From assembly GCA_020057115.1 (NCBI GenBank), contig JAGVGJ010000018.1, forward strand, positions 6,067 through 70,066: a stretch of 64,000 nucleotides of DNA, written 5' to 3'. Below, one piece after another: positions 1 to 64,000 of this stretch (the stretch's first letter is position 1; every line of letters starts with the position of its first letter). This DNA is from Candidatus Omnitrophota bacterium (lineage in GTDB: Bacteria; Omnitrophota; Gorgyraeia; 2-01-FULL-45-10). Under the pieces are notes generated by a model. The model had not been told where the DNA came from, made no database searches, and was given only the letters and a program-made list of their open reading frames with translations. The position numbers were made by a program, and so were the translations under genes.

Positions 1-841
<841 letters not shown>

Positions 842-869
842 TTATCCTCCGACTTCGCTCAGGATTTTA

Positions 870-1880
870 TTATTTTCTTTCTATATTTACGCTCAATAAA
901 TTGGCCGCAGCGATATGCGGCGGTACCGGATTGATGTAGAACCCGCTGCCCCATTCAAAACCGGCGACCTTCGTCAACTTCGGCATTATCTCTATATGCC
1001 AGTGGAAATCTTCCCTATCGTGCCCTTCTATGGGCGAGGTATGTATGATGAAATTATACGGCGGGTCAGAAAGCAGTTTCTTTATCCGCGCCAGAGAATC
1101 TCTCATGGCCCTGGCAAGACAACCTACAGAGTCCCTCTCGAGACCCGTAAAGTCCGCGCTATGCCTCTTGGGTAATACCCATACCTCGTAAGGAAATCTC
1201 GAAACATAAGGACAGAATGCCAAAAACCTCTCGTCCTCGTATATTATGCGTTCCTTCTCTTCCTTCTCTTGCCGTATTATATCACAAAATATGCATCTTT
1301 CCTTATAATCATAATATTTTGTCGCGCCCTCCAGCTCTTCCTGGACTCGCTTGGGCACTATAGGCAGCGCTATCAGCTGGCTGTGCGCATGCTCCAGGGA
1401 AGCCCCTGCGATCTTGCCGTAGTTCTTGAATATAAGGATATATTTGAAGCGCTTGTCCTGCTTTAAGTCAAGCGACCTCGAAAGATACGCCCATACTACG
1501 TCCTCCATCTCGACATACGAGAAGTCAGCCATATCCTTATAATGGTCCGGCGACTCCACGATTATCTCATGCGCGCCGACGCCGCTCATCATGTCAAAGA
1601 CGCCATCGCCTTCCTTGGTGATCTCTCCCTCGACCCTGAGCGCCGGATATTTGTTAGGCACGACCCGGACGCTCCAACCCGGGGTATTCGGCCCTCCCTG
1701 CTTCCTGTGGGCCGTTATCTCGTGCGGCGTCAGATCCTCCTTGCCGTAACAGAAAGGGCAGTCGTCTTTACCGTTCTTCTTAGGCTGCTCGGCTGCCTTT
1801 AAGGAGGAAGGCGCAGGTATCTTGTCCAGAAAAGTTATTATCCACCTGCCCGTGATCGGATCGCATCTAAGTTCATTCAT
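870..1880 (-). CDS. galT: Galactose-1-phosphate uridylyltransferase-like HIT-family nucleotidyl transferase, paralog 1
   Basis: 336 aa with an N-terminal CPFC zinc-binding motif and an HxHxQ-type active site (EHAHSQLIALP), typical of the GalT/Apa HIT branch. Confidence 0.75.
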   Translation of the reverse strand: MNELRCDPITGRWIITFLDKIPAPSSLKAAEQPKKNGKDDCPFCYGKEDLTPHEITAHRKQGGPNTPGWSVRVVPNKYPALRVEGEITKEGDGVFDMMSGVGAHEIIVESPDHYKDMADFSYVEMEDVVWAYLSRSLDLKQDKRFKYILIFKNYGKIAGASLEHAHSQLIALPIVPKRVQEELEGATKYYDYKERCIFCDIIRQEKEEKERIIYEDERFLAFCPYVSRFPYEVWVLPKRHSADFTGLERDSVGCLARAMRDSLARIKKLLSDPPYNFIIHTSPIEGHDREDFHWHIEIMPKLTKVAGFEWGSGFYINPVPPHIAAANLLSVNIERK

Positions 1881-1885
1881 GGATA

Positions 1886-2920
1886 TCAGGCCTTAATCTC
1901 GTTCAGCATCCTGGCCGCGTCTTCGGGCGGGACAGGATTTATATAGAACCCGCTCCCCCATTCGAATCCGGCCACTCTTGTCAATATCGGCAGTATCTCA
2001 AAATGCCAATGATAATCGTGATCTATCGTCTCCCAGTAGTGTTTTTTGTTCGACTCTCTCCTAAAAGGCGCCGTATGCAGCACGATGTTATACGGAAAGT
2101 CCCCGAGCACCTTCTTCATCCTGGCGAGGACGTCCCTCATGACAAACCCAAGATCCGGCACTTCACCCCTGCTCATCCTGTAAAAATCGCACGAATGCTT
2201 CTTGGGCATGATCCATGTCTCGAAAGGAAAGCGCGACGCGTAATGCGCCATCGCCACAAAATGCTTAGACTCGGAGATCACCCGCTTTCCGGAGGCCATC
2301 TCCTGCTTCATCATGTCGCAAAATATGCACCTCTCCTTATAATCATAGTAGGCCTTGGCGCCCTCGAGCTCCTCTTTCACGCGCTTTAAGTTGACGGGCG
2401 TGCCTATTAGCTGGGATCTGGCGTGCTTTATATGCCCGCCGCCGGCGGCCTTGCCGTAATTCTTAAAAAAAAGGACATATTTTATCCTATTATCTCTTTC
2501 AAGGTCCGCGATCCTGTCTAACGAGACATTTATGACCTTCGAGATCTGCTCGGCGTTCAAGCCAAAATCGTCTGTATGCCTCGGCGACTCTACCACTATT
2601 TCATGGGCGCCTCTTGCGCTCATGAGGTCATACATGCCGTGGCCATGCCTGTCGAGGTCTCCCTCGATCTGCAGGACAGGCGTGATGCTTGGTATTACGC
2701 GCACTTCCCATCCGGGTCCATTGGGCCTGGTCCCATGCTTTCTTAAGGCATATATCTCCGGCGCGGTCATCGACTCATTGCCTTCGCAGAACGGGCATTT
2801 TTCGCCGGGAGACATCGCCTCTTCTTCGGCTATATCCTTGAACTGGTCGGGCCTCGCGGCCCTTTCGGTGGATATTATAACCCACCTTCCTATAACCGGA
2901 TCTCGTCTCAGTTCAGCCAT
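1886..2920 (-). CDS. Galactose-1-phosphate uridylyltransferase-like HIT-family transferase, paralog 2
   Basis: 344 aa. It is collinear with the upstream paralog (CPFC motif, HIKHARSQLIG) and sits 5 nt downstream of it. The pair look like divergent tandem paralogs. Confidence 0.75.
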   Translation of the reverse strand: MAELRRDPVIGRWVIISTERAARPDQFKDIAEEEAMSPGEKCPFCEGNESMTAPEIYALRKHGTRPNGPGWEVRVIPSITPVLQIEGDLDRHGHGMYDLMSARGAHEIVVESPRHTDDFGLNAEQISKVINVSLDRIADLERDNRIKYVLFFKNYGKAAGGGHIKHARSQLIGTPVNLKRVKEELEGAKAYYDYKERCIFCDMMKQEMASGKRVISESKHFVAMAHYASRFPFETWIMPKKHSCDFYRMSRGEVPDLGFVMRDVLARMKKVLGDFPYNIVLHTAPFRRESNKKHYWETIDHDYHWHFEILPILTRVAGFEWGSGFYINPVPPEDAARMLNEIKA

Positions 2921-4227
2921 TACATCCTGCCTTTTAAAAATACGAGGAAATCGCTCGGATTTATGACGCCGAGGATATTGCCGAACTCATCCTTTACTAT
3001 GATAAGCTCGCCCTTCCTTGCGGCGACTTTGTCAAGAGCATGTTTTAGCGACATCTCAGGGCCCACTGCGATGAATTTTCTCTGCATGACCTGGGTGACA
3101 GACGAGTCGAGCTCCTTCATGAGGCCTTCCGGTATCTTGAAAAGGACCTCTTTGTTTATGCTCTTGAGTTTCTCTTTAACGAATTCATAGAATTCTATTA
3201 TCGATATCCTCTTGTAGCTTATGGCCATGGGCTGGAAAGGCCGCCCCTCGATAAAATTAAAATGCGTTTCGATCGTCGACTGCCCGGACTCGGCATCTAT
3301 CGTCAATAAGTATCTTAAGGAACTATCCGGTATATCATCGACTTTGGTCTCCGGTATGGCGGCCAGATACGCAAGCTCGCAGGCATTGACCTCGGTAAGG
3401 TCGAGGAACTTGTAATTCTCTTCTATGTGTCTTGCCAGGGCATTGTCCTGGTCCGTGTAATTCGGGACATACTTCTCAAAAGTATCTATGGCATCTGCCA
3501 TAAATACCCCCAGGGCCACGTCTGCGCTATATAAGATCCCGCTTGTCACTATCGCCGCGTCATCCGACTGGCCGGGCCCTACATGATGGCGGATATAGAG
3601 GTGTTTGATATGTTTGCGGTCATGCTTCATCGCTTTTATGTCTTCCACTATGAGGCCACAGTCCCTGAAAAAGTCGATCCTGTCCTCATTCTCGTGGTGC
3701 GCCAGATCTTCCGCATCGAGGCCCATCTCATCCATTATCCTGGCATTGACGAGATAGCACTTCCCGTATCCTATATTGATCTTATATAACTGCTGTGTCC
3801 TCTTCCTTATTTCCGGATTGTCCCTCAGGCCGCCCAGATAGAGCCCCCTCAATATATCGTGATAATTTACGGTGCGGTCCTTAAAGAATGGTATCCCAAG
3901 AAGCGGCTGCCCCTTCTTGGTGACCAGCCTGTCCCGCGGGTTCTCCGATATGGCGCTATCCACATATTCGAAGATCTCGTCTATCAGGTCCTGCCTCTTT
4001 GCCTTGGTAACCTTCGGGCTCCTGCCGAGGGCTCTCACGACATCGTCTACCGTGGTATTGACATAGGTACGCTTGTTGAAGATGCCGGCGCCATTGTGGG
4101 CCCTGCCCTCTATGGACTGCATGAAGATAAGCTCTTCTATCTTGGGGGATGTGAAGAGCCTTTCGGAGGTCTTCAGATTGCGGAAATCATGCTGTATAAG
4201 TTCTTTTGGAGCTATCTTTTTAGACAT
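2920..4227 (-). CDS. Hypothetical protein with a C-terminal CBS domain. The N-terminal domain of about 370 aa is unrecognised.
   Basis: 435 aa. The C-terminus (…LIIVKDEFGNILGVINPSDFL…) is CBS-like. I could not assign the N-terminal region to a family by eye. Confidence 0.45.
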   Translation of the reverse strand: MSKKIAPKELIQHDFRNLKTSERLFTSPKIEELIFMQSIEGRAHNGAGIFNKRTYVNTTVDDVVRALGRSPKVTKAKRQDLIDEIFEYVDSAISENPRDRLVTKKGQPLLGIPFFKDRTVNYHDILRGLYLGGLRDNPEIRKRTQQLYKINIGYGKCYLVNARIMDEMGLDAEDLAHHENEDRIDFFRDCGLIVEDIKAMKHDRKHIKHLYIRHHVGPGQSDDAAIVTSGILYSADVALGVFMADAIDTFEKYVPNYTDQDNALARHIEENYKFLDLTEVNACELAYLAAIPETKVDDIPDSSLRYLLTIDAESGQSTIETHFNFIEGRPFQPMAISYKRISIIEFYEFVKEKLKSINKEVLFKIPEGLMKELDSSVTQVMQRKFIAVGPEMSLKHALDKVAARKGELIIVKDEFGNILGVINPSDFLVFLKGRM

Positions 4228-4258
4228 AATATTGAAAAATTATACCACTAGGGCCTAT

Positions 4259-5248
4259 TTATGCAAGAGATTTTAAGATCATGCCTTTTTGGATGGGATG
4301 GCCGCGGAGGAATGCATCCGCATCGAGTATCTTTTTGCCCTCTATCTGGAGATATTGGACCAATAAACATCCCGAGCCTGTCTTTACGGCAATACCGCTG
4401 CCCTTGACGATGTTAACGACCTCTCCCGTCTTCGCGGTCCTGGCCGCAGGGTATTCACAGGGCTCGGCCTTCCATATCTTGAGCAGCTTCCCGTCAAGAT
4501 ATGTATAAGCGCTCGGCCACGGGATGAGGCCGCGCACCTTATTAGCGATCTTCTCCGCGCCCTCGGCCCAGTCTATAAGGCCGTCTTCCTTCTTGAGCCT
4601 TGGCGCGAATGTCACTTCACCCTCTTCCTGCCTTACGAAACGCTCCTTCTTGGCGCCTATAAGCTCGATCGCTTCAAGCGCGGCTTTAGCTCCTATCTCC
4701 GCAAGTTTCTCATTTATCGTAATAGCGGTATCATCACTCTCGATAGGTATCTCTTTCTTCAGGATGATATTCCCGGCATCCATCTCCTCATTCATCTTGA
4801 TGATGGTGACGCCCGTCTTCACCTCTCCGCTGGTTATAGCCCAATTGACCGGCGCGGCGCCGCGATATTTCGGTAATAACGAGCTATGGATATTTATCGA
4901 ATAGTATTTGGGTATGGAGAGTATGTCGTATTTTAATATCTGGCCGAAGGCGACCACCACGAAGAGGTCCGCGCCTATCTTGCCGAGCATCTCCTGCGAC
5001 TCTTTAGACGAGGCATTCTCCGGCTGTAAGACGCGAATGCCTTCGGAAATGGCAAGCGCCTTGACCGGAGAAGGCATGAGCTTAAGGCTCCTGCCCTTCT
5101 TCTTGTCTGGCTGGGTCACGACAAGCGGTATATCGTGCCCGGACTTCAGAAGTTCCTTAAGTATGACTTCCGCGAATTCGGATGTGCCGAAAAATACTAT
5201 CTTCACAGGAGGCGCCTTTGTTAAATTTAAGAGGAGCGTTTTAAACAA
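4259..5248 (-). CDS. fmt: Methionyl-tRNA formyltransferase
   Basis: Carries KIVFFGTSEF, the formyltransferase motif HSSLLPKYRGAAPVNWAI, and a C-terminal Fmt domain. The start is ambiguous: TTG at 5248 or GTG at 5206. Confidence 0.9.
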   Translation of the reverse strand: MFKTLLLNLTKAPPVKIVFFGTSEFAEVILKELLKSGHDIPLVVTQPDKKKGRSLKLMPSPVKALAISEGIRVLQPENASSKESQEMLGKIGADLFVVVAFGQILKYDILSIPKYYSINIHSSLLPKYRGAAPVNWAITSGEVKTGVTIIKMNEEMDAGNIILKKEIPIESDDTAITINEKLAEIGAKAALEAIELIGAKKERFVRQEEGEVTFAPRLKKEDGLIDWAEGAEKIANKVRGLIPWPSAYTYLDGKLLKIWKAEPCEYPAARTAKTGEVVNIVKGSGIAVKTGSGCLLVQYLQIEGKKILDADAFLRGHPIQKGMILKSLA

Positions 5249-7320
5249 GCGTAAGAAGCCGCATACAATAGAAAGACCAATATAAGCAGCGCCTTAACGC
5301 CGGTAATGTAAGAGACGGATTCCAGGAGCCCGCCTACAACCGCCCCGATAAGATTCGAGCCAAGGGCTGCGTCCTTCACCTGCGCTTTGTCGAAGCTCAT
5401 TATGAATATAATGCCGGCAAAAAATATGGGCAGGTTAAGGAGCGTTGCGCCGAGTATGGATTTTGTCCAATATCCGAACATGTTCAACGCACCCAGCGGT
5501 ATCATATATACCGTCACCACCGAAAGAAATAGCAGTAGGTAGATGATCTTAATATCCTTGACCTTGACAAAATATACGAACAGGTTGGCTGCCAGAATAA
5601 GCAAGAGTATCGCTGATATTATATACGAATTGACGATCCACGTGGATCCGAAAAGCAGGTTGGCCTTGCTGATGTTCTGGAACTCTAGCAGCAGGAAAGC
5701 GCACCCGAGGAAAAAGAAATGCAAATTTATCTTTGCACCCTGGGAGCCCATCAGGACCTTGTAAACGACGAACAGCATGCACAGGATGGCCGCAGAGACC
5801 AGCAGATAGAGCCTTGGGATCATGGGCTTTTGAATATATAGGTAAGGCCAATCGTCTGTGGTCAATCTGGTGGTACCGGGAAAACCGGCCTGGGCATTTT
5901 TTATGTATTCCATCAGGTCCGGCTGCGATTCGGCGTGCCTTCTTATGCCATCGGGATCATTGCCCGTGACGAACATCACTCCGGCATAATTAAGGGTTGC
6001 GTCGGAGACCGTAAAAGCGTAAGGCACTTCTCCGAAAGTCTTCTTCAGAAGGCCATATATCCTGTCGCCTACCCATAACCTGTCCGGCACCACGTAGAAA
6101 GTCAGTGTAAATACGCCGTCGTCTTTCAAGCGCGCCTTCGCTTCGCGCATGCTCTCCTGGGTATAAACATAATCATCCAGCCTCATATTGTTAAAATTTG
6201 AGGATATCCTGTGGGAGTCCAGAACGCCGAAACTTATAACATCGTATTTCTCTTTCGATTTTTTTAGGAAGGCTCTGGCGTCATCGATAATGATACGGAC
6301 CCTCTTGTCGTCGTAAGGTTTTTCTGGATGCCAGCTGCGTCCTATCTTATATATCCCCTCGTCTATTTCTACGCCGTCCACTATTCCGGCCCCGGACCGC
6401 AATGCTCCGGAGGCATCATTGCCTCCTCCTGCCCCAACCAGCAGGACCGCATCTCTTTTATCGGTAAATTGGTATGGCAATTCATACGTGTTGAATTTCC
6501 TTTTACTAACGTCATATATCTGCGGAGGATATTTTTTGACGAATCCTTCTGACTGGTCCAATAGTGTCATGTAACCGACATTATTGACCTTCAGGACATA
6601 CCCGTTCCTGATGAACGAAAAGTTCGCCAAGGCATTCTCATAAAGCTCTAATTTCTGATATGGGCTCCAGACGGTCAGGATCGAGGACCGCGGCGTGCAG
6701 GTAACGAGGACCGCGGCGATGAGCGCCGCTACTGCAATGATCATATCCTTCCTGTTGCGCGGTACAAAGAATAACAGCGTCGCTATTGAAAAAGCAAACC
6801 ATAGCCAGGGCTGAGTCGAAAAGAAGGAGCATAGATTGAAGGCCCAGATGCCCGCCAGGCTGGCCAGTATATTGACCGAATACCCGATCACAACATTTCC
6901 GTATTCATCGAAGATCCTGCCCAGTATCTGGCCGAGCGGGATAAAAGCAACCAGGATCATCGCAAAGAACGACATTGTAAGCAGGGTGCCATAAAAGACC
7001 ATGGCGGCACCGCCTGTCTTAAACGCGCTGTACCACACCACTGAATCAGAAAACCCGCTCAGAACATCCGTGATCCTTAAGAACGGCTCTGACTGAGACG
7101 CGAGCGCAATAACGAAAAGCATGCCTATCGTTATCGATACATTCGCAGGCTTCTTGGCGTAATAACAACCAAGGCCTATCCCCAGAAAGCAGGCAAGCAG
7201 CGCGAGGTTGCTTAAATACGCGAATATCCTGACCTCCGTAGATATCCACCTTATCAGGAATATCTCGATGAAGAGCATGACAAAACTGACAATAAACAAC
7301 CTGATATTCTTTCCGTTCAT
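5227..7320 (-). CDS. Polytopic membrane protein with an embedded spermidine-synthase-like (polyamine aminopropyltransferase) domain
   Basis: 697 aa. Many hydrophobic helices surround a central Rossmann-type segment (LLVGAGGGNDASGALR…VEIDEGI…IIIDDARAFL…DVISFGVLD) typical of the spermidine synthase family. Confidence 0.65.
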   Translation of the reverse strand: MNGKNIRLFIVSFVMLFIEIFLIRWISTEVRIFAYLSNLALLACFLGIGLGCYYAKKPANVSITIGMLFVIALASQSEPFLRITDVLSGFSDSVVWYSAFKTGGAAMVFYGTLLTMSFFAMILVAFIPLGQILGRIFDEYGNVVIGYSVNILASLAGIWAFNLCSFFSTQPWLWFAFSIATLLFFVPRNRKDMIIAVAALIAAVLVTCTPRSSILTVWSPYQKLELYENALANFSFIRNGYVLKVNNVGYMTLLDQSEGFVKKYPPQIYDVSKRKFNTYELPYQFTDKRDAVLLVGAGGGNDASGALRSGAGIVDGVEIDEGIYKIGRSWHPEKPYDDKRVRIIIDDARAFLKKSKEKYDVISFGVLDSHRISSNFNNMRLDDYVYTQESMREAKARLKDDGVFTLTFYVVPDRLWVGDRIYGLLKKTFGEVPYAFTVSDATLNYAGVMFVTGNDPDGIRRHAESQPDLMEYIKNAQAGFPGTTRLTTDDWPYLYIQKPMIPRLYLLVSAAILCMLFVVYKVLMGSQGAKINLHFFFLGCAFLLLEFQNISKANLLFGSTWIVNSYIISAILLLILAANLFVYFVKVKDIKIIYLLLFLSVVTVYMIPLGALNMFGYWTKSILGATLLNLPIFFAGIIFIMSFDKAQVKDAALGSNLIGAVVGGLLESVSYITGVKALLILVFLLYAASYACLKRSS

Positions 7321-9068
7321 CGGCTCATCCCCCCTAACAATTTCTCAAATTCCGGGTTCCTCGGCTGGCCTAAAGATACGCCCTTCTGGTAATATTTAGC
7401 TGCAAGCGCCCGGTCCCCTGACTCCAAATATAGCTGGGCCAGAAGGGAATAAGCCAGGGCGAAATCCGGGTTCACCTCTATGGCCTTATTGAAGAACTTT
7501 GCCGCTTCATTTCTATTTCCTGATATCTTATGGACAAGTCCCATATTGCTATAGACCCCCGCATTGTTAGGGGCGAGTTCGGCAGATCTAGCATAATATG
7601 CAAGCGCTTCATCGGTCCTTCCCATCACTACGGCTACATTGCCTAGATTCAGATACCCCAGGGCAAAGTTCGGTTTGATCTCAACGGACTTCCTGTATAA
7701 AGCAAACGCGTCGTCATACTTCCCCATCTTGAAATAGACATTGCCGAGGTTATTGTGAGCGCCTGTATACATAGGATCGAGCTCTATCGCGCGCTTAAAA
7801 TACGGCACGGCATCGGCGTCGCGGCCTGCACTGCAAAGGGCATCGCCCAGGTTATCGTAGAGCTTGGGGTTCCAGTTGATGTACTTCACAGTCCTCTCAT
7901 AAAAAGAAACGGGGTTATTCCAATATTCATTCTGCTTCAATGTAATGAATGAATAGAATGATATCAGGGTCGCCGTAATGACGGCTGCGGCGAGGTAAAG
8001 CTTCTTCTTTTCTCCGAGCCAAGTTATGGCCTTCGCCATTAACATGAAAAGCCCTATGCACGGAAGATACAGCCAGTGCTCCGCCATGTAGGCGTTTATG
8101 GGATAGATGTTGGCTACTGGAAAAAGCGTAATCAAAAACCATGCTATCGAAAAGAATGTCAGGCTGGACCTGCGCTTTATTACAAGAAGCGCGAGTATCG
8201 CTATAAATATGAAAATGCCCGTTATTGCGGCAGGGTTATTCCACGGGAATACCGGCGCGCCATATTCTACATGAAGATCGAAAGGCCAGAATAAGATCCT
8301 CGCGTATCCGGTCATGGCTACGAAGAACCCGGGAAGCCTTTCGAGCACTGTCGTGTGTATGGGCAGGTTCTGTATCAGGAATTTCAGCGCCGTCACTCGC
8401 AAGATTATATAAAGGACCGACATACCGAGTATCGGAAGGAAGAGCTTCGGCTTCATCTTCTCTTTTAAAGTATAGTGATAGAGAAGGAACAATAGCGGCA
8501 TTATCATGCAGTTCTCCCTGGCGAGGATAGCCAGGATATAACTTGCGATCATAAAGCCGAATTGCACGGCGTCATCTTTCCGCGTCTGTTTGATATAGAA
8601 GATGAACGTGAAGAGGAAGAATATAAGAGACAGAGGGTCTGACCTTCCCGATATATAGCATATCGCCTCGGTATGCATGGGATGCGCCACGAACAACAGG
8701 CCTGTGATCAGGGAAAGAAGCGGATGACTGAACAGGACCGAGACGAACCAGTATACGGCGATAGCCGCGAGGACATGCAGGATTACATTGGTCAGGTGGT
8801 AGCCGAGCGTCTTCAAGCCCCATATAGAATAATCTGCCATGTAGCTAATCATCTGAAGGGGCCTGTAGAATGAATACGGCTGGTCGGCGCCCGAGCCTAT
8901 ATCCTGGGTGAATACCTTAGGCAGATTCGTCCAGCTCTTCACATACGAGTTATCCTTGACGAGAAATTTATCGTCGTAGATGAACTTGCCGTTCAAGGAA
9001 GGCGCGTAGATGAGAAAACCGAGAACGGCGATCAATATTATAGATATAACAGCTATCTTCTTGTCCAT
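7317..9068 (-). CDS. Integral membrane protein with C-terminal TPR repeats, resembling the PMT/TMTC-like GT-C glycosyltransferase family
   Basis: 583 aa. The N-terminal half has multiple transmembrane segments and the C-terminal 170 aa has canonical TPR repeats (…AIELDPMYTGAHNNLGNVYFKMGKYDDA…). Its start overlaps the upstream stop by 4 nt. Confidence 0.6.
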   Translation of the reverse strand: MDKKIAVISIILIAVLGFLIYAPSLNGKFIYDDKFLVKDNSYVKSWTNLPKVFTQDIGSGADQPYSFYRPLQMISYMADYSIWGLKTLGYHLTNVILHVLAAIAVYWFVSVLFSHPLLSLITGLLFVAHPMHTEAICYISGRSDPLSLIFFLFTFIFYIKQTRKDDAVQFGFMIASYILAILARENCMIMPLLFLLYHYTLKEKMKPKLFLPILGMSVLYIILRVTALKFLIQNLPIHTTVLERLPGFFVAMTGYARILFWPFDLHVEYGAPVFPWNNPAAITGIFIFIAILALLVIKRRSSLTFFSIAWFLITLFPVANIYPINAYMAEHWLYLPCIGLFMLMAKAITWLGEKKKLYLAAAVITATLISFYSFITLKQNEYWNNPVSFYERTVKYINWNPKLYDNLGDALCSAGRDADAVPYFKRAIELDPMYTGAHNNLGNVYFKMGKYDDAFALYRKSVEIKPNFALGYLNLGNVAVVMGRTDEALAYYARSAELAPNNAGVYSNMGLVHKISGNRNEAAKFFNKAIEVNPDFALAYSLLAQLYLESGDRALAAKYYQKGVSLGQPRNPEFEKLLGGMSR

Positions 9069-9125
9069 ATTGGATAATATTTTATCATAGAATCGCGAAA
9101 GGTGGAAATTTTTCGGGCCTCATTC

Positions 9126-9325
9126 ATGGCGGACCTTTTGGGGTAGGTCTGTCGCTTGACGTTCGTTCGGATTAGCCATCCTCACTCACTCCGGAAAAAT
9201 TTTGATGGCCGGCCAACCCGGACTATCTGGAAAGCTCTTGACAGGTTTGTCCGGCCTTTCTAAACCGGCATAAGGTATCAAAATTTTTCAACGGCCACTC
9301 CAGACCTACCCCAGCGGTCCGCCAT
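9126..9325. repeat. About 200-nt nested imperfect palindrome, either a structured RNA or a MITE/REP-like element, within a 448-nt non-coding gap
   Basis: Outer arms 9126-9151 (atggcggacc-ttttg-gggtaggtctg) and 9301-9325 (cagacctacccc-agc-ggtccgccat) are complementary. Nested inside, 9191-9206 (ccggaaaaattttgat) pairs with 9277-9294 (atcaaaatttttcaacgg). Further in are GC-rich stems ggccgg/ccggcc and ccggac/gtccgg. Confidence 0.6.
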
Positions 9326-9419
9326 CGCGTGAAACCGAAAGCATGACTTTAATGAGTGCTCTTGGAGCGAAGCGATTTGATGCCCTCGAGGGGTGGGGTG
9401 TTCTGGAGCGACGTTGAAT

Positions 9420-9447
9420 GTTGCGATTTTTCAACGAAAATCGCAAC
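9420..9447. other. Perfect 11-bp stem, 6-nt loop hairpin (gttgcgatttt-tcaacg-aaaatcgcaac), 70 nt downstream of the priA stop
   Basis: Perfect complementarity was checked base by base. No adjacent U-tract on either strand, so it is not a canonical intrinsic terminator. Confidence 0.6.
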
Positions 9448-9455
9448 CTTCCGAG

Positions 9456-9485
9456 CGAACTTTCCTCTGGAAAGTGAGCGTTCGC
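9456..9485. other. Second hairpin (gcgaac…ctttcc-tct-ggaaag…gttcgc) directly downstream of the priA stop
   Basis: Inner 6-bp stem with a 3-nt loop and an outer 6-bp stem with a bulge. A possible priA 3' stabiliser or terminator component. Confidence 0.45.
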
Positions 9486-9516
9486 GCAAGGACACTCCAC
9501 CCCGAGAGGGCTCACG

Positions 9517-11520
9517 CTACATGGAGACTGGGTCGACGTCGACAGCGATGAGGACGCCGTGGGGTTTTTTGAAGGTTGACTGAACGTCCCTCAGGAGCTT
9601 ACACATGTAGAGGCGCTCTTTGTGTTTGAGGAGCATGTTATAGCGGTAGTATCCGCGCATGCGCGATATGGGCGCCGGCGCGGGTCCTGAGAGCATCATC
9701 TCAGGATCCTTCTGGCGGATCGCGGCGGCAAGCTCCGCAGCTGCATTTTGCGCAACTTCATCATTGCGCGCCCTCACCGTCAACTTTGTAAGATTTATGA
9801 ATGGCGGGAACAGGAGTTCTTTTCTCGTGATTATCTCCTCTTCGTAAAATTTATCATAATCGTGTTTGGACGCGGTCTGTATGGCGTAATGTTCGGGCGT
9901 GTATGTCTGGACGATTACCTCGCCTCCGTGGTCGCCCCGCCCTGCCCTTCCCGCGACCTGGGTAAGGAGATTGAACGTGCGCTCGCTGGACCTGAAATCA
10001 GGGATATTGAGGCTCACGTCTGCCGAGACGACGCCTACGAGCGTCACCTCCGGGAAGTCGAGCCCCTTGGCTATCATCTGAGTGCCGACGAGCATGCTCG
10101 TGTCGCCCACCTTGAAATCTCCGAGTATCTGTTCATGCGAGCCTGCCTTAGAGGTCGTGTCGGAATCCATCCTCGCTATCTTAGCCTGCGGGAAGTTGCG
10201 GCTCACCTCAGACTCTACCTTCTCGGTCCCGAGTCCGAAATAGCTTATGTAGGCGCTTTTACATTTAGGGCATATGTCGGGCGGCGCCGCTTTGTAGTCG
10301 CAGTAGTGGCAGACGAGCCGCTTATCATCAAAATGGTAGACCATCGAAGTGTCGCACCTCTTGCACTTCATCACGAATCCGCACTTCTTGCAGTTTATGA
10401 AGGTCGAAAAGCCGCGCCTGTTCAGGAATATTATCGCCTGCTTGCCGTTCTTTAAGGTCCTCTCCATCGCCTCAAGAAGAACGCGCGAAAATATGGCGAT
10501 GCGCTTTCGCGTCTCAAGCTCCATCCTCATGTCGACTATCTTCACTTTGGGAAGAAGCCTCTCTTCGATCCTCTTGGTCAGCCTTATATGTTTATAATGG
10601 CCGTGTTTTGCCTTGTAATAGGATTCCAATGACGGCGTCGCGCTTCCGAGTATAAGCGGGCAATTGTTGAGGCGGGCGCGCTCTTCTGCGACATCGCGCG
10701 CATGGTAGCGCGGGACATCGTCCTGCTTGTATGATGTCTCGTGCTCCTCGTCTATGATTATGAGGCCGAGGTTATCCATGGGGCTGAAGATGGCCGAGCG
10801 CGCGCCAACGACGATCGACGCCCTTCCGTCTTTTATCTTCTTCCATTCTATGAATCGCCTGGCAGGGGTGAGTTTGGAATGTATGACGGCGACATGATGT
10901 CCGAACCGCGAAACGAACCTCTCAACGGTCTGGGGGGTGAGCGATATCTCCGGGACGAGCATTATCGCCTGCCTGCCCAGCTTTAAGACCTCGTCGATAG
11001 CCTGCAAATACACCTCGGTCTTGCCGCTCGCCGTTATGCCGTGAAGAAGGTATGTCTTGTGCTCTTTCTTCTGTATGGATTCGTTGATGGCCTTGAGGGC
11101 CTTCGACTGCTCTTCGGTAAGGTCGTGGGGAACCGATGACTTATGATCCTCTACTTTTATATGACTATCCTTTATCCTCGTGCCGATCTCAAGCTTCCCC
11201 TTCTTTATGCCTCCCGGGATGGCCGCCTCTATCGCCTCGCCCCATGAGCAGAAATAATTATCCTTGATCCAATGGGTGAGTTTAAGCATCTCGTCTGAGA
11301 GTAGCGGCTCTTTATCGATGACCGAAATTATCTCCTTAAGCTCTCTGGAGGTGTCTACCTCGTCGCCCAGACCCACGACATAGCCTACGACCCTTCTGGG
11401 GCCAAATGGGACAAAGACACGCTTGCCGATAGCGATCTGGTCTTGCGATAGGTCTGGGATCTTGTATTGGAATGTTCGGTCGAGCGGAAGCGAGATGGCG
11501 ATGTCGGCGAATTTATTCAT
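9517..11520 (-). CDS. priA: Primosomal protein N' (replication restart helicase PriA)
   Basis: 667 aa with a Walker A motif (GITASGKTEVYL), a DEEH box (IIIDEEHETSY), the Cys-rich zinc-binding insertion (CKKCGF…CKRCD…CHYCDY…CPKC) and a helicase C-terminal domain. Confidence 0.9.
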   Translation of the reverse strand: MNKFADIAISLPLDRTFQYKIPDLSQDQIAIGKRVFVPFGPRRVVGYVVGLGDEVDTSRELKEIISVIDKEPLLSDEMLKLTHWIKDNYFCSWGEAIEAAIPGGIKKGKLEIGTRIKDSHIKVEDHKSSVPHDLTEEQSKALKAINESIQKKEHKTYLLHGITASGKTEVYLQAIDEVLKLGRQAIMLVPEISLTPQTVERFVSRFGHHVAVIHSKLTPARRFIEWKKIKDGRASIVVGARSAIFSPMDNLGLIIIDEEHETSYKQDDVPRYHARDVAEERARLNNCPLILGSATPSLESYYKAKHGHYKHIRLTKRIEERLLPKVKIVDMRMELETRKRIAIFSRVLLEAMERTLKNGKQAIIFLNRRGFSTFINCKKCGFVMKCKRCDTSMVYHFDDKRLVCHYCDYKAAPPDICPKCKSAYISYFGLGTEKVESEVSRNFPQAKIARMDSDTTSKAGSHEQILGDFKVGDTSMLVGTQMIAKGLDFPEVTLVGVVSADVSLNIPDFRSSERTFNLLTQVAGRAGRGDHGGEVIVQTYTPEHYAIQTASKHDYDKFYEEEIITRKELLFPPFINLTKLTVRARNDEVAQNAAAELAAAIRQKDPEMMLSGPAPAPISRMRGYYRYNMLLKHKERLYMCKLLRDVQSTFKKPHGVLIAVDVDPVSM

Positions 11521-11543
11521 ATTTTCAGCTTAAAGCTTACGGC

Positions 11544-12209
11544 TTATAGCTCTTTCATGACCTTCTTCATATCTTCCCACACCAGCTTCTTGTCATCCGG
11601 ATTGCGCAAGAGATAGGCCGGGTGGAAAGTCGGCATGACCTTTATGCCGTTATAGGACCGGAACTTGCCGCGCAGCGCGCTTATGGGAGTCTCGGTCTTA
11701 AGAAGCGTCTGGCTGGCGAATTTTCCGAGCGTCACGATCATCTTCGGGTTTATGAACTCTATCTGCCTGCGCACATTGTCGCAGCAGGCCAGTATTTCGG
11801 CAGGAAGCGGTGTCCTGTTCTCCGGCGGGCGGCACTTCAGGATATTCGCTATATACACGTCGTCCCTCTTCATGCCCATCGCCTCGATTATCTTGGTAAG
11901 CAGCTGTCCGGCCTTGCCCACGAACGGCAGGCCCTGGATATCCTCATCATGGCCCGGCGCTTCGCCGATGAAAACGAGCTTCGCTTTGGCATTACCCGCT
12001 CCGAATACGACATTCTTCCTCGTAGCGTGAAGATCGCATTCCGTACAGGACGAGACCTCTTTACATAAGTCCTCCAGGCAAGTGGCCCGCAAAAGGCCGG
12101 GTTTTCTCTCTTCGGCGCGGCTAAAAAAAGACTCTTTAAATCCCATCGCTTTCTCAAGCTCAACGTAGGATTTTATGCCTTTTACGATATCCTGCAGTTC
12201 GTCGTTCAT
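11544..12209 (-). CDS. Uracil-DNA glycosylase, family 4 (Fe-S cluster type)
   Basis: 221 aa with a CxxC…C Fe-S ligand pattern and the family-4 motif GEAPGHDEDIQGLPFVGKAG. Confidence 0.85.
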   Translation of the reverse strand: MNDELQDIVKGIKSYVELEKAMGFKESFFSRAEERKPGLLRATCLEDLCKEVSSCTECDLHATRKNVVFGAGNAKAKLVFIGEAPGHDEDIQGLPFVGKAGQLLTKIIEAMGMKRDDVYIANILKCRPPENRTPLPAEILACCDNVRRQIEFINPKMIVTLGKFASQTLLKTETPISALRGKFRSYNGIKVMPTFHPAYLLRNPDDKKLVWEDMKKVMKEL

Positions 12210-13342
12210 GACGCCCCTTTCGCCGTCTCCATGGCCAATTTCGCTATGTCATAAGACGATGTGGGTTTTTTGATCTTCCCGATCGCCTCTTTCATGTTCT
12301 TAAGTCTTTCCGGTGATGACAGCAGCTCTTCCAGTATTGGCCTTATCTCCGAAACATCATCCACCTTAACGGCAGCGCCATGCCCTGTGAGAAAATCGCT
12401 GTTGCGGGTCTCCTGCCCGGGTATCGGCGCTATTATGATGATCGGCAGCTCTTTCGCCAGGCTCTCCGTAGTCGTTATCCCGCCGGCCTTTGATATGAGC
12501 ATGTCGGAGGCCTCCATGAAATCATAAACATTGTCTACAAAACCGACGACTTTAAGGTTGATATTTAAAGCTGCCTTCAATGCCTCCAATTTCTTCGCCA
12601 GTTCTTCATTATGGCCGCAAATAACGACAGCCTGCACAGGCTTAGAAACGCTTGCGATGGCCTTGACTATCCCTTCGATCGGGCCTACCCCGAAACCACC
12701 GCCTATCACAAGCGCCGTGAATGTCTTGCCATCCAGCTTGAGCTTTGATCGGATCGCGAGCCTATCCTGTTTTTTTGCGAAGACAGGATCGATCGGTATG
12801 CCCAGAACATTTATTTTATGGTCAGGCACTCCCCATTTTACGAGGTCTGACTTCGCATCATCCCCTGCTACGACATAGCTGTCTACGCCTTTAGCCACCC
12901 ACCAGGCATGGAGCCTGTAATCGGTAATGACCGTGATAAGCCGCGACTTAAGCCTGCCTTTTACTTTCAGATCCCCCGCCACCTCGCTTAAGAAAAAATG
13001 GGTCGATATTATGACATCGGGACTCGTTTCGATAAGATATTTCGTAAGTTTTTTCGAATAGTACCAGTTATTCAGCCTTCTTACCGGCGCGACGAATATA
13101 TTGACGAAGAAATTATCCGTAAGATAATAGAATATACCCCATACAAGGGCGAGCTTGTTCATCGCAAGAAGATACAGGTCCAGATAGCTCTTCTTGAAGA
13201 GCGGCGTCGTGTAGTCAAGGGCATCTATGAGCTCCACCCGGGTATCCGCGGACTTGAGCTCATCAAAAGCCTTCTTTATGGCCTCTGCTGCCTTCTTATG
13301 CCCCATGCCTGCCGTGGCATATGCGATCAGGATCTTCTTCAC
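12206..13342 (-). CDS. Diacylglycerol glycosyltransferase (MGDG synthase/UgtP-like, GT28 family)
   Basis: 378 aa. The N-terminus ILIAYATAGMGHKKAAEAI fits the MGDG-synthase N-domain. The C-terminus …LISKAGGITTTESLAKELPIIII.PIPGQETRN fits the GT28 C-domain. Confidence 0.7.
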   Translation of the reverse strand: MKKILIAYATAGMGHKKAAEAIKKAFDELKSADTRVELIDALDYTTPLFKKSYLDLYLLAMNKLALVWGIFYYLTDNFFVNIFVAPVRRLNNWYYSKKLTKYLIETSPDVIISTHFFLSEVAGDLKVKGRLKSRLITVITDYRLHAWWVAKGVDSYVVAGDDAKSDLVKWGVPDHKINVLGIPIDPVFAKKQDRLAIRSKLKLDGKTFTALVIGGGFGVGPIEGIVKAIASVSKPVQAVVICGHNEELAKKLEALKAALNINLKVVGFVDNVYDFMEASDMLISKAGGITTTESLAKELPIIIIAPIPGQETRNSDFLTGHGAAVKVDDVSEIRPILEELLSSPERLKNMKEAIGKIKKPTSSYDIAKLAMETAKGAS

Positions 13343-14032
13343 TTAAACCTCCTCGCCGGTCTCTTCGGGCAAGTCTTCGGCGGGCGCATCGACAGCTCCT
13401 TTAATAACGCCCTCCCGCCTCTTATGGGCCCTGTCGGTCTTGCGTCTCTCCTTCGCGAGGAGCCATTTTACCGTCTCAAGCAGGTCTGCAAACACATAGT
13501 CAGGCTTGAGGACCCACTTGCTCATCTCGTCAACCGTCGTCTTGCCGGACCTGACAAATATCGTCCTCATCCCAAGGCTGTAGCCGGCCTGCACATCCAC
13601 TTCGGAGTCGCCGATAAAATACGTCTTTCTCGGGTCAGCGCTGAACTTTCTCGCCGCGGCTTCCAGCATCCCCGGCTTTGGCTTCCTGCAATTGCAGTTA
13701 TCTTCCCTCTTATGGATGCAATAATATACCTCTTCTATCTTGCCGCCGTTCTTATTTATCTCGTCAAGCATGCGGCTGGTGACCTCATTCAGCTCATCTC
13801 TCGTGAAATATCCCTTATTTACGCCTGCCTGGTTCGATATGATGACGACCTTGATACCGTTCCTGTTAAGCAGCCTTAATGCCTGGAATACGCCGGGCAG
13901 GAACTTGAAATCCTTCCACTTCGTCACATAGCTGTATTCGGTCCATCCGCCCGGATCTTTGTTTATTACTCCGTCCCTGTCGATGAATACGATATCTAGC
14001 CGCTTTTTGCCGCGCCTTACGGGCCTTCTCAT
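13343..14032 (-). CDS. gmhB: D-glycero-D-manno-heptose 1,7-bisphosphate phosphatase (HAD-IIIA)
   Basis: Carries the DRDGVIN HAD motif I, the zinc-finger insertion CNCRKPKPGM, and GDSEVD. The start was moved to the internal Met at 14032, which forms an ATGA overlap with the upstream stop. The ORF track extends to 14110. Confidence 0.75.
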   Translation of the reverse strand: MRRPVRRGKKRLDIVFIDRDGVINKDPGGWTEYSYVTKWKDFKFLPGVFQALRLLNRNGIKVVIISNQAGVNKGYFTRDELNEVTSRMLDEINKNGGKIEEVYYCIHKREDNCNCRKPKPGMLEAAARKFSADPRKTYFIGDSEVDVQAGYSLGMRTIFVRSGKTTVDEMSKWVLKPDYVFADLLETVKWLLAKERRKTDRAHKRREGVIKGAVDAPAEDLPEETGEEV

Positions 14033-15402
14033 AAGTCTATATCCTCTTTTAATATTACGGCCATCCAGTAGATCACTAGCGGCAGGAAGTGAAGAAGGAA
14101 TCGCGCCCATGTCTTTGAGACGAAGTAGCTTACCTCGACACTTGATATCATATAGAACAGGATATATCCCGATATCGTAAGAAATAGCGAAAGCGCTATA
14201 TATTTATTTGTGCCGCCGAACGCCTTCTTCAGATTAGATAGTATGGCGAATGCGGCGACCGGCCATACGATGAGCCACTTCTTCGGACCGAAGAACTCTT
14301 TCTGGAACTCGTAAAGGATGACCTTTATCTTATAAAGCTGGTGGACCAGGAACGACGGCGTGATACGGGCCAAGTCTATCTCTTGGTTCGTTATGTGGGC
14401 TCTTGCCTTCGCGATGGCCCAGGGAGATGATATCGCGATAATTATGCCTATATACATAAGCGCAAGATATATCTCTTTTTTCGTAATATTCCTACGGTTC
14501 GCGGCAAGGAACGTGAATAGAACGACTGAGCCTGTAACGCAATAGAGCAGCCCTTCGTTCTTGGTCCAGCCGGCAAGGCCTGCCATGATGGCCGATAGTA
14601 TCAGGAAACCGGGAGAGCTCCTTTCGTCAAACCACAAGAGAAGGAAGAGGACGCTTCCGAAAGTGTAAAAAGATAAGACCATGTCATGATAACCGTTCGT
14701 AGCATAATTACTGAACTGCGGAATACTCGCAAGGAGGAATGCGAAAAGAAGCGCATATGTCCTGGTCGAGAAACGCCTTATCGCATAATATACGAGGCAT
14801 AGCGTCGCTATGAAAAATAGCGGGAATATCAGCTTCACAAGCTGGTCATTCATGCTGCCCATGGAAAGATAGGCCATGACTTCGGCAAGAGGGATATTGA
14901 TAGGATAATCGGGATGAGGGAATATCCTGGCTAGCTCTCCGAAGAAATCTGCGGGGATGGATCTGGCGATATATATGATCTTCGCCTTTATGGCGTATAT
15001 CGCTATAGCGTCATAGGATTCGAGCGGTCTTATAAGCGCCCGGAAAAAAGTGAAGGACACCTGGAAGGCCGTAGCGGCCAAAAGGAATGCGAGGAAAACG
15101 TTATTCTGTTTCTTGTTCTCCTGGCCTGTCGCCATCTCCGGCATCCCCTCTTTAAAATGGGTAAGGGCATTGATGAAAAATAACGGGACCCACGGAGCGA
15201 TTATCTTGCCGAGCTCGAAGCTGACGCCGAAGAAAGAGAATGCGAGCATCTCGAGCGTCACGAAACCAACGCCAAGGCCGTATGACAGGGCGAGGCTTTC
15301 TATAAGATGGAAGCTGGAGCGCCTCAAGAACGCGAAGTAGAGGATGTTCCATCCTATAAATAGAAAAAGCAGCAGCATTATCGACAGGCGGTACATTTCC
15401 AA
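14029..15402 (-). CDS. Polytopic membrane protein, probably a GT-C-type glycosyltransferase (ArnT/PMT-like)
   Basis: 457 aa with about 12 predicted TM helices and charged loops near the N-terminus. The family was assigned by architecture only. Confidence 0.4.
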   Translation of the reverse strand: MEMYRLSIMLLLFLFIGWNILYFAFLRRSSFHLIESLALSYGLGVGFVTLEMLAFSFFGVSFELGKIIAPWVPLFFINALTHFKEGMPEMATGQENKKQNNVFLAFLLAATAFQVSFTFFRALIRPLESYDAIAIYAIKAKIIYIARSIPADFFGELARIFPHPDYPINIPLAEVMAYLSMGSMNDQLVKLIFPLFFIATLCLVYYAIRRFSTRTYALLFAFLLASIPQFSNYATNGYHDMVLSFYTFGSVLFLLLWFDERSSPGFLILSAIMAGLAGWTKNEGLLYCVTGSVVLFTFLAANRRNITKKEIYLALMYIGIIIAISSPWAIAKARAHITNQEIDLARITPSFLVHQLYKIKVILYEFQKEFFGPKKWLIVWPVAAFAILSNLKKAFGGTNKYIALSLFLTISGYILFYMISSVEVSYFVSKTWARFLLHFLPLVIYWMAVILKEDIDL

Positions 15403-15403
15403 G

Positions 15404-15808
15404 TTATCTGGCCCCTATCTTCTTCAATATCGACCTTGAATCATCAAGTTTTTTGAATTCATCATACCCTTCGGCAGAGAAACCCGGGGTATTGTAAATA
15501 AGGATATAACCCGCATCCTCTTTTTCAATCGCCGGATAAAGATAATAAGCGGCGCGCCTCTTCTCGATCGACCCTTCTTCTAGCCCTATAAGCTTATAGC
15601 TAGAGCCTTCCGGCAGGGTGTTGTTCGCAAGAGCTATCAATTCATATAGCTCCTTACCGGTGATGTGGGCGTATTTGCCTTCGAGCGAGAGCTTCGCGAG
15701 GGTCTTATACTCTTTAAGCTGTCCTTTGCCCACAAGCTCCCTCACGGTGAATGAGGCCCACATTATCACCCAGATAAGAAACAGTATCTTTAAGATATTC
15801 TTCTTCAT
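15404..15808 (-). CDS. Small N-terminally anchored hypothetical protein
   Basis: 134 aa with a single N-terminal hydrophobic helix and a soluble domain I could not recognise. Confidence 0.4.
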   Translation of the reverse strand: MKKNILKILFLIWVIMWASFTVRELVGKGQLKEYKTLAKLSLEGKYAHITGKELYELIALANNTLPEGSSYKLIGLEEGSIEKRRAAYYLYPAIEKEDAGYILIYNTPGFSAEGYDEFKKLDDSRSILKKIGAR

Positions 15809-15832
15809 ACGGTTGATCTGCTCTTCTCATTT

Positions 15833-15880
15833 AGGGGACAGGTCTGTCTTATGCCTACTACATGTTCAGACCTGTCCCCT
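15833..15880. repeat. Perfect 14-bp inverted repeat, 20-nt loop hairpin in the 77-nt gap, ending 5 nt before the stop (15886-15888) of the downstream radical SAM gene
   Basis: aggggacaggtctg (15833-15846) is the perfect reverse complement of cagacctgtcccct (15867-15880). It is followed by ttt on the plus strand. The arms share the GGGG..AGGTCTG motif with the 9126-9325 element. Confidence 0.6.
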
Positions 15881-15885
15881 TTTGC

Positions 15886-17271
15886 TCATGTATGCACGAT
15901 CCAGTTCATGAAACGTTTCGCCAGGAATTGAAAATGCCTCAATGACTTCACCGACTTAATATGATACCAGATTATGCCCGGTCTCAGGTAAAATTTAGCG
16001 AAGGCGCGCCTGTGCAGGTTCTTGAGCTCTTTACGCGTAAACGCAGGAAATACATACGCGGCATTCGTGAAATAGAACTTCTCCCAATCGACATCATGGA
16101 GCTCGCCGGTAGCTTTAAGCATCTCGTAAGATTCGGTCCCGGGGAAAGGAAGATAGGTGAAGAAGTTTGCGCGCTGTATCGGAAGGCGCGCCGCGAAATC
16201 TATCGTCTCGTTGGCCGTCTTCACCGTCTCCGTAGGAAACCCGAGTATGAAGAATCCCGCCATGTCTATCCCGGCCTTATGGATGCGGCTGACGCACTCC
16301 TCTATCTTCTTCGTATTAGTCCCCTTCTTCATAAAACTCAATATCTTATCGGAGCCCGACTCTATCCCAAGAGAGATCATATATAGGCCCGTCTCCTTCA
16401 TAAGCCCCAACAGCTCCTCGTCGAGCGTCTCCATCCTGACGCCATTAGGCGTAGACCAGCTGATATCGAGCTTGAGGCATTTAAGTTTCCTCAAAAGGTC
16501 CTTGGCATAGGCTTTGTCCATGGTGAAGTTGTCGTCTATTATGTGAAATTCGCGGATGCCATGGTCATCATAGAGCATCTTCATCTCTTTTAAGACCGAC
16601 TCTGCCTTGCGCTTACGCACCTTTCTTCCCGAGACTATATAGCCTGCGCAAAAAGTGCACTGGTATGGACAGCCGCGCGTCACCATTATCGGGGCGATCG
16701 GGAAATTCTTGAAAAATGCGCCATGCTGGGCTTCGGGATAATTTTCCGGATGGATCATGTCCCATGCGGGAAACCCGAGAGAGTCGAGGTCATCTACCAC
16801 GGCCTTGGGATTCTTCCTTATCGCGCCATTATCGCGCCATACAAGGCCGGGTATATCCGAAAGATCCTTCCTCTTCTTCTCTATAGCCTCCAGTAGCTTA
16901 GGCAGACCAAGCTCCGCTTCGCCTACGAACAAAAAGTCGAGGTCTTTTCCAAACTTTGTTAATGTCTCTTCGGGAAGAGCCGAGGCATGAGGCCCACCGA
17001 TGATCGTAACTATATCTTTATTTATCTTTTTTATTTCCAGCAGGGCCTTTGAGATAAAACCTAGGTCAAAAGTATAACATTGCAATCCAACGACATCCGG
17101 CATAAATTCTTTGATACGGGCCGGCAGGTCTTCAAGCCTGATATTCTCCTTTATGCAATCCAGTATCCGGACATCATGGTCCTTGCGTATGGCCGTGGCT
17201 AAATACCCAAGCCCGAGGGACGGCTGTATATGGTCGCTTCTATTATATGGTTTTACTAAAAGTACTTTCAT
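15886..17271 (-). CDS. B12-binding (class B) radical SAM enzyme
   Basis: 461 aa with an N-terminal cobalamin-binding-like domain and the radical SAM CxxxCxxC motif (CPYQCTFC). Confidence 0.8.
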   Translation of the reverse strand: MKVLLVKPYNRSDHIQPSLGLGYLATAIRKDHDVRILDCIKENIRLEDLPARIKEFMPDVVGLQCYTFDLGFISKALLEIKKINKDIVTIIGGPHASALPEETLTKFGKDLDFLFVGEAELGLPKLLEAIEKKRKDLSDIPGLVWRDNGAIRKNPKAVVDDLDSLGFPAWDMIHPENYPEAQHGAFFKNFPIAPIMVTRGCPYQCTFCAGYIVSGRKVRKRKAESVLKEMKMLYDDHGIREFHIIDDNFTMDKAYAKDLLRKLKCLKLDISWSTPNGVRMETLDEELLGLMKETGLYMISLGIESGSDKILSFMKKGTNTKKIEECVSRIHKAGIDMAGFFILGFPTETVKTANETIDFAARLPIQRANFFTYLPFPGTESYEMLKATGELHDVDWEKFYFTNAAYVFPAFTRKELKNLHRRAFAKFYLRPGIIWYHIKSVKSLRHFQFLAKRFMNWIVHT

Positions 17272-17970
17272 CTAGTTGACGAACCTGTATTTTAACAGGG
17301 CCCATAGCGCCCCGAAACCATGCTTCCAGGATATCTTCTTTCCTTCGGCGTAAGTCCTGCCGTAATACGATATCGGCATCTCATATACCCGCAAGGCCTT
17401 GTTCTTCAGTATCTTTGCCGTAAGCTCTGGTTCTACGGAAAAATCGTTCGACTTTATCGATATCTTGTCTATCACGCCCTTCCTAAACATCTTGTAGCAT
17501 GTCTCCATATCCGTCAGCGTAGAATTGTACAGGAAGTTCGTCAGGAAAGTAAGAAAGCTATTCCCCATTTTGTGCCAAAACATGTGCACCCGCTGTGGCT
17601 TGCCTCCCGAAAGTCTTGAACCATATACGACATCGGCAAATCCGTCCCTGATGGGCTTTATCATCTCGAGGAACTCCTGCGGGTCATACTCAAGGTCCGC
17701 GTCCTGCACGATCACGACATCTAAAGTGGCGTGTTTAAAACCGGTCCTTAATCCCGCTCCTTTGCCTGCATTCTTTTCATGAAACACGAGTTTTACTCTG
17801 GGGTCGAGCTTCGCGCTCTTCAAAACATCCGCCGTGCCGTCCTTTGAACCGTCATCTACCACAATAAGCTCTCCGACGATCGGCACGGACAGGACCTTAT
17901 CGATGATCTTTAATATGGTATTCTTCTCATTATAAACAGGCATCACGACGGACAAACATCTGGGTTCCAT
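17272..17970 (-). CDS. GT2 polyprenyl-phosphate glycosyltransferase (Dpm1/ArnC-like)
   Basis: 232 aa with the SVVMPVYNE…DDGSKDGT…DADL GT-A motifs typical of dolichol/undecaprenol-phosphate sugar transferases. Confidence 0.75.
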   Translation of the reverse strand: MEPRCLSVVMPVYNEKNTILKIIDKVLSVPIVGELIVVDDGSKDGTADVLKSAKLDPRVKLVFHEKNAGKGAGLRTGFKHATLDVVIVQDADLEYDPQEFLEMIKPIRDGFADVVYGSRLSGGKPQRVHMFWHKMGNSFLTFLTNFLYNSTLTDMETCYKMFRKGVIDKISIKSNDFSVEPELTAKILKNKALRVYEMPISYYGRTYAEGKKISWKHGFGALWALLKYRFVN

Positions 17971-17985
17971 ATACAGGCCTTTCAG

Positions 17986-19410
17986 TTAATACGCAACTTC
18001 ATACTTGTGCTGTTTTTTCTTCTTCTTTAACAAGCCCAGCCGGATAAGCGATGCCTTGATAGCATCCTCAACCGCTTTCCAGTAGAACCTGCTGTATCTT
18101 ATGACATCGAGCGCTCCTACGGCAGGCAAGGTCTCTCTCCTGTTAAGCGCCTCGTGGAATATGTTCAAGTTGAGTTTCGAGTTCTCATAGGTGAATATCT
18201 TCCAGTTATAATCCGTAAGCCAGAAATCATCGGCTATAAATCCTACCTTCTTCGCGTGCTCGTATAACTCGGTCCCTGGCAGTACCCTGAGACCATTCGC
18301 AAGGCCTACGTCGTCAGGCTGCGCGCGCTTTAAAAATTCCACAGTCTGGTTTATAGTAGCTCTCGTCTCACCCATATTCCCGGCTATCAAGAGGGCTGAT
18401 GTCCTTATCCCGGCTTCCTTGGTCATCTTTATGGCCTTCTCCGATGTCGCTACGGGAATAGGCTTCTTCATGACCTTCAAAAGCTCTTCCGAACCTGTCT
18501 CTATGCCGAAATTTATCTTAAAACACCCGGCCTTCTTAAGCTTCGCCAACAGCTCAGGGTCAAGACAGTCTGTGCGCGATACTATCTCAAAAACAATGTG
18601 GAGGCCGCGCTTCAAGATCTCGTCGCATAATTCCGCCGCAGCCTTCCTGTTTGCGGTAAACAGGTCATCGTTGAACGCAAGGCGCTTTGCCCCGTAGCTT
18701 TTTACCAAAAGCTCAAGCTCGTCGGCCATATTTTTGGCGGAACGGCCGCGCCATCTCTTCCATAGCAGCTTATCAGCGCAAAAGATGCAAGAACCTATAC
18801 AGCCGCGCGAAAATACTACCGGGACGCACGGCTCTTTGCTTATGTCGATACCGTTACATACGCCTGATCCGTCGGATGGGTATCTCTTTATATCGATAAG
18901 CTCCCAGGCCGGAAACGGTATCTCGTCCAGGTTGGCTACGAGCTTCCTGTCAGGGTTTACGACCGTCTTCCCGTCCGGCGCGCGGTAAGTTATCCCGTCT
19001 ATAGCGCTCGGATCCTTCCCCTGGCACATCTCGAGAAATGTTATCTCGCCCTCTCCTCTCATGACGATATCTATGAAAGGATAATTCTCTATCAATTGCC
19101 TGTGCATAAGGGTCGCATGGGCGCCGCCCACTTCGACCATGATCTTCGGATCTATCCTCTTGGCAAGCCGGGCGACCTCAAGGGCCTTGACCCTGGAATA
19201 TGTATGGCATGTTATTCCGACTATCGTAGGCTTATATGCTCTTATCTTATCCTCGATGCCGCCCCATCCCTCTATATATCCGTCAATGAGATCGACAGGT
19301 ATGCCGTTCTTCTTAAGTGTCCCGGCGATATAGAGAAGCCCGAGCGGAGGCGTCGAATACTCGCCTCTTCCCGATTCAGGAGGGTTTACCAGAAGGACCT
19401 TGTGCATCAT
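17986..19410 (-). CDS. B12-binding (class B) radical SAM enzyme
   Basis: 474 aa with an N-terminal B12-binding-like fold and a CIGSCIFC cluster motif. It is a paralog of 15886..17271. Confidence 0.8.
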   Translation of the reverse strand: MMHKVLLVNPPESGRGEYSTPPLGLLYIAGTLKKNGIPVDLIDGYIEGWGGIEDKIRAYKPTIVGITCHTYSRVKALEVARLAKRIDPKIMVEVGGAHATLMHRQLIENYPFIDIVMRGEGEITFLEMCQGKDPSAIDGITYRAPDGKTVVNPDRKLVANLDEIPFPAWELIDIKRYPSDGSGVCNGIDISKEPCVPVVFSRGCIGSCIFCADKLLWKRWRGRSAKNMADELELLVKSYGAKRLAFNDDLFTANRKAAAELCDEILKRGLHIVFEIVSRTDCLDPELLAKLKKAGCFKINFGIETGSEELLKVMKKPIPVATSEKAIKMTKEAGIRTSALLIAGNMGETRATINQTVEFLKRAQPDDVGLANGLRVLPGTELYEHAKKVGFIADDFWLTDYNWKIFTYENSKLNLNIFHEALNRRETLPAVGALDVIRYSRFYWKAVEDAIKASLIRLGLLKKKKKQHKYEVAY

Positions 19411-20039
19411 CTCTTTGCCACCACTATATATTGCTCCGTCAAATAATCGCTTAAGGCGCCCCTAAGCATCTTGTTGATGAACTTTTTTGATTTCGAACCT
19501 GCGAGCTTCTTCCTGATATTGACTATCTCAAGCTCCGCGTCCTTAAGCAGTTCCTCTATGTTATGAAGCGCGAAGAAGCGCAGATGCGTCTTATCGAAGA
19601 CTCCTCGATCCGTATAGTCCCACTTCTTCTTCCACAGCATCTTTATCGTCCTGTAATGGGCGACATTGGGTATGCTGATGACAACATGCCCCCCCGGCTT
19701 AATAAATTCCCGATGCCTGATGATAAGGCTCCACGGGTCTATCAGGTGCTCGAGCACATCGCCGTAGATTATGCAGTCAAAATACCCTTTTGAGAACGGA
19801 AGCTCAAGCGTCTCTACGTTGCCTACTATGACCTTGTCCAGATTGGCCTTCGCCTGCTCGGCCGCGTCATTCATTATCTCGATACCTGTGACCTCGACCC
19901 GGGAACCGCGTTTCTCTTTTATCGCGCGGCCCGTCAGGCCTGCGCCGCACCCGACCTCCAGGATCTTAAGCGCCCCTTCAGGCAGGACGTCGATTATGTC
20001 ATCCCTTATGGCCGTATAATATTCCGGTTTCTTTTTCAT
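19407..20039 (-). CDS. Class I SAM-dependent methyltransferase
   Basis: 210 aa with a glycine-rich motif I (LEVGCGAGLTG) and an acidic motif II (DCIIYGDVLEH). Confidence 0.75.
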   Translation of the reverse strand: MKKKPEYYTAIRDDIIDVLPEGALKILEVGCGAGLTGRAIKEKRGSRVEVTGIEIMNDAAEQAKANLDKVIVGNVETLELPFSKGYFDCIIYGDVLEHLIDPWSLIIRHREFIKPGGHVVISIPNVAHYRTIKMLWKKKWDYTDRGVFDKTHLRFFALHNIEELLKDAELEIVNIRKKLAGSKSKKFINKMLRGALSDYLTEQYIVVAKR

Positions 20040-20863
20040 TTTTTATTCAGCTTTCCGTAGCATAGCTCTCTATACTTTGCCCATTTCATGAAATTGATAA
20101 ATGAAAAGAGTATCCCGAAGACAAGGCCGTAAAAACCTTCCTTATGCCCCTGTTTCTTAACGTATGATTTCCAGAACATCTTAAGCGATTTGCCTATCAT
20201 ATTCTTGCGGATGGCCTTTTCCGGCAATATGCCTTCGGTCTTGACCAGCTCCTCGGCGGCGATATCCGTGTAGCGGTTCTGCCTGGCGACGAACTGGCCT
20301 ATGCTATCGAAAGGATAATGCTCGATATCTCCGTCGATAGTGCCCATCCTGCCTTTATATACAGGCACTTCGTGTACCACCCCTTCGTACTTTACAGCTT
20401 TGCGGTTTATCAGATTAGGTATAAAGTGGTGGAATCCTCCGTGGTCCATTGGATGGCCCAAAAAGAAGTTCTTGCGCCTGAATTTATAGACCACGATATC
20501 TGTGCCGGCATCTCTTGCGATCGCATCTTCGCACTTCTTCTTGAAATCATCGGTAACAACATCGTCGGCGTCAAGTTGAAGGACCCAGTCATTTCTGGCC
20601 GTATCATTGCCGATATTTCTATCATCGGCGAATGCTCCGGTGAACTTATGCGGTACTACCTTGGCGCTGTATGATGCACATATCTCATGCGTGCGGTCCG
20701 TGCTTAAGCCGTCCACGACTATGACCTCATCGGCCCAACCGGTGATGCTTTTAAGGCAGTTGCCTATCTTCTTCTCTTCGTTCTTTGCGATTATGACAGC
20801 GGATATTTTATTTTTCATTTTTCCCCGGACCCTGGACCCTTGCCCCTTGACCCTCTTTTGCAT
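20036..20863 (-). CDS. GT2 family glycosyltransferase, paralog a
   Basis: The more likely start is the internal Met at 20817 (MKNKISAVIIAKNEE…DAD), because GGAGA abuts the 20863 ATG with no spacer. It is a GT-A fold paralog of the next gene. Confidence 0.7.
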   Translation of the reverse strand: MQKRVKGQGSRVRGKMKNKISAVIIAKNEEKKIGNCLKSITGWADEVIVVDGLSTDRTHEICASYSAKVVPHKFTGAFADDRNIGNDTARNDWVLQLDADDVVTDDFKKKCEDAIARDAGTDIVVYKFRRKNFFLGHPMDHGGFHHFIPNLINRKAVKYEGVVHEVPVYKGRMGTIDGDIEHYPFDSIGQFVARQNRYTDIAAEELVKTEGILPEKAIRKNMIGKSLKMFWKSYVKKQGHKEGFYGLVFGILFSFINFMKWAKYRELCYGKLNKK

Positions 20864-21611
20864 TCTCCAACATTTCTTTGTATTTAATGTAACTCATGAA
20901 CTGGTATGTCGCGCCGGCCCACGATACTACATATCCGAGAAGCCCATCCTTGAAGCCGCCCTTCTGGACATATGCTTTAAGAAAACGGCTCGCGGCCTTC
21001 CTCTTCATCTTTATGAAATTCACCGGCCGGCGCTCTTTGAACCACTTCTTCGCTTCGAGAGTCGTCTGGTTATTAAGGCTTATCAGGAAATCGTGGTAGT
21101 CCTTATATGAATAATGAACAATATCGCTCTTAAGGTGCCCGCATGTCCCGTCGATAAATACCCTGGGATGGACTTCCGCCTCTTCATACTTAAAACAGCT
21201 CTTATCGAACAGCCTCACCTTCGGTGCAGGATACCATCCGGCGTATCTTATCCAGCGCTTGCCTATATATGTCTTTATCGGGATCGTATATGCCTTATGT
21301 TCCATCTTGCTATATAATAGCGCCCTTAACACCTCCGCCAGTTCCGGGCTTATTCTTTCATCGGCATCAAGGCTCAATACCCACGTATTTCTGGCAAGGC
21401 TATAAGCATAATTACGATGCCTTCCTTCGATGTCCATCTTCCGGGTAAACACCTTATCCGTATACCGCTTTGCTATTTCAATGGTCTTGTCCGTAGAATT
21501 ATCGTCAAGCACCACTATCTCATCGGCGAACTGGGCCGACTTCAGGCACAGAGCGATATTATCTTCTTCATTCTTAGTTATTACGACAATTGATATCCGA
21601 ACCTTTTCCAT
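20808..21611 (-). CDS. GT2 family glycosyltransferase, paralog b
   Basis: 267 aa (MEKVRISIVVITKNEE…DDNSTD…DAD). The Gly/Gln-rich C-terminal tail is encoded by repeat R1. Confidence 0.7.
   Translation of the reverse strand: MEKVRISIVVITKNEEDNIALCLKSAQFADEIVVLDDNSTDKTIEIAKRYTDKVFTRKMDIEGRHRNYAYSLARNTWVLSLDADERISPELAEVLRALLYSKMEHKAYTIPIKTYIGKRWIRYAGWYPAPKVRLFDKSCFKYEEAEVHPRVFIDGTCGHLKSDIVHYSYKDYHDFLISLNNQTTLEAKKWFKERRPVNFIKMKRKAASRFLKAYVQKGGFKDGLLGYVVSWAGATYQFMSYIKYKEMLENAKEGQGARVQGPGKNEK
20825..20854. repeat. Heptanucleotide (AGGGTCC on the coding strand) repeat block R1, 8-37 nt upstream of the GT2 paralog-a start
   Basis: ccggaccctggacccttgccccttgaccct is 28/30 nt identical to 21627-21656. 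It lies within the C-terminal tail codons (…EGQGARVQGPGKNEK) of GT2 paralog b. Confidence 0.7.
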
Positions 21612-21626
21612 TATCTCCCCTATTTT

Positions 21627-21656
21627 CTGGACCCTGGACCCTTGCCCCTGGACCCT
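21627..21656. repeat. Heptanucleotide repeat block R2 (ggaccct ggaccct tgcccct ggaccct) in the 45-nt spacer upstream of the GT2 paralog-b start
   Basis: Four tandem 7-mers, one of them variant, directly between the TAA of 21657..22679 and the ATG at 21611. Confidence 0.7.
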
Positions 21657-22679
21657 TTAATAATATCTTACCTTCGCTCTGTGGATGAACCCGAGCTTAT
21701 CCATGACTCGCCCGAACACTTCATTTCCCACATATATCTCATCGAACTTCTTCTTCTTTTTTAATATCCTGAAAGCGGACTTAATATAATAATTATCCTG
21801 ATCGAGGCTCACCTTTATTATATTCGAATGTTCCGGCATGGCCACCGCATCCTTAAAGAAGAACCATACCCAGTTGCCGAGCCTTGCGAGCTTCAATGAT
21901 TCGACTTCGAGACGCTTCAGCTCATTATCATCGCAGGCATCGAGCACATAGGCGATCCTTCTGGGCTTTCCCCACCTGGTCTCGAATATCTCCCTGTTGC
22001 GCTCAAAATCCTCGTTAAACGTCTTCAAGAGTTTGAACGACGCATTCTCCCTGTGATAGACATACGCGCCGCAGGCCCTGACGCATTTAAATCCTTCTTT
22101 AACGGCCCTTCTCGAGTAGTCGGTATCCTCGAAGTTCCCCATGCCGTATATCTCGTCGAACGCGCCTATCCTGTTTATAACTTCGCGCTTAATAAGCATG
22201 CAAAACCCGGTTACAGCGCCCAGCTCTGCGGACCTGTCGGACTCTTTCTTAAGCCTGTGGGCGTACAGCTCGACCGGCTCTCCGGGGTTAGGCCGCTGGC
22301 CTAGATTATTGCTCGAAGGGTTGACCAGGCCTGTCTCTTTCGAGCGGCCCGCTATATCTATCATCGTCTTAAGCCAGCCGTCATAGACTATCGTATCATT
22401 GTTAAGAAGGCAGACATACGGCGCGTCCGAAAGTTCCATCCCTTTATTCACTGCCTTTATGAAGCCTAGATTATTCTCATTTCTTGCGACTTTAACGAGC
22501 GGCTTCTTCAGGGCTTCCAGCTTCTCGAGATAATCTTTTGTCGGCGCGTCGCTCGCATTATCGATCATGATAAGCCGATAATCGACTTCGGTTGTATTCC
22601 TGAATATCGACTCGATGCAGTCCCTGGTGAACTCAAGCTGGTTCCATACAGGTATTATTATGTCGCATTCCGTCATCAT
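21657..22679 (-). CDS. GT2 family glycosyltransferase with a C-terminal extension, first of a tandem triplet
   Basis: 340 aa carrying DIIIPVWNQ…IDNASD…NNDT…EDTDYS motifs. Confidence 0.75.
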   Translation of the reverse strand: MMTECDIIIPVWNQLEFTRDCIESIFRNTTEVDYRLIMIDNASDAPTKDYLEKLEALKKPLVKVARNENNLGFIKAVNKGMELSDAPYVCLLNNDTIVYDGWLKTMIDIAGRSKETGLVNPSSNNLGQRPNPGEPVELYAHRLKKESDRSAELGAVTGFCMLIKREVINRIGAFDEIYGMGNFEDTDYSRRAVKEGFKCVRACGAYVYHRENASFKLLKTFNEDFERNREIFETRWGKPRRIAYVLDACDDNELKRLEVESLKLARLGNWVWFFFKDAVAMPEHSNIIKVSLDQDNYYIKSAFRILKKKKKFDEIYVGNEVFGRVMDKLGFIHRAKVRYY

Positions 22680-23716
22680 TTCCTCGCGGCCTGTCTGACG
22701 AGTTCAGTTATTTTGTCTTGATCATTATGGATATCAGCCAAATAGACATCAGGCCTTATCCTCGACAGCTCTTTTTGGAGATGCTCATCGTCTGTAAAGA
22801 TCATGCTGTAGCGCTTCTCCGGCTTCTTCCGGTTGTTAAGATATACCGCCATATCGAATAACGGCTCACTGAAAAAATATGGGAAACGCCTCTCTCTTAT
22901 ATTGATATGCCTAAAATTAAAAGCTCTTTTTGCGCGCCACAGGTAAACTATATGCTGGTCTCTCGCCATAGAGAACAATGTCTCGGAGAGAAGCGAGCCG
23001 TCCGTGCGCTTAGTTATAATAAATAATAATTTCATCCGCTTGCCCCATTTTGAATAAAATAGCGCTTTATTCTTTTCGTGGAGCTCGCGCCTATGCTCAT
23101 CCTTAAATAACTCGGAAAACGTAGCGTCGCCCAGATGCTCGACAAAGACATTGTTCGCCCTCACGCACCTGTAGCCGGCACGTATGGCCCTCACAGAAAG
23201 GTCGTCATCGTCATAATAGCCAAGCCCGTACGACTCGTCCAGGCCGCCTATCTTCTCCAGCACCTCTCTCTTTATAAGGACACAGTAGCCGCGGCAGAAA
23301 TCTATCTCTATGAATGCTGCATCTCTGGAGATCTTCTTCTTTATCTCGAACCTTGGATTGACAAGCCCTGTCTCTTTGGCGGCTTCGGCGACGTCGACCA
23401 GGGCCGACAGCCACTTGTCCGTACGAACGATCGTGTCATTATTCATTATGCATACATATGGGGCCTTGGATGATCTTATCCCCTGATTTATCGCCTTCAC
23501 CCAGCCAATGTTTTCGGCATTACGCATGAGAGTGATATCTTTATCCGATGCCGCTTCTCTCTCTAAGAGCTCCCTGGCATTCTGGTCGCTGGCATTATCT
23601 ATGATGATCACGCGGTGCGGAAGATCCGAATGCTTCCTGATGCTCTCAAGACAGCCTGCGGTGATCTCAGGCTGATTGTATACCGGGATTATTATATCGA
23701 CCTTGCTATTTGGCAC
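22676..23716 (-). CDS. GT2 family glycosyltransferase, second of the triplet
   Basis: 346 aa carrying DIIIPVYNQ…IDNASD…YYDDDDLS. It has a 4-nt overlap with the downstream gene. Confidence 0.75.
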   Translation of the reverse strand: MPNSKVDIIIPVYNQPEITAGCLESIRKHSDLPHRVIIIDNASDQNARELLEREAASDKDITLMRNAENIGWVKAINQGIRSSKAPYVCIMNNDTIVRTDKWLSALVDVAEAAKETGLVNPRFEIKKKISRDAAFIEIDFCRGYCVLIKREVLEKIGGLDESYGLGYYDDDDLSVRAIRAGYRCVRANNVFVEHLGDATFSELFKDEHRRELHEKNKALFYSKWGKRMKLLFIITKRTDGSLLSETLFSMARDQHIVYLWRAKRAFNFRHINIRERRFPYFFSEPLFDMAVYLNNRKKPEKRYSMIFTDDEHLQKELSRIRPDVYLADIHNDQDKITELVRQAARK

Positions 23717-24887
23717 CCTTATCCCTCGACTCTTTTATCTCTATCGCGGTCCTTCTTCCTTCTTCCAGCTTATTTGACGCGCCATCTGCCAGCGGCGAGG
23801 CCACCAGCCTGACTTTTAAAACCTTCGCCAGGGCCGACAAGACTTTCGGCGTATCGCCTGAAAGCGATATGATCGCGTCGAACCGCTTTGCAGCCATGCG
23901 TTTTCTTATCCTCTCGATAAGTTTCCCAGAAAGTGCCAGGTCATAAACCGCGTCCGGCAGATTGAAATAGTCTATCCTTATATTCTGGTGGGGCGTGAGT
24001 CCTTCGGTCTTCATGCAATCGTTTATCGCCTTTTCAAGCGTCTTGGCATCCCCGGGATAATTTATCCATAGATGGACCCAGGACCACTCGCGAGCCAAGC
24101 CGTAAACGAACTTGACCATATCCGAGACGGGCTTCGGGTCTATCTCTTTAAGCGAAACAGTCGCGCCGAGCCTCAGGTGCTTGCCCCATTTCCCGTAATA
24201 TATTTTCTGGTTGCGCTGGACCCATTCCTCGCGGTTACCGGCCTTATCGAATGACGCGTGCTCCCTGTGATAGACATACGAATCGGCTATTGCCACAGAC
24301 CTGTATCCCGCCTTGTGCGCGCGCATGGAATAGTCCGTATCGTCATAGCCGCCTATCCCGAAAGCCTCATCGAGCGAGCCTATCTTATCGATGATCTCTC
24401 GCTTAACCAGCATGCAGAAGCCCTGGCACTGGTTCATCTCCATGTACTGGCCTTTGCGCTTCTCAAGGCTCCTGGCGTAAGTCGCGACCGGAATATTCCC
24501 GTGGCCGTTACACTGAGGATTTATTAAACCGACATCAGGGTGCGACTGGGCAAAATCAATCATCCTCTCAAGCCAACCAGGCGCAGCGATGGTGTCATTG
24601 TTCATCATGACGACATATGGCGCGGCGGATATAGCGAGCCCCTGGTTTATCGCCTTTATATACCCCAGGTTCTCTTCATTTCTTATGAGCTCCACATCGA
24701 TCGAACGGTCCTTCTTCAGGCCTTCGAGGTAATGCTTGGTATCGTTAGCGCTGGCATTATCTACCAGTATCAGCCTGTAAGGGCATTCTGTATTCTTCGC
24801 GATATTCTCGACGCAATCCTTCGTATATGAAAGATTGTTCCAGACAGGTATGATTATGTCGCACTTGGCATCGCGCTTCGTCGTCAT
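23706..24887 (-). CDS. GT2 family glycosyltransferase, third of the triplet
   Basis: 393 aa carrying DIIIPVWNN…VDNASAND…YDDTDYS and a longer C-terminal domain. Confidence 0.75.
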   Translation of the reverse strand: MTTKRDAKCDIIIPVWNNLSYTKDCVENIAKNTECPYRLILVDNASANDTKHYLEGLKKDRSIDVELIRNEENLGYIKAINQGLAISAAPYVVMMNNDTIAAPGWLERMIDFAQSHPDVGLINPQCNGHGNIPVATYARSLEKRKGQYMEMNQCQGFCMLVKREIIDKIGSLDEAFGIGGYDDTDYSMRAHKAGYRSVAIADSYVYHREHASFDKAGNREEWVQRNQKIYYGKWGKHLRLGATVSLKEIDPKPVSDMVKFVYGLAREWSWVHLWINYPGDAKTLEKAINDCMKTEGLTPHQNIRIDYFNLPDAVYDLALSGKLIERIRKRMAAKRFDAIISLSGDTPKVLSALAKVLKVRLVASPLADGASNKLEEGRRTAIEIKESRDKGAK

Positions 24888-25948
24888 TTCACAAGCCCGC
24901 TCTCTATCAACGCGTCCGACACTTTATCGGAAACGAACTCCGTACCTTTCGGGGAGAGATGGACATAGGTATAGAGCAAGCCTTCTTTTGTGCCATCTAT
25001 ATTGAGCTTATCAAAATCGAGCAGGGGCACATTCTCCTCTTTTGCTATCTGCCTTAAAGTATCTGTTATGAGCTTCTTGGCTTTAGAATAGTGCGAAGGA
25101 TCGATAAGCTGTGTGGCGAGCAAAACCTTTACGTTATTATCTTTAGCGATCCAAAGTATCGTCCTGATGTTTCTTCTGTAGGTTTCTGCAAGATAGGCCA
25201 ACTTCCTGCCCTCGTCCGTGATGAACTCATTATGCTCCGGAGGCACGGGCTTGACATATATATTAGCCGGCACAACCTTAGCATACCATGTTTGCGTCCT
25301 CCATATGGAGCGCAAGCGAAAATCAAAATACGCAAATAGAGCGGAATGCTTATTTAGCCAACTCAAGACAGGCGAGCCGTAAAGCTGGGGGCCGTCATCT
25401 CTCGAATAATACGGTGATAGCTCTGTGTGCGCGTCATTATATGTGCTATACAGCACGATCACATCCGGATGATGTCGCAGGACCCTGTGGTAGAATAGAC
25501 TTAATATCTCGCTCGTGGTATATCCGTATCTGCCGGCATTTACAGACTCTATCTTCTTGCCGAGCTTCTTTGAAAGCTTCTCTCCGACAAGGTTGGCCCA
25601 TGTCTTGTCATCGGCGACATAAGGGTCAAATGTAGCAGACCCTCCGAAACAAAATATCCTGGTGACATCTTTAGGCTTTATCGGGTCATAGTCAGGTGCG
25701 CCCCTGAAACCCCATCTGTTTACAGATATCTTTCGCGGGTTATAAGAGTCGTAGATGATCTTAAGGCCGGGTTGGAGGTCAAAATTAAAATAACCGTTAG
25801 GTATAGCTATGCACTCCGGCATATTATGCGTGTATGGCGGAGTAACGCCTTTAATATGGTCGTACAACCTCAACATCGTTTCTCCCGATACGACAAACAA
25901 GATAAACGAGATCGAGATCGCTATTATCGCGAAAAATAAATTTTTCAT
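24884..25948 (-). CDS. SGNH/GDSL-type hydrolase (putative glycan O-acyl esterase or acyltransferase), membrane anchored
   Basis: 354 aa with an N-terminal TM helix and an FCFGGSAT block I with a catalytic serine. Confidence 0.55.
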   Translation of the reverse strand: MKNLFFAIIAISISFILFVVSGETMLRLYDHIKGVTPPYTHNMPECIAIPNGYFNFDLQPGLKIIYDSYNPRKISVNRWGFRGAPDYDPIKPKDVTRIFCFGGSATFDPYVADDKTWANLVGEKLSKKLGKKIESVNAGRYGYTTSEILSLFYHRVLRHHPDVIVLYSTYNDAHTELSPYYSRDDGPQLYGSPVLSWLNKHSALFAYFDFRLRSIWRTQTWYAKVVPANIYVKPVPPEHNEFITDEGRKLAYLAETYRRNIRTILWIAKDNNVKVLLATQLIDPSHYSKAKKLITDTLRQIAKEENVPLLDFDKLNIDGTKEGLLYTYVHLSPKGTEFVSDKVSDALIESGLVK

Positions 25949-27048
25949 GCAGGCATCACTCCCTTTTTAAGCAGCGTATCGGCGGCCAAGATAACATCTT
26001 TTGGTTTTATATTCTTCAGGCAATCGAATGTGGTACATTTCGAGTATTTAAAGTTCTTATAACATGGTCGGCATGGCTCATGACTGGTCACCGCGATGTG
26101 TTTTTTGCTCGGGGGATATGGCCCGTATATCTTCTCGTTGACCGGGCCGAATATCGCAACGACATTTTTCTTTAAGGCCACAGACATGTGGGACGGCCCG
26201 CCATCATTAGTAAGTATGATGCTGCACCTGTCCAGGAGCGCGGCCAATTGCCCGATAGTAGTCTTGCCACAGACCTGCGTAGAGGGAGCTTTCATGTTTG
26301 CCGTCACATCATCGCAGACGCTCGACTCGCTGCCCTCTCCAAATACCAGGGTCTTATAGCCGTATGTCATGGAGACATGGTCGGCCACTTCCGCAAATTT
26401 CCAAGGAGACCACCTCCTGTAATTAGCATCTTTTCCCCAGCTGGCACCGCATCCGGGTATCACACCGCAGACTTCGTCTTTATCGGATATTCCGTTTTTG
26501 GCGAGAAAATCCCTGGCCCACGCCTTATCGGCGGCCCCAACAAAGAGCTCCATCTCCTTATCGTCGGTATCCAGCCCTAAAAGCCCACCCAAACCGAGAT
26601 AATAATCGATCGCATGCTTATCATTAAATCCTTTGATGTTCAGTTTGTGGGTGAGGAACTTACCGCGGTCCCTGTAATTGAAACCGACCCGGACGGGTAT
26701 GCCGACTACTAAGCCCATGAGCAGGCTGGCCATATAGCCCAGGGAAGCGTCAAAGACAATATCGAACTTCTCTTTTTTTAGCATACGCAGGAACCTGTAA
26801 AGATCCCTCAGGGCGCGGACTTTAGACTCAGCCCATACCTTTCTGTATTCGTCTTTCTCAAAGACATGGAGCTTTGATATCCTGGGATTGGCGATTAGGA
26901 TACCGAGCGCCCTTTTGTTGCACACATATGTTATGTCAGAGCCGGGATACTTCTTCTTGATGGCCTTTACCAGCGGGGTGGAGAATAGGACATCCCCTAT
27001 GCCGAAAGGATTTATGATAAGGACTTTTTTCATTTCGGTCTTTCGCAC
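25945..27048 (-). CDS. GT9 family glycosyltransferase (ADP-heptose:LPS heptosyltransferase-like)
   Basis: 367 aa. The N-terminus KVLIINPFGIGDVLFSTPL is typical of RfaF/RfaC, and the C-terminus has the GT9 pattern …NDGGPSHMSVAL…. Confidence 0.75.
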   Translation of the reverse strand: MRKTEMKKVLIINPFGIGDVLFSTPLVKAIKKKYPGSDITYVCNKRALGILIANPRISKLHVFEKDEYRKVWAESKVRALRDLYRFLRMLKKEKFDIVFDASLGYMASLLMGLVVGIPVRVGFNYRDRGKFLTHKLNIKGFNDKHAIDYYLGLGGLLGLDTDDKEMELFVGAADKAWARDFLAKNGISDKDEVCGVIPGCGASWGKDANYRRWSPWKFAEVADHVSMTYGYKTLVFGEGSESSVCDDVTANMKAPSTQVCGKTTIGQLAALLDRCSIILTNDGGPSHMSVALKKNVVAIFGPVNEKIYGPYPPSKKHIAVTSHEPCRPCYKNFKYSKCTTFDCLKNIKPKDVILAADTLLKKGVMPA

Positions 27049-28304
27049 GATATATTTCCGGCTGCGGCCAAAACGCCTGCCGATATCCAGAATAGCGCCG
27101 CAAGGTTAAGGCTGTAGAGATTCGTGTCAAAGATACTCTGTATAAGATATGCTATTATCCCGAGCACCAGTCCTACCTGCAAAGAACGTAAGAAGGCATC
27201 TTCCGTCCTGATAGCGGAAGACATCCCGCGAAAGATAAGAAACGCTATAAATGCAAGAAAACCGAGCAAGCCGACAATGCCTATGTCTGCAGCCATCTGA
27301 AAATAGCAGTTGTGCGCATACGAGCCTTTTTTGCCCTTATATTCATCATCCCGCACATTCATGTAATTCACGAAGAATGTATTTATGCCGTTTCCTATCA
27401 CTGGATGCTGCTTGAATATCTTCCAGGCATTATTCCACATTGTGCCACGATCGCTCACGCTTGCAAAAGAACCTATGCTTGCCCTCACATCTTTCTTAAG
27501 CAGTAAAGGGCTCATGAGCGCGACGAGCACCAATAGCAGGGCGAGCCCCTTTTTTATGTTGCGAAATCCCAGGAATGGGACTACTAAAAGGCTTACCAAA
27601 AATCCGAGCCATGCTCCTCTTGTCCTGGTAGCCATGAGAAAAAATAGCAACCCCGCGAATATCGCTCCGATACCAGCCCTCTTCCAGACTCCTTTTGCCC
27701 ATAACAGGGTAAATGCGGCGGCCGGGAATATCATTATCAGTATCCATGCCGCAAAATCATTCGGGAACGGGAATGAGGCGGTCGGGAACCCCAAAAATGT
27801 CGTCTTGTACGGCGACATGGCTGTAGCAAAACCAAGCATTGATGCCTGGCAATACTGGAACGACGGATACTGATGGAGTATATCAATATGCGTTACATAA
27901 TACTGTATGTAAGCATCAATCAATATAATGACGCATGATACCAGCATCATTATAGAAAAATTCTCCAGCTTCTCCTTCTTATCAAGGGCTCCCTGGGCCA
28001 CAAGGAATAATGCCGCGAACTTCAGAGTCTTTGAAAATAATGCCCTTAGGCTTAAGCTCATATATTCGGTATTGAAGAAAGACGGCAAGGATACTATCAA
28101 GAATATGATCAGCGCTATATTGACCGAGCTGTTCCTGATAAGAGGCTCACCGCACATGACCTTCTTCAGGACCAGAGCAACGATCCCGATCACGATCATT
28201 ATCTCGACAAATGATTTTGAGAATGGAAGCGTGAATATGAGGATATATAGCGACCACTCGGCTATCTTGTCCAGCGCCTGCACCAGCTGCTCTTTATTCA
28301 ACAT
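27030..28304 (-). CDS. O-antigen ligase family protein (WaaL/Wzy_C-like)
   Basis: 424 aa polytopic membrane protein with a Wzy_C-like loop (…ATRTRGAWLGFL…HNCYFQMAADIGIVG…). Confidence 0.65.
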   Translation of the reverse strand: MLNKEQLVQALDKIAEWSLYILIFTLPFSKSFVEIMIVIGIVALVLKKVMCGEPLIRNSSVNIALIIFLIVSLPSFFNTEYMSLSLRALFSKTLKFAALFLVAQGALDKKEKLENFSIMMLVSCVIILIDAYIQYYVTHIDILHQYPSFQYCQASMLGFATAMSPYKTTFLGFPTASFPFPNDFAAWILIMIFPAAAFTLLWAKGVWKRAGIGAIFAGLLFFLMATRTRGAWLGFLVSLLVVPFLGFRNIKKGLALLLVLVALMSPLLLKKDVRASIGSFASVSDRGTMWNNAWKIFKQHPVIGNGINTFFVNYMNVRDDEYKGKKGSYAHNCYFQMAADIGIVGLLGFLAFIAFLIFRGMSSAIRTEDAFLRSLQVGLVLGIIAYLIQSIFDTNLYSLNLAALFWISAGVLAAAGNISCERPK

Positions 28305-29331
28305 TATAAGCGCCTTTCTTTCTGCCGTACCGCTTGGTATCGATGAAGCTTAGGTATACCCCAAGCGAAAGCATTACGATAAAGGCGAATGCGCCGAATA
28401 TCATCGCCATGAAAGTGCTCACCTTCGTAACCGCGATCCCCATAAGCCCCAGGAAGAGACAGAAGAAATAGATGACTAGCACTGCCCCATATTTCTTGAA
28501 ACCTAAAAGCGCAAGCCTGTGGGAGGAGTGGTCTTTCCCGCCTTCAAATATAGATCTGCCCTCAAGTATCCTCATGACCGTGACTAGCGTGGTGTCGAAT
28601 ATCGGATATCCGAGTATGAGGAGCGGTATCATGAGCGACGTAGTCCAGGTATTGGTCTTCCAGCTGATCAGAACTGACAGCGTGGCAAGTATGTATCCTA
28701 TTATAAGGCTTCCCACATCACCCATAAAGATGTTTGCCTTCGGAAAATTGTGTTTCAAGAATCCAAGAGTGGCTCCGGCAAGCGCAAAGGAGAGCGCGCA
28801 TATCATCGGCTGGCCGTTCATGTATGCGACGACCCCGAGAAAGGCTGCGGCTATTGAAGCTATGCCGGATGACAGGCCATTCATGTTATCCAAAAGATTA
28901 AAGGCATTGGTTATGCCGATTATCCAGAAATACGTGAATATGACATTGAAATAATAGTTGCCCAGGAACTCCGCCCTCACGCCGGCCTTGATCGCTATCA
29001 ATGCCGCGAGAAACTGCCCCAGGAGTTTAAGCTCCGGCATCATGCCAACTTTATCGTCGATGAGGCCTATTGTCAGGAGGAGCAGACAGCCGGCCATCAT
29101 CGCTTTTACCTGGCCTGACGCCATGAGGTTTGTTTTAGTCAATACGGCTATGCTGAAGGCAAGGAATATAGCGACCCCTCCCAACAAAGGCGTAGGATGC
29201 GCGTGGACCTTATTGTCTTTCGGGTGATCAACATAATCAAGTTTTACGGCGGCTTTCTTTATAAATGGCGAGAGCGCGTAAGCCACGACCACTGCTATAA
29301 AAAATGTCTCGATTATCTGTATAATATTCAT
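28294..29331 (-). CDS. Polyprenyl-phosphate N-acetylhexosamine-1-phosphate transferase (WecA/MraY family)
   Basis: 345 aa carrying the NAFNLLDNMNGL motif and a DD-containing cytoplasmic loop (IGLIDDKVGM) typical of the MraY/WecA/TagO family. Confidence 0.8.
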   Translation of the reverse strand: MNIIQIIETFFIAVVVAYALSPFIKKAAVKLDYVDHPKDNKVHAHPTPLLGGVAIFLAFSIAVLTKTNLMASGQVKAMMAGCLLLLTIGLIDDKVGMMPELKLLGQFLAALIAIKAGVRAEFLGNYYFNVIFTYFWIIGITNAFNLLDNMNGLSSGIASIAAAFLGVVAYMNGQPMICALSFALAGATLGFLKHNFPKANIFMGDVGSLIIGYILATLSVLISWKTNTWTTSLMIPLLILGYPIFDTTLVTVMRILEGRSIFEGGKDHSSHRLALLGFKKYGAVLVIYFFCLFLGLMGIAVTKVSTFMAMIFGAFAFIVMLSLGVYLSFIDTKRYGRKKGAYNVE

Positions 29332-29349
29332 ATCGCGTCCGCCGTCTTT

Positions 29350-30327
29350 CTATTTTTTGCGTTTAATATCTTTCGCAACCTTGGCCAGCATCTCATCGAT
29401 AGTCACTGCCGGCTCAAAATCGGTGAACTTTTGAAGCTTGGAAATATCCGGCTCGCGATGCCTCATATCCTCAAAACCTTTCTCATACGCCTTCTCGTAA
29501 GATATGTGCCTTATCGCTGACTTCGAGCCTGTCATCTTCTTTATCTTCTTAGCCAAAGCATTTATGGTGACTTTGTTATGCGGATTGCCTATGTTGAACA
29601 CCTCCCCTACGGCGGTCGGCTCTTCGGCAAGCATCATAACCGCCCGCACTGAGTCTGAGACGTCGGTAAAACACCTGGTCTGCTTGCCATCTCCGTATAT
29701 AGTAATGGGCTCTCCGGCAATCGCCTGTTTTGCGAACCTCGGGACGACCATGCCGTAACGGCCGGTCTGTTTCTCCCCGCACGTATTAAAGAACCGGACT
29801 ATTATCACCGGGAGGTTCTTCTCCTTAAAATACGCGATGCTCAGGAATTCATCGATCGCCTTTGTGCATGAATAGCTCCATCTGACTATCGATGTCGGCC
29901 CCAGTACCCTGTCATCTTCTTCATGGAAGATGCGCTTTCCCGGCCTGTCCTTGCCATAGACCTCGGAGGTCGAGGCTAGGAGCACCTTCTTATTCCCGTA
30001 CTCGTGGGCAAGCGACAAGACTATCTCCGTTCCGCCCACGTTGGTAAGTATAGACTCGAGCGGATGGTCGATGATATATTTGACCCCTACAGCAGCCGCA
30101 AGATGATAGACGATATCACACTTCTCGACAAGCTCCGTCATGAGGGTCTTATTCATTATCGTATCGATATAGTAAGTAAAGTTGTCTTTCCCTTTGAGAT
30201 GCTCTATATTCTCAAGCCTTCCCGTGGAAAGATTATCTATTATCGTCACGCTATGGCCTTTTTTCAAAAGCGCCTCCGCCAGGTGTGATCCTATAAAACC
30301 CGCCCCTCCGGTAATAAGACATTTCAT
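29350..30327 (-). CDS. NAD-dependent nucleotide-sugar epimerase/dehydratase (extended SDR, UXS/GalE-like)
   Basis: Carries GGAGFIGSH and a YxxxK catalytic pair (YSCTK). An AAGGAGA RBS lies upstream. Confidence 0.8.
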   Translation of the reverse strand: MKCLITGGAGFIGSHLAEALLKKGHSVTIIDNLSTGRLENIEHLKGKDNFTYYIDTIMNKTLMTELVEKCDIVYHLAAAVGVKYIIDHPLESILTNVGGTEIVLSLAHEYGNKKVLLASTSEVYGKDRPGKRIFHEEDDRVLGPTSIVRWSYSCTKAIDEFLSIAYFKEKNLPVIIVRFFNTCGEKQTGRYGMVVPRFAKQAIAGEPITIYGDGKQTRCFTDVSDSVRAVMMLAEEPTAVGEVFNIGNPHNKVTINALAKKIKKMTGSKSAIRHISYEKAYEKGFEDMRHREPDISKLQKFTDFEPAVTIDEMLAKVAKDIKRKK

Positions 30328-30405
30328 CTCTTCGTCTCCTTTGTCATTACAAACGCCTGTACTTCATGTGTCATTGCGAGGCCGCGAAGCGGCTGAAGCA
30401 ATCTA

Positions 30406-31566
30406 TCAATTCACGCACTCCTTATACAATTTCTCCATCACCTTAACTAAATTCTCCTTATCAAACTTCTTGCTCGCAGCTAAGGCTGCTTGTCCCAATT
30501 TTTCTCTCAATGGCTTATCGCTCAAGATCCGTATCAAGCTTTCCGAAAAAGCGTCTACGTCACCTTTAGCAACTAATATCCCGGTCTTTCCATTCTCCAC
30601 GATATCAGATACCCCACCCACATCTGTAGCGATGATGGCTTTGCCCATCGCCATGGCCTCTATTAGCGCAAGCGGCGTCCCTTCGTTTAATGACGTTAGG
30701 GCGACTACATCAAGGCCTCTGTATATATTTCCCAGATCTTCGCGCCATCCGAGAAAATAGACTTCTTTCTCCAGGCCGAGCGAAGCGACCGCATTCTTCA
30801 ATTCCGCTTCCAGCTCGCCGCCTCCTATCACCGCATACTTAGCTTTGATGTCCGGCCTCGCTTGCCGGATGCGGCTTGCGGCTTCAAAAAACATCCTATG
30901 GTTCTTTATCGGGACAAGCCGCCCCATTATCCCGACTAAAAGCTCGGCGCCCTGAAGCCCCAGCTCTTTTTTCAATCCGCCATCCCGAACCTGCGCAGTA
31001 TTGAGCCTTGAAAAATCTATGCCGAGCGGTATCACTACGCATTTCGGACCGGGTATTATCCTGAATTCTTTTACAAGCTCCTCTTTCTGCCTGGCCGAGA
31101 CTGTCACCACTTTAGTGGTAAAGAGCCCTAAGAATCTTTCGATAAATATGAATATGGCCGTCTTTAGCCTTCCGAAATAGTGCTTAAAGACATTGCCGTG
31201 AAAAGTATGTATCTTGACCCTCGAGCCGGCAAGTATAGCGGCCATCCTTCCGAGGGTACCGGCTTTTGCCGTGTGGGTATGCACTATATCGGGCTTCTCA
31301 CGCAGCAATATCCGGAATATCTTCCAAAACGCCTTAAAGTCATCTACCGGGCTTATCTCCCTGCCAAGCTCCGGGACGAGTTCCATATCAACGCCTTCGG
31401 CGCGCATGAGATGCTCTAAGCCACCTTCGCCGTCAGCAAGCGACCCGTAAATGACCTTTGTCTGGAAAAGCTCCCTATCCAGAGAAGATGAAAGTATAGA
31501 GGCATTTATAGCCGGCCCACCGATATTGAGACGCGCTATTATCCTTACTATCTTTATCTTAGCCAT
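30406..31566 (-). CDS. GT4 family (GT-B) glycosyltransferase
   Basis: 386 aa carrying the EGTPLALIEAMAMGKAIIATDVGG motif. Confidence 0.8.
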   Translation of the reverse strand: MAKIKIVRIIARLNIGGPAINASILSSSLDRELFQTKVIYGSLADGEGGLEHLMRAEGVDMELVPELGREISPVDDFKAFWKIFRILLREKPDIVHTHTAKAGTLGRMAAILAGSRVKIHTFHGNVFKHYFGRLKTAIFIFIERFLGLFTTKVVTVSARQKEELVKEFRIIPGPKCVVIPLGIDFSRLNTAQVRDGGLKKELGLQGAELLVGIMGRLVPIKNHRMFFEAASRIRQARPDIKAKYAVIGGGELEAELKNAVASLGLEKEVYFLGWREDLGNIYRGLDVVALTSLNEGTPLALIEAMAMGKAIIATDVGGVSDIVENGKTGILVAKGDVDAFSESLIRILSDKPLREKLGQAALAASKKFDKENLVKVMEKLYKECVN

Positions 31567-31871
31567 CTTGAATTTTCTGCCGCGCGGCCGAGCGCGTTCA
31601 TTACCTCGCTGCCATAATATACAGTGCCTGCGAAATTAAATATAAGCACTTTTAATAATACAAGAGAACTTAATGTCACAAAAAGCGCTATAGAGCAGCT
31701 GCCCGCCCTCCTGAACCCGGAACTTACCGATGATGCAAGCGCTCTCAATAGGCCTATGACCGATGAATTCGCATAATAGCCGCCCAGGGCTCTTTCGAGG
31801 CTATTCAGCACCATGACCCAAAATCCCGTCATGCTTCCCAGTATATTTAATACGATGCTGTCATGTTTCAT
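31554..31871 (-). CDS. Small membrane protein, tentatively MotA/TolQ/ExbB-like
   Basis: 105 aa with 2-3 hydrophobic helices. It shows weak resemblance to the ExbB C-terminal helices, and its stop overlaps the next gene's start by 4 nt. Confidence 0.3.
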   Translation of the reverse strand: MKHDSIVLNILGSMTGFWVMVLNSLERALGGYYANSSVIGLLRALASSVSSGFRRAGSCSIALFVTLSSLVLLKVLIFNFAGTVYYGSEVMNALGRAAENSRWLR

Positions 31872-32338
31872 GCTTTGTCGTTCGCCTTCGTATCCATGTC
31901 AAGGATCGTTGCATTCAAGATCGTATAGAGAGGGTTCGAGAACATTATGTTCGAATTTATTTTGATGGCCATGTTGGCGCAATAGTATTCGCCATTCAAT
32001 ATCACGCAGTTCGTCTTTATGAGAACGACCGCATCGCTATACCCCGTATCTTTTTCATTCGCATCCTTCACGGGCCTTATCTCCAGCACCTTTTCTATCC
32101 TGGCATTGCCTCCCATGATCACGTCTCCGGGCCTTAATATCTTCTTGTTATACGCCACCTCGTTCGGAACGCGGCACAATACTTTTACATACATCTCCTG
32201 CGCCGTCTTTTGATGCTTGCTAATGCCGGACAGGTTGACTTTTATAGATATCGCAACACCGATTATCAACAATATCACTAGAAGGTCTATCAGGTTCACA
32301 AGACCGAACAGCTTACCCCTGTCATCTACCAGCCGCAT
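31868..32338 (-). CDS. Small membrane-anchored protein, tentatively ExbD/TolR-like
   Basis: 156 aa. The N-terminal helix GLVNLIDLLVILLIIGV resembles the ExbD/TolR TM signature (…PLIDVMLVLLIIF…). Confidence 0.35.
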   Translation of the reverse strand: MRLVDDRGKLFGLVNLIDLLVILLIIGVAISIKVNLSGISKHQKTAQEMYVKVLCRVPNEVAYNKKILRPGDVIMGGNARIEKVLEIRPVKDANEKDTGYSDAVVLIKTNCVILNGEYYCANMAIKINSNIMFSNPLYTILNATILDMDTKANDKA

Positions 32339-32353
32339 ATGCTCTCCTATCTT

Positions 32354-34201
32354 TTAAATGTACCCTTTTAATTTGTAGTATATGATCCCGGCATACTCAT
32401 GCAGGATCGCCTGGATATGCTTTAATTCGACCTTCTTCTTATCGCCAAAGAATAGGCTGTCCTTCACCGGCTCAGCTATCAGCTCCTTGTCAAGCGCAGC
32501 CTTTTTCCATACAAGAGACACCCTGCGCATGTTGTAGGGCGCGCTTATCACTATAGCTGACCTTAACCCCCTGCCGGTCATGATCTTCGCCGTATTGATC
32601 ACATTCTGATAAGTATTAACCGCCTTATCCTCAAGCATGATATTTGATTCCGGGATATTCAATGATATGGCAAGCGCCTTCATGACATCAGCCTCTTTAA
32701 AGGCGTAGCTATATCCGGAGGAGAATATCAATTTATCCGCGTAGCCCTGTCTGTAAAGATCGACGGCGTATTTGACGCGTTCTTCATATCCCTGCCCGGC
32801 CTTGCCGGATTCGCCGACGCCGCCCGCAAATACAGCTATAACATCCGCTTTTTTAAGCGGGTTCTCGACCTTTAGCGGATACGCCGCCCACCACACCAGC
32901 GGCGTGTGGAACAGGATGATATAGGCCGCAAGAATGCTTGCCGCAAGCGGAATGACTTTGCGCTTCGCCCCGGCATAAAGTTTCAGGATATTGACTTTCC
33001 AGTTAAGCTCCTTCTCCGCCTCTTTCTTCCGTATCTCGTCCTCGATAAGCGCGCTCATCTTCTCTATCTTTATTTTCCATGAGCCTTCGGCTAACGCAAT
33101 ATCCATCCTTCTCTTGCATTCAACCTGATCATGGCTCTTAGAAACGGCCGCCTTTACGAGAGAGGAAAAATCTTCCTTAGTTTTTCCGATGCATATGACA
33201 TTACCGTTGCGCTCGTTATAGGCTTCAACCTCGGGGATCGAAGTCGAGACAACCGCTTTTCCAAGCGAAAAATATTCGTTAAGCTTTGTCGGATAGACGT
33301 TCTTTGTATATTCCGTTAGAAGGTATGGAACAAGACAAACGTCGAAATTCGCCACATAACCGGGGAGCTCGGCATAAGGTTTCTGTCCGAGGAAATGAAC
33401 GTTGGTAAGGCTTTTGAGCCCGCCGACATCTGCCTGCAGCGGCCCGACAAATACAAAAGATATGTCGGGATTCGCCTGGGCAGCATGTTTCACGAGGTCG
33501 AAGTCTATCCATTTATGGACGCCGCCTACATACCCTGCTATCGGATGCTTTATCGGGGCAAGGTCTTTAGGAGGATCGACCTTCTTGCCCCTTGCCTTTT
33601 CGTAGATCTCCGTATTTACACCGAATGGGAATGTGTGAACATTCTTACTGTGCTCGGAGCACCAGTCGTACAGGCTCTTCGCCGTAACGAATACCAGATC
33701 TGAGCGTTCAAGCAGTTTCGACTCTGTCTTGCGGATATTCTTTGCTTTTGGGGAGCTTGCGGCAAAATTATCTATGCAGTAGTATATGACGAGTTTCGAG
33801 TCTATGGAATCGATGATATCCAGGACTATCCCTGTGGGCAGGAATGTCCATATAATGGGTGTTGAAAAACCAACGGATCTTTCCCAGCGCTTTAAGGCTG
33901 ATACCAGAAGCCATCTATTTATCCAGCGCGCTATCTTGGAATACGGGAAGGGCAATATTATGGGAGAGTAAATATAAAGGTTCTCCCTCTCCCTGCGTAT
34001 GCCCTTTACGCTGCCGAGCCAGTTCTTTATCCTGCTTCTTAGCCTCGGCATGTCCCGGAGGCCGGGAGACCTCACGCCTGTATTCTCGATGAAAAGGACC
34101 CTGTTACCGCTTGCGGCAAGCGAGGACATTATCTCCTGGTGCCCCTGCCAGATAAAGCCCCAGTCTATACTGGATATGCATATAATATCTTGATTCTTCA
34201 C
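32354..34201 (-). CDS. Fusion protein: N-terminal GT4-like glycosyltransferase plus C-terminal DUF218 (YdcF/ElyC/SanA) domain
   Basis: 615 aa. The N-terminal 400 aa is a GT-B fold (TuaH-like). A TM segment follows, then …VIAVFAGGVGESGKAGQGYEERVKYAVDLYRQGYADKLIFSSGYS…, which is typical of DUF218. Confidence 0.65.
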   Translation of the reverse strand: MKNQDIICISSIDWGFIWQGHQEIMSSLAASGNRVLFIENTGVRSPGLRDMPRLRSRIKNWLGSVKGIRRERENLYIYSPIILPFPYSKIARWINRWLLVSALKRWERSVGFSTPIIWTFLPTGIVLDIIDSIDSKLVIYYCIDNFAASSPKAKNIRKTESKLLERSDLVFVTAKSLYDWCSEHSKNVHTFPFGVNTEIYEKARGKKVDPPKDLAPIKHPIAGYVGGVHKWIDFDLVKHAAQANPDISFVFVGPLQADVGGLKSLTNVHFLGQKPYAELPGYVANFDVCLVPYLLTEYTKNVYPTKLNEYFSLGKAVVSTSIPEVEAYNERNGNVICIGKTKEDFSSLVKAAVSKSHDQVECKRRMDIALAEGSWKIKIEKMSALIEDEIRKKEAEKELNWKVNILKLYAGAKRKVIPLAASILAAYIILFHTPLVWWAAYPLKVENPLKKADVIAVFAGGVGESGKAGQGYEERVKYAVDLYRQGYADKLIFSSGYSYAFKEADVMKALAISLNIPESNIMLEDKAVNTYQNVINTAKIMTGRGLRSAIVISAPYNMRRVSLVWKKAALDKELIAEPVKDSLFFGDKKKVELKHIQAILHEYAGIIYYKLKGYI

Positions 34202-34221
34202 GTATCTTAATTATCTCCTGA

Positions 34222-34998
34222 TTAATCATAATAGCTCATAAGCTTGTTCGTGAAGTCTGTTATTATATCATATCCGTCTATTTCTGTCCTTCTTAAAATG
34301 AAATTATCCGTTCCTGCCTTGTTAATGCCCTTAAAGGATGAGCAGCCTCCTATGTATCCGCTGGATCTGGCCATATCTACGACCTCATTATTCAGCCTTC
34401 CGTAAGGGTAACTAAAAGTTACCGGTTTTATGCCTGCCTTTTCGACTATCGCTTTTTTCGAACCCTCAAACTGGTGCTGCAGTCCATCCCTGTCGATTGA
34501 CGTCAGGTCCATGTGGTCGACCATGTGAGAGCCTATCTCAAAGCCCATACCCGACAGGCGCCTGATATCGTCCCAATCCATGTACTCCCTATTCCTGCCA
34601 TCGGTCCATTTTTTGCAATTCTTTCCGTCAATATTAGAGGTTGTGATGAAGAATGTCGCCTTTATGCCTCTGGTCTTTAAAGCGGGGGCGGCTTCGGTTA
34701 TATTGTCCTTATAGCCGTCGTCGAACGTCACGACAATGGCCTTCTTCGCTCTCGGCGACATGCCGCTCTTCAGAAGCTCCGAAACTGTCATCGTTTCATA
34801 TCCGATGCGGGATAGCTCATCGAGTTGGTCCCTGAAATTCGCGGCAGGGACCCTGGTCGCGAAACGATGGTCCTCGGGCCTGCCTCCGATAGAATGGTAC
34901 ATGAGTATGCGCACGCCTTCGCTCTTCGGCTTGAAAGTAAGGGTTGATCTTGCTCCGGCAATAAAGCGCTTTATATTCTTCTTTATGATAAATGTCAT
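34222..34998 (-). CDS. Polysaccharide deacetylase (CE4/NodB family)
   Basis: Carries the TFDDGY motif and an HMVDH His motif. The start was placed at the internal Met (MTFIIKK, ATG at 34998-34996), which forms an ATGA overlap with the upstream stop. The ORF track extends to 35220. Confidence 0.75.
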   Translation of the reverse strand: MTFIIKKNIKRFIAGARSTLTFKPKSEGVRILMYHSIGGRPEDHRFATRVPAANFRDQLDELSRIGYETMTVSELLKSGMSPRAKKAIVVTFDDGYKDNITEAAPALKTRGIKATFFITTSNIDGKNCKKWTDGRNREYMDWDDIRRLSGMGFEIGSHMVDHMDLTSIDRDGLQHQFEGSKKAIVEKAGIKPVTFSYPYGRLNNEVVDMARSSGYIGGCSSFKGINKAGTDNFILRRTEIDGYDIITDFTNKLMSYYD

Positions 34999-36044
34999 AA
35001 TCTCATAGTCCTGGGATATGCCGTGCACTCGACACATATGCGCGGGATCTCCTTCGAGCGGAGGGCTTTCCTGAAATCCCGGTATGCGGGGCTGTTCCAG
35101 ATATCGAAAAAATCTGACGTAAATATATTCCCGAAGTTCATAATGCCGGGGTCGGACCCCTGCAGGCAGCAGGGCGTCACGAACCCCTCCGCCGTAATAT
35201 AACAGCTCTTCCATGGCCATTTACAGGCGCGGCTCGAGGCGGGATCCGGAACATTCACGTAATCAAAAGAACCCCCCTCTCTTTCCGCGGTCTTCTTTGC
35301 CATCGCCAATATCCCTCTGACACGGGCGTAGAACGCCATTGAGTACCTGTCTCTCATGTCGCCTTTTATCTTGTCATTAGACCAGTTGTGTTCAAGCTGG
35401 GCGCATACCTTCTTCACTCCAAGGCTCTTTGAGAGCTCGATCACGTCCGGAAGGTCAGTCAGGTTTTCTCTCATCATAACGAACCATACCGAGACATCCG
35501 GCGCCGGAGACTTGCCTTTCATCTCCATGAAACGCTTGATATTCTTCTTCACCGTTTCCAGCTTCGCGCCTTTACGGATCGCTTCATACCTATCCCTGTC
35601 GGCGCTGTCTATAGAGATATTGAGCCAGTCGGCCCCGCTCTCGAGTATATTCTTTGAGCTGGCTTCGTCCAAGAGCATGGCATTTGTGGCAAAACCTATC
35701 ATGATGCCGCGGGACTTTGCATATGTGATCATATCGAAAAGCTCCGGATTCATAAGAGGCTCGCCCGCCCCGACCAGGCTCATCTTCTTTAAATGAGGCA
35801 TGCCGTCGACTATCTTCTTGAATTCTGAAAGCGACATATGTCTCTTCTTGCGGCTGCTTATCGGATTTGCGCACATGACGCATTCGAGATTACAGTGGAC
35901 GGTGGGCTCGATCTGGATCATGATGGGATATGAAGACATCGCGGAGGGCTCAAGCTTAAGGTTCAAATACGCCATAGCAAGGTTTTTCAGGTCCCCTCTT
36001 TTTAAGGACATACCAACTACTTTTAAAGCATCTCGAACATTCAT
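34995..36044 (-). CDS. Radical SAM protein with a C-terminal SPASM-like Cys-rich domain
   Basis: 349 aa with CNLECVMC (CxxxCxxC) and C-terminal cysteines (…TPCCLQGS…CVEC). Confidence 0.75.
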   Translation of the reverse strand: MNVRDALKVVGMSLKRGDLKNLAMAYLNLKLEPSAMSSYPIMIQIEPTVHCNLECVMCANPISSRKKRHMSLSEFKKIVDGMPHLKKMSLVGAGEPLMNPELFDMITYAKSRGIMIGFATNAMLLDEASSKNILESGADWLNISIDSADRDRYEAIRKGAKLETVKKNIKRFMEMKGKSPAPDVSVWFVMMRENLTDLPDVIELSKSLGVKKVCAQLEHNWSNDKIKGDMRDRYSMAFYARVRGILAMAKKTAEREGGSFDYVNVPDPASSRACKWPWKSCYITAEGFVTPCCLQGSDPGIMNFGNIFTSDFFDIWNSPAYRDFRKALRSKEIPRICVECTAYPRTMRL

Positions 36045-36865
36045 CTCTTTTTACCCCACGCTACCCAGCCGCGGTAGTTCACCACATTTATATCGCCGAA
36101 ACCGGCCCTTTCGAACCACGCCCTTGCTTCTTCTTTGTTATAGCGCATCTCTATGGGTGGAGAGAACCTGTCGTAAAGGTCCGAAACTATACAATCGAGT
36201 CTCGTTGTGTGCCTGAACGGTATCCTCTCAGCGAGCTTTTTTGTAAGCGGGATCCTTTTAAATACCTGATACGGTACGCAGCAGAATATGAAGACCAGAG
36301 GCGACATTAAGATACATAAGAGATGCAGGAGCCACGCCGGCATCTTCGTCGTGATAACCCTTAGGGAGTTGACGGTTTTCAATAAATATCTCTCAAGAGC
36401 GGTGCGCTCGGCAAAGTCTTCATATAGATAAACTATGACATAGCCGCCCTTCTTTACCTTATTGCACACGGACCTGAAAGCTTTTTCCGGTTCAGGCAAG
36501 TGGTGGAGCACCCCGAAGCTATATGCAAAATCGAATACATCGTCTCTGAAAGGGAGCTCATAGACATTCGCCTGAGTTACATGTATGCAACCGCTACATT
36601 TTGTATTCCGGCGGGTGATGGCTATAGAGTCTGATATGTCGATGCCGACCATGCGGGCGCCGTACTGCGATATATGCATCATATCGGTCCCAGAGCCACA
36701 TCCAACATCAAGGCCTATTTTGCCCTCACCGCTATAAACCCACCGCGGTATATAGTTCAGGTATGAGAACGAATCCTTATACCAGTCCCGCCCCACTTCC
36801 TTGGCGGCAAACTTCGCCCATCCGAATGAGAACTTTTTCCTGGTCTCGTTTATCATCTTATCCAT
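36041..36865 (-). CDS. Class I SAM-dependent methyltransferase
   Basis: Carries motif I LDVGCGSGTD and motif II-III FDFAYSFGVLHHL. Confidence 0.75.
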   Translation of the reverse strand: MDKMINETRKKFSFGWAKFAAKEVGRDWYKDSFSYLNYIPRWVYSGEGKIGLDVGCGSGTDMMHISQYGARMVGIDISDSIAITRRNTKCSGCIHVTQANVYELPFRDDVFDFAYSFGVLHHLPEPEKAFRSVCNKVKKGGYVIVYLYEDFAERTALERYLLKTVNSLRVITTKMPAWLLHLLCILMSPLVFIFCCVPYQVFKRIPLTKKLAERIPFRHTTRLDCIVSDLYDRFSPPIEMRYNKEEARAWFERAGFGDINVVNYRGWVAWGKKR

Positions 36866-37604
36866 TTGGCTTCTTCACTTTCATGACTAATGTCGTAAGA
36901 TACGGCCCGAGGAGCGGCAGTATGAACTTCATCTCGCCGGAACCGAAACACTTCTTTATTGGCCAGGCGCCTGCGAACTTATGATCGGCATATTCAAAAC
37001 CGCTCCTCACAAGATACCGTGAAAGCGTCCTGAAATCCCACAGGAATATATGATCGAGCTGTGTACCGGTATTACGCGGTTCGGCCTTCAGGGACTCCAC
37101 GAATTTTGCCTGGTCCTTCTTGCGCCATATGAGCAGCTGGTGGAGGATGTTTATGTAAGATACGGCGTTGGGAGTAGAGACTATGAGGCATCCCCCGGGC
37201 TTCAATATCCTGCGGAACTCGTCAAGGAACTTCGCAGGCTCATGCACATGCTCTATCGTCTCCAGGAACAGGACGCAGTCAAATGAATTGTCCGTAAACG
37301 CCATCTTAAAAAGATCGCCGGATTCAAAACTGGTGCCGCTCACCTGATTGAATGTCCTGGCTATCTCTATGGCCGAAGGGAGTATGTCGATACCAAGGAC
37401 ATCTTTGCCCTTCTCCGCTAATATCCTTGAAAGCACGCCGGCATTACAACCTACATCGAGAACCTTCTCTCCGGTCAACATATCCGCTGCCGCGCGGAAC
37501 CTGGAATCGCTTCTTGCGGTGGCAAGCGCCTTCTCCATTATCGCGGCCATCTCGTCCCCAGACTGCTTCTTCCCATCGTAAATAAATTCTTTATTATTGG
37601 ACAT
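36858..37604 (-). CDS. Class I SAM-dependent methyltransferase
   Basis: Carries LDVGCNAGVLS…FDCVLFLETIEH. The start was placed at MSNNKEF (37604), giving a 4-nt overlap with the upstream gene. The ORF track extends to 37682. Confidence 0.7.
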   Translation of the reverse strand: MSNNKEFIYDGKKQSGDEMAAIMEKALATARSDSRFRAAADMLTGEKVLDVGCNAGVLSRILAEKGKDVLGIDILPSAIEIARTFNQVSGTSFESGDLFKMAFTDNSFDCVLFLETIEHVHEPAKFLDEFRRILKPGGCLIVSTPNAVSYINILHQLLIWRKKDQAKFVESLKAEPRNTGTQLDHIFLWDFRTLSRYLVRSGFEYADHKFAGAWPIKKCFGSGEMKFILPLLGPYLTTLVMKVKKPNG

Positions 37605-37606
37605 GT

Positions 37607-38338
37607 TCACCTTCTTGTCGCCTTTATAACCACCGTGGCCCTTAAAAACGGGAATAATTTCGAAAAAATGGCGTCGATACATTTATCAAATGCTGTATCC
37701 CTAAAATAGAAACCGGATCTTCCGATATAAAAATGTAATGAATGGTCAAAACCGCTAACATGGAGAAGGGTGGCCAGAGTAGAAAGATCCCACGCGAACA
37801 GATGAGTGCCCCACTGGAGCGAAGGCTCATGTATCATAAGGCGGGGTTTTTTTCTCAATATGTCGCACATGATCTGACGGCCAAAGAAACGGGAATAATA
37901 TACGTTGTTCGTCGATAAAATAAGCGTGCCGCCGAGTTTTAGAACGCGGTATATCTCTTTAAGGGCCTTCACCGGATCATCCAGGTGCTCTATCACCTCA
38001 AGAAAACAGACGCAATCAAATTCATTATCCGCAAATTTCAGGTCCATGGCGCTCATGACATCAAATGAGAGATTGGAAGTATCCGGATATAGAGCCCTTG
38101 CCATTTCGATCAGGTTATCCTTATAATCTACGCCTATGACCGTTGAGGATGGATAGCACTCAGCAGCGGCATGGGAATAATTGCCTATATTGCAACCCAG
38201 GTCCAATATCTTTTTGCCGCTCAATTCCTTGACGATAGAATTGTGGACCGGCATATAGTTCCTCTTCTTGATAAAATATTTCAACTCGTCCAACGTAAAA
38301 TCCTTGTTCCCACCGCCTGCTATTCTATATTTTTTCAT
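37607..38338 (-). CDS. Class I SAM-dependent methyltransferase
   Basis: Carries LDLGCNIGNYS…FDCVCFLEVIEHL…GGTLILST. Confidence 0.75.
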   Translation of the reverse strand: MKKYRIAGGGNKDFTLDELKYFIKKRNYMPVHNSIVKELSGKKILDLGCNIGNYSHAAAECYPSSTVIGVDYKDNLIEMARALYPDTSNLSFDVMSAMDLKFADNEFDCVCFLEVIEHLDDPVKALKEIYRVLKLGGTLILSTNNVYYSRFFGRQIMCDILRKKPRLMIHEPSLQWGTHLFAWDLSTLATLLHVSGFDHSLHFYIGRSGFYFRDTAFDKCIDAIFSKLFPFLRATVVIKATRR

Positions 38339-39800
38339 CTATTGCCGCCCTTCTGGTGAGCATTGAACCGAACAACACGATCTCTTTGTCCGTAAAGCAC
38401 CCCGTAAGATACAGCGAAATGATATACAGCACAGCGCCCACAGGAACAAAGAAAAGGGCATTTACATTTTGAAATGTCCCCTTAAAAAGATAAAGGCCAA
38501 GGATCATGATAAATGCCGCTAATAATATTTTCGAGACAGTGCTTACCTCTACGGAAAACCTTACAAACCGCTGGCAGTAGATCAGGTTAAAAACGCTATA
38601 TCCCACAAAAGAAAGAAGAAGCGCCACCGCTGCCCCCATAGCCCCCATAGACGGTATGAGGAGAATATTCAGGATCGTGTTCACTATTGCCAGGACCAGG
38701 TATACACGCATGATGAGCACATTCTTATTGAATATCATATTTACATATTCTCCGATAACGCCTATCTGGAAGATGAATATCCCGAATAGAAGTATCGGCA
38801 GGTAGGCGCGCGTCACGAGGAACTCGGGCGTTGAAAATAGCGTCAGCAGCTCTTTTGAAAGGAATGAGATCCCGAAGACAAGCGGTATGCCAGCCACTAA
38901 AAAATACTTCAGAGAGTACCTGAGATATACGGCGGCTTCCCCTAATTCCGATCTATTTATACACCCCGAGAGAGTGGGAAATAATATATAGCCTATGGGA
39001 GTGGCTATTAACGTAACTACGTAGGCAAGAAAATATGCCACAGAATATTTTCCCACCTCTTTCAGGCCCAAAAAATAATTGATGAGGTAACGGTTGCTCC
39101 AGTTCAGGATAAAGAAGAGAAAGCTGGATATTACGAGCGGTATGCCGAATGCCGCATATTTTCTTAAGTCCAGGAATCTAGGGAAAGAAAAACCTATCAC
39201 GCGCGAGACCTGGAAGCTCCTTATCAGGACAAATAATATCCTGACCATCAAGAGGGCTACTACAGCTCCGAGAATTCCATACCCTTTTACCACTGCATAT
39301 GCTATAAAACCGAACTCCAGCAGGGTTTCTACCAGTACGGTCTTGAAATATGTCTTTATATAGCGGAAGGCTTTGAAATATTCCAAAAGTATAAGATTGA
39401 CGGACTCAAATACCAGCAGTACGGCAAGGGCGTTTGCCAGGACATAATATTGAGAGCTACCGAATATCCACGTCGATACGGTACGTGAAAATATGATACA
39501 GACGCATGCAACAACGGCGCTTGCCATGGCTGCGGCAAAGAGGCAGCTGAAGAGATCCTCCCTGATCCTGTCCTTTTTGCTCTCTCCGGCAAGGAACTTC
39601 ACGATCGCCTGGCCTGTGCCGAATGTAAGGAAAGGGACCAGCATCATAACCGTCACCCTGAGCTGCGTCCAGACCCCGTAATCAAGAGCCCCCAGCAGCT
39701 TTGTCAGGATGGGTATGACCATAAAGCTCTTAAAATTATTCAAGAGGTTTACGGCCCCGATCAAGCCGACATCCGAAACGAAATTTTTATATCTTTGCAT
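38325..39800 (-). CDS. Polysaccharide/oligosaccharide flippase (Wzx-like, MOP superfamily)
   Basis: 491 aa with about 12-14 TM helices and Wzx-type topology and length. Confidence 0.65.
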   Translation of the reverse strand: MQRYKNFVSDVGLIGAVNLLNNFKSFMVIPILTKLLGALDYGVWTQLRVTVMMLVPFLTFGTGQAIVKFLAGESKKDRIREDLFSCLFAAAMASAVVACVCIIFSRTVSTWIFGSSQYYVLANALAVLLVFESVNLILLEYFKAFRYIKTYFKTVLVETLLEFGFIAYAVVKGYGILGAVVALLMVRILFVLIRSFQVSRVIGFSFPRFLDLRKYAAFGIPLVISSFLFFILNWSNRYLINYFLGLKEVGKYSVAYFLAYVVTLIATPIGYILFPTLSGCINRSELGEAAVYLRYSLKYFLVAGIPLVFGISFLSKELLTLFSTPEFLVTRAYLPILLFGIFIFQIGVIGEYVNMIFNKNVLIMRVYLVLAIVNTILNILLIPSMGAMGAAVALLLSFVGYSVFNLIYCQRFVRFSVEVSTVSKILLAAFIMILGLYLFKGTFQNVNALFFVPVGAVLYIISLYLTGCFTDKEIVLFGSMLTRRAAIDEKI

Positions 39801-39803
39801 TGT

Positions 39804-40499
39804 TCAAGATCTCTTCCTGGCTATTACGAAGAAATTCCTGCATCGCCTGACCATAATATCATTTTTCATCATCCAAAGGAGTATGTGCCATATGAACGGG
39901 ATCTTCTCCATTACCGCATTCGGCAAAAAGTACGGGAATGTGGGGAATGGATTGAAACCGTATATCTTTATATCGTATCCGTCTTTCAGCAGGTCATTCA
40001 ACATATCGTAATCCAGCCGGTTCGGCTTCTCAGTCCTGGATAGATAGAGCCTGTTGGGCGTAGTTATGACGAGCTCGCCGCCTCTTTTCAATATCCTCGT
40101 CGCTTCATTCAGGCATCTTAGTTTGTCTTCCATGACCGGGAACTCCAGCATGCCGAAAAGGACCACGGCATCCATGGAATCGCTCTTCGCCGGCAGGCTG
40201 AGCATATCGCCTTCAACAAGTTTCGCGGAATCACCGTTCAGCTCGCGGGCTATACGGACAGCGCGGGATGAATTATCAAGGCCTATCTTTAAGTTGCTGT
40301 CATCCATCTCGGAGAGGATTATGCCGATATTACAGCCGACGTCGAAAACCTTCTTGTTCTTCATGTTCCTGACATAGTAGAGCGCCACGAACCGCAGGTC
40401 GAGCCTGTCGCCCCACCATAGGTCCTTGGCGTGCGTCATCCATTTTGTCTTTACCCTCTCCCTGAAGGCCTTAAAATCTTTATGATTAATCTTTATCAT
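39804..40499 (-). CDS. Class I SAM-dependent methyltransferase
   Basis: Carries FDVGCNIGIILS…MDAVVLFGMLEF…GGELVITTPN. Confidence 0.7.
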   Translation of the reverse strand: MIKINHKDFKAFRERVKTKWMTHAKDLWWGDRLDLRFVALYYVRNMKNKKVFDVGCNIGIILSEMDDSNLKIGLDNSSRAVRIARELNGDSAKLVEGDMLSLPAKSDSMDAVVLFGMLEFPVMEDKLRCLNEATRILKRGGELVITTPNRLYLSRTEKPNRLDYDMLNDLLKDGYDIKIYGFNPFPTFPYFLPNAVMEKIPFIWHILLWMMKNDIMVRRCRNFFVIARKRS

Positions 40500-41518
40500 A
40501 GCTTTTTAGAGAATACCCCGTATTCGTAATAATCACCGCCCCACTTCTCCTTGAAGAACTTTATGCCTTCTTCTTCTTTAGTCTTAGGCGACGGCGAAAC
40601 GCCCGCAAGGTCAAAGTACCTGAAGCCGCTCGTCTTGGCCCATTTGATGCACTCCCACATGAGAAGATCACCGGCAGGTATCTTGCCGTCATATGCCTCT
40701 TTTGACTGGACGGGTTTTACGATATGGACCGTCTTATTGAAGCATCTGAGCGGCATATATCCTAAGGCTCCGTCATCCCTGGCTACGGAAAATATCCTGT
40801 AGCCTCCTATCGGCGAAAGCAAATCCCACATATCGAAGAACCGCTTCTTGGGTGGGACTTCGAGCTTCTTCATCCTGCCATGCTCAAGCTCGCACCTGTA
40901 ATAATCGTCTATATCTCCGCGGTGGCATTCCTTGAACTCAAGGTCTAAGGACTCGGCCTTCCTGACAGGCGTCCTGGCAACCTTCGCTTTAAGAGAATCC
41001 CATATCGCTTCAATAGGCTTAGAGAGATCGATCATGTATGTCGCCCAGACGGCCCTCTCATAACCTCTTTTTACAAATACATCCTCAAGCGCCTGCCGCG
41101 AATCTATCATAAGAGGCAATGTCACATCGTAGATCTTCTTCGCGCCCGTTCTCCTGGCGATATTCTCCGCAGCCTCGAGCATCTCCGTCAGTATCTCAGG
41201 CTGATTTTCTTCGGAATAGAATATCGGCCCCTCGCGCCATGAGGCCGCGCAGTTAAAGCGATTTATCATGTCTTTCAAGGCGTTCTTAACGGGGCTATTG
41301 TATCTCTCCGGATACAGGCCTATCCTGTGGAATGCGAGCGACGCTATCCGCCGAGCGCCTTCGTCTTCGGCTACGATCCTGCATGGCCGAGCGCGATAAT
41401 AGCGCTCCACGAAAGAGCCATATGACACTGTCTGTTGAAGCGTCGAATAAGGCTGTCCGGACAGGTTCTCGTCCCAGCCCTCGAGAGACTTTTCATCCAA
41501 TATGCGTATCTTCATCAA
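40496..41518 (-). CDS. FemAB-family (GNAT-fold) aminoacyl- or acyltransferase
   Basis: 340 aa with a two-lobed GNAT-like architecture. The family assignment is tentative and was made by eye. Confidence 0.45.
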   Translation of the reverse strand: MMKIRILDEKSLEGWDENLSGQPYSTLQQTVSYGSFVERYYRARPCRIVAEDEGARRIASLAFHRIGLYPERYNSPVKNALKDMINRFNCAASWREGPIFYSEENQPEILTEMLEAAENIARRTGAKKIYDVTLPLMIDSRQALEDVFVKRGYERAVWATYMIDLSKPIEAIWDSLKAKVARTPVRKAESLDLEFKECHRGDIDDYYRCELEHGRMKKLEVPPKKRFFDMWDLLSPIGGYRIFSVARDDGALGYMPLRCFNKTVHIVKPVQSKEAYDGKIPAGDLLMWECIKWAKTSGFRYFDLAGVSPSPKTKEEEGIKFFKEKWGGDYYEYGVFSKKL

Positions 41519-43173
41519 TCCAAATAACCCAGGTTCTTGAGCCTATCCATGATCTTGGCCTGTTCATCCGGAACGGCCCTCTCATCCTTTATGGCGCCCG
41601 ACGCTTCGGAATACCTGACCTTGTTCGAGGCCCTGAACTCATCCGTGAATATCTCTTCGAGCGGCCTTCCGTCCATATCAGACGGCACCGCCAGGCCCAT
41701 TGCGTAAAGTATGGTCGGCGCGATATCCTGTATCGCCGGGATCCGCAGCTTCCCGGACCTTTTGATCGATCTTCCGCGGCTCAAGAATATGCCCTTCCTT
41801 TCATGATGTGAAAATAGCGCGTTCTCAAAGACCTGCGGCCGCCTCAATCCCCTGTTCAGGGACGGCATATATTCCACATCCAGCTCTATGACGATATCCG
41901 GCATCTCCGGAAGATATTCCCCTTTATATATCTCTTCCTTTTTCCAGGCATTCTTGATGACATGCTTTCCGCTCTTCGGATCTGTTGCGGCCTTAAGCTT
42001 AGCAATGATCTCGTCCCTTGTATCTTCGTAAGCGCCCGAAGAGACTATCCCGCCGGGTTCGCGGCCGGATAGATTTATGTATATGCCGCCGAAATTTCCG
42101 GCTATATCGATATACGGGAAGGCCGTCGTCCTGGCGAAGTCATAGATCATATCATCGCTCAAGTAGGTCTCGTCGCGCTTGGCGCCTTTCATGGGTCTCA
42201 GGAACGGCGCTAGGCGCTTCAGCCAGGGAGCATTCTCCATCGCCCATCTCATTGCGAGGAATACTGTCTTCCTGGACATGCCCGCGATCGCCGATCCGGA
42301 CGACCTGTCTATTTCGGCAAGTTCTTCTCCGAGTTTCGCGCGAAGGCCTTCTTTTATCGCTTCCCCGGACTTGAACGAGAGATATCCGGCCTCCGCCAGC
42401 CATGCGTCTATGCAGAAAGCCTTGCGGTATGTTTTGTGCCCATGGTCAGAATATATGATAACGCATGATACCTCTCCGATATTATGCATGAATTTATTGA
42501 GCGCCTTGTCCGCGCGCTCGTATAAAGGCTCTATGATGGAGAGATCCACGTTCATGAATACATGGTGCGCCTGCTCCAGCTGCTCTATGCCTATGCAAAG
42601 CAGGTCCCATTCGCGTGTCCTTGCGATATCAAGGGCTGATACCAACCTCTTCTCTACGGAGAGGGCGAGGCTCTCAATGTTCCTGCCGTCATGGCAGGCG
42701 AACTCATACTTGATGCCATCCACCACCTCCGGAGCAATCTCGGGAGGATATATCGCTTTTTTGACATCAGTCGTAAAATGGCAGCCGAGCATGATGCCGT
42801 TCATCTTTCGTACTGGATAGGTGAACGGCATGCCTATGACGATGGACCTCTTGCCGCTGTCACCCGCTATCTCCCACACGTCCCTAGACATCCTGTTATC
42901 GGCATTCACGCCGAACCAGCTGTAGCGGCCCTTGAGCCTTTTGAAGAAACCGTATAATCCCGTCTTGCCGGGATTCTTGCCTGTGTATGAACATGACCAT
43001 GCGACAGGTGTGGTCGGCGGAATGGATGATTCGAACGGGCTTGCCGAGCCTTCTTCGACCAGCTTTTTAAATGCCGGCAATTTACCCTTACCGATAAGCT
43101 CGTTAAGATAATCCCACGAAACTCCGTCGACGCCTATTATGACCACCTTATTTACATTCGTTCTTGCTGTCAT
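41515..43173 (-). CDS. Alkaline-phosphatase superfamily protein (type I phosphodiesterase/nucleotide pyrophosphatase family)
   Basis: 552 aa. The N-terminus VVIIGVDGVSWDYL…PPTTPVAWSCSYTG carries a metal-ligand Thr/Ser nucleophile, and IIYSDHGH supplies the second metal site. Confidence 0.7.
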   Translation of the reverse strand: MTARTNVNKVVIIGVDGVSWDYLNELIGKGKLPAFKKLVEEGSASPFESSIPPTTPVAWSCSYTGKNPGKTGLYGFFKRLKGRYSWFGVNADNRMSRDVWEIAGDSGKRSIVIGMPFTYPVRKMNGIMLGCHFTTDVKKAIYPPEIAPEVVDGIKYEFACHDGRNIESLALSVEKRLVSALDIARTREWDLLCIGIEQLEQAHHVFMNVDLSIIEPLYERADKALNKFMHNIGEVSCVIIYSDHGHKTYRKAFCIDAWLAEAGYLSFKSGEAIKEGLRAKLGEELAEIDRSSGSAIAGMSRKTVFLAMRWAMENAPWLKRLAPFLRPMKGAKRDETYLSDDMIYDFARTTAFPYIDIAGNFGGIYINLSGREPGGIVSSGAYEDTRDEIIAKLKAATDPKSGKHVIKNAWKKEEIYKGEYLPEMPDIVIELDVEYMPSLNRGLRRPQVFENALFSHHERKGIFLSRGRSIKRSGKLRIPAIQDIAPTILYAMGLAVPSDMDGRPLEEIFTDEFRASNKVRYSEASGAIKDERAVPDEQAKIMDRLKNLGYLD

Positions 43174-44468
43174 GCATTACCGCCGAAGTGCGCCATTATG
43201 GCGTGAAAAGGGTCCTGTATGGCCCTTACGCCCGATATGTCCAGGTTCACTGCCGCGCAGAAGGCGTCATCAAAAGTATGCATGCCGTCCAGCGCCGTCC
43301 TTTCAAATATCTTATTGCCGCCTGCCTTAGCCTTAAGGTCATAGCCGTCGCGCGGATGGGCTATGATATCGGCCGCGCTTTCGAGACACGGCCCATCGTA
43401 TATCTCTTCTCTGAAGAATACTCTCTCGATGACCTTCTCGCCCGTCGCATCATCCTTTAACGCCATAAGTCTCGTCGTGATATCATTGCGGACCTTGTCG
43501 TAATCGCACTTTCTGACAGACCCCTTCTCCTCCCTGCCTTCAAGGTTCACGAATATCCTTCCCGGTATCAAGGAATATGCAATGCTTGCAGCATCATAAT
43601 TCTCTATCTTCTTTTCCGCGGAAGGGATGAATTTCAAAAGACCCTCTTTCTCAAGCCAGGCATTGATCTGCACCTCGCTCTTTATGCCGCAAAAACCATG
43701 GTCCGACAGTATTAAGAGCCCATCGTCGTTGGAGAGCTTCTCTTTTAACTGCCCTATAAAGCCGTCGAGCCTGGCGAAGAAACGCCTGGTAAAATCATTG
43801 TACGGCCCTTTCTCAAGGGCACTGTAAAAGAAATGGAACAGCCTGTCCGTCTCCATTATATGCAGTTGGAAAAGATCCCACGGCTCTTTATCCATGAGAT
43901 CGAACGCCACTTCAAAACGCTTTTCAAGGGCAAGCATTATCTGGTCGGCGAACTTCTCCTTCGACTCCCGCGCAAGCCAGGCGTCAACGTCTATTATATA
44001 GCCCCTGGACTTAAGATAAGCGCCAAGGCTCGAAGGATAGGCTGCCTTGTCTATGTCCGTACATAGAAAATCCGATATCAGTATGCCGTTCACCTTTTCA
44101 GGAGGATAAGTGAGCGGCACGTTTATCACTATGACCTTCTTGCCGAGCGACGACAATTCGCCCCACAAAGTCTTCGCTTTCCTGTCCCCGGCGATCGGTA
44201 TCTTTATCCTGAAAGGGTTGGGATCTCTGTCGACAAAACCGAGGATACCGTGGATGCCGGGATTCTCGCCTGTCATGTAACTGGCCCATGCGACGGACGA
44301 CACTGTAGGATATGCGGAATTGATACGCTTAAATGCGCCCTTTGAGGCTATCGACTTTAGCGAAGCGAGCTCGCCGCGCTTAAACCTTTCTTCCAGGAAT
44401 GAATGAGAGAGGCCGTCGAGCCCCAGCACAAATATACGCTTCCCGCTCCGGGCAGGCATGGATATCAA
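43170..44468 (-). CDS. Alkaline-phosphatase superfamily protein (type I phosphodiesterase family), paralog
   Basis: 432 aa carrying IFVLGLDGLSHSFL…YPTVSSVAWASYMTG…LILSDHGF. Confidence 0.7.
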   Translation of the reverse strand: MISMPARSGKRIFVLGLDGLSHSFLEERFKRGELASLKSIASKGAFKRINSAYPTVSSVAWASYMTGENPGIHGILGFVDRDPNPFRIKIPIAGDRKAKTLWGELSSLGKKVIVINVPLTYPPEKVNGILISDFLCTDIDKAAYPSSLGAYLKSRGYIIDVDAWLARESKEKFADQIMLALEKRFEVAFDLMDKEPWDLFQLHIMETDRLFHFFYSALEKGPYNDFTRRFFARLDGFIGQLKEKLSNDDGLLILSDHGFCGIKSEVQINAWLEKEGLLKFIPSAEKKIENYDAASIAYSLIPGRIFVNLEGREEKGSVRKCDYDKVRNDITTRLMALKDDATGEKVIERVFFREEIYDGPCLESAADIIAHPRDGYDLKAKAGGNKIFERTALDGMHTFDDAFCAAVNLDISGVRAIQDPFHAIMAHFGGNA

Positions 44469-45724
44469 ACCCCGTCTTCGGCTGTGCCGGTTATTATTCC
44501 TCCGGCACAGATGTTGCCCGAGCGCGACAATACGAACCTTCCGAGGTTCTCGAGCTCGTTAAAAGAAGTAACTACGACCGGTTTTTTGGTCTTTACCGTT
44601 ATCTCGGCCGCTTCCAGATAAGAGAGGGAGTCGGAATCTTTTTCGATGACCTCGAGCGTAGATGAATTTATCCTTCGCGATATCTTTTCGATCCTGCAGC
44701 TTACCTCCTGGGTGGCGCACCTGAATGCCATCTTCTCTTCTTTGGAGAACGGCTGTTTCGACAACCAGAAGAGGTCCGCCTTGAAACGATCGACCACCAT
44801 GGGCGTTCTGCCGGTCTCGGATATTATATCTCCCCTGTCGATGAATATAGGCGTCGTGGTAGTTATGCCTATACATTCCGAAGCGGAAGCCTTCACGGGT
44901 TCCTCGAGGAACTTCTCTATGCTCTTGACATGGGTAACCTGACCGCTTGGCAATGCCTTGACTTCCTGGCCCTCGGATATCCTGCCTGATTCTATCCTGC
45001 CTGCATATATCCTTTTTTCGCCGATTTTGTATATATCCTGGATCGGAAAGACCAGCGACTTTTCGCTCTCGCTCGGGGTGGCAGGCAATGAATCGAGGGC
45101 TTCCATGATCGTGGGGCCATGATACCAGGTCATAAAACCTGATTGAGACGTTATGTTATCCCCTTTCAAGGCGACTATGGGCACGAATAACCGCGGCTTT
45201 ATATTTATGCCTGCAAGGAACTTCTCGGCCTCGACCTTTACGGAATTGAATTTCTTTTCATCGTATCCGACGAGATCCATCTTATTCAATACGGCTATGA
45301 CGTTCTTTATGCCGAGCATCGAGACGAGGTACGCGTGGCGCTTGGTCTGCTCCTGCATGCCTTCGGCAGCGTCTATGATAAGCAGCGCCGCCTCGGCCTG
45401 GGAAGCGCCGGTCATCATGTTCTTCACGAACTCGACGTGTCCCGGAGCGTCGATGATGACGTAATCCCGCTTTGAGCTCCTGAAGAAAACCTGCGTTGTA
45501 TCGATCGTGATACCCTGCTTGCGCTCTTCTTCGAGATGGTCCAAAAGATGCGCGAACTCCGTCTCCCTCCCCAGCCCCTCCGCAGCCTGGCGTATCTCGT
45601 CCAGCTTGTCCGGAGGCAGGGACTGCGTATCATACAGAAGCCTTCCTATAAAAGTCGACTTTCCGTGGTCGACGTGGCCCACTATCACGAACTTTAGTTG
45701 CTTGTTTGTCATGATTGTTTCCAT
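44465..45724 (-). CDS. cysN: Sulfate adenylyltransferase subunit 1 (GTPase)
   Basis: Carries GHVDHGKSTFIGRLL, DxPGH, NKMDLV and RxxxxLGIKxxxVAxNKMDLV, a CysN-type pattern. It sits immediately downstream of cysD. Confidence 0.8.
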   Translation of the reverse strand: METIMTNKQLKFVIVGHVDHGKSTFIGRLLYDTQSLPPDKLDEIRQAAEGLGRETEFAHLLDHLEEERKQGITIDTTQVFFRSSKRDYVIIDAPGHVEFVKNMMTGASQAEAALLIIDAAEGMQEQTKRHAYLVSMLGIKNVIAVLNKMDLVGYDEKKFNSVKVEAEKFLAGINIKPRLFVPIVALKGDNITSQSGFMTWYHGPTIMEALDSLPATPSESEKSLVFPIQDIYKIGEKRIYAGRIESGRISEGQEVKALPSGQVTHVKSIEKFLEEPVKASASECIGITTTTPIFIDRGDIISETGRTPMVVDRFKADLFWLSKQPFSKEEKMAFRCATQEVSCRIEKISRRINSSTLEVIEKDSDSLSYLEAAEITVKTKKPVVVTSFNELENLGRFVLSRSGNICAGGIITGTAEDGV

Positions 45725-46524
45725 TACATATACCCCAGGGATCTTAGTTTCTGCATCATATAAGCCGACTCTTTATCCTGCGCCCTGCCGCTACGCTCCG
45801 ATATCTTCGATACCTTCAATTCCTCAACTATCTTTTCGATCGTGTCGGCTTCCGAATCAACTGGATTACAACATGTCTCGCATCCTATGGACCGGAAGCG
45901 CTTGCCGTTCTTCGCGAAATAAAGGCTCACGATCGGTATCTTCTCTCTCTTTATATATTCCCAGATATCGAGTTCGCGCCAGCCAAGGAGCGGATGGACG
46001 CGGAAATGTTCTTCCTGTTCTGTCTTATTCTTGTACTGGTCCCATATCTCAGGCGGCTGCTCCTTATAATTCCACTCAAAATCCTCGTCGCGCGGAGAGA
46101 ATACGCGTTCTTTTGCCCTTATGCCATGTTCATCGCGGCGTATGCCGAGATAGAGCGCCTTGAATTTATATTTCGCGACTACGGCTTTCAGGGCATTGGT
46201 CTTGAGCTCCGTGCAGCACTCAAGCTTGCCTGTGTTAGGGCTCACGCCGCGGTCGATCGCGGCCTGGTTCTTATAGACGATGAGGTTTAAATCCCATTTC
46301 TTCGCGTATTCATCCCTGTAAGAATATATCTCTTTAAACTTGTAACCTGTATCCAGATGCAGCACGGGAAAAGGCATATTGCCGTAAAAGGCCTTTCTCA
46401 GAAGCCATAAAAGGGTGGTTGAATCCTTCCCTATGGACCAGAGCATGGCTATGTCCTTAAACTGCCTGTAGGCCTCTCTTATGATATATATGCTCTGATT
46501 TTCAAGGTCATTCAGATTTTTCAT
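45724..46524 (-). CDS. cysD: Sulfate adenylyltransferase subunit 2 (PAPS-reductase-like ATP pyrophosphatase fold)
   Basis: Carries the LWSIGKDSTT P-loop variant and is adjacent to cysN. Confidence 0.8.
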   Translation of the reverse strand: MKNLNDLENQSIYIIREAYRQFKDIAMLWSIGKDSTTLLWLLRKAFYGNMPFPVLHLDTGYKFKEIYSYRDEYAKKWDLNLIVYKNQAAIDRGVSPNTGKLECCTELKTNALKAVVAKYKFKALYLGIRRDEHGIRAKERVFSPRDEDFEWNYKEQPPEIWDQYKNKTEQEEHFRVHPLLGWRELDIWEYIKREKIPIVSLYFAKNGKRFRSIGCETCCNPVDSEADTIEKIVEELKVSKISERSGRAQDKESAYMMQKLRSLGYM

Positions 46525-48415
46525 TATCTATTCTTCTCCCTTCAAAAAATATCTTGCGCCATATATTATAACAATAAACGGTCCATAAGATATTAAAATT
46601 GTCGGCTTTGCCTGATACCTGCATATCCCACAGGCGCCTGACAGAAGCCATGTCAAAATACCCCTCTTTATCCCAGTCATCCTTAAACAGATCCGCCTCC
46701 ACCCTCTTTCTCCACACAGTTGAAAACCAGCTGCGCAGAGGGATCGTCTCGCCATATCCGTACTTTTTTCGATTTAAGACGCCTGACGGTAATATCGGCT
46801 TGGAGAGGCGCTTCAATATATACTTTCGGTTTACTCCGTTTATCTTCATCCAGACAGGCAGTGCCATGGCAAACTCGACTATGTGATGGTCCAGGAACGG
46901 CGATCTTAACTCAAGACCGTTAGCCATTCCGGATATATCCGAAAATACGCATATGCCGTGAGTGTCATTGAAGACGAGGTCGGTAAACAAAGTTCCGTCA
47001 AGAAGATGGTCCGGCTTCATCCTGGAATATATCTCCTCGAAAGGCGCGCCGATATCGCAACCGGAGATCCGGTTCTTTAAGTTTTTGGAATAGACCAGGT
47101 TTGCCATATTATCCGCTGCTTTCCTTTTGAAATAAGCCCTCTTCTCTCCGGGCGGAAGGGTCAATGCCTTGAGCACGGATGACGAAAACCTCTCACCCAA
47201 AAAACCCAGGGCAGGAAAGATGGCGGCTCTGGCGGCCTTGTTTTTTGAAAAAAATATATCCATGTCGCCCAGTATCTTCCATAGAAGATATCCCGAGTAG
47301 CCCGCGAAGAGCTCATCAGAGCCGTCTCCGGTGAGCGCAGCCTTTACGCCCTTTTTCACTTCCCGGCAGAACTTCATATTGACCATGGCCTCCGGGATAG
47401 CAAAAGGTTCGTCATAATGCCACACGACACGGCCCAGCTCGTCGATGATATTGGAATCGGCGGTTATCTTATGGTGTTCCATGTTGTAGCGCTCGGCAAC
47501 GCTTGCGGCATATCCGAATTCTTTATCTTTTGATGACGAGTCTTCGAATCCGACCGAGAAGGCATTCAGCCTCGTAGAGGTGTTCTTGGCTATGAACGAT
47601 GCTATCAGGCTCGAGTCAACGCCGCCGGAAAGGAACGCACCGACGGGCACATCGCTTATAAGGCGCATCCTGACAGACTCATCTATGAGCGACTGCAATC
47701 TCTCTACCGCTTCGCCTATGCCCATGGAAAGCTTATCGTTCATTTCCGGCTGCCAGTATCTGCTTATATGCTCGCGTCCATCCTTCACCACCATGACGGA
47801 AGCGGGTGGCAATTTTAATATATTCTTGAACATCGTATTCGGGTAAGGAACGCTCCTATGCGAAAATAGATAATGCACTCCGGCCGGATTGACTTCGGGC
47901 TTGACAGCGCCTGACGCAAGAATAGCTTTAGGCTCGGATGCGAAAAGGAACATGTCTCCTACCCGGGAATAGACCAGCGGCTTCTGTCCTATCCTGTCAC
48001 GCGCCAGGACTAGCTCCTTCTTCCTTGAGTCCCAGATGGCAAAGGCGAACATTCCCCTCAGGTGCTTTACGCAATCCTGCCCCACCTCTTCATAAAGATG
48101 GATGATGGCCTCGGTATCGGAAGCGCTCTTAAAGTGATGGCCCTTTTGCTTCAGGGCGCGGGCAAGTTCTTTGTAATTATATATCATCCCGTTGAAGACA
48201 AGCTTTATGGAGCCGTCTTCATTAGACATGGGCTGGCTGGCATTATTTGAAAGATCTATTATGGAAAGCCGCCTGTGCCCAAGGCCGACGCCCTTATCCG
48301 CAAAGATACCTTCCCCGTCCGGCCCGCGATGGGCAAGCGCGCTCGTCATCCTTTTAAGCGCGGCGGCGTCCAGTCCAGAAACGCCGCTTGATATAAACCC
48401 GCAGATGCCGCACAT
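46508..48415 (-). CDS. asnB: Asparagine synthase (glutamine-hydrolysing) family amidotransferase
   Basis: MCGI N-terminal nucleophile, RGPDGEG, and SGGVDSS PP-loop. Confidence 0.85.
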   Translation of the reverse strand: MCGICGFISSGVSGLDAAALKRMTSALAHRGPDGEGIFADKGVGLGHRRLSIIDLSNNASQPMSNEDGSIKLVFNGMIYNYKELARALKQKGHHFKSASDTEAIIHLYEEVGQDCVKHLRGMFAFAIWDSRKKELVLARDRIGQKPLVYSRVGDMFLFASEPKAILASGAVKPEVNPAGVHYLFSHRSVPYPNTMFKNILKLPPASVMVVKDGREHISRYWQPEMNDKLSMGIGEAVERLQSLIDESVRMRLISDVPVGAFLSGGVDSSLIASFIAKNTSTRLNAFSVGFEDSSSKDKEFGYAASVAERYNMEHHKITADSNIIDELGRVVWHYDEPFAIPEAMVNMKFCREVKKGVKAALTGDGSDELFAGYSGYLLWKILGDMDIFFSKNKAARAAIFPALGFLGERFSSSVLKALTLPPGEKRAYFKRKAADNMANLVYSKNLKNRISGCDIGAPFEEIYSRMKPDHLLDGTLFTDLVFNDTHGICVFSDISGMANGLELRSPFLDHHIVEFAMALPVWMKINGVNRKYILKRLSKPILPSGVLNRKKYGYGETIPLRSWFSTVWRKRVEADLFKDDWDKEGYFDMASVRRLWDMQVSGKADNFNILWTVYCYNIWRKIFFEGRRIDNEKSE

Positions 48416-49963
48416 TTACCTATCCGCTCCTTCCTTCTTCCAGAACAGGAGTTTTGAAAATGCCCTCTTCATGATATTCAGATACTTGATGCCCCTCATC
48501 GCAAGCTGCCATTCATACGGAAATATCCAGAAATTCAGGGCGAGTCTGGCTCGCGCCATAAATGCATATATCTTGCGCTTCAGGTCCATATTCTTCATGA
48601 AATCATAATTCAGCGCCGCTGGGACATAAGTGCTGAGCGCCGTAACGAGCGCCGGCTCTTTTATCCATGGATAGCTCTTCATGGAAAGCTGCCCGAATTT
48701 TCCGGTCTCTTGATTGGCCCAGCCCTCCAGGGTAGTGGGCGATCTATAGCCGTTCTCTGCGCAAAGGTCATAGAGACTGCCTCCGGGATACGGGCGCAGT
48801 ATCTGCGGGCCTGAGAACATCGAGCGCGGGCATATCTTCTTCAATCTCTTCATGAGATCGATGGTCTTCTGCATCTCTTCCCTTGTCTCTCCGGGAATTC
48901 CTATAACGAAAGAGTAAGACGCAACGATATTGAAGGCGTTCATGTCTTCCGCTGTTTTGATTATCTGGTCCACGGTTATGTCCTTGCATATGAGCTTCAA
49001 TATGCGCTCTGAACCCGACTCGGCGCCCACCCCGAGGTACGCGGCCCCAGCGTCAGCTGAATCTTTCAAGAGATCTCTCGATACATGCTTATCGTGGAAA
49101 TAATCAGCGCGGATATTGGCAAACCAGCGTATCCCCATCCCCCTCATGCCGTCTATCACGCCCTTAGCATGCTTGGGATTCACATAGAAGTTCTCATCCC
49201 TGAAACTTATTCCGTTCAGGTTATGCCTGTCTTTAAGGTCCCGGATCTCGTCTAAGACAAGGCTCGGGCTCTTTGAACGCCAGATATTATAGTTGCGCTC
49301 GACATAATTTATGCAGAAGGCGCACCTGTGCGGACAGCCGCGGCTGGTCTGGACCAGTAGCTCACGGCGCAGACCCACAAAAGGATAGTAGGCGTTCACA
49401 TACCTTTCTACGTCAAGGAGTTCGAATGCCTGCGGAGGCACATCGTCCATCTTCATGAGCTCGCGCCTCTTGTTTATTACAGGCTTGCCTCCCGACTTAA
49501 AACCGAGCCCTTTTATGTCGGAATAATCCGCGCGTCCTTCCGAGCCTTCCGCGCGAGAGGCCAGTTCATAAGCGGTTACGTCGCCTTCACCGATAACGAT
49601 GAAGTCCACAAGATCGCTTGCGAGCGTCTGCTCCGGAAAAAGGGTCGGGTGCACCCCGCCCCATACGATCTTGACATCTTTATACTTCGACCTTATATAT
49701 GCGGAAAGCCTTAATGCCTCTTTTATCTGGGCCGTCATGACTGACAATCCGACGAGTCTGGCGCTGCCTATACCGGCATCTATCTTTTCAAATATGCTCT
49801 GGGCTTTATAAAGGCGCGCATCTATGATAGTGACATCCATGCCTTTATGCTTTAGATACGTTCCGATGGCAAGTATAGCCATTGGAGCGCCAAAGTCTAC
49901 TTTAGAGGCTTCGACATATGGGTTTGGATCCGGGTTTATCAGAAGAACTTTCGGCCGTTTCAT
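48416..49963 (-). CDS. B12-binding (class B) radical SAM enzyme
   Basis: 515 aa with an N-terminal B12-binding-like domain and a CPHRCAFC motif. Confidence 0.8.
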   Translation of the reverse strand: MKRPKVLLINPDPNPYVEASKVDFGAPMAILAIGTYLKHKGMDVTIIDARLYKAQSIFEKIDAGIGSARLVGLSVMTAQIKEALRLSAYIRSKYKDVKIVWGGVHPTLFPEQTLASDLVDFIVIGEGDVTAYELASRAEGSEGRADYSDIKGLGFKSGGKPVINKRRELMKMDDVPPQAFELLDVERYVNAYYPFVGLRRELLVQTSRGCPHRCAFCINYVERNYNIWRSKSPSLVLDEIRDLKDRHNLNGISFRDENFYVNPKHAKGVIDGMRGMGIRWFANIRADYFHDKHVSRDLLKDSADAGAAYLGVGAESGSERILKLICKDITVDQIIKTAEDMNAFNIVASYSFVIGIPGETREEMQKTIDLMKRLKKICPRSMFSGPQILRPYPGGSLYDLCAENGYRSPTTLEGWANQETGKFGQLSMKSYPWIKEPALVTALSTYVPAALNYDFMKNMDLKRKIYAFMARARLALNFWIFPYEWQLAMRGIKYLNIMKRAFSKLLFWKKEGADR

Positions 49964-51114
49964 CGCCTGCCCTCCTTGATCACCGAAATTATAACGTCGG
50001 CTTCCTTCTTTTCCATCGCATCTCCCGAGATGGCGCTTACCCGCTCGAAAGCCAGCCTGCCGAGCCGGGACATATTATCGCGGTCTTTTGACAGGCAGCG
50101 GAATGCGTTTTCAAAGCCTTCGGGGCTGCCGTCAGTCACGAGCGCAATATCGCCTACGAGCTCCGGTTTTTCTTCCCACATCGGCTTCTTCGTCACGATG
50201 GGAAGCGATGATGCCATCGCTTCCATGACCGGTTTCGAGACTCCGCCGTAATCATTGACGCAGGCAAATATATCCGCTTCTTTATAATACCGGTCTATCG
50301 CTGAATTCTGGACGGACGTGACGAAATCTACCTTGTCGCTTACACCTATATCGCGCGAAAGCCTTATCATCTTTTCCAGGAACGGCCCGTCTCCTATTAT
50401 CACAAGACTGGCCCTCAGGTTCCTGATAGCCCTTATGATATTCTCCGGGTTCTTTCGTTCAAATACCCGGCCGACGCACAGTATCTTTAACGGCGAAGCG
50501 TTGCTCCCGCTATCCGCCGACCTTTCCTTTCTAAAACGCTCGACATCTATCCTGTGATACACCTCTTCGACCTTATCCGGCCGGACGCCTCTTGATAGCG
50601 CATAATCGGCTGCGAACTTGTACGCCGCGATGACTTTCGACGCATTCCCCAAAGCGGGTTTTTCGAAGAAGATCGATGAATACAGCCAGAACAGTTTCTT
50701 GGCAGGATCGCTCCACTTCAGGTGGGCCCTTACATCCTTATCGAGGTTGGTATGCAAATGGATGATGAGCGGTATGCGGTGCTTTCTGCTTAAGACGGCG
50801 CCTATGAACCCGCCGATATGCGCGTTATGCGCTATTATCACATCTGCTCCGGACGGTTTTACGGAATCTTCTATCCTTTCCAGGTATTTCCCGAGGAACA
50901 ATATGTTTGCAACGGATACTTTGCCGGACGGATATATGCCGAGCCTGGCCGTTCCGGCGATATCTTTCGCTTCACCTGGAGTAACGTCGGAATCGCCCGG
51001 AGAGATGATGTCTATCTCGCTGAAGATATTGTTCGGATTGAAATATCTTGCGACGACTTCGCCTTTTTTCAGGTACTCTTTTATGGGGTCGTTCGGTATT
51101 ATTATCGCTCGCAT
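49960..51114 (-). CDS. GT4 family glycosyltransferase
   Basis: 384 aa with a GT-B fold (…ILCVGRVFERKNPENII…EAMASSLPIV…). Confidence 0.7.
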   Translation of the reverse strand: MRAIIIPNDPIKEYLKKGEVVARYFNPNNIFSEIDIISPGDSDVTPGEAKDIAGTARLGIYPSGKVSVANILFLGKYLERIEDSVKPSGADVIIAHNAHIGGFIGAVLSRKHRIPLIIHLHTNLDKDVRAHLKWSDPAKKLFWLYSSIFFEKPALGNASKVIAAYKFAADYALSRGVRPDKVEEVYHRIDVERFRKERSADSGSNASPLKILCVGRVFERKNPENIIRAIRNLRASLVIIGDGPFLEKMIRLSRDIGVSDKVDFVTSVQNSAIDRYYKEADIFACVNDYGGVSKPVMEAMASSLPIVTKKPMWEEKPELVGDIALVTDGSPEGFENAFRCLSKDRDNMSRLGRLAFERVSAISGDAMEKKEADVIISVIKEGRR

Positions 51115-51116
51115 CT

Positions 51117-52145
51117 CTAAAGCTCTATCACCTTTCCGCCGTCTTTGAGCGACTTTGAAGCCGCCTCGAGGACCTTTACTACTTCAAGCCCGCTATTACC
51201 GTCCGTTGCCGGCTTCTTCCGGGTCTTCACGCAGTCCACAAAGCTCTTCACTTCAGCGCGAAGAGGCTCTTCAAAGTTTATCTTCGGTATCAGGATATCT
51301 CCCGAACGGTGCTTAAAGAGGAATGTCTCGTAATTATCATACTTTCCCAGGTCCGCATTTATATGCTCCTTGTCTATGCCCTTATCGTAGATCATTATCT
51401 TTGAGTCTTCCGAAACATCGTCGTATACGACCATCTTCTTCGATCCTACGATCGTGACGCGCCTTACCTTGTTTGGGTCAAGCCAGCTTACGTGGATATG
51501 CGCACTGACGCCGTTCTTGTACTCTATAGTTATGAACGCGACATCCGCGATATCCTTCCTGAGATAGCAAAACCCGCGCGCTGATACTGATCTCGGCTCT
51601 GAACCTAACAGGTATGACATTATAGATATGTCATGCGGCGCGAGATTCCACATCACATCGACATCATCCCTGACTTTTCCCAGGTTTAGCCTGTGGGAAT
51701 AGATATAATAGACGGATCCTAAAGAGCCGCTGTCTATATATTTCTTCACTTCCTTCACCGCAGAGTTATATATGAATGTGTGGCCGACGAATATTATCCG
51801 TTTCTTCTCATCGGCCAGCTTTATCAGCTCCCGGCATTCGTTCCCCGTCATGGCAAGCGGTTTTTCCACAAATACGTCCTTGCCGGCTTCCAGGGCCTTC
51901 CTGGCATATTCGTAATGGAATTTTGCCGGAAGCGCGATCACGACGGCGTCTATTTCGCCGTCTTTTACAAGGTCGTTGAAATCGGCTGTCGTCTTGACAT
52001 GCGGACGCGTCTTCTTCATCTGGCTAAGCTTCTTCTGGTCAGCGTCGCATATAGCTGCAACCGTTACATCATCCGGCAATCCTTCGAAATTCCTTAAAAG
52101 GTTAGGGCCCCAATATCCCACACCCGCGAAACCTATCTTTGTCAT
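51117..52145 (-). CDS. Gfo/Idh/MocA family NAD(P)-dependent sugar oxidoreductase (WbpB-like)
   Basis: Carries IGFAGVGYWGPN and an EKP motif (VFVEKPLAM). Confidence 0.8.
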   Translation of the reverse strand: MTKIGFAGVGYWGPNLLRNFEGLPDDVTVAAICDADQKKLSQMKKTRPHVKTTADFNDLVKDGEIDAVVIALPAKFHYEYARKALEAGKDVFVEKPLAMTGNECRELIKLADEKKRIIFVGHTFIYNSAVKEVKKYIDSGSLGSVYYIYSHRLNLGKVRDDVDVMWNLAPHDISIMSYLLGSEPRSVSARGFCYLRKDIADVAFITIEYKNGVSAHIHVSWLDPNKVRRVTIVGSKKMVVYDDVSEDSKIMIYDKGIDKEHINADLGKYDNYETFLFKHRSGDILIPKINFEEPLRAEVKSFVDCVKTRKKPATDGNSGLEVVKVLEAASKSLKDGGKVIEL

Positions 52146-52164
52146 ATATCTCCTTATGCGTTAT

Positions 52165-52869
52165 CTACCTGGTGACAAGCTTTTTTAAATAATACGATAT
52201 CCTTCCGGGGAGGCTCTGCCCTTTTACCCGCATCGACGTAGCCTCAAAACGCATCTTGCCTATCTCTTCCAGAAATGACGGTGGATCAAAATTGGGGAGC
52301 GACACCAGGAAAGGCGCAAGATAGGTCGGCTGGGGCCTCAGGTCCTCGACCGGCACAGGATGGCCGCCGTCGTCCCTGGGATAAGCGTTGCCCCATGCTG
52401 AAAAGGCATGCCATTTGCCGCCGAACTTTACGAAAGATATGAAATTATCCTTGCCGGCCGGCGTGCGGAACATTTTATAGAAGGCTTCATAGCCGGCATA
52501 CGTGCACAATATGGTGAATACATCCTCAAGCTGGTCGTCAACGCCATAACCCCTCACGATTATGCTGTACGGGTGATCGTCTATTATGGCCAGCTCCTTC
52601 GGCTGATGTTTGATATTACGGACGCACCAGTCGAATATGGCGACCGCCTTCTCCCCATCGGACGTCTTGCCCGAAACTATCTCCCGCACTATCCTTCTAT
52701 ACTGATAATCCCTGTCAAGGAACTCGATCATCTTTATATATAATGGCATGCTATAGCTGCGAACCTCGTAATTGACCCCTTGTTTCGTAGGCACATGGAC
52801 AAAGATAAGGGCAGCCAGCGTCCCGATAACTAATAATGCCGATATTATCGCCGCCGCTTTTCTTTTCAT
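52165..52869 (-). CDS. Hypothetical N-terminally anchored protein
   Basis: 234 aa with a single N-terminal TM helix and no recognised motif. Confidence 0.35.
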   Translation of the reverse strand: MKRKAAAIISALLVIGTLAALIFVHVPTKQGVNYEVRSYSMPLYIKMIEFLDRDYQYRRIVREIVSGKTSDGEKAVAIFDWCVRNIKHQPKELAIIDDHPYSIIVRGYGVDDQLEDVFTILCTYAGYEAFYKMFRTPAGKDNFISFVKFGGKWHAFSAWGNAYPRDDGGHPVPVEDLRPQPTYLAPFLVSLPNFDPPSFLEEIGKMRFEATSMRVKGQSLPGRISYYLKKLVTR

Positions 52870-54005
52870 GCCGCGCTCCTTGATCCCACGTTCACCAGTG
52901 CCTCTACGAATTTCGGAGCATTGGTTTTCAACGAATATTTTTCAACAGCGGTCGCCCTGCCGGCCTCGCCTATCGAGCGCCTTAAGCCAGCGTCCCCGAC
53001 AAGGCGCGACAGCTTCTCTTCCCATTCTTTGCCGTGGAAAGCCAGATAGCCGTTGACGCCGTCTTTAATTATATCCTTGTTCACCCCTACGGGGGAGACT
53101 ACCACAGGTATCCCCATGCTCATATAAAGTATCGCCTTAAAAGCGCACTTGCCCCTGGTCCAATCGGTGTCAGGCATCGGCATTATGCCTATATCGAAAT
53201 GCGCCATGTCATCCCTCTCCGTCTCGAGAGACCATTCTTTAGCTACCAGCCCATCGTGCCTTAACGAATCGAGCCGGCCTCCGACGATATGCACCTTGAG
53301 CGACCTGTTCTTGTCAAGAAGCGATCGGAAGATATTTTCAAGCTCTTCCAGGAATACCTGGGTCGTGTGGCTGCCTATCCATCCGATCACGATATTGTTT
53401 TTCAGGCCTCCCGGCATGCCGGCTTTGTTATAATTATCGGTATCTATACAGGTAGGTATTATGACCACGTTCTTATTGAGCGGCTTTGTGTGTTCCTTGA
53501 GGAATTCATTGCCGGCTATCACGAGGTCGCTATGTTTTATGATAAAATCTGTCTTCCGCGGGCATTTCAGGATCCCCATGGCCTTGCTGGAACCCTGCGG
53601 CGGAAGATATATAGCGTCATCATAATCAAATATGATCTTATTGCGGGCAAAAAACCGTAAACCGAACAATACTGATTCGAGGATCGGCGGACCTATGGGA
53701 AAAACTTCCCGATGGATAAATATGACGCTGTAGAACGGCGCCGTGAAGACATCGATAAACCGCCGCATTGACGCTGCGAGGAACAAGAATACCTTTTTAG
53801 GGGCATTGCCTTTCTTGTATAGTATCCTGTAAAACGACGCCGTATAGAAAGGCCTTACGGAATAACCGAACCCGGCATTCTCAAGGTACGGGAGGAACTG
53901 CCCTACCCTCAACCGCGCGCTCGCGCCCTCGGTCGGATACGGAACCAGGAACAGTATCTTCCCTTTTGCCTTTATGTCCCGAGATGGTTTCATTACGGCC
54001 CCCAT
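52866..54005 (-). CDS. GT4 family (GT-B) glycosyltransferase
   Basis: 379 aa with a GT-B C-terminal sugar-donor domain (…ILYMSMGIPVVVSPVGVNKDII…). Confidence 0.65.
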   Translation of the reverse strand: MGAVMKPSRDIKAKGKILFLVPYPTEGASARLRVGQFLPYLENAGFGYSVRPFYTASFYRILYKKGNAPKKVFLFLAASMRRFIDVFTAPFYSVIFIHREVFPIGPPILESVLFGLRFFARNKIIFDYDDAIYLPPQGSSKAMGILKCPRKTDFIIKHSDLVIAGNEFLKEHTKPLNKNVVIIPTCIDTDNYNKAGMPGGLKNNIVIGWIGSHTTQVFLEELENIFRSLLDKNRSLKVHIVGGRLDSLRHDGLVAKEWSLETERDDMAHFDIGIMPMPDTDWTRGKCAFKAILYMSMGIPVVVSPVGVNKDIIKDGVNGYLAFHGKEWEEKLSRLVGDAGLRRSIGEAGRATAVEKYSLKTNAPKFVEALVNVGSRSAA

Positions 54006-54748
54006 CTTCGCCTTATGCCCAACTCTATCCTGCCGAATATAAGCTTATCGGTGAATATGCTTATCAATGTTATGGTTATCATTACGGCTATCACCTGGCT
54101 CATGTCGTTAAGCTCCCTTCCCATGGCAAGCAGGTATCCGAGGCCCAGATTGAGGAATAGCAGCTCTCCTGCCATAAGCGAGCGCCAGGCGAACGACCAG
54201 CCCTGCTTCAAGCCGGATATTATCGGCGGCATGGCAGCCGGCATGATGACCTCTATCAAGAGCCTGAACCTTCTGGCGCCCATGTTCCTTCCTGCCTTTA
54301 CATAGAGCTGCGGCAGGTTCTTGACCGCCGAGTAAGTGGCCATGGTTACCGAGAACAATGCTCCGATTATCACTATGAATATTATAGCCTTTTCATTGAG
54401 CCCGAACCATAATAAAGCAAGAGGCAGCCAGCATATGCTCGGCAATGTCTGCAATCCCAGGACCAGCCCGCCCAGCGTATCCTCGACCGTCTTGAACTTG
54501 CTCATAACAAGCCCAAGCAACCCGCCTAGGACTATTGATATGCCGTATCCTATCAATAAGCGCCTCATGCTTATTATTATGCCGAAGATGAACGTGGTGT
54601 CCATGAAACCATGGACTAGCGTATCAAATACTTTCAGTGGCGACGGAAACAGGTATGGCGGCCATATTTTGAGCATGGCCACGATCTGCCACAGCGCCAG
54701 TATCGCAGAATAGAATATTATCTGTTTAACTGTCTTCTTTTGTATCAT
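53993..54748 (-). CDS. ABC transporter permease (NitT/TauT family, SsuC/TauC-like)
   Basis: 251 aa with six TM helices and a binding-protein-dependent permease EAA-like loop. Confidence 0.75.
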   Translation of the reverse strand: MIQKKTVKQIIFYSAILALWQIVAMLKIWPPYLFPSPLKVFDTLVHGFMDTTFIFGIIISMRRLLIGYGISIVLGGLLGLVMSKFKTVEDTLGGLVLGLQTLPSICWLPLALLWFGLNEKAIIFIVIIGALFSVTMATYSAVKNLPQLYVKAGRNMGARRFRLLIEVIMPAAMPPIISGLKQGWSFAWRSLMAGELLFLNLGLGYLLAMGRELNDMSQVIAVMITITLISIFTDKLIFGRIELGIRRRWGP

Positions 54749-55532
54749 ATTCCTCGTGGAAATGTTTGTCTATCTCGAACTTCAGCTCTTTAAGCACCTG
54801 TCTCACGTGCTTCATAAGCCCTTCGTCCTCGATGCGCCTGGGCCTTGGCAGGTCTATCAAAAAACTGGCCTTAACCGCCCCGGGCAGAGACGAAAAAACA
54901 AGGACCCTGTCGCCGAGGCATACCGCTTCTCTGACATTATGGGTAACGAAGATTATGGTCTTCTTCGTCCTCGACCATATTTTCTGCAGCTCGTCATGAA
55001 GGCTGTCCCTGGTCTGTGCATCGAGCGCCGTAAAAGGTTCATCCATCAGCAGTATCTCCGGATCCAAAACGAGCGCCCTTGCCAGGGCTACCCGCTGCTT
55101 CATGCCGCCCGACAACTGGTGTATGTACGAATCCTTGAATTTTGTCAGGTGGACCATGTCGATATACTCGCGCGCCAGTTTTGCCCTCTCTTTCGAAGGC
55201 ATCTTCTTCAGTTTCAATCCGAACTCTACGTTCTTCTGTACCGTAAGCCAGGGAAAGAGCCCAAGCTCCTGGAATATCATGAGCCTGTCAGGTCCTGGTA
55301 TGCCCACCGGCTCGCCTCTGTGGAGGATCTTGCCGGTATGATCAAAGTCAAGGCCTGCCACCATATTGAGCAGCGTAGTTTTGCCGCACCCGGAAGGCCC
55401 TACGATACAGACGAACTCCCCGTCATTTATCTCGAGGTTGATGTCTTTTAAGACATCCAGCCTCTTGCCGTTGTGCGCATAGGACTTGGTTACATTTTCT
55501 ATTTTAAGCATTGCTGGCATACAAGCGTTCAC
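54726..55532 (-). CDS. ABC transporter ATP-binding protein (NitT/TauT family)
   Basis: Walker A GPSGCGKTT, LSGGMKQR signature and Walker B LLMDEPF. Confidence 0.85.
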   Translation of the reverse strand: MNACMPAMLKIENVTKSYAHNGKRLDVLKDINLEINDGEFVCIVGPSGCGKTTLLNMVAGLDFDHTGKILHRGEPVGIPGPDRLMIFQELGLFPWLTVQKNVEFGLKLKKMPSKERAKLAREYIDMVHLTKFKDSYIHQLSGGMKQRVALARALVLDPEILLMDEPFTALDAQTRDSLHDELQKIWSRTKKTIIFVTHNVREAVCLGDRVLVFSSLPGAVKASFLIDLPRPRRIEDEGLMKHVRQVLKELKFEIDKHFHEEYDTKEDS

Positions 55533-56554
55533 TCCGAAATTGGTTCAGCGCCTTTTTCTTTCAATACATCGCTCAGGATCTTCAGGTCGTAAATACCGCT
55601 CAAGTCAGGCATCTTGTCCCCCAGAAATCCCTGCTCAAATGCCCACCGGGCAGAATTGAATAACGAACTCTTTATGGGGTCATATGTCACTTTAAGCCTG
55701 GAAAAAGCGTCATTTATCACGCCTTCGGGAAGCGCCTTGCCTGTAAGGCGCTTTATCTCGGCGTTTACCATATTTTTTGCTTCCGGAAGGTTGGAATTTA
55801 TCCACGCGGTAACTTCAACGTGCGCGGCCAGCCACTTCTTCACAATGTCAGGATGCGCATCGAGGAATTTTTTGCTCGCTATGATATGGGCGGTCACAAA
55901 ATCGCCGTTAGGCCATATCGTACGCTCGTCCAGGAAGAGCCTGCCGTTACCTTCTCTTATGAGGCGGCTCACCCATGGTTCGACCGTCCAGGCGGCGTCT
56001 ATTTCCTTCTTCATGAACAAGGTCAATTGGTCGGGGTTCGCTATGGGCACGACTTGTACATCCCCGCCTTTCTCTTTCAGTTTAAAACCGTTGTCTTTAA
56101 GCCACCCTCTCAGGGCGACGTCCTGGGTGTTCCCAAGCTGAGGAGAGGCAATTTTTCTGCCGTGGAAATCGTCTTTGGTCTTTATGCCGCTGTCATCTCG
56201 CACAACAAGTCCCGCGCCGCCGCTTGTAGCTCCGGCCACGATCCTCAGGGCCACGCCATCAGATTTGACATAACCGTTTATAGCAGGATTCGGCCCTATA
56301 TAAGAGAGGTCTATCTCGCCTGCAAAAAGGGCCTCTATCACCGAAGGCCCTGCATTGAACAGCTTGGTCTCTATCTTCGTGTCATTGCCAAGTTCTTTTT
56401 GGAATGTGCCATTGGCCAGGCCGACCAAAGCCTGGGAATGGGTTATATTAGGGAAATATCCAACGCGTATTACATTCTTCTCTTGGGCATTACATGCGCA
56501 GCAAATGGAAAAGAAGAACATTGTTGCTGCAAAGAATATCGATAACTTTTTCAT
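55529..56554 (-). CDS. ABC transporter substrate-binding protein (NMT1/SsuA/TauA-like), secreted
   Basis: 341 aa with a signal peptide followed by a Cys-rich segment, then a periplasmic-binding fold typical of the sulfonate/nitrate/taurine family. Confidence 0.7.
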   Translation of the reverse strand: MKKLSIFFAATMFFFSICCACNAQEKNVIRVGYFPNITHSQALVGLANGTFQKELGNDTKIETKLFNAGPSVIEALFAGEIDLSYIGPNPAINGYVKSDGVALRIVAGATSGGAGLVVRDDSGIKTKDDFHGRKIASPQLGNTQDVALRGWLKDNGFKLKEKGGDVQVVPIANPDQLTLFMKKEIDAAWTVEPWVSRLIREGNGRLFLDERTIWPNGDFVTAHIIASKKFLDAHPDIVKKWLAAHVEVTAWINSNLPEAKNMVNAEIKRLTGKALPEGVINDAFSRLKVTYDPIKSSLFNSARWAFEQGFLGDKMPDLSGIYDLKILSDVLKEKGAEPISE

Positions 56555-56581
56555 CTTTCGCCTCCTATTCTATTGGCCCGA

Positions 56582-58012
56582 TTAGAATTTCGTGATGACA
56601 TCGAACAAGAGCTGCTCATATGGATCGCGCTTGTCATACGATTTGATCGGTTCCATCCAGTAATATGTTATGTTGCATACCGTGTTCTTGGCCATCTGGT
56701 ATTCCATCATGAGCTTGGTGCCCCTGCCATTAGTGCCGCCTGCCGCGGGAAGCCCGTTCACGTTGGGCACGGTGATCGCGCTGGTATATGTGCCAAAACC
56801 GTAGAAATTGGAGTCGGGCATAAAGTCCGGCACGGCGTCGCGCTGGATATACCTCCACTGGGCGCTAGCCTTCCAATCACCGGGGTCTTTAAGCTTCTTC
56901 TTGCCTATATAACCACCTATGGCAGCGCCCTTGTTGAGGTTCTCATCACTCACGCTTGCATTATATATGAAATCGAACATAAACCCATGAGGTATTTTGA
57001 AATCCCCTATGCTCTGGTTGTCTATCGAGAGCAGGAGGTCAAAAACATTATATTCATACTTATACGTTCCGAGCGATGAAGGGTTTATGCCATAACCATA
57101 ATCCCCGATCCATGTCCTGGAATTCGTGCCGGCGCTGTTGGCATTAGGCGTCTTGCCCTGGAGATTGGCAAAATCATAAATAGTAGCAGAGAGGTTAACC
57201 GTCGAACCCATCGCGCCGAATGATTCTGTCTTTACGCCCGCCTGGAAGGCCCAAAGAATAGGGTCTGTATTGATGTTGGCCGACTCATCTACCCAGAGCA
57301 TGCCAATATTCGAATAGGCGTTCAATGCCGGCAGGAAACCCATATCTACACCCGGCGAAACATATTGGAACGCAAGACCGCCCGGATTTATGTCGGTATC
57401 CCAGACCAGCTCCGTATATTCAAAAGGATTTGAGAACTTGCCTGCCCAAAGCTTCATGTCGCTAAAGTAGCATTTATACTTGTCTACCATCTCCTTGGGC
57501 GCCTCAAATCTCATATAATACTGATCGAACATCACGAAAGGCTTATTGAAATATCCCGCAATAGTGTCATCGGTAGTGCGTGGATTGGTATTGCCTCCCG
57601 CAAACCTCGCTCCTGCATAAGTGATACTGTTGACCTTCCCTTCGATCGTGAAACGGCCGCGGATGCTCTGCTGGATCCTCTGCTTCCTGAGATCGTTTGC
57701 ATTTGTCGGAGCTGTTGTTTGCGGCTGGTTCTGGGCCGTCTTGCCCCAATCACCCCTGGTGCGGTACCTGACATCCCCGCCCATCTTAACCCTCTCGATC
57801 CACTCCGGAACTGTCACGGACGAGGTCTTCGGAAGATCTTTCTGCTCCTTGACTATAGTCTCCTTGAAAGTCTTAGCCTCATCCTGCGTAACTACACCTT
57901 TTACCACCAGAAGATTCAACAGCCGCTCTACTTCCGTCTCGGCGCTTGCAATGGGCGCCAAGAGCATCATGCCAACCAAAACACAACTCGCAACAGCCAA
58001 TATCTTTCCCAT
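56582..58012 (-). CDS. Outer-membrane beta-barrel protein (putative porin)
   Basis: 476 aa with a signal peptide and alternating amphipathic beta-strand character. The C-terminal residue is Phe (…DVITKF), typical of an OMP. An AGGGAGGGA RBS lies upstream. Confidence 0.6.
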   Translation of the reverse strand: MGKILAVASCVLVGMMLLAPIASAETEVERLLNLLVVKGVVTQDEAKTFKETIVKEQKDLPKTSSVTVPEWIERVKMGGDVRYRTRGDWGKTAQNQPQTTAPTNANDLRKQRIQQSIRGRFTIEGKVNSITYAGARFAGGNTNPRTTDDTIAGYFNKPFVMFDQYYMRFEAPKEMVDKYKCYFSDMKLWAGKFSNPFEYTELVWDTDINPGGLAFQYVSPGVDMGFLPALNAYSNIGMLWVDESANINTDPILWAFQAGVKTESFGAMGSTVNLSATIYDFANLQGKTPNANSAGTNSRTWIGDYGYGINPSSLGTYKYEYNVFDLLLSIDNQSIGDFKIPHGFMFDFIYNASVSDENLNKGAAIGGYIGKKKLKDPGDWKASAQWRYIQRDAVPDFMPDSNFYGFGTYTSAITVPNVNGLPAAGGTNGRGTKLMMEYQMAKNTVCNITYYWMEPIKSYDKRDPYEQLLFDVITKF

Positions 58013-58110
58013 CGCTCCCTCCCTTGTTTCGTTGCCCCAGTTGGCTGGTCAACTAACTGTTAATATTTTATTTCTGTGGCCTTATCGCGGATGTCCGCTC
58101 CTGCAAACCG

Positions 58111-58605
58111 CTAGATTAACTTCTCTCCCAAGCTAAGCGCGGTCCTGGCTAGCGATTTAAGCTCTTCTATCTTTTTGATCCTTTGGGAACATATAGAGGC
58201 TACCCTCTTATCTTCTTCGCTGAATTCACTGCCCGTAGATTGAATTATCTCTTTAAACTCATCCGTAATAGCGGACACCTCGTCTATCCTCCTCCTGGCT
58301 CCGGACTTTACTTTACTAAGGATCACTTTCTTGATATCGAGTTCAGCTTCATAATAATCTCTTCGGCATCCCTTGACCCAGATCTTCCTCACAGCCCCCC
58401 ATTTCTCAAGCTCCCTGATATTTATGCTCACGTTACCTTTGCTGACTCCCAGCCTTGCCGCAAGCTCATCCAGACACATATGTTTATCGCTTAGATAGAG
58501 CACTGTATATAGCTGAGCGACAAACTTATTAAGGCCGAAGCTATCGCAAAGTTTTGCTACGCTGTTTATAAACTTGTCCTGCGCCATTTCTAATTTCCTA
58601 TGCAT
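58111..58605 (-). CDS. MarR/GbsR-type winged-helix transcriptional regulator
   Basis: 164 aa. The N-terminal HTH (…LDELAARLGVSKGNVSINIRELEKWGAV…) is GbsR/MarR_2-like. A GAGAGAGG RBS lies upstream. Confidence 0.65.
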   Translation of the reverse strand: MHRKLEMAQDKFINSVAKLCDSFGLNKFVAQLYTVLYLSDKHMCLDELAARLGVSKGNVSINIRELEKWGAVRKIWVKGCRRDYYEAELDIKKVILSKVKSGARRRIDEVSAITDEFKEIIQSTGSEFSEEDKRVASICSQRIKKIEELKSLARTALSLGEKLI

Positions 58606-58649
58606 ATGATCCGCCTCTCTGTTTTCAATGTTTAAAATGTTCTAAACGA

Positions 58650-58678
58650 ATTATACATACGAAACGCACATTCGTCAA
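58650..58678 (-). promoter_or_regulatory. Sigma70-type promoter of the regulator gene, with an overlapping palindromic operator
   Basis: Minus-strand reading shows TTGACG (58678-58673), a 17-nt spacer, then TATAAT (58655-58650). The inverted repeat ACGAA-N7-TTCGT (58659-58675) overlaps the -35 box and the spacer. Confidence 0.65.
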
Positions 58679-58726
58679 CACATTTTTTGTGATTATTTCT
58701 TTAGGATGGAAGGATGTATGACCGCT

Positions 58727-58764
58727 GGAAAAAGCCGTTATCTGAGAATGCGCTTATAAACGGC
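58727..58764 (-). terminator. Candidate intrinsic terminator overlapping the stop codon of GT4 gene 58738..59928
   Basis: Minus-strand RNA forms gccgtttat-(14 nt loop)-ataacggc followed by UUUUU. The TAA stop lies in the descending stem. Confidence 0.5.
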
Positions 58765-59928
58765 CTCATATATCGAGAGACCGAATTTTGAAGACAAATT
58801 TTCGGCCGCTAGTGCTTCGCAGCGCTTTTGAAGGGCCGGGCCTTCTTTGATAAGTAATTCTAGTTCTTTAACAGATCTTGCATATGATCCTTCATCTAAA
58901 CACCTTACAACAACCCCTACCCTATTCTTTATTATCATATCTTCCACATCTCCCATCCCGGCGTTTATCACTATGGGAAGGCCTGCGGCAAGATATTCGG
59001 CGATCTTTATTGGGAATGAGTCGAGCCGTTCGTTAGGACACTTGAAGAGGACGCCTGCTGTAGCGCCCCAAAGATTCTTCGGAACATCTTTGTATGCGGC
59101 TTTCGTAACGGTGACACCATCCAGGCCCTTATCTTTGGCGATGCGCGCAACCAACCCTTCCTTATCGTCTGTCAGGAACAGGCACTCCGAATTCAAACGC
59201 GCAGTCTTTAACGCCTTGAAGAGGTCGAGCATCTCGGGTATCATATACCATCCTGACAATGAACCCAGGTACACAAGCCGCATGTCGCCGCCCGGCTGCA
59301 CATAGGCATGTTCTTTTTTCTCTTCGAAACGCTGGACATCGACGCAGCACGGAAGGACCGTTATTCTTGGGACTTTCTTGCGGCCGCCAAAAAGCTTCTC
59401 AAGCTCTTCCTTGTGAGTTCTGGTCTCGACAATGACCTCGTCGGAATTAAGTACGCATAACTTTTCGAGGGATACAAGCATCCGGTATGTGATGGACTCC
59501 CGTTTTATCCTGCCATTCAGCCTGTAAGCCTCGGCGAGAGAGCTCTTCATGTCGAATATGAACTTCACGCCAGCGAGCTTAGCGGGGATCATGGCTATGC
59601 ATGCGCCCATTATCCCGCGAGCATGGATAATCTTTATCTTCTTTGTAAGGCATGCCCACAAAACGACTATCGAACCTATCTTTATATCAAACCACTTTGC
59701 CAGGAGAAGGGGCCTGGAGTGGAACTTAAGCCTTATCCATTCTATCCCGGCATCATTTAACTGCTTTGATATGTCGGCGCCTTGCGAAAAGTCTTTTTCA
59801 AATGATAAAAAATAGAACTTTATCCCTATTTGCGATAATGCAGATATATAAGGCAGGACCTGCGACCTGACCAGAGGCTCTGTCGCCGCATTGTATGATA
59901 CGAATAAAGCCTTCTTATCTTTTGGCAT
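58738..59928 (-). CDS. GT4 family (GT-B) glycosyltransferase
   Basis: 396 aa with a GT-B fold and a C-terminal donor-binding region (…EYLAAGLPIVINAGMGDVEDMI…). Confidence 0.7.
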   Translation of the reverse strand: MPKDKKALFVSYNAATEPLVRSQVLPYISALSQIGIKFYFLSFEKDFSQGADISKQLNDAGIEWIRLKFHSRPLLLAKWFDIKIGSIVVLWACLTKKIKIIHARGIMGACIAMIPAKLAGVKFIFDMKSSLAEAYRLNGRIKRESITYRMLVSLEKLCVLNSDEVIVETRTHKEELEKLFGGRKKVPRITVLPCCVDVQRFEEKKEHAYVQPGGDMRLVYLGSLSGWYMIPEMLDLFKALKTARLNSECLFLTDDKEGLVARIAKDKGLDGVTVTKAAYKDVPKNLWGATAGVLFKCPNERLDSFPIKIAEYLAAGLPIVINAGMGDVEDMIIKNRVGVVVRCLDEGSYARSVKELELLIKEGPALQKRCEALAAENLSSKFGLSIYEAVYKRILR

Positions 59929-61393
59929 CGGTCTTATTTAACTTTCTAAGTCTAAAAAATGCGTTCACGGTCTTAACGCCTGTGCCCCAGAACTGAGTAG
60001 CCAGGAGGAATATAAGCCTGACGGGATTCTTCATATTATCTTTTATGAAGTTCTTGAGATTTGTAGGAAGGATGACCTTGAAACGGGCCAGTAAATACAT
60101 CTTCTCAAAATCTTCTTTCGACATGGCGGCGTAAGATACGCTCGACATCACCGGGTCGCCTATCTCGTCCCACGGAGGTATGGGCTTGCCGGACTCCTTA
60201 AGTTCCTTATAAACGCTTGTCCCGGGAAGCGGCATAAATATATTGAAGCCGACGTTCGAAGGCTTTATCTTTTCAAGGAACTTTATGGTCTCGGCAAAGT
60301 CCTCTTTAGTCTCGCCTGGATAACCGACTATGATATTCGCTTGAAAACGCATGCCGGCCTTTCTGGTAAGAAGCGCGGCCTGGGTATTCTCTTCGACCTT
60401 CGAGACCTTATTCATGGCATCCAGGATCCTTTGGCTGCCGGACTCAAAACCGTATTCGACCCCGACACAGCCGGCGCGCTTCATGAGCTCGAGCATGGCC
60501 GGATCTATGACATTGACCCTCGCCTGGGCGAACCACTTTAGCTTCTTCGACCACGGCTGTTTTATAAATTCTTCAAGGAGCTCTGTCGCGCGCTTCTTCG
60601 ATGCAAGGAACATGTCCTCGGCGAAATAGAGGGCCTCCGCATTATATTTATTCACCAGGTTGTCTATCTCGGCGATTACCCTTTTCGTTGAATGGTAACG
60701 TACTTTGCCGGGGAATACTATGGGCCCGGCGCAGAAATTACATCTATAGGGACAGCCGCGCGCTGTAAAGATAGACGTGGTCCTAAGGCTCAGGTTCCTA
60801 GACGTGAATCTGCTCGGCCTTAAGTAGAATTCCATGTCGAGCAAGTGGTGCGCGGGCAGCGGCAGGCTGTCCAGGTCTATGATATGCGGCCGCGGATCGT
60901 TCAGCGAGACCTTCCCGTCTTTTCGGTAAGCTATACCTTTTAAGTCCGGAAGTTTTGTGCCTCTCAAGAGATCGAGCCAGGTCTCCTCACCCTCGCCTGC
61001 CATGGCGATATCGAGACTGGAAAATTCTTCAAGCGTCTCTACCGGAAGGGCTGTCGCATGCGGCCCGCCTATGACGATCAGCGTCTCCGGGGTCTCGCGT
61101 TTTATCATCTTCGAGATATCGTTCACGTCGAGCATATTGGGCGTAGTTGCGCTGATCCCGATGAAGTCGGGATTAAAATTATTTATTTCGGACATCATGA
61201 CTTCGTCCGTCTTGTTGAAATCAAGCCCCTCCTTCCTCAAAACGACATCCCTGTCAAAGATCTTGACGGCATGGCCCGCCTTCTCCATGACAGCTGCGAT
61301 ATAGGCCAGGCCAAGCGGCGGCCAGAACTGCTTATTCTCATCGACCTTTGCCCTTTTTCGGGAAAGGAGCGGATATATCAGGAATATCTTCAT
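59915..61393 (-). CDS. B12-binding (class B) radical SAM enzyme
   Basis: 492 aa with an N-terminal B12-binding-like domain and a CPYRCNFC motif. It is the fourth paralog in the window. Confidence 0.8.
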   Translation of the reverse strand: MKIFLIYPLLSRKRAKVDENKQFWPPLGLAYIAAVMEKAGHAVKIFDRDVVLRKEGLDFNKTDEVMMSEINNFNPDFIGISATTPNMLDVNDISKMIKRETPETLIVIGGPHATALPVETLEEFSSLDIAMAGEGEETWLDLLRGTKLPDLKGIAYRKDGKVSLNDPRPHIIDLDSLPLPAHHLLDMEFYLRPSRFTSRNLSLRTTSIFTARGCPYRCNFCAGPIVFPGKVRYHSTKRVIAEIDNLVNKYNAEALYFAEDMFLASKKRATELLEEFIKQPWSKKLKWFAQARVNVIDPAMLELMKRAGCVGVEYGFESGSQRILDAMNKVSKVEENTQAALLTRKAGMRFQANIIVGYPGETKEDFAETIKFLEKIKPSNVGFNIFMPLPGTSVYKELKESGKPIPPWDEIGDPVMSSVSYAAMSKEDFEKMYLLARFKVILPTNLKNFIKDNMKNPVRLIFLLATQFWGTGVKTVNAFFRLRKLNKTDAKR

Positions 61394-62757
61394 TTGACCT
61401 TCCCCCGATCCTTGAAGTCACTGATCTTAACCATCCCATAAGCGGCGAATATGATAAAAACAGGGACTATCATGTCTCTGTGCCTCAGGAGCGTCTCGTA
61501 ATTTGCCTCGGAAAGCCCGATCGTAGAGCTGAACAGCACTGCAACCATGATGAGGGACAGCCTCTCTATCGTCATCTTTTTAAAGCAGGTGCAGACGCCT
61601 GCTGCGGCAAAAACGAGCACCGCATACCAGGCAAGCATCTGCGGCATCACTATAGCCTGGCCGGCCTTATGGAATGCGAAAAGCGATGGTTCGAATAGAA
61701 ACACATACATGGCATTCAGATATCCCGTAAATAGCTGAGGGATGGATATGGCATCCGGCGACATGGCTTTTCCCAGATTTGCATACGAGTAGTAGCTGTC
61801 CGGCAGCAGCCTGAAGGTAAATCCTCCGAGATAGCTCAGCCCCAGATGATAATTCAGCATCAATGCCAGTTTTGTCCTGATAAAAGTGAGGAGCTTGTCG
61901 CTCACCGGCTGGCAAGCGAGCAGCGCTCCGGCGAATGTAAAGGCTACCCATCTGTAGGAATATGCGAACCTGATAAACAGATACAACAGAAGGAACGCGA
62001 TAAGGACGAGCATCGCATTTATCCTTAAAAAATATAAAAACATCAAGCCTACGAATATCCAGACGGCCGCCATGATCAGCTCTTTCGCATTTTCTGTCTT
62101 TCTGATTCGCAGTATCTGTGATATGACCAGAATGGTCGCTAGATTTATCAAAGTGTCTCGCTGGAGGCTAGACGAATAAAGAACGAAGGAAGGCATAAAA
62201 AGCGCTATGGCGAAAGATATGCGGCCGACCTGCTCATCAAAAACCCTGGAAGCGATACGATATGTTATAAAAGCGGTGAGAACGCTTATGCCTCCCATAA
62301 AAAATCGTAACAAAACAGGCGCATAGCCGAATAAAAAATAGAACCAGCCTATTATGTAAGAATACAGCCCAACCCCATACCTTCCCATCGACGGCAATAA
62401 ACCTTCGAAATTCACGATAGTCCCAAACAGGCCGCCTATAATGGAATAGTCGTTCGGCACATATATGGCGGGCAGGATAAAAACATTTAACCCTTTTAAT
62501 ACAAGCGCTATGTACCATCCCATTATGGAGTAAGCCTCGCCGTCAAAAGCATACAAGGGCCTCTTTAAAGCCTCGACAAATATATGGTAATATGCGGTGC
62601 TGAAACAGAACCGCACAAAAAGCGCAAAGATAGCAAGTTTTAAGCAAAACACCGAACTCTTCTCTTCTCTGAATAACTTTCTTAGCATCCTCTGCACCTC
62701 ATCCGGAACATCCAGGAAAAAGATATCCCGAGCATTAGCATAAATATTCCGCCGCAC
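61390..62757 (-). CDS. Polytopic integral membrane protein (possible GT-C glycosyltransferase or polymerase)
   Basis: 455 aa with 12 or more hydrophobic helices. The start may be the internal Met at 62688. Function is unassigned. Confidence 0.4.
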   Translation of the reverse strand: MRRNIYANARDIFFLDVPDEVQRMLRKLFREEKSSVFCLKLAIFALFVRFCFSTAYYHIFVEALKRPLYAFDGEAYSIMGWYIALVLKGLNVFILPAIYVPNDYSIIGGLFGTIVNFEGLLPSMGRYGVGLYSYIIGWFYFLFGYAPVLLRFFMGGISVLTAFITYRIASRVFDEQVGRISFAIALFMPSFVLYSSSLQRDTLINLATILVISQILRIRKTENAKELIMAAVWIFVGLMFLYFLRINAMLVLIAFLLLYLFIRFAYSYRWVAFTFAGALLACQPVSDKLLTFIRTKLALMLNYHLGLSYLGGFTFRLLPDSYYSYANLGKAMSPDAISIPQLFTGYLNAMYVFLFEPSLFAFHKAGQAIVMPQMLAWYAVLVFAAAGVCTCFKKMTIERLSLIMVAVLFSSTIGLSEANYETLLRHRDMIVPVFIIFAAYGMVKISDFKDRGKVK

Positions 62758-64000
62758 AGATAGAGCGACTCGTAAAGCCCCTTCGGCTTAAAGATAAACC
62801 GCACAAACCTGTCGCCCCTCTTCACTTCGACGCCCCTGAAAGCATAGTCAGCCTTCATGACTTTTCGCTCTTTTCCGTCAACATACGCCCGCCATCCCGG
62901 GAAATATGTGTCCGACGCGACAAGCGTACCTGAAGATTTACCTCCGACATCCAGCAATATATCGCTTGGGCCGTACTTTTTTATTTCAGGGTATGTTATG
63001 CCTTTTTGGCCGCTTGCGTAACCGGAAATATCGCTATCCGATACAACCGCTTCCTTCAAAGGATCGAAAGCATCGTCTTGCAATATCCTCCACGCCTCTT
63101 CCGTGTCTTTAGCCAAATGCACCGCGCCTGTCACGAATACGCGCGGCATAACCTTTTCATTCTTATAGATCTTTATCTCTTTATCGTAGACGAGCTGCCA
63201 TCGGTCGGAAGATATGGGGCTCTTCGACATCAGGTATTTCACATTAAGGAATGGGAGGAATCTGCTGTCATGATCATTGAAACGCTCAACCACGATCTCG
63301 TCCGGCTTATCGCCCATTATGAAGCGGTAATACCACCTGGCCTGACCGATATTCTCATAACCTCTTACATCATAAAATCCATATAGCATCCCCGTGTTCG
63401 GGGGATATAGGTCGCCCCTGGGCGACTTATCTCTTTCGGAATAACCCAGGACGCGATACAGAGATCCATCTTTAGATAAAAATTCAGACGACGGCGTCTC
63501 CGGGAATGTGTTCTCAGGCTTTGAATAAGCCGGGAATGCCAGGCCATAATAGAGGAGATCAAATGCCAGGAATATAAGCGCGGCCGTCTGCCAGAACTTT
63601 TTCCTGCCAAAACTTAGGATACACATGATAAGTACCATCGATATCGATGCAAAAGCTATTGGCACCATAGCTTCCCGCGAAAACAAGAGGCTGCTGTTTT
63701 CCTTCTTAAGCATGTTAAGGTATTCCACGAACTTGTAAATACTCTTCAGACTATGCGACCGATCGAATACCATCGAAGAGGCGCTTCTCTCGACCGATAC
63801 GAGGGACGAGCCGATCTTCTTCGAGTCTATATTCGAGAGTATACCGAGCCCAAGGAATACCATGACTATTAATAAAAATACGACGAGCGTTGTCCGCCCC
63901 ATCGCCTTCTTCTTCAGACCCTCGCCAGATATAGCGGTAGCGCCCCATCCTGCCATGACAGCCATTGAGAATGCATAGATCGTCGTGAGCCTGTAATGGT
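62682..64000 (-). CDS. YfhO-family membrane protein. The 5' end lies beyond the window edge.
   Basis: The C-terminal domain (…YFPGWRAYVDGKERKVMKADYAFRGVEV…) resembles the YfhO C-terminus. The reading frame stays open past 64000 with no stop upstream of the listed Met. Confidence 0.55.
   Translation of the reverse strand, partial: HYRLTTIYAFSMAVMAGWGATAISGEGLKKKAMGRTTLVVFLLIVMVFLGLGILSNIDSKKIGSSLVSVERSASSMVFDRSHSLKSIYKFVEYLNMLKKENSSLLFSREAMVPIAFASISMVLIMCILSFGRKKFWQTAALIFLAFDLLYYGLAFPAYSKPENTFPETPSSEFLSKDGSLYRVLGYSERDKSPRGDLYPPNTGMLYGFYDVRGYENIGQARWYYRFIMGDKPDEIVVERFNDHDSRFLPFLNVKYLMSKSPISSDRWQLVYDKEIKIYKNEKVMPRVFVTGAVHLAKDTEEAWRILQDDAFDPLKEAVVSDSDISGYASGQKGITYPEIKKYGPSDILLDVGGKSSGTLVASDTYFPGWRAYVDGKERKVMKADYAFRGVEVKRGDRFVRFIFKPKGLYESLYLCGGIFMLMLGISFSWMFRMRCRGC

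Follow-up and report, generated by a model that had tools for sequence, protein, structure and literature searches.

In rhizobial Nod-factor sulfation (NodP-NodQ and NodH), and in systems with similar dedicated cysDN copies, a second ATP sulfurylase made of CysD/CysN homologs lies within a glycoconjugate tailoring cluster, which it supplies with activated sulfate; NodQ includes a domain for APS kinase, and NodH is a PAPS sulfotransferase of the canonical kind. Bacterial clusters for sulfated EPS, such as that for cyanobacterial synechan (xss), are of the Wzx/Wzy type, yield sulfated polymers and rely on canonical sulfotransferases. The alkaline phosphatase (AP) superfamily is known for another chemistry: its two-metal Ser/Thr sites are classically phosphoryl-transfer catalysts, and in phosphosulfate nucleotides the known NPPs attack at phosphorus and not at sulfur. 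In the haloarchaea, which produce sulfated glycans, Agl7 (HVO_2046) of Haloferax volcanii is needed for sulfation of a dolichol-phosphate-bound hexose, a genetically defined sulfation of a lipid-linked glycan, and was not described by its authors as a canonical sulfotransferase (PMC3892788).

The locus analysed here lies in a 64-kb stretch of DNA (the window) and resembles the nod cluster in having a cysDN pair among glycan-tailoring genes. However, its CysN has no APS-kinase domain, neither an APS kinase nor a known sulfotransferase is encoded in the window, and two AP-superfamily enzymes fill that slot. Its operon is of the Wzx/Wzy type like the xss-type clusters, but without the canonical sulfotransferase that those clusters use. 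On balance we lean towards the view that the genes form a portable, self-contained cassette in a Wzx/Wzy-type glycan operon, in which AP-fold enzymes would use up APS or PAPS to sulfate the glycan.

Gene organization of the locus

CysD, CysN and two PF01663/COG3379 paralogs, here called B and A, are encoded by four consecutive, translationally coupled genes (41515-46524, minus strand, Table 1), and all four were present where the original prediction had placed them. At 45724 cysD and cysN share 1 nt, asnB lies upstream of cysD with a 17 nt overlap, and a FemAB-like gene lies directly 3' of the A gene with a 4-nt overlap. Successive gene ends overlap by 1-17 nt from asnB to the FemAB-like gene, and the genes therefore make up one operon; with the ATG at 44459 as the start of B, a 5-nt gap replaces its overlap with the CysN gene.

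Table 1. Features of the locus, in window coordinates
Feature	Coordinates	Strand	Match or motif
Wzx-type flippase	38325..39800	-	Polysacc_synt 7.6e-23
FemAB/Acetyltransf_6-like gene	40496..41518	-	PF13480 7.8e-08
A-type COG3379/PF01663 enzyme, 552 aa	41515..43173	-	PF01663 1.2e-36
A C-terminal tail PDEQAKIMDRLKNLGYLD	41518..41571	-	RLxxLGY[LIM] motif
B-type COG3379/PF01663 AP-superfamily enzyme	43170..44468	-	PF01663 3.8e-31
CysN GTPase subunit, 419 aa	44465..45724	-	GTP_EFTU 2.4e-48 + GTP-eEF1A_C
Short-form CysD, sulfate adenylyltransferase catalytic subunit, 266 aa	45724..46524	-	PF01507 6.8e-43
CysD C-terminal tail KESAYMMQKLRSLGYM	45727..45774	-	RLxxLGY[LIM] motif
AsnB-type glutamine amidotransferase	46508..48415	-	Asn_synthase 5.3e-79
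SsuA-family ABC transporter (binding protein, ATPase, permease)	53993..56554	-	TIGR01728 + ABC_tran + BPD_transp_1
Transporter permease	53993-54748	-	BPD_transp_1
Transporter ATPase	54726-55532	-	ABC_tran
Porin near transporter	56582-58012		

The asnB product scored 512 bits against TIGR03108, under the cutoff of that family, and is probably a tailoring enzyme for the glycan of the same operon; asnB is likewise upstream in relatives L085 and L001. The FemAB-like gene was seen again in L003 and L085, next to genes of the A or B type, and L001, L085 and L086 have an adjacent Wzx gene as well. The presence of a Wzx-type flippase indicates that the modified unit is made on the cytoplasmic face and exported afterwards. 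When all minus-strand ORFs of appreciable size in the window were scanned against Pfam, neither an APS kinase (PF01583) nor a PF00884 protein was found, and no window ORF matched a known sulfotransferase family (PF00685, PF13469, PF03567 and related); a first reading of the DNA had likewise recognised neither cysC nor a sulfotransferase.

CysD and CysN

CysD carries the PP-loop SIGKDST (PAPS_reduct/ATP-pyrophosphatase domain pattern SxGxDS) and scored 353.5 bits against NCBIfam PRK05253 (cutoff 195). Its scores against TIGR02039 (273.2 bits, cutoff 396.6) and PRK12563 (274 bits, cutoff 413) fall under the cutoffs because some 30 residues of canonical CysD are deleted, as judged from the alignment to 1zun_A. 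Proteins of 266 aa with 75-89% identity to this short form make up a very large clade that spans phyla. CysN scored just over the cutoff of TIGR02034 (348.7 against 336.1 bits) while the EF-1alpha models stayed under theirs, and the G motifs GHVDHGKST, DAPGH and NKMD are present; no fused C-terminal APS-kinase domain was found in the protein (no PF01583), which stops at residue 419. By family membership, CysD and CysN are predicted to make APS.

The B and A enzymes

B is 429-432 aa long depending on the start, more probably 429 aa from the ATG at 44459. Residues D15, S54, D205, H209, D253, H254 and H394 are invariant among 33 homologs, so that B keeps a complete NPP-type two-metal site of six ligands together with the Ser nucleophile, in a region that reads PTVSS. 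The AF2 model shows a confident AP fold (pLDDT 92.5), of which the closest folds found by Foldseek are PhnA and NPP (TM about 0.65 at 16% identity or less). No signal peptide was found in B, which is cytoplasmic.

A is a tail-bearing, cytoplasmic paralog of B with 25% identity, and its nucleophile is a Thr within PPTTP. In the A-type alignment D16, S242-D243-H244-G245 and H457 are invariant, while the D/H pair of the family motif TDxxQH is E199/H203 (EQAHH) in the subclade of the window. Foldseek groups the AF2 model of A (pLDDT 83) with ENPP6, PhnA and NPP. The closest A relatives (37-38% identity) adjoin CysD-CysN (L001, with the order A-CysD-CysN followed by the contig end), and several A paralogs occur in a single cluster of relative L087.

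Neither enzyme matched a curated NCBIfam family. The PhnA equivalog model gave 21-27 bits on A and B at a cutoff of 407; therefore, neither is a PhnA ortholog. With the NPP/PhnA/PafA branch (PF01663) the two enzymes have in common the fold (Foldseek TM 0.64-0.72, target-normalised) and the six metal ligands with a Ser/Thr nucleophile, apart from E199 in the A subclade of the window. Unlike that branch (identity 16% or less), A and B are cytoplasmic enzymes of glycan or tailoring operons with a tight link to sulfate-activating enzymes, and A bears a docking-like C-terminal tail. We also considered a type I sulfatase and rejected it for both enzymes, which match PF01663 and not PF00884 and whose nucleophile regions PPTTP and PTVSS are not the C/S-x-P-x-R FGly motif.

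Synteny with sulfate-activating enzymes

Seven short-CysD relatives, independently sampled and from different phyla, were compared; among them were Calderihabitans maritimus, a genome of Omnitrophota and other contigs of metagenome origin. CysD-CysN-B was contiguous in all seven, although in L173 a single TauE gene separates CysD from CysN, and the short CysD was paired with CysN in the relatives examined (one intervening gene in L173 and in L174). An independent metagenome scan seeded with B gave 50 informative loci whose B homologs were at least 41% identical, and the gene immediately upstream of B encoded CysN in 20 and an APS kinase in 22 of them (42/50); two further loci had an APS kinase at another place within the locus. 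More distant B homologs come after Sat, a non-homologous ATP sulfurylase, which keeps the motifs QTRN, HRGH and GRDHAG in the B loci; Sat was found in at least eight kinase-type B loci, and the gene order Sat-A'-APSK-B occurred in many loci of this type. B was accompanied by an ATP sulfurylase, CysDN or Sat, in all three architectures.

Judged from gene order, the linkage of B to sulfate activation is not chance, and B, which constantly accompanies the sulfate-activating enzymes, is a candidate consumer of APS. Another explanation takes the PF01663 enzymes and CysDN as mere neighbours, the former doing sulfate-unrelated phosphodiester chemistry (phosphoglycerol, phosphocholine, nucleotides) on the glycan and the latter supplying PAPS to distant genes. 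It would suit the A-type family, which is large and has no sulfate-activation gene within 10 kb for most members (among A-type genome loci, an APS kinase in 6/79 and a 33%-identical PAPS-reductase-family, CysD-like match in 1/79). However, chance cannot explain the linkage of B in 44 of the 50 scanned loci and all seven short-CysD relatives plus the tail that these families share, and we regard this explanation as very improbable.

No canonical sulfotransferase was listed in any of ten Pfam-annotated relatives, and no such family was among the 25 commonest in 126 neighbours of 14 further B loci. The linkage of B to CysN, APS kinase and Sat, together with this lack of a canonical sulfotransferase, strongly supports the core of the original prediction, an APS-dependent modification by the adjacent PF01663 enzymes as opposed to a housekeeping role; taken as a whole, that prediction is partly supported. 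The host clusters vary and include glycan operons, a site beside LPS-core genes (L172) and, in a gut Clostridium (L174), a cluster of natural-product-like type, so that the cassette behaves as a tailoring module; some kinase-type modules (L102) have housekeeping genes around them and not glycan genes.

The plasmid-borne homologs are haloarchaeal almost without exception. In a Halopiger locus, B-like, A-like, PF00884, CysD-like and GT4 genes lie together, and in Natrinema a B-like gene adjoins an inorganic diphosphatase gene. Among plasmids, those of haloarchaea are the main carriers of B-like and A-like genes. A possible membership of Agl7 in COG3379 is a lead. Since the pairing is found repeatedly in both bacteria and archaea, the phosphatase-like enzymes are good candidates for a new route of cell-surface sugar sulfation.

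When comparing the CysN-adjacent with the APS kinase-adjacent B proteins, we found no differentially conserved column, and thus no visible adaptation of B to the 3'-phosphate of PAPS. Such a lack of partner-specific residues would also be consistent with B, and perhaps A and A', being helper hydrolases, either a pyrophosphatase that pulls ATP sulfurylase or a PAP/APS phosphatase, with the true sulfotransferase unrecognised or elsewhere. Phosphoanhydride and phosphomonoester hydrolysis is the natural chemistry of the AP fold, a PPi-making ATP sulfurylase accompanies B throughout, the order Sat-A'-APSK-B would fit one helper per step, and the diphosphatase neighbour in Natrinema and the non-glycan settings of some kinase-type modules point the same way. 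Yet cells already have a housekeeping PPase, the reaction is already driven by the hydrolysis of GTP on CysN, no PAP can come from the modules that lack a kinase (CysD-CysN-B and Sat-B), all tailoring clusters would be left without any transferase, and the multiple A paralogs per cluster and the tail on A would go unexplained. We therefore consider helper hydrolases unlikely, though the most serious of the alternatives to sulfation of the glycan by B and A.

Further, the CysDN-like pair might adenylylate a sulfate look-alike such as phosphoramidate, with phosphoryl transfer by the AP-fold enzymes and methylation by methyltransferases. The O-methyl phosphoramidate pathway of Campylobacter jejuni (Cj1415-Cj1418) is a precedent in which sulfate-activation homologs are re-used for a PAPS-like donor in capsule decoration, the Cj1415 kinase being an APS-kinase homolog; AP-fold two-metal sites are best fitted to phosphoryl transfer, an AsnB amidotransferase lies directly before cysD, and the window holds at least seven class-I SAM methyltransferases. 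However, that pathway requires a glutamine kinase and a cytidylyltransferase, both absent here, where bona fide CysDN or Sat is found instead, and Pfam scans of the window gave no glutamine-kinase (PPDK_N-type) or Cj1417-like gene. The short CysD is highly conserved across phyla and scores as CysD, B also pairs with bona fide Sat whose sulfate and ATP motifs are intact, and sulfur-anion transporters are embedded in or beside the modules (TauE in L173 and L137, Sulf_transp in L171). A non-sulfate chemistry is accordingly improbable, if a little less so than mere proximity of the genes.

The SsuA-type transporter

The sulfonate/taurine-type ABC transporter that had been noticed 8 kb from the cassette is real, its binding protein (55529-56554) scoring 225.5 bits against TIGR01728 (SsuA family, cutoff 163.5). 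Its supposed link to the cassette did not hold, as the transporter is absent from L085, the closest relative, in which the cluster is otherwise syntenic, and from the other loci, and it is thus not part of the conserved module. Nor did we find anything pointing to a sulfonate (C-S) product, which had been proposed as one form of the envelope component.

The transporter and its neighbouring porin could be taken as signs of sulfur scavenging, in which A and B would be cytoplasmic sulfatases acting on organosulfates imported via an SsuA/AtsR-like system, and CysDN a housekeeping pair placed there by chance or for supply. The Pseudomonas arylsulfatase AtsA with AtsRBC is a precedent for an AP-superfamily enzyme acting on sulfate esters and paired with an SsuA-like ABC transporter, and PF00884 proteins turn up repeatedly in related loci. 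However, the AtsA system is catabolic and its enzyme an FGly-dependent PF00884 protein, whereas the window has PF01663 enzymes with Ser/Thr nucleophiles in a biosynthetic operon, with neither the FGly motif nor an FGly-maturing logic for A and B, and a transporter that is not conserved. The Pfam lists of the loci examined showed no cysH, sulfite reductase or cysK, and the PAPS_reduct proteins of related loci are CysD-like with the tail and without the ECGLH motif. Moreover, the module is translationally coupled within glycan or tailoring operons across phyla. Scavenging is therefore improbable, only slightly less so than phosphoramidate chemistry.

Proposed sulfation route

In the sulfation route that we prefer, CysD and CysN would form adenosine 5'-phosphosulfate (APS) out of sulfate, ATP and GTP, and the usual position of APS kinase would be filled instead by B, cytoplasmic and with an intact two-metal site and Ser nucleophile. 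B would take the sulfuryl group, rather than a phosphoryl or adenylyl group, from APS (in the variants that have a kinase, from PAPS) and hand it to a sugar hydroxyl on the lipid-linked repeat unit prior to flipping; a covalent sulfo-Ser intermediate would probably be formed when the group is taken up. A, with its Thr nucleophile, is a candidate second transferase that may serve another acceptor.

With less confidence, and as a possibility somewhat short of even, we suggest that the COG3379 AP-fold enzymes B and A are an unrecognised class of sulfotransferase, unrelated to the known ones, that would use APS directly in the CysD-CysN-B and Sat-B forms and work in a tail-assembled complex with CysD, APS kinase, PF00884 and DUF2061 proteins. 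If so, the CysD-CysN-B and Sat-B forms would sulfate directly from APS without an APS kinase.

Shared C-terminal tail

CysD, A, and the APS kinases, PF00884 proteins and DUF2061 proteins of related loci have in common a C-terminal tail with the motif RLxxLGY[LIM]. In A the tail residues L545, G549 and Y550 are invariant among 20 A-type homologs, and the tail helix is of low confidence in the AF2 model. The tail may dock CysD and A in one complex, by which APS would be channelled. In the boldest version, the invariant tail tyrosine might act as a swinging sulfo-carrier, in analogy to CysH, the homologous PAPS reductase, with its C-terminal cysteine tail. The motif is restricted to these families, occurring in 2 of the 247 ORFs of the window and, over all loci, in 166 of 4403 ORFs, at least 159 of them in or beside these families.

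Operon organization and gene content

Nearly the whole window is occupied by envelope-glycan genes in one minus-strand array. The original prediction had placed cysD, cysN and two genes of the alkaline-phosphatase (AP) superfamily, here called B and A, at 41515-46524, and Pfam and NCBIfam confirmed both the positions and the identities of the four genes (see the table). From the AsnB-type gene through cysD, cysN, B and A to the FemAB-like gene, neighbouring ends overlap by 1-17 nt, and the probable B start would leave a 5-nt gap to cysN. These six genes, together with a methyltransferase gene and the Wzx flippase gene, form one translationally coupled operon. Neither Pfam nor NCBIfam detected an APS-kinase domain in CysN, and a Pfam scan of every sizeable minus-strand ORF in the 64 kb found no APS kinase or sulfotransferase family, as had been predicted, and no PF00884 sulfatase.

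Coordinates of features in the window and in related loci
Feature	Locus	Coordinates	Length (aa)	Remarks
Tandem GalT/HIT-superfamily paralogs	window edge	870-1880, 1886-2920		GalP_UDP_transf, DUF4921, DUF4931
B12-binding radical SAM enzymes (four)	window	15886-17271, 17986-19410, 48416-49963, 59915-61393
Class-I SAM methyltransferases (at least five in cluster, including)	window	19407-20039, 36041-38338, 39804-40499
Polysaccharide deacetylase	window	34222-35220
rSAM/SPASM enzyme (one)	window	34995-36044
Wzx flippase	window	38325-39800		after FemAB-like gene, along with a methyltransferase
FemAB-like gene	window	40496-41518		downstream end of overlapping run, after A
A	window	41515-43173	552	PF01663
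Tail of A	window	41518-41571
B	window	43170-44468	429 (from probable ATG at 44459)	PF01663
CysN	window	44465-45724	419	GTP_EFTU and eEF1A_C; TIGR02034 348.7 against cutoff 336.1
CysD	window	45724-46524	266	PF01507 6.8e-43; PRK05253 353.5 bits
Tail of CysD	window	45727-45774
AsnB-type amidotransferase	window	46508-48415		upstream end of overlapping run
SsuA-family ABC importer with own porin	window	53993-58012		among glycosyltransferase genes of the cluster
FemAB/Acetyltransf_6-like genes	L003	11705-12880, 18262-19392		adjoin A-/B-type genes
FemAB/Acetyltransf_6-like gene	L085	14548-15615		adjoins A-/B-type gene
Protein with tail ending RL[KR]xLGY[LIM]	L102	6274-6876
Protein with this tail	L001	6786-8228
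Protein with this tail	L086	9668-9973
Proteins with this tail	L170 (Halopiger pHALXA01)	4065-5348, 6712-7683		second site: CysD-like
Protein with this tail	L137	2171-3016		CysD-like
Unannotated gene upstream of cysD	L171	7154-7975
Unannotated gene upstream of cysD	L088	9108-9950
A-CysD-(AlkZ-related)-CysN-B	L174 (gut Clostridium; Logan SRR11195290)	4677-10272

A nearby NitT/TauT-type ABC transporter had also been counted toward the system. The transporter exists, with a binding protein of the SsuA family (TIGR01728, 225.5 against 163.5 bits), an ATPase, a permease and an adjacent porin, but it is missing from the closest syntenic relative (L085), and we therefore excluded it from the module. 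Scavenging of sulfate esters, with CysDN as a housekeeping enzyme, is very unlikely, given that the transporter lacks conservation and that the module is not accompanied by cysH, sir or cysK.

Linkage of B to sulfate activation

Without knowledge of their gene context, we picked seven homologs of the short CysD that lie on long contigs (L085-L088 and L171-L173, including L086 from Calderihabitans maritimus and L087 from Omnitrophota). The order CysD-CysN-B was present in all seven, with one TauE gene parting CysD from CysN in L173, and the B proteins were 418-430 aa long. Genomes with this gene order include GCA_002207765.1, GCA_030681595.1 and GCA_018435605.1. The operon of L085 is otherwise syntenic to that of the window, and another relative, L001, has A-CysD-CysN followed by the contig end. 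Because of this synteny, a housekeeping cysDN in the window is unlikely. Further, a metagenome scan with a five-sequence B alignment, in which neighbours were typed by tblastn, gave 50 informative loci in which B had at least 41% identity. CysN was immediately upstream of B in 20 of them and an APS-kinase (APSK) homolog in 22; an APS kinase lay elsewhere in the locus in two, and six had neither. Many kinase-type loci had the order Sat-A'-APSK-B, where A' is an A-like protein of about 460 aa and Sat is the ATP sulfurylase non-homologous to CysDN. B homologs at 37-40% identity directly follow Sat (PF01747 and PUA_2), whose QTRN, HRGH and GRDHAG motifs are intact; neighbours of an unrelated kind (MatE, the LPG-synthase C-terminal domain and UvrD, for example) occur only with the yet more remote B-like proteins at 32-36% identity. 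The association of B with three different sulfate-activating gene sets, in which non-homologous partners have one biochemical output, is strong evidence that B acts on or with APS or PAPS. Mere adjacency is contradicted by these synteny statistics and is very improbable. The activation of a sulfate look-alike, such as a phosphoramidate, has a slim chance of being correct, as a glutamine-kinase-type gene is absent, a bona fide Sat is paired with B elsewhere, and sulfur-anion transporters occur inside modules (TauE between cysD and cysN in L173, two Sulf_transp in L171, and TauE in L137).

No sulfotransferase was present in the Pfam lists of L001, L003, L085-L088 and L171-L174, nor among the 25 commonest families of 126 neighbour proteins from 14 B loci, which include radical SAM, Wzt-type ABC, GT4, PIG-L, carbamoyltransferase, methyltransferases and ATP sulfurylase. 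A single unannotated gene recurs upstream of cysD. It directly adjoins cysD in L171 and L088 and encodes a protein of 273-280 aa (mutual identity 56%) with no Pfam match even at E <= 1. We rejected it as a cryptic conserved sulfotransferase: it is hydrophobic and membrane-like by inspection and confined to these two loci.

The window CysD aligns to 1zun_A, the sole solved CysD, in two blocks with about 30 residues missing, which is why it falls under two equivalog cutoffs. A protein search with it returned thousands of matches, and the best 120 (263-275 aa, 74-89% identical) come from Calderihabitans (Firmicutes), Omnitrophota, WOR-3 and Thermoproteota; judged by these alignments, the window CysD is a short form and not a degenerate oddity.

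A and B as AP-superfamily enzymes

A and B are paralogs with 25% identity, both annotated by JGI as "predicted AlkP superfamily phosphohydrolase/phosphomutase", the name of COG3379. No curated NCBIfam family covers either (PhnA/PafA models scored 21-27 bits against cutoffs of 407-650). Neither has a signal peptide or membrane segment, and each opens at the first strand, which bears the metal-binding Asp. Among 33 B homologs, D15, S54, D205, H209, D253, H254 and H394 are invariant, and by alignment this set is all the two-metal ligands and the nucleophile of the NPP/PhnA branch. The PhnA alignment, in which wild-type 3szy and variant 3t02 differ solely at the residue matching Ser54, set the register. 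The corresponding residues are retained in A, where the nucleophile is Thr; in the window's subclade one ligand Asp is Glu. AlphaFold gave confident models, with pLDDT values of 92.5 (B) and 83 (A), and their Foldseek matches were only PhnA, bacterial NPP and ENPP1/2/3/5/6/7 (TM about 0.5-0.7, identity <=16%). By sequence, B matched PhnA alone among solved structures (1.7e-05) and A matched none. A and B are thus intact and probably active, and they belong to a distinct, uncharacterised clade of the AP superfamily. The B profile matched 4,574 clusters (50% identity) at E <= 1e-30, and this large family occurs in Bacteria and Archaea. A Rosetta-stone link to APSK, CysN or Sat was rejected, the long B-like representatives being tandem PF01663 or TPR fusions instead.

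A C-terminal tail shared by five protein families

A ends in ...DEQAKIMDRLKNLGYLD, with L545, G549 and Y550 invariant in 20 A-type homologs, and CysD ends in ...KESAYMMQKLRSLGYM. In the window this ending (RLxxLGY[LIM]) is found on 2 of 247 ORFs of at least 80 aa, namely A and CysD. Across all fetched loci the motif occurs in 166 of 4,403 ORFs, and since these loci were all found via A, B or CysD, its apparent co-occurrences are biased accordingly. It was present on 97/156 A-type proteins, 26/29 CysD proteins and 22/34 APS kinases (nearly all if the GWGYL variant is counted), and also on PF00884 proteins and small DUF2061 membrane proteins adjoining the module, and never on B in the loci examined. 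The canonical P. syringae CysD ends in ...KKRQGYF; the CysD tail is therefore the probable origin of the motif, which would then have been copied to the other families. In the A model the tail is a flexible acidic linker, a short amphipathic helix and an aromatic C-terminus, at low confidence; it looks like a docking peptide, and its receptor could be the CysN pocket or the COG3379 core, among other possibilities. The shared tail is a directly testable handle on the physical organisation of the pathway. Divergent CysD-like PP-loop proteins of 281-323 aa in L137 and the Halopiger locus also carry the tail; they have no adjacent CysN and stand beside a complete Sat/APSK set, and that of L137 (28% identity to the window CysD) adjoins Sat.

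Host clusters and the proposed role of B and A

The cassette was found in Wzx-type glycan operons (the window, L085, L086, L087 and L173), beside LpxD, LpxI, Kdo kinase and heptosyltransferase genes in L172, which has no A-type gene, and in a natural-product-like cluster that lies in L174 (NCBI name Dorea sp.) and also on a human-gut-metagenome contig (L108). The L174 cluster encodes a ketosynthase, carbamoyltransferases, an AMP-binding enzyme, PIG-L, radical SAM enzymes, DHQ-II and an aminotransferase, which may point to a sulfated glycolipid or small molecule from a human-gut bacterium. Such a spread over differing host clusters is the behaviour of a tailoring cassette with activation and transfer, and this, with the presence of B even where A is lacking, argues that B is the core APS consumer.

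In the best-supported reading, which comes from sequence and gene context and which we judge slightly better than even, CysDN would make APS, and B, in the operon slot usual for APS kinase, would remove it by moving the sulfuryl group to the lipid-linked glycan on the cytoplasmic side, with sulfo-Ser54 as a plausible intermediate; A would be a second transferase, recruited through its tail. The main weakness of this transferase reading is its chemistry: two-metal Ser/Thr sites of the AP fold catalyse phosphoryl transfer, and in nucleotide substrates it is the phosphorus that known NPPs attack. Also counting against it, no column was conserved differently in CysN-adjacent and APSK-adjacent B when specificity-determining positions were sought, and some Sat-A'-APSK-B modules lie among housekeeping genes (L102). 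B could otherwise be a helper hydrolase, a dedicated pyrophosphatase or PAP phosphatase; we consider this unlikely, as it fits the kinase-free modules poorly and leaves the tailoring clusters without a transferase.

A tblastn search with B against 72,556 plasmids gave matches in 62 records, almost all of them from haloarchaea. In Halopiger xanaduensis, the pHALXA01 locus has three GT4 genes, two PF00884 "sulfatases", an A-like and a B-like gene, a CysD-like "PAPS reductase family" protein and a PiT-type anion transporter. Haloarchaea make sulfated N-glycans, and deletion of agl7 (HVO_2046) in Haloferax volcanii gives a non-sulfated lipid-linked glycan (PMC3892788). The literature searched does not state the protein family of Agl7, so we regard the haloarchaeal link as a lead and not as evidence.

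It is known that loci for glycan modification can carry dedicated copies of cysDN or nodPQ. The new findings are that a specific AP-superfamily clade, linked to three kinds of sulfate-activating enzyme in Bacteria and Archaea, consistently replaces APS kinase and a canonical sulfotransferase, and that one tail is common to five protein families of these systems. We found no description of the cassette in the literature searched or in NCBIfam, and literature searches for AP-superfamily sulfotransferases, for PF01663 with sulfotransferase and for COG3379 returned nothing relevant. The finding is important since sulfated EPS occurs widely, yet known sulfotransferases are seldom detected (PMC10483923). 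Sulfated glycoconjugates are common in environmental biofilms, granular sludge and archaeal S-layers, where genome searches seldom show such enzymes, and the B family, with its steady place after CysDN, Sat or APS kinase, would close this gap. If the transferase reading is true, the cassette would be a genome marker for sulfated envelopes and metabolites, including those of human-gut Clostridia (L174), could show sulfation straight from APS, and would offer AP-fold enzymes as tools for PAPS-free sulfated polysaccharides.

Other features of the glycan cluster

FemAB/Acetyltransf_6-like genes repeatedly adjoin A- or B-type PF01663 genes directly, in the window, L003 and L085, and may provide aminoacyl decoration of the same glycan. 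The set of radical SAM, SPASM and methyltransferase genes in the window suggests a glycan unusually rich in C- and O-methylation. As listed, the polysaccharide-deacetylase and rSAM/SPASM ORFs overlap by 226 nt, and the true deacetylase start is probably downstream of the first in-frame ATG. The tandem paralogs at the window edge belong to a superfamily with nucleotidyl-transfer chemistry.
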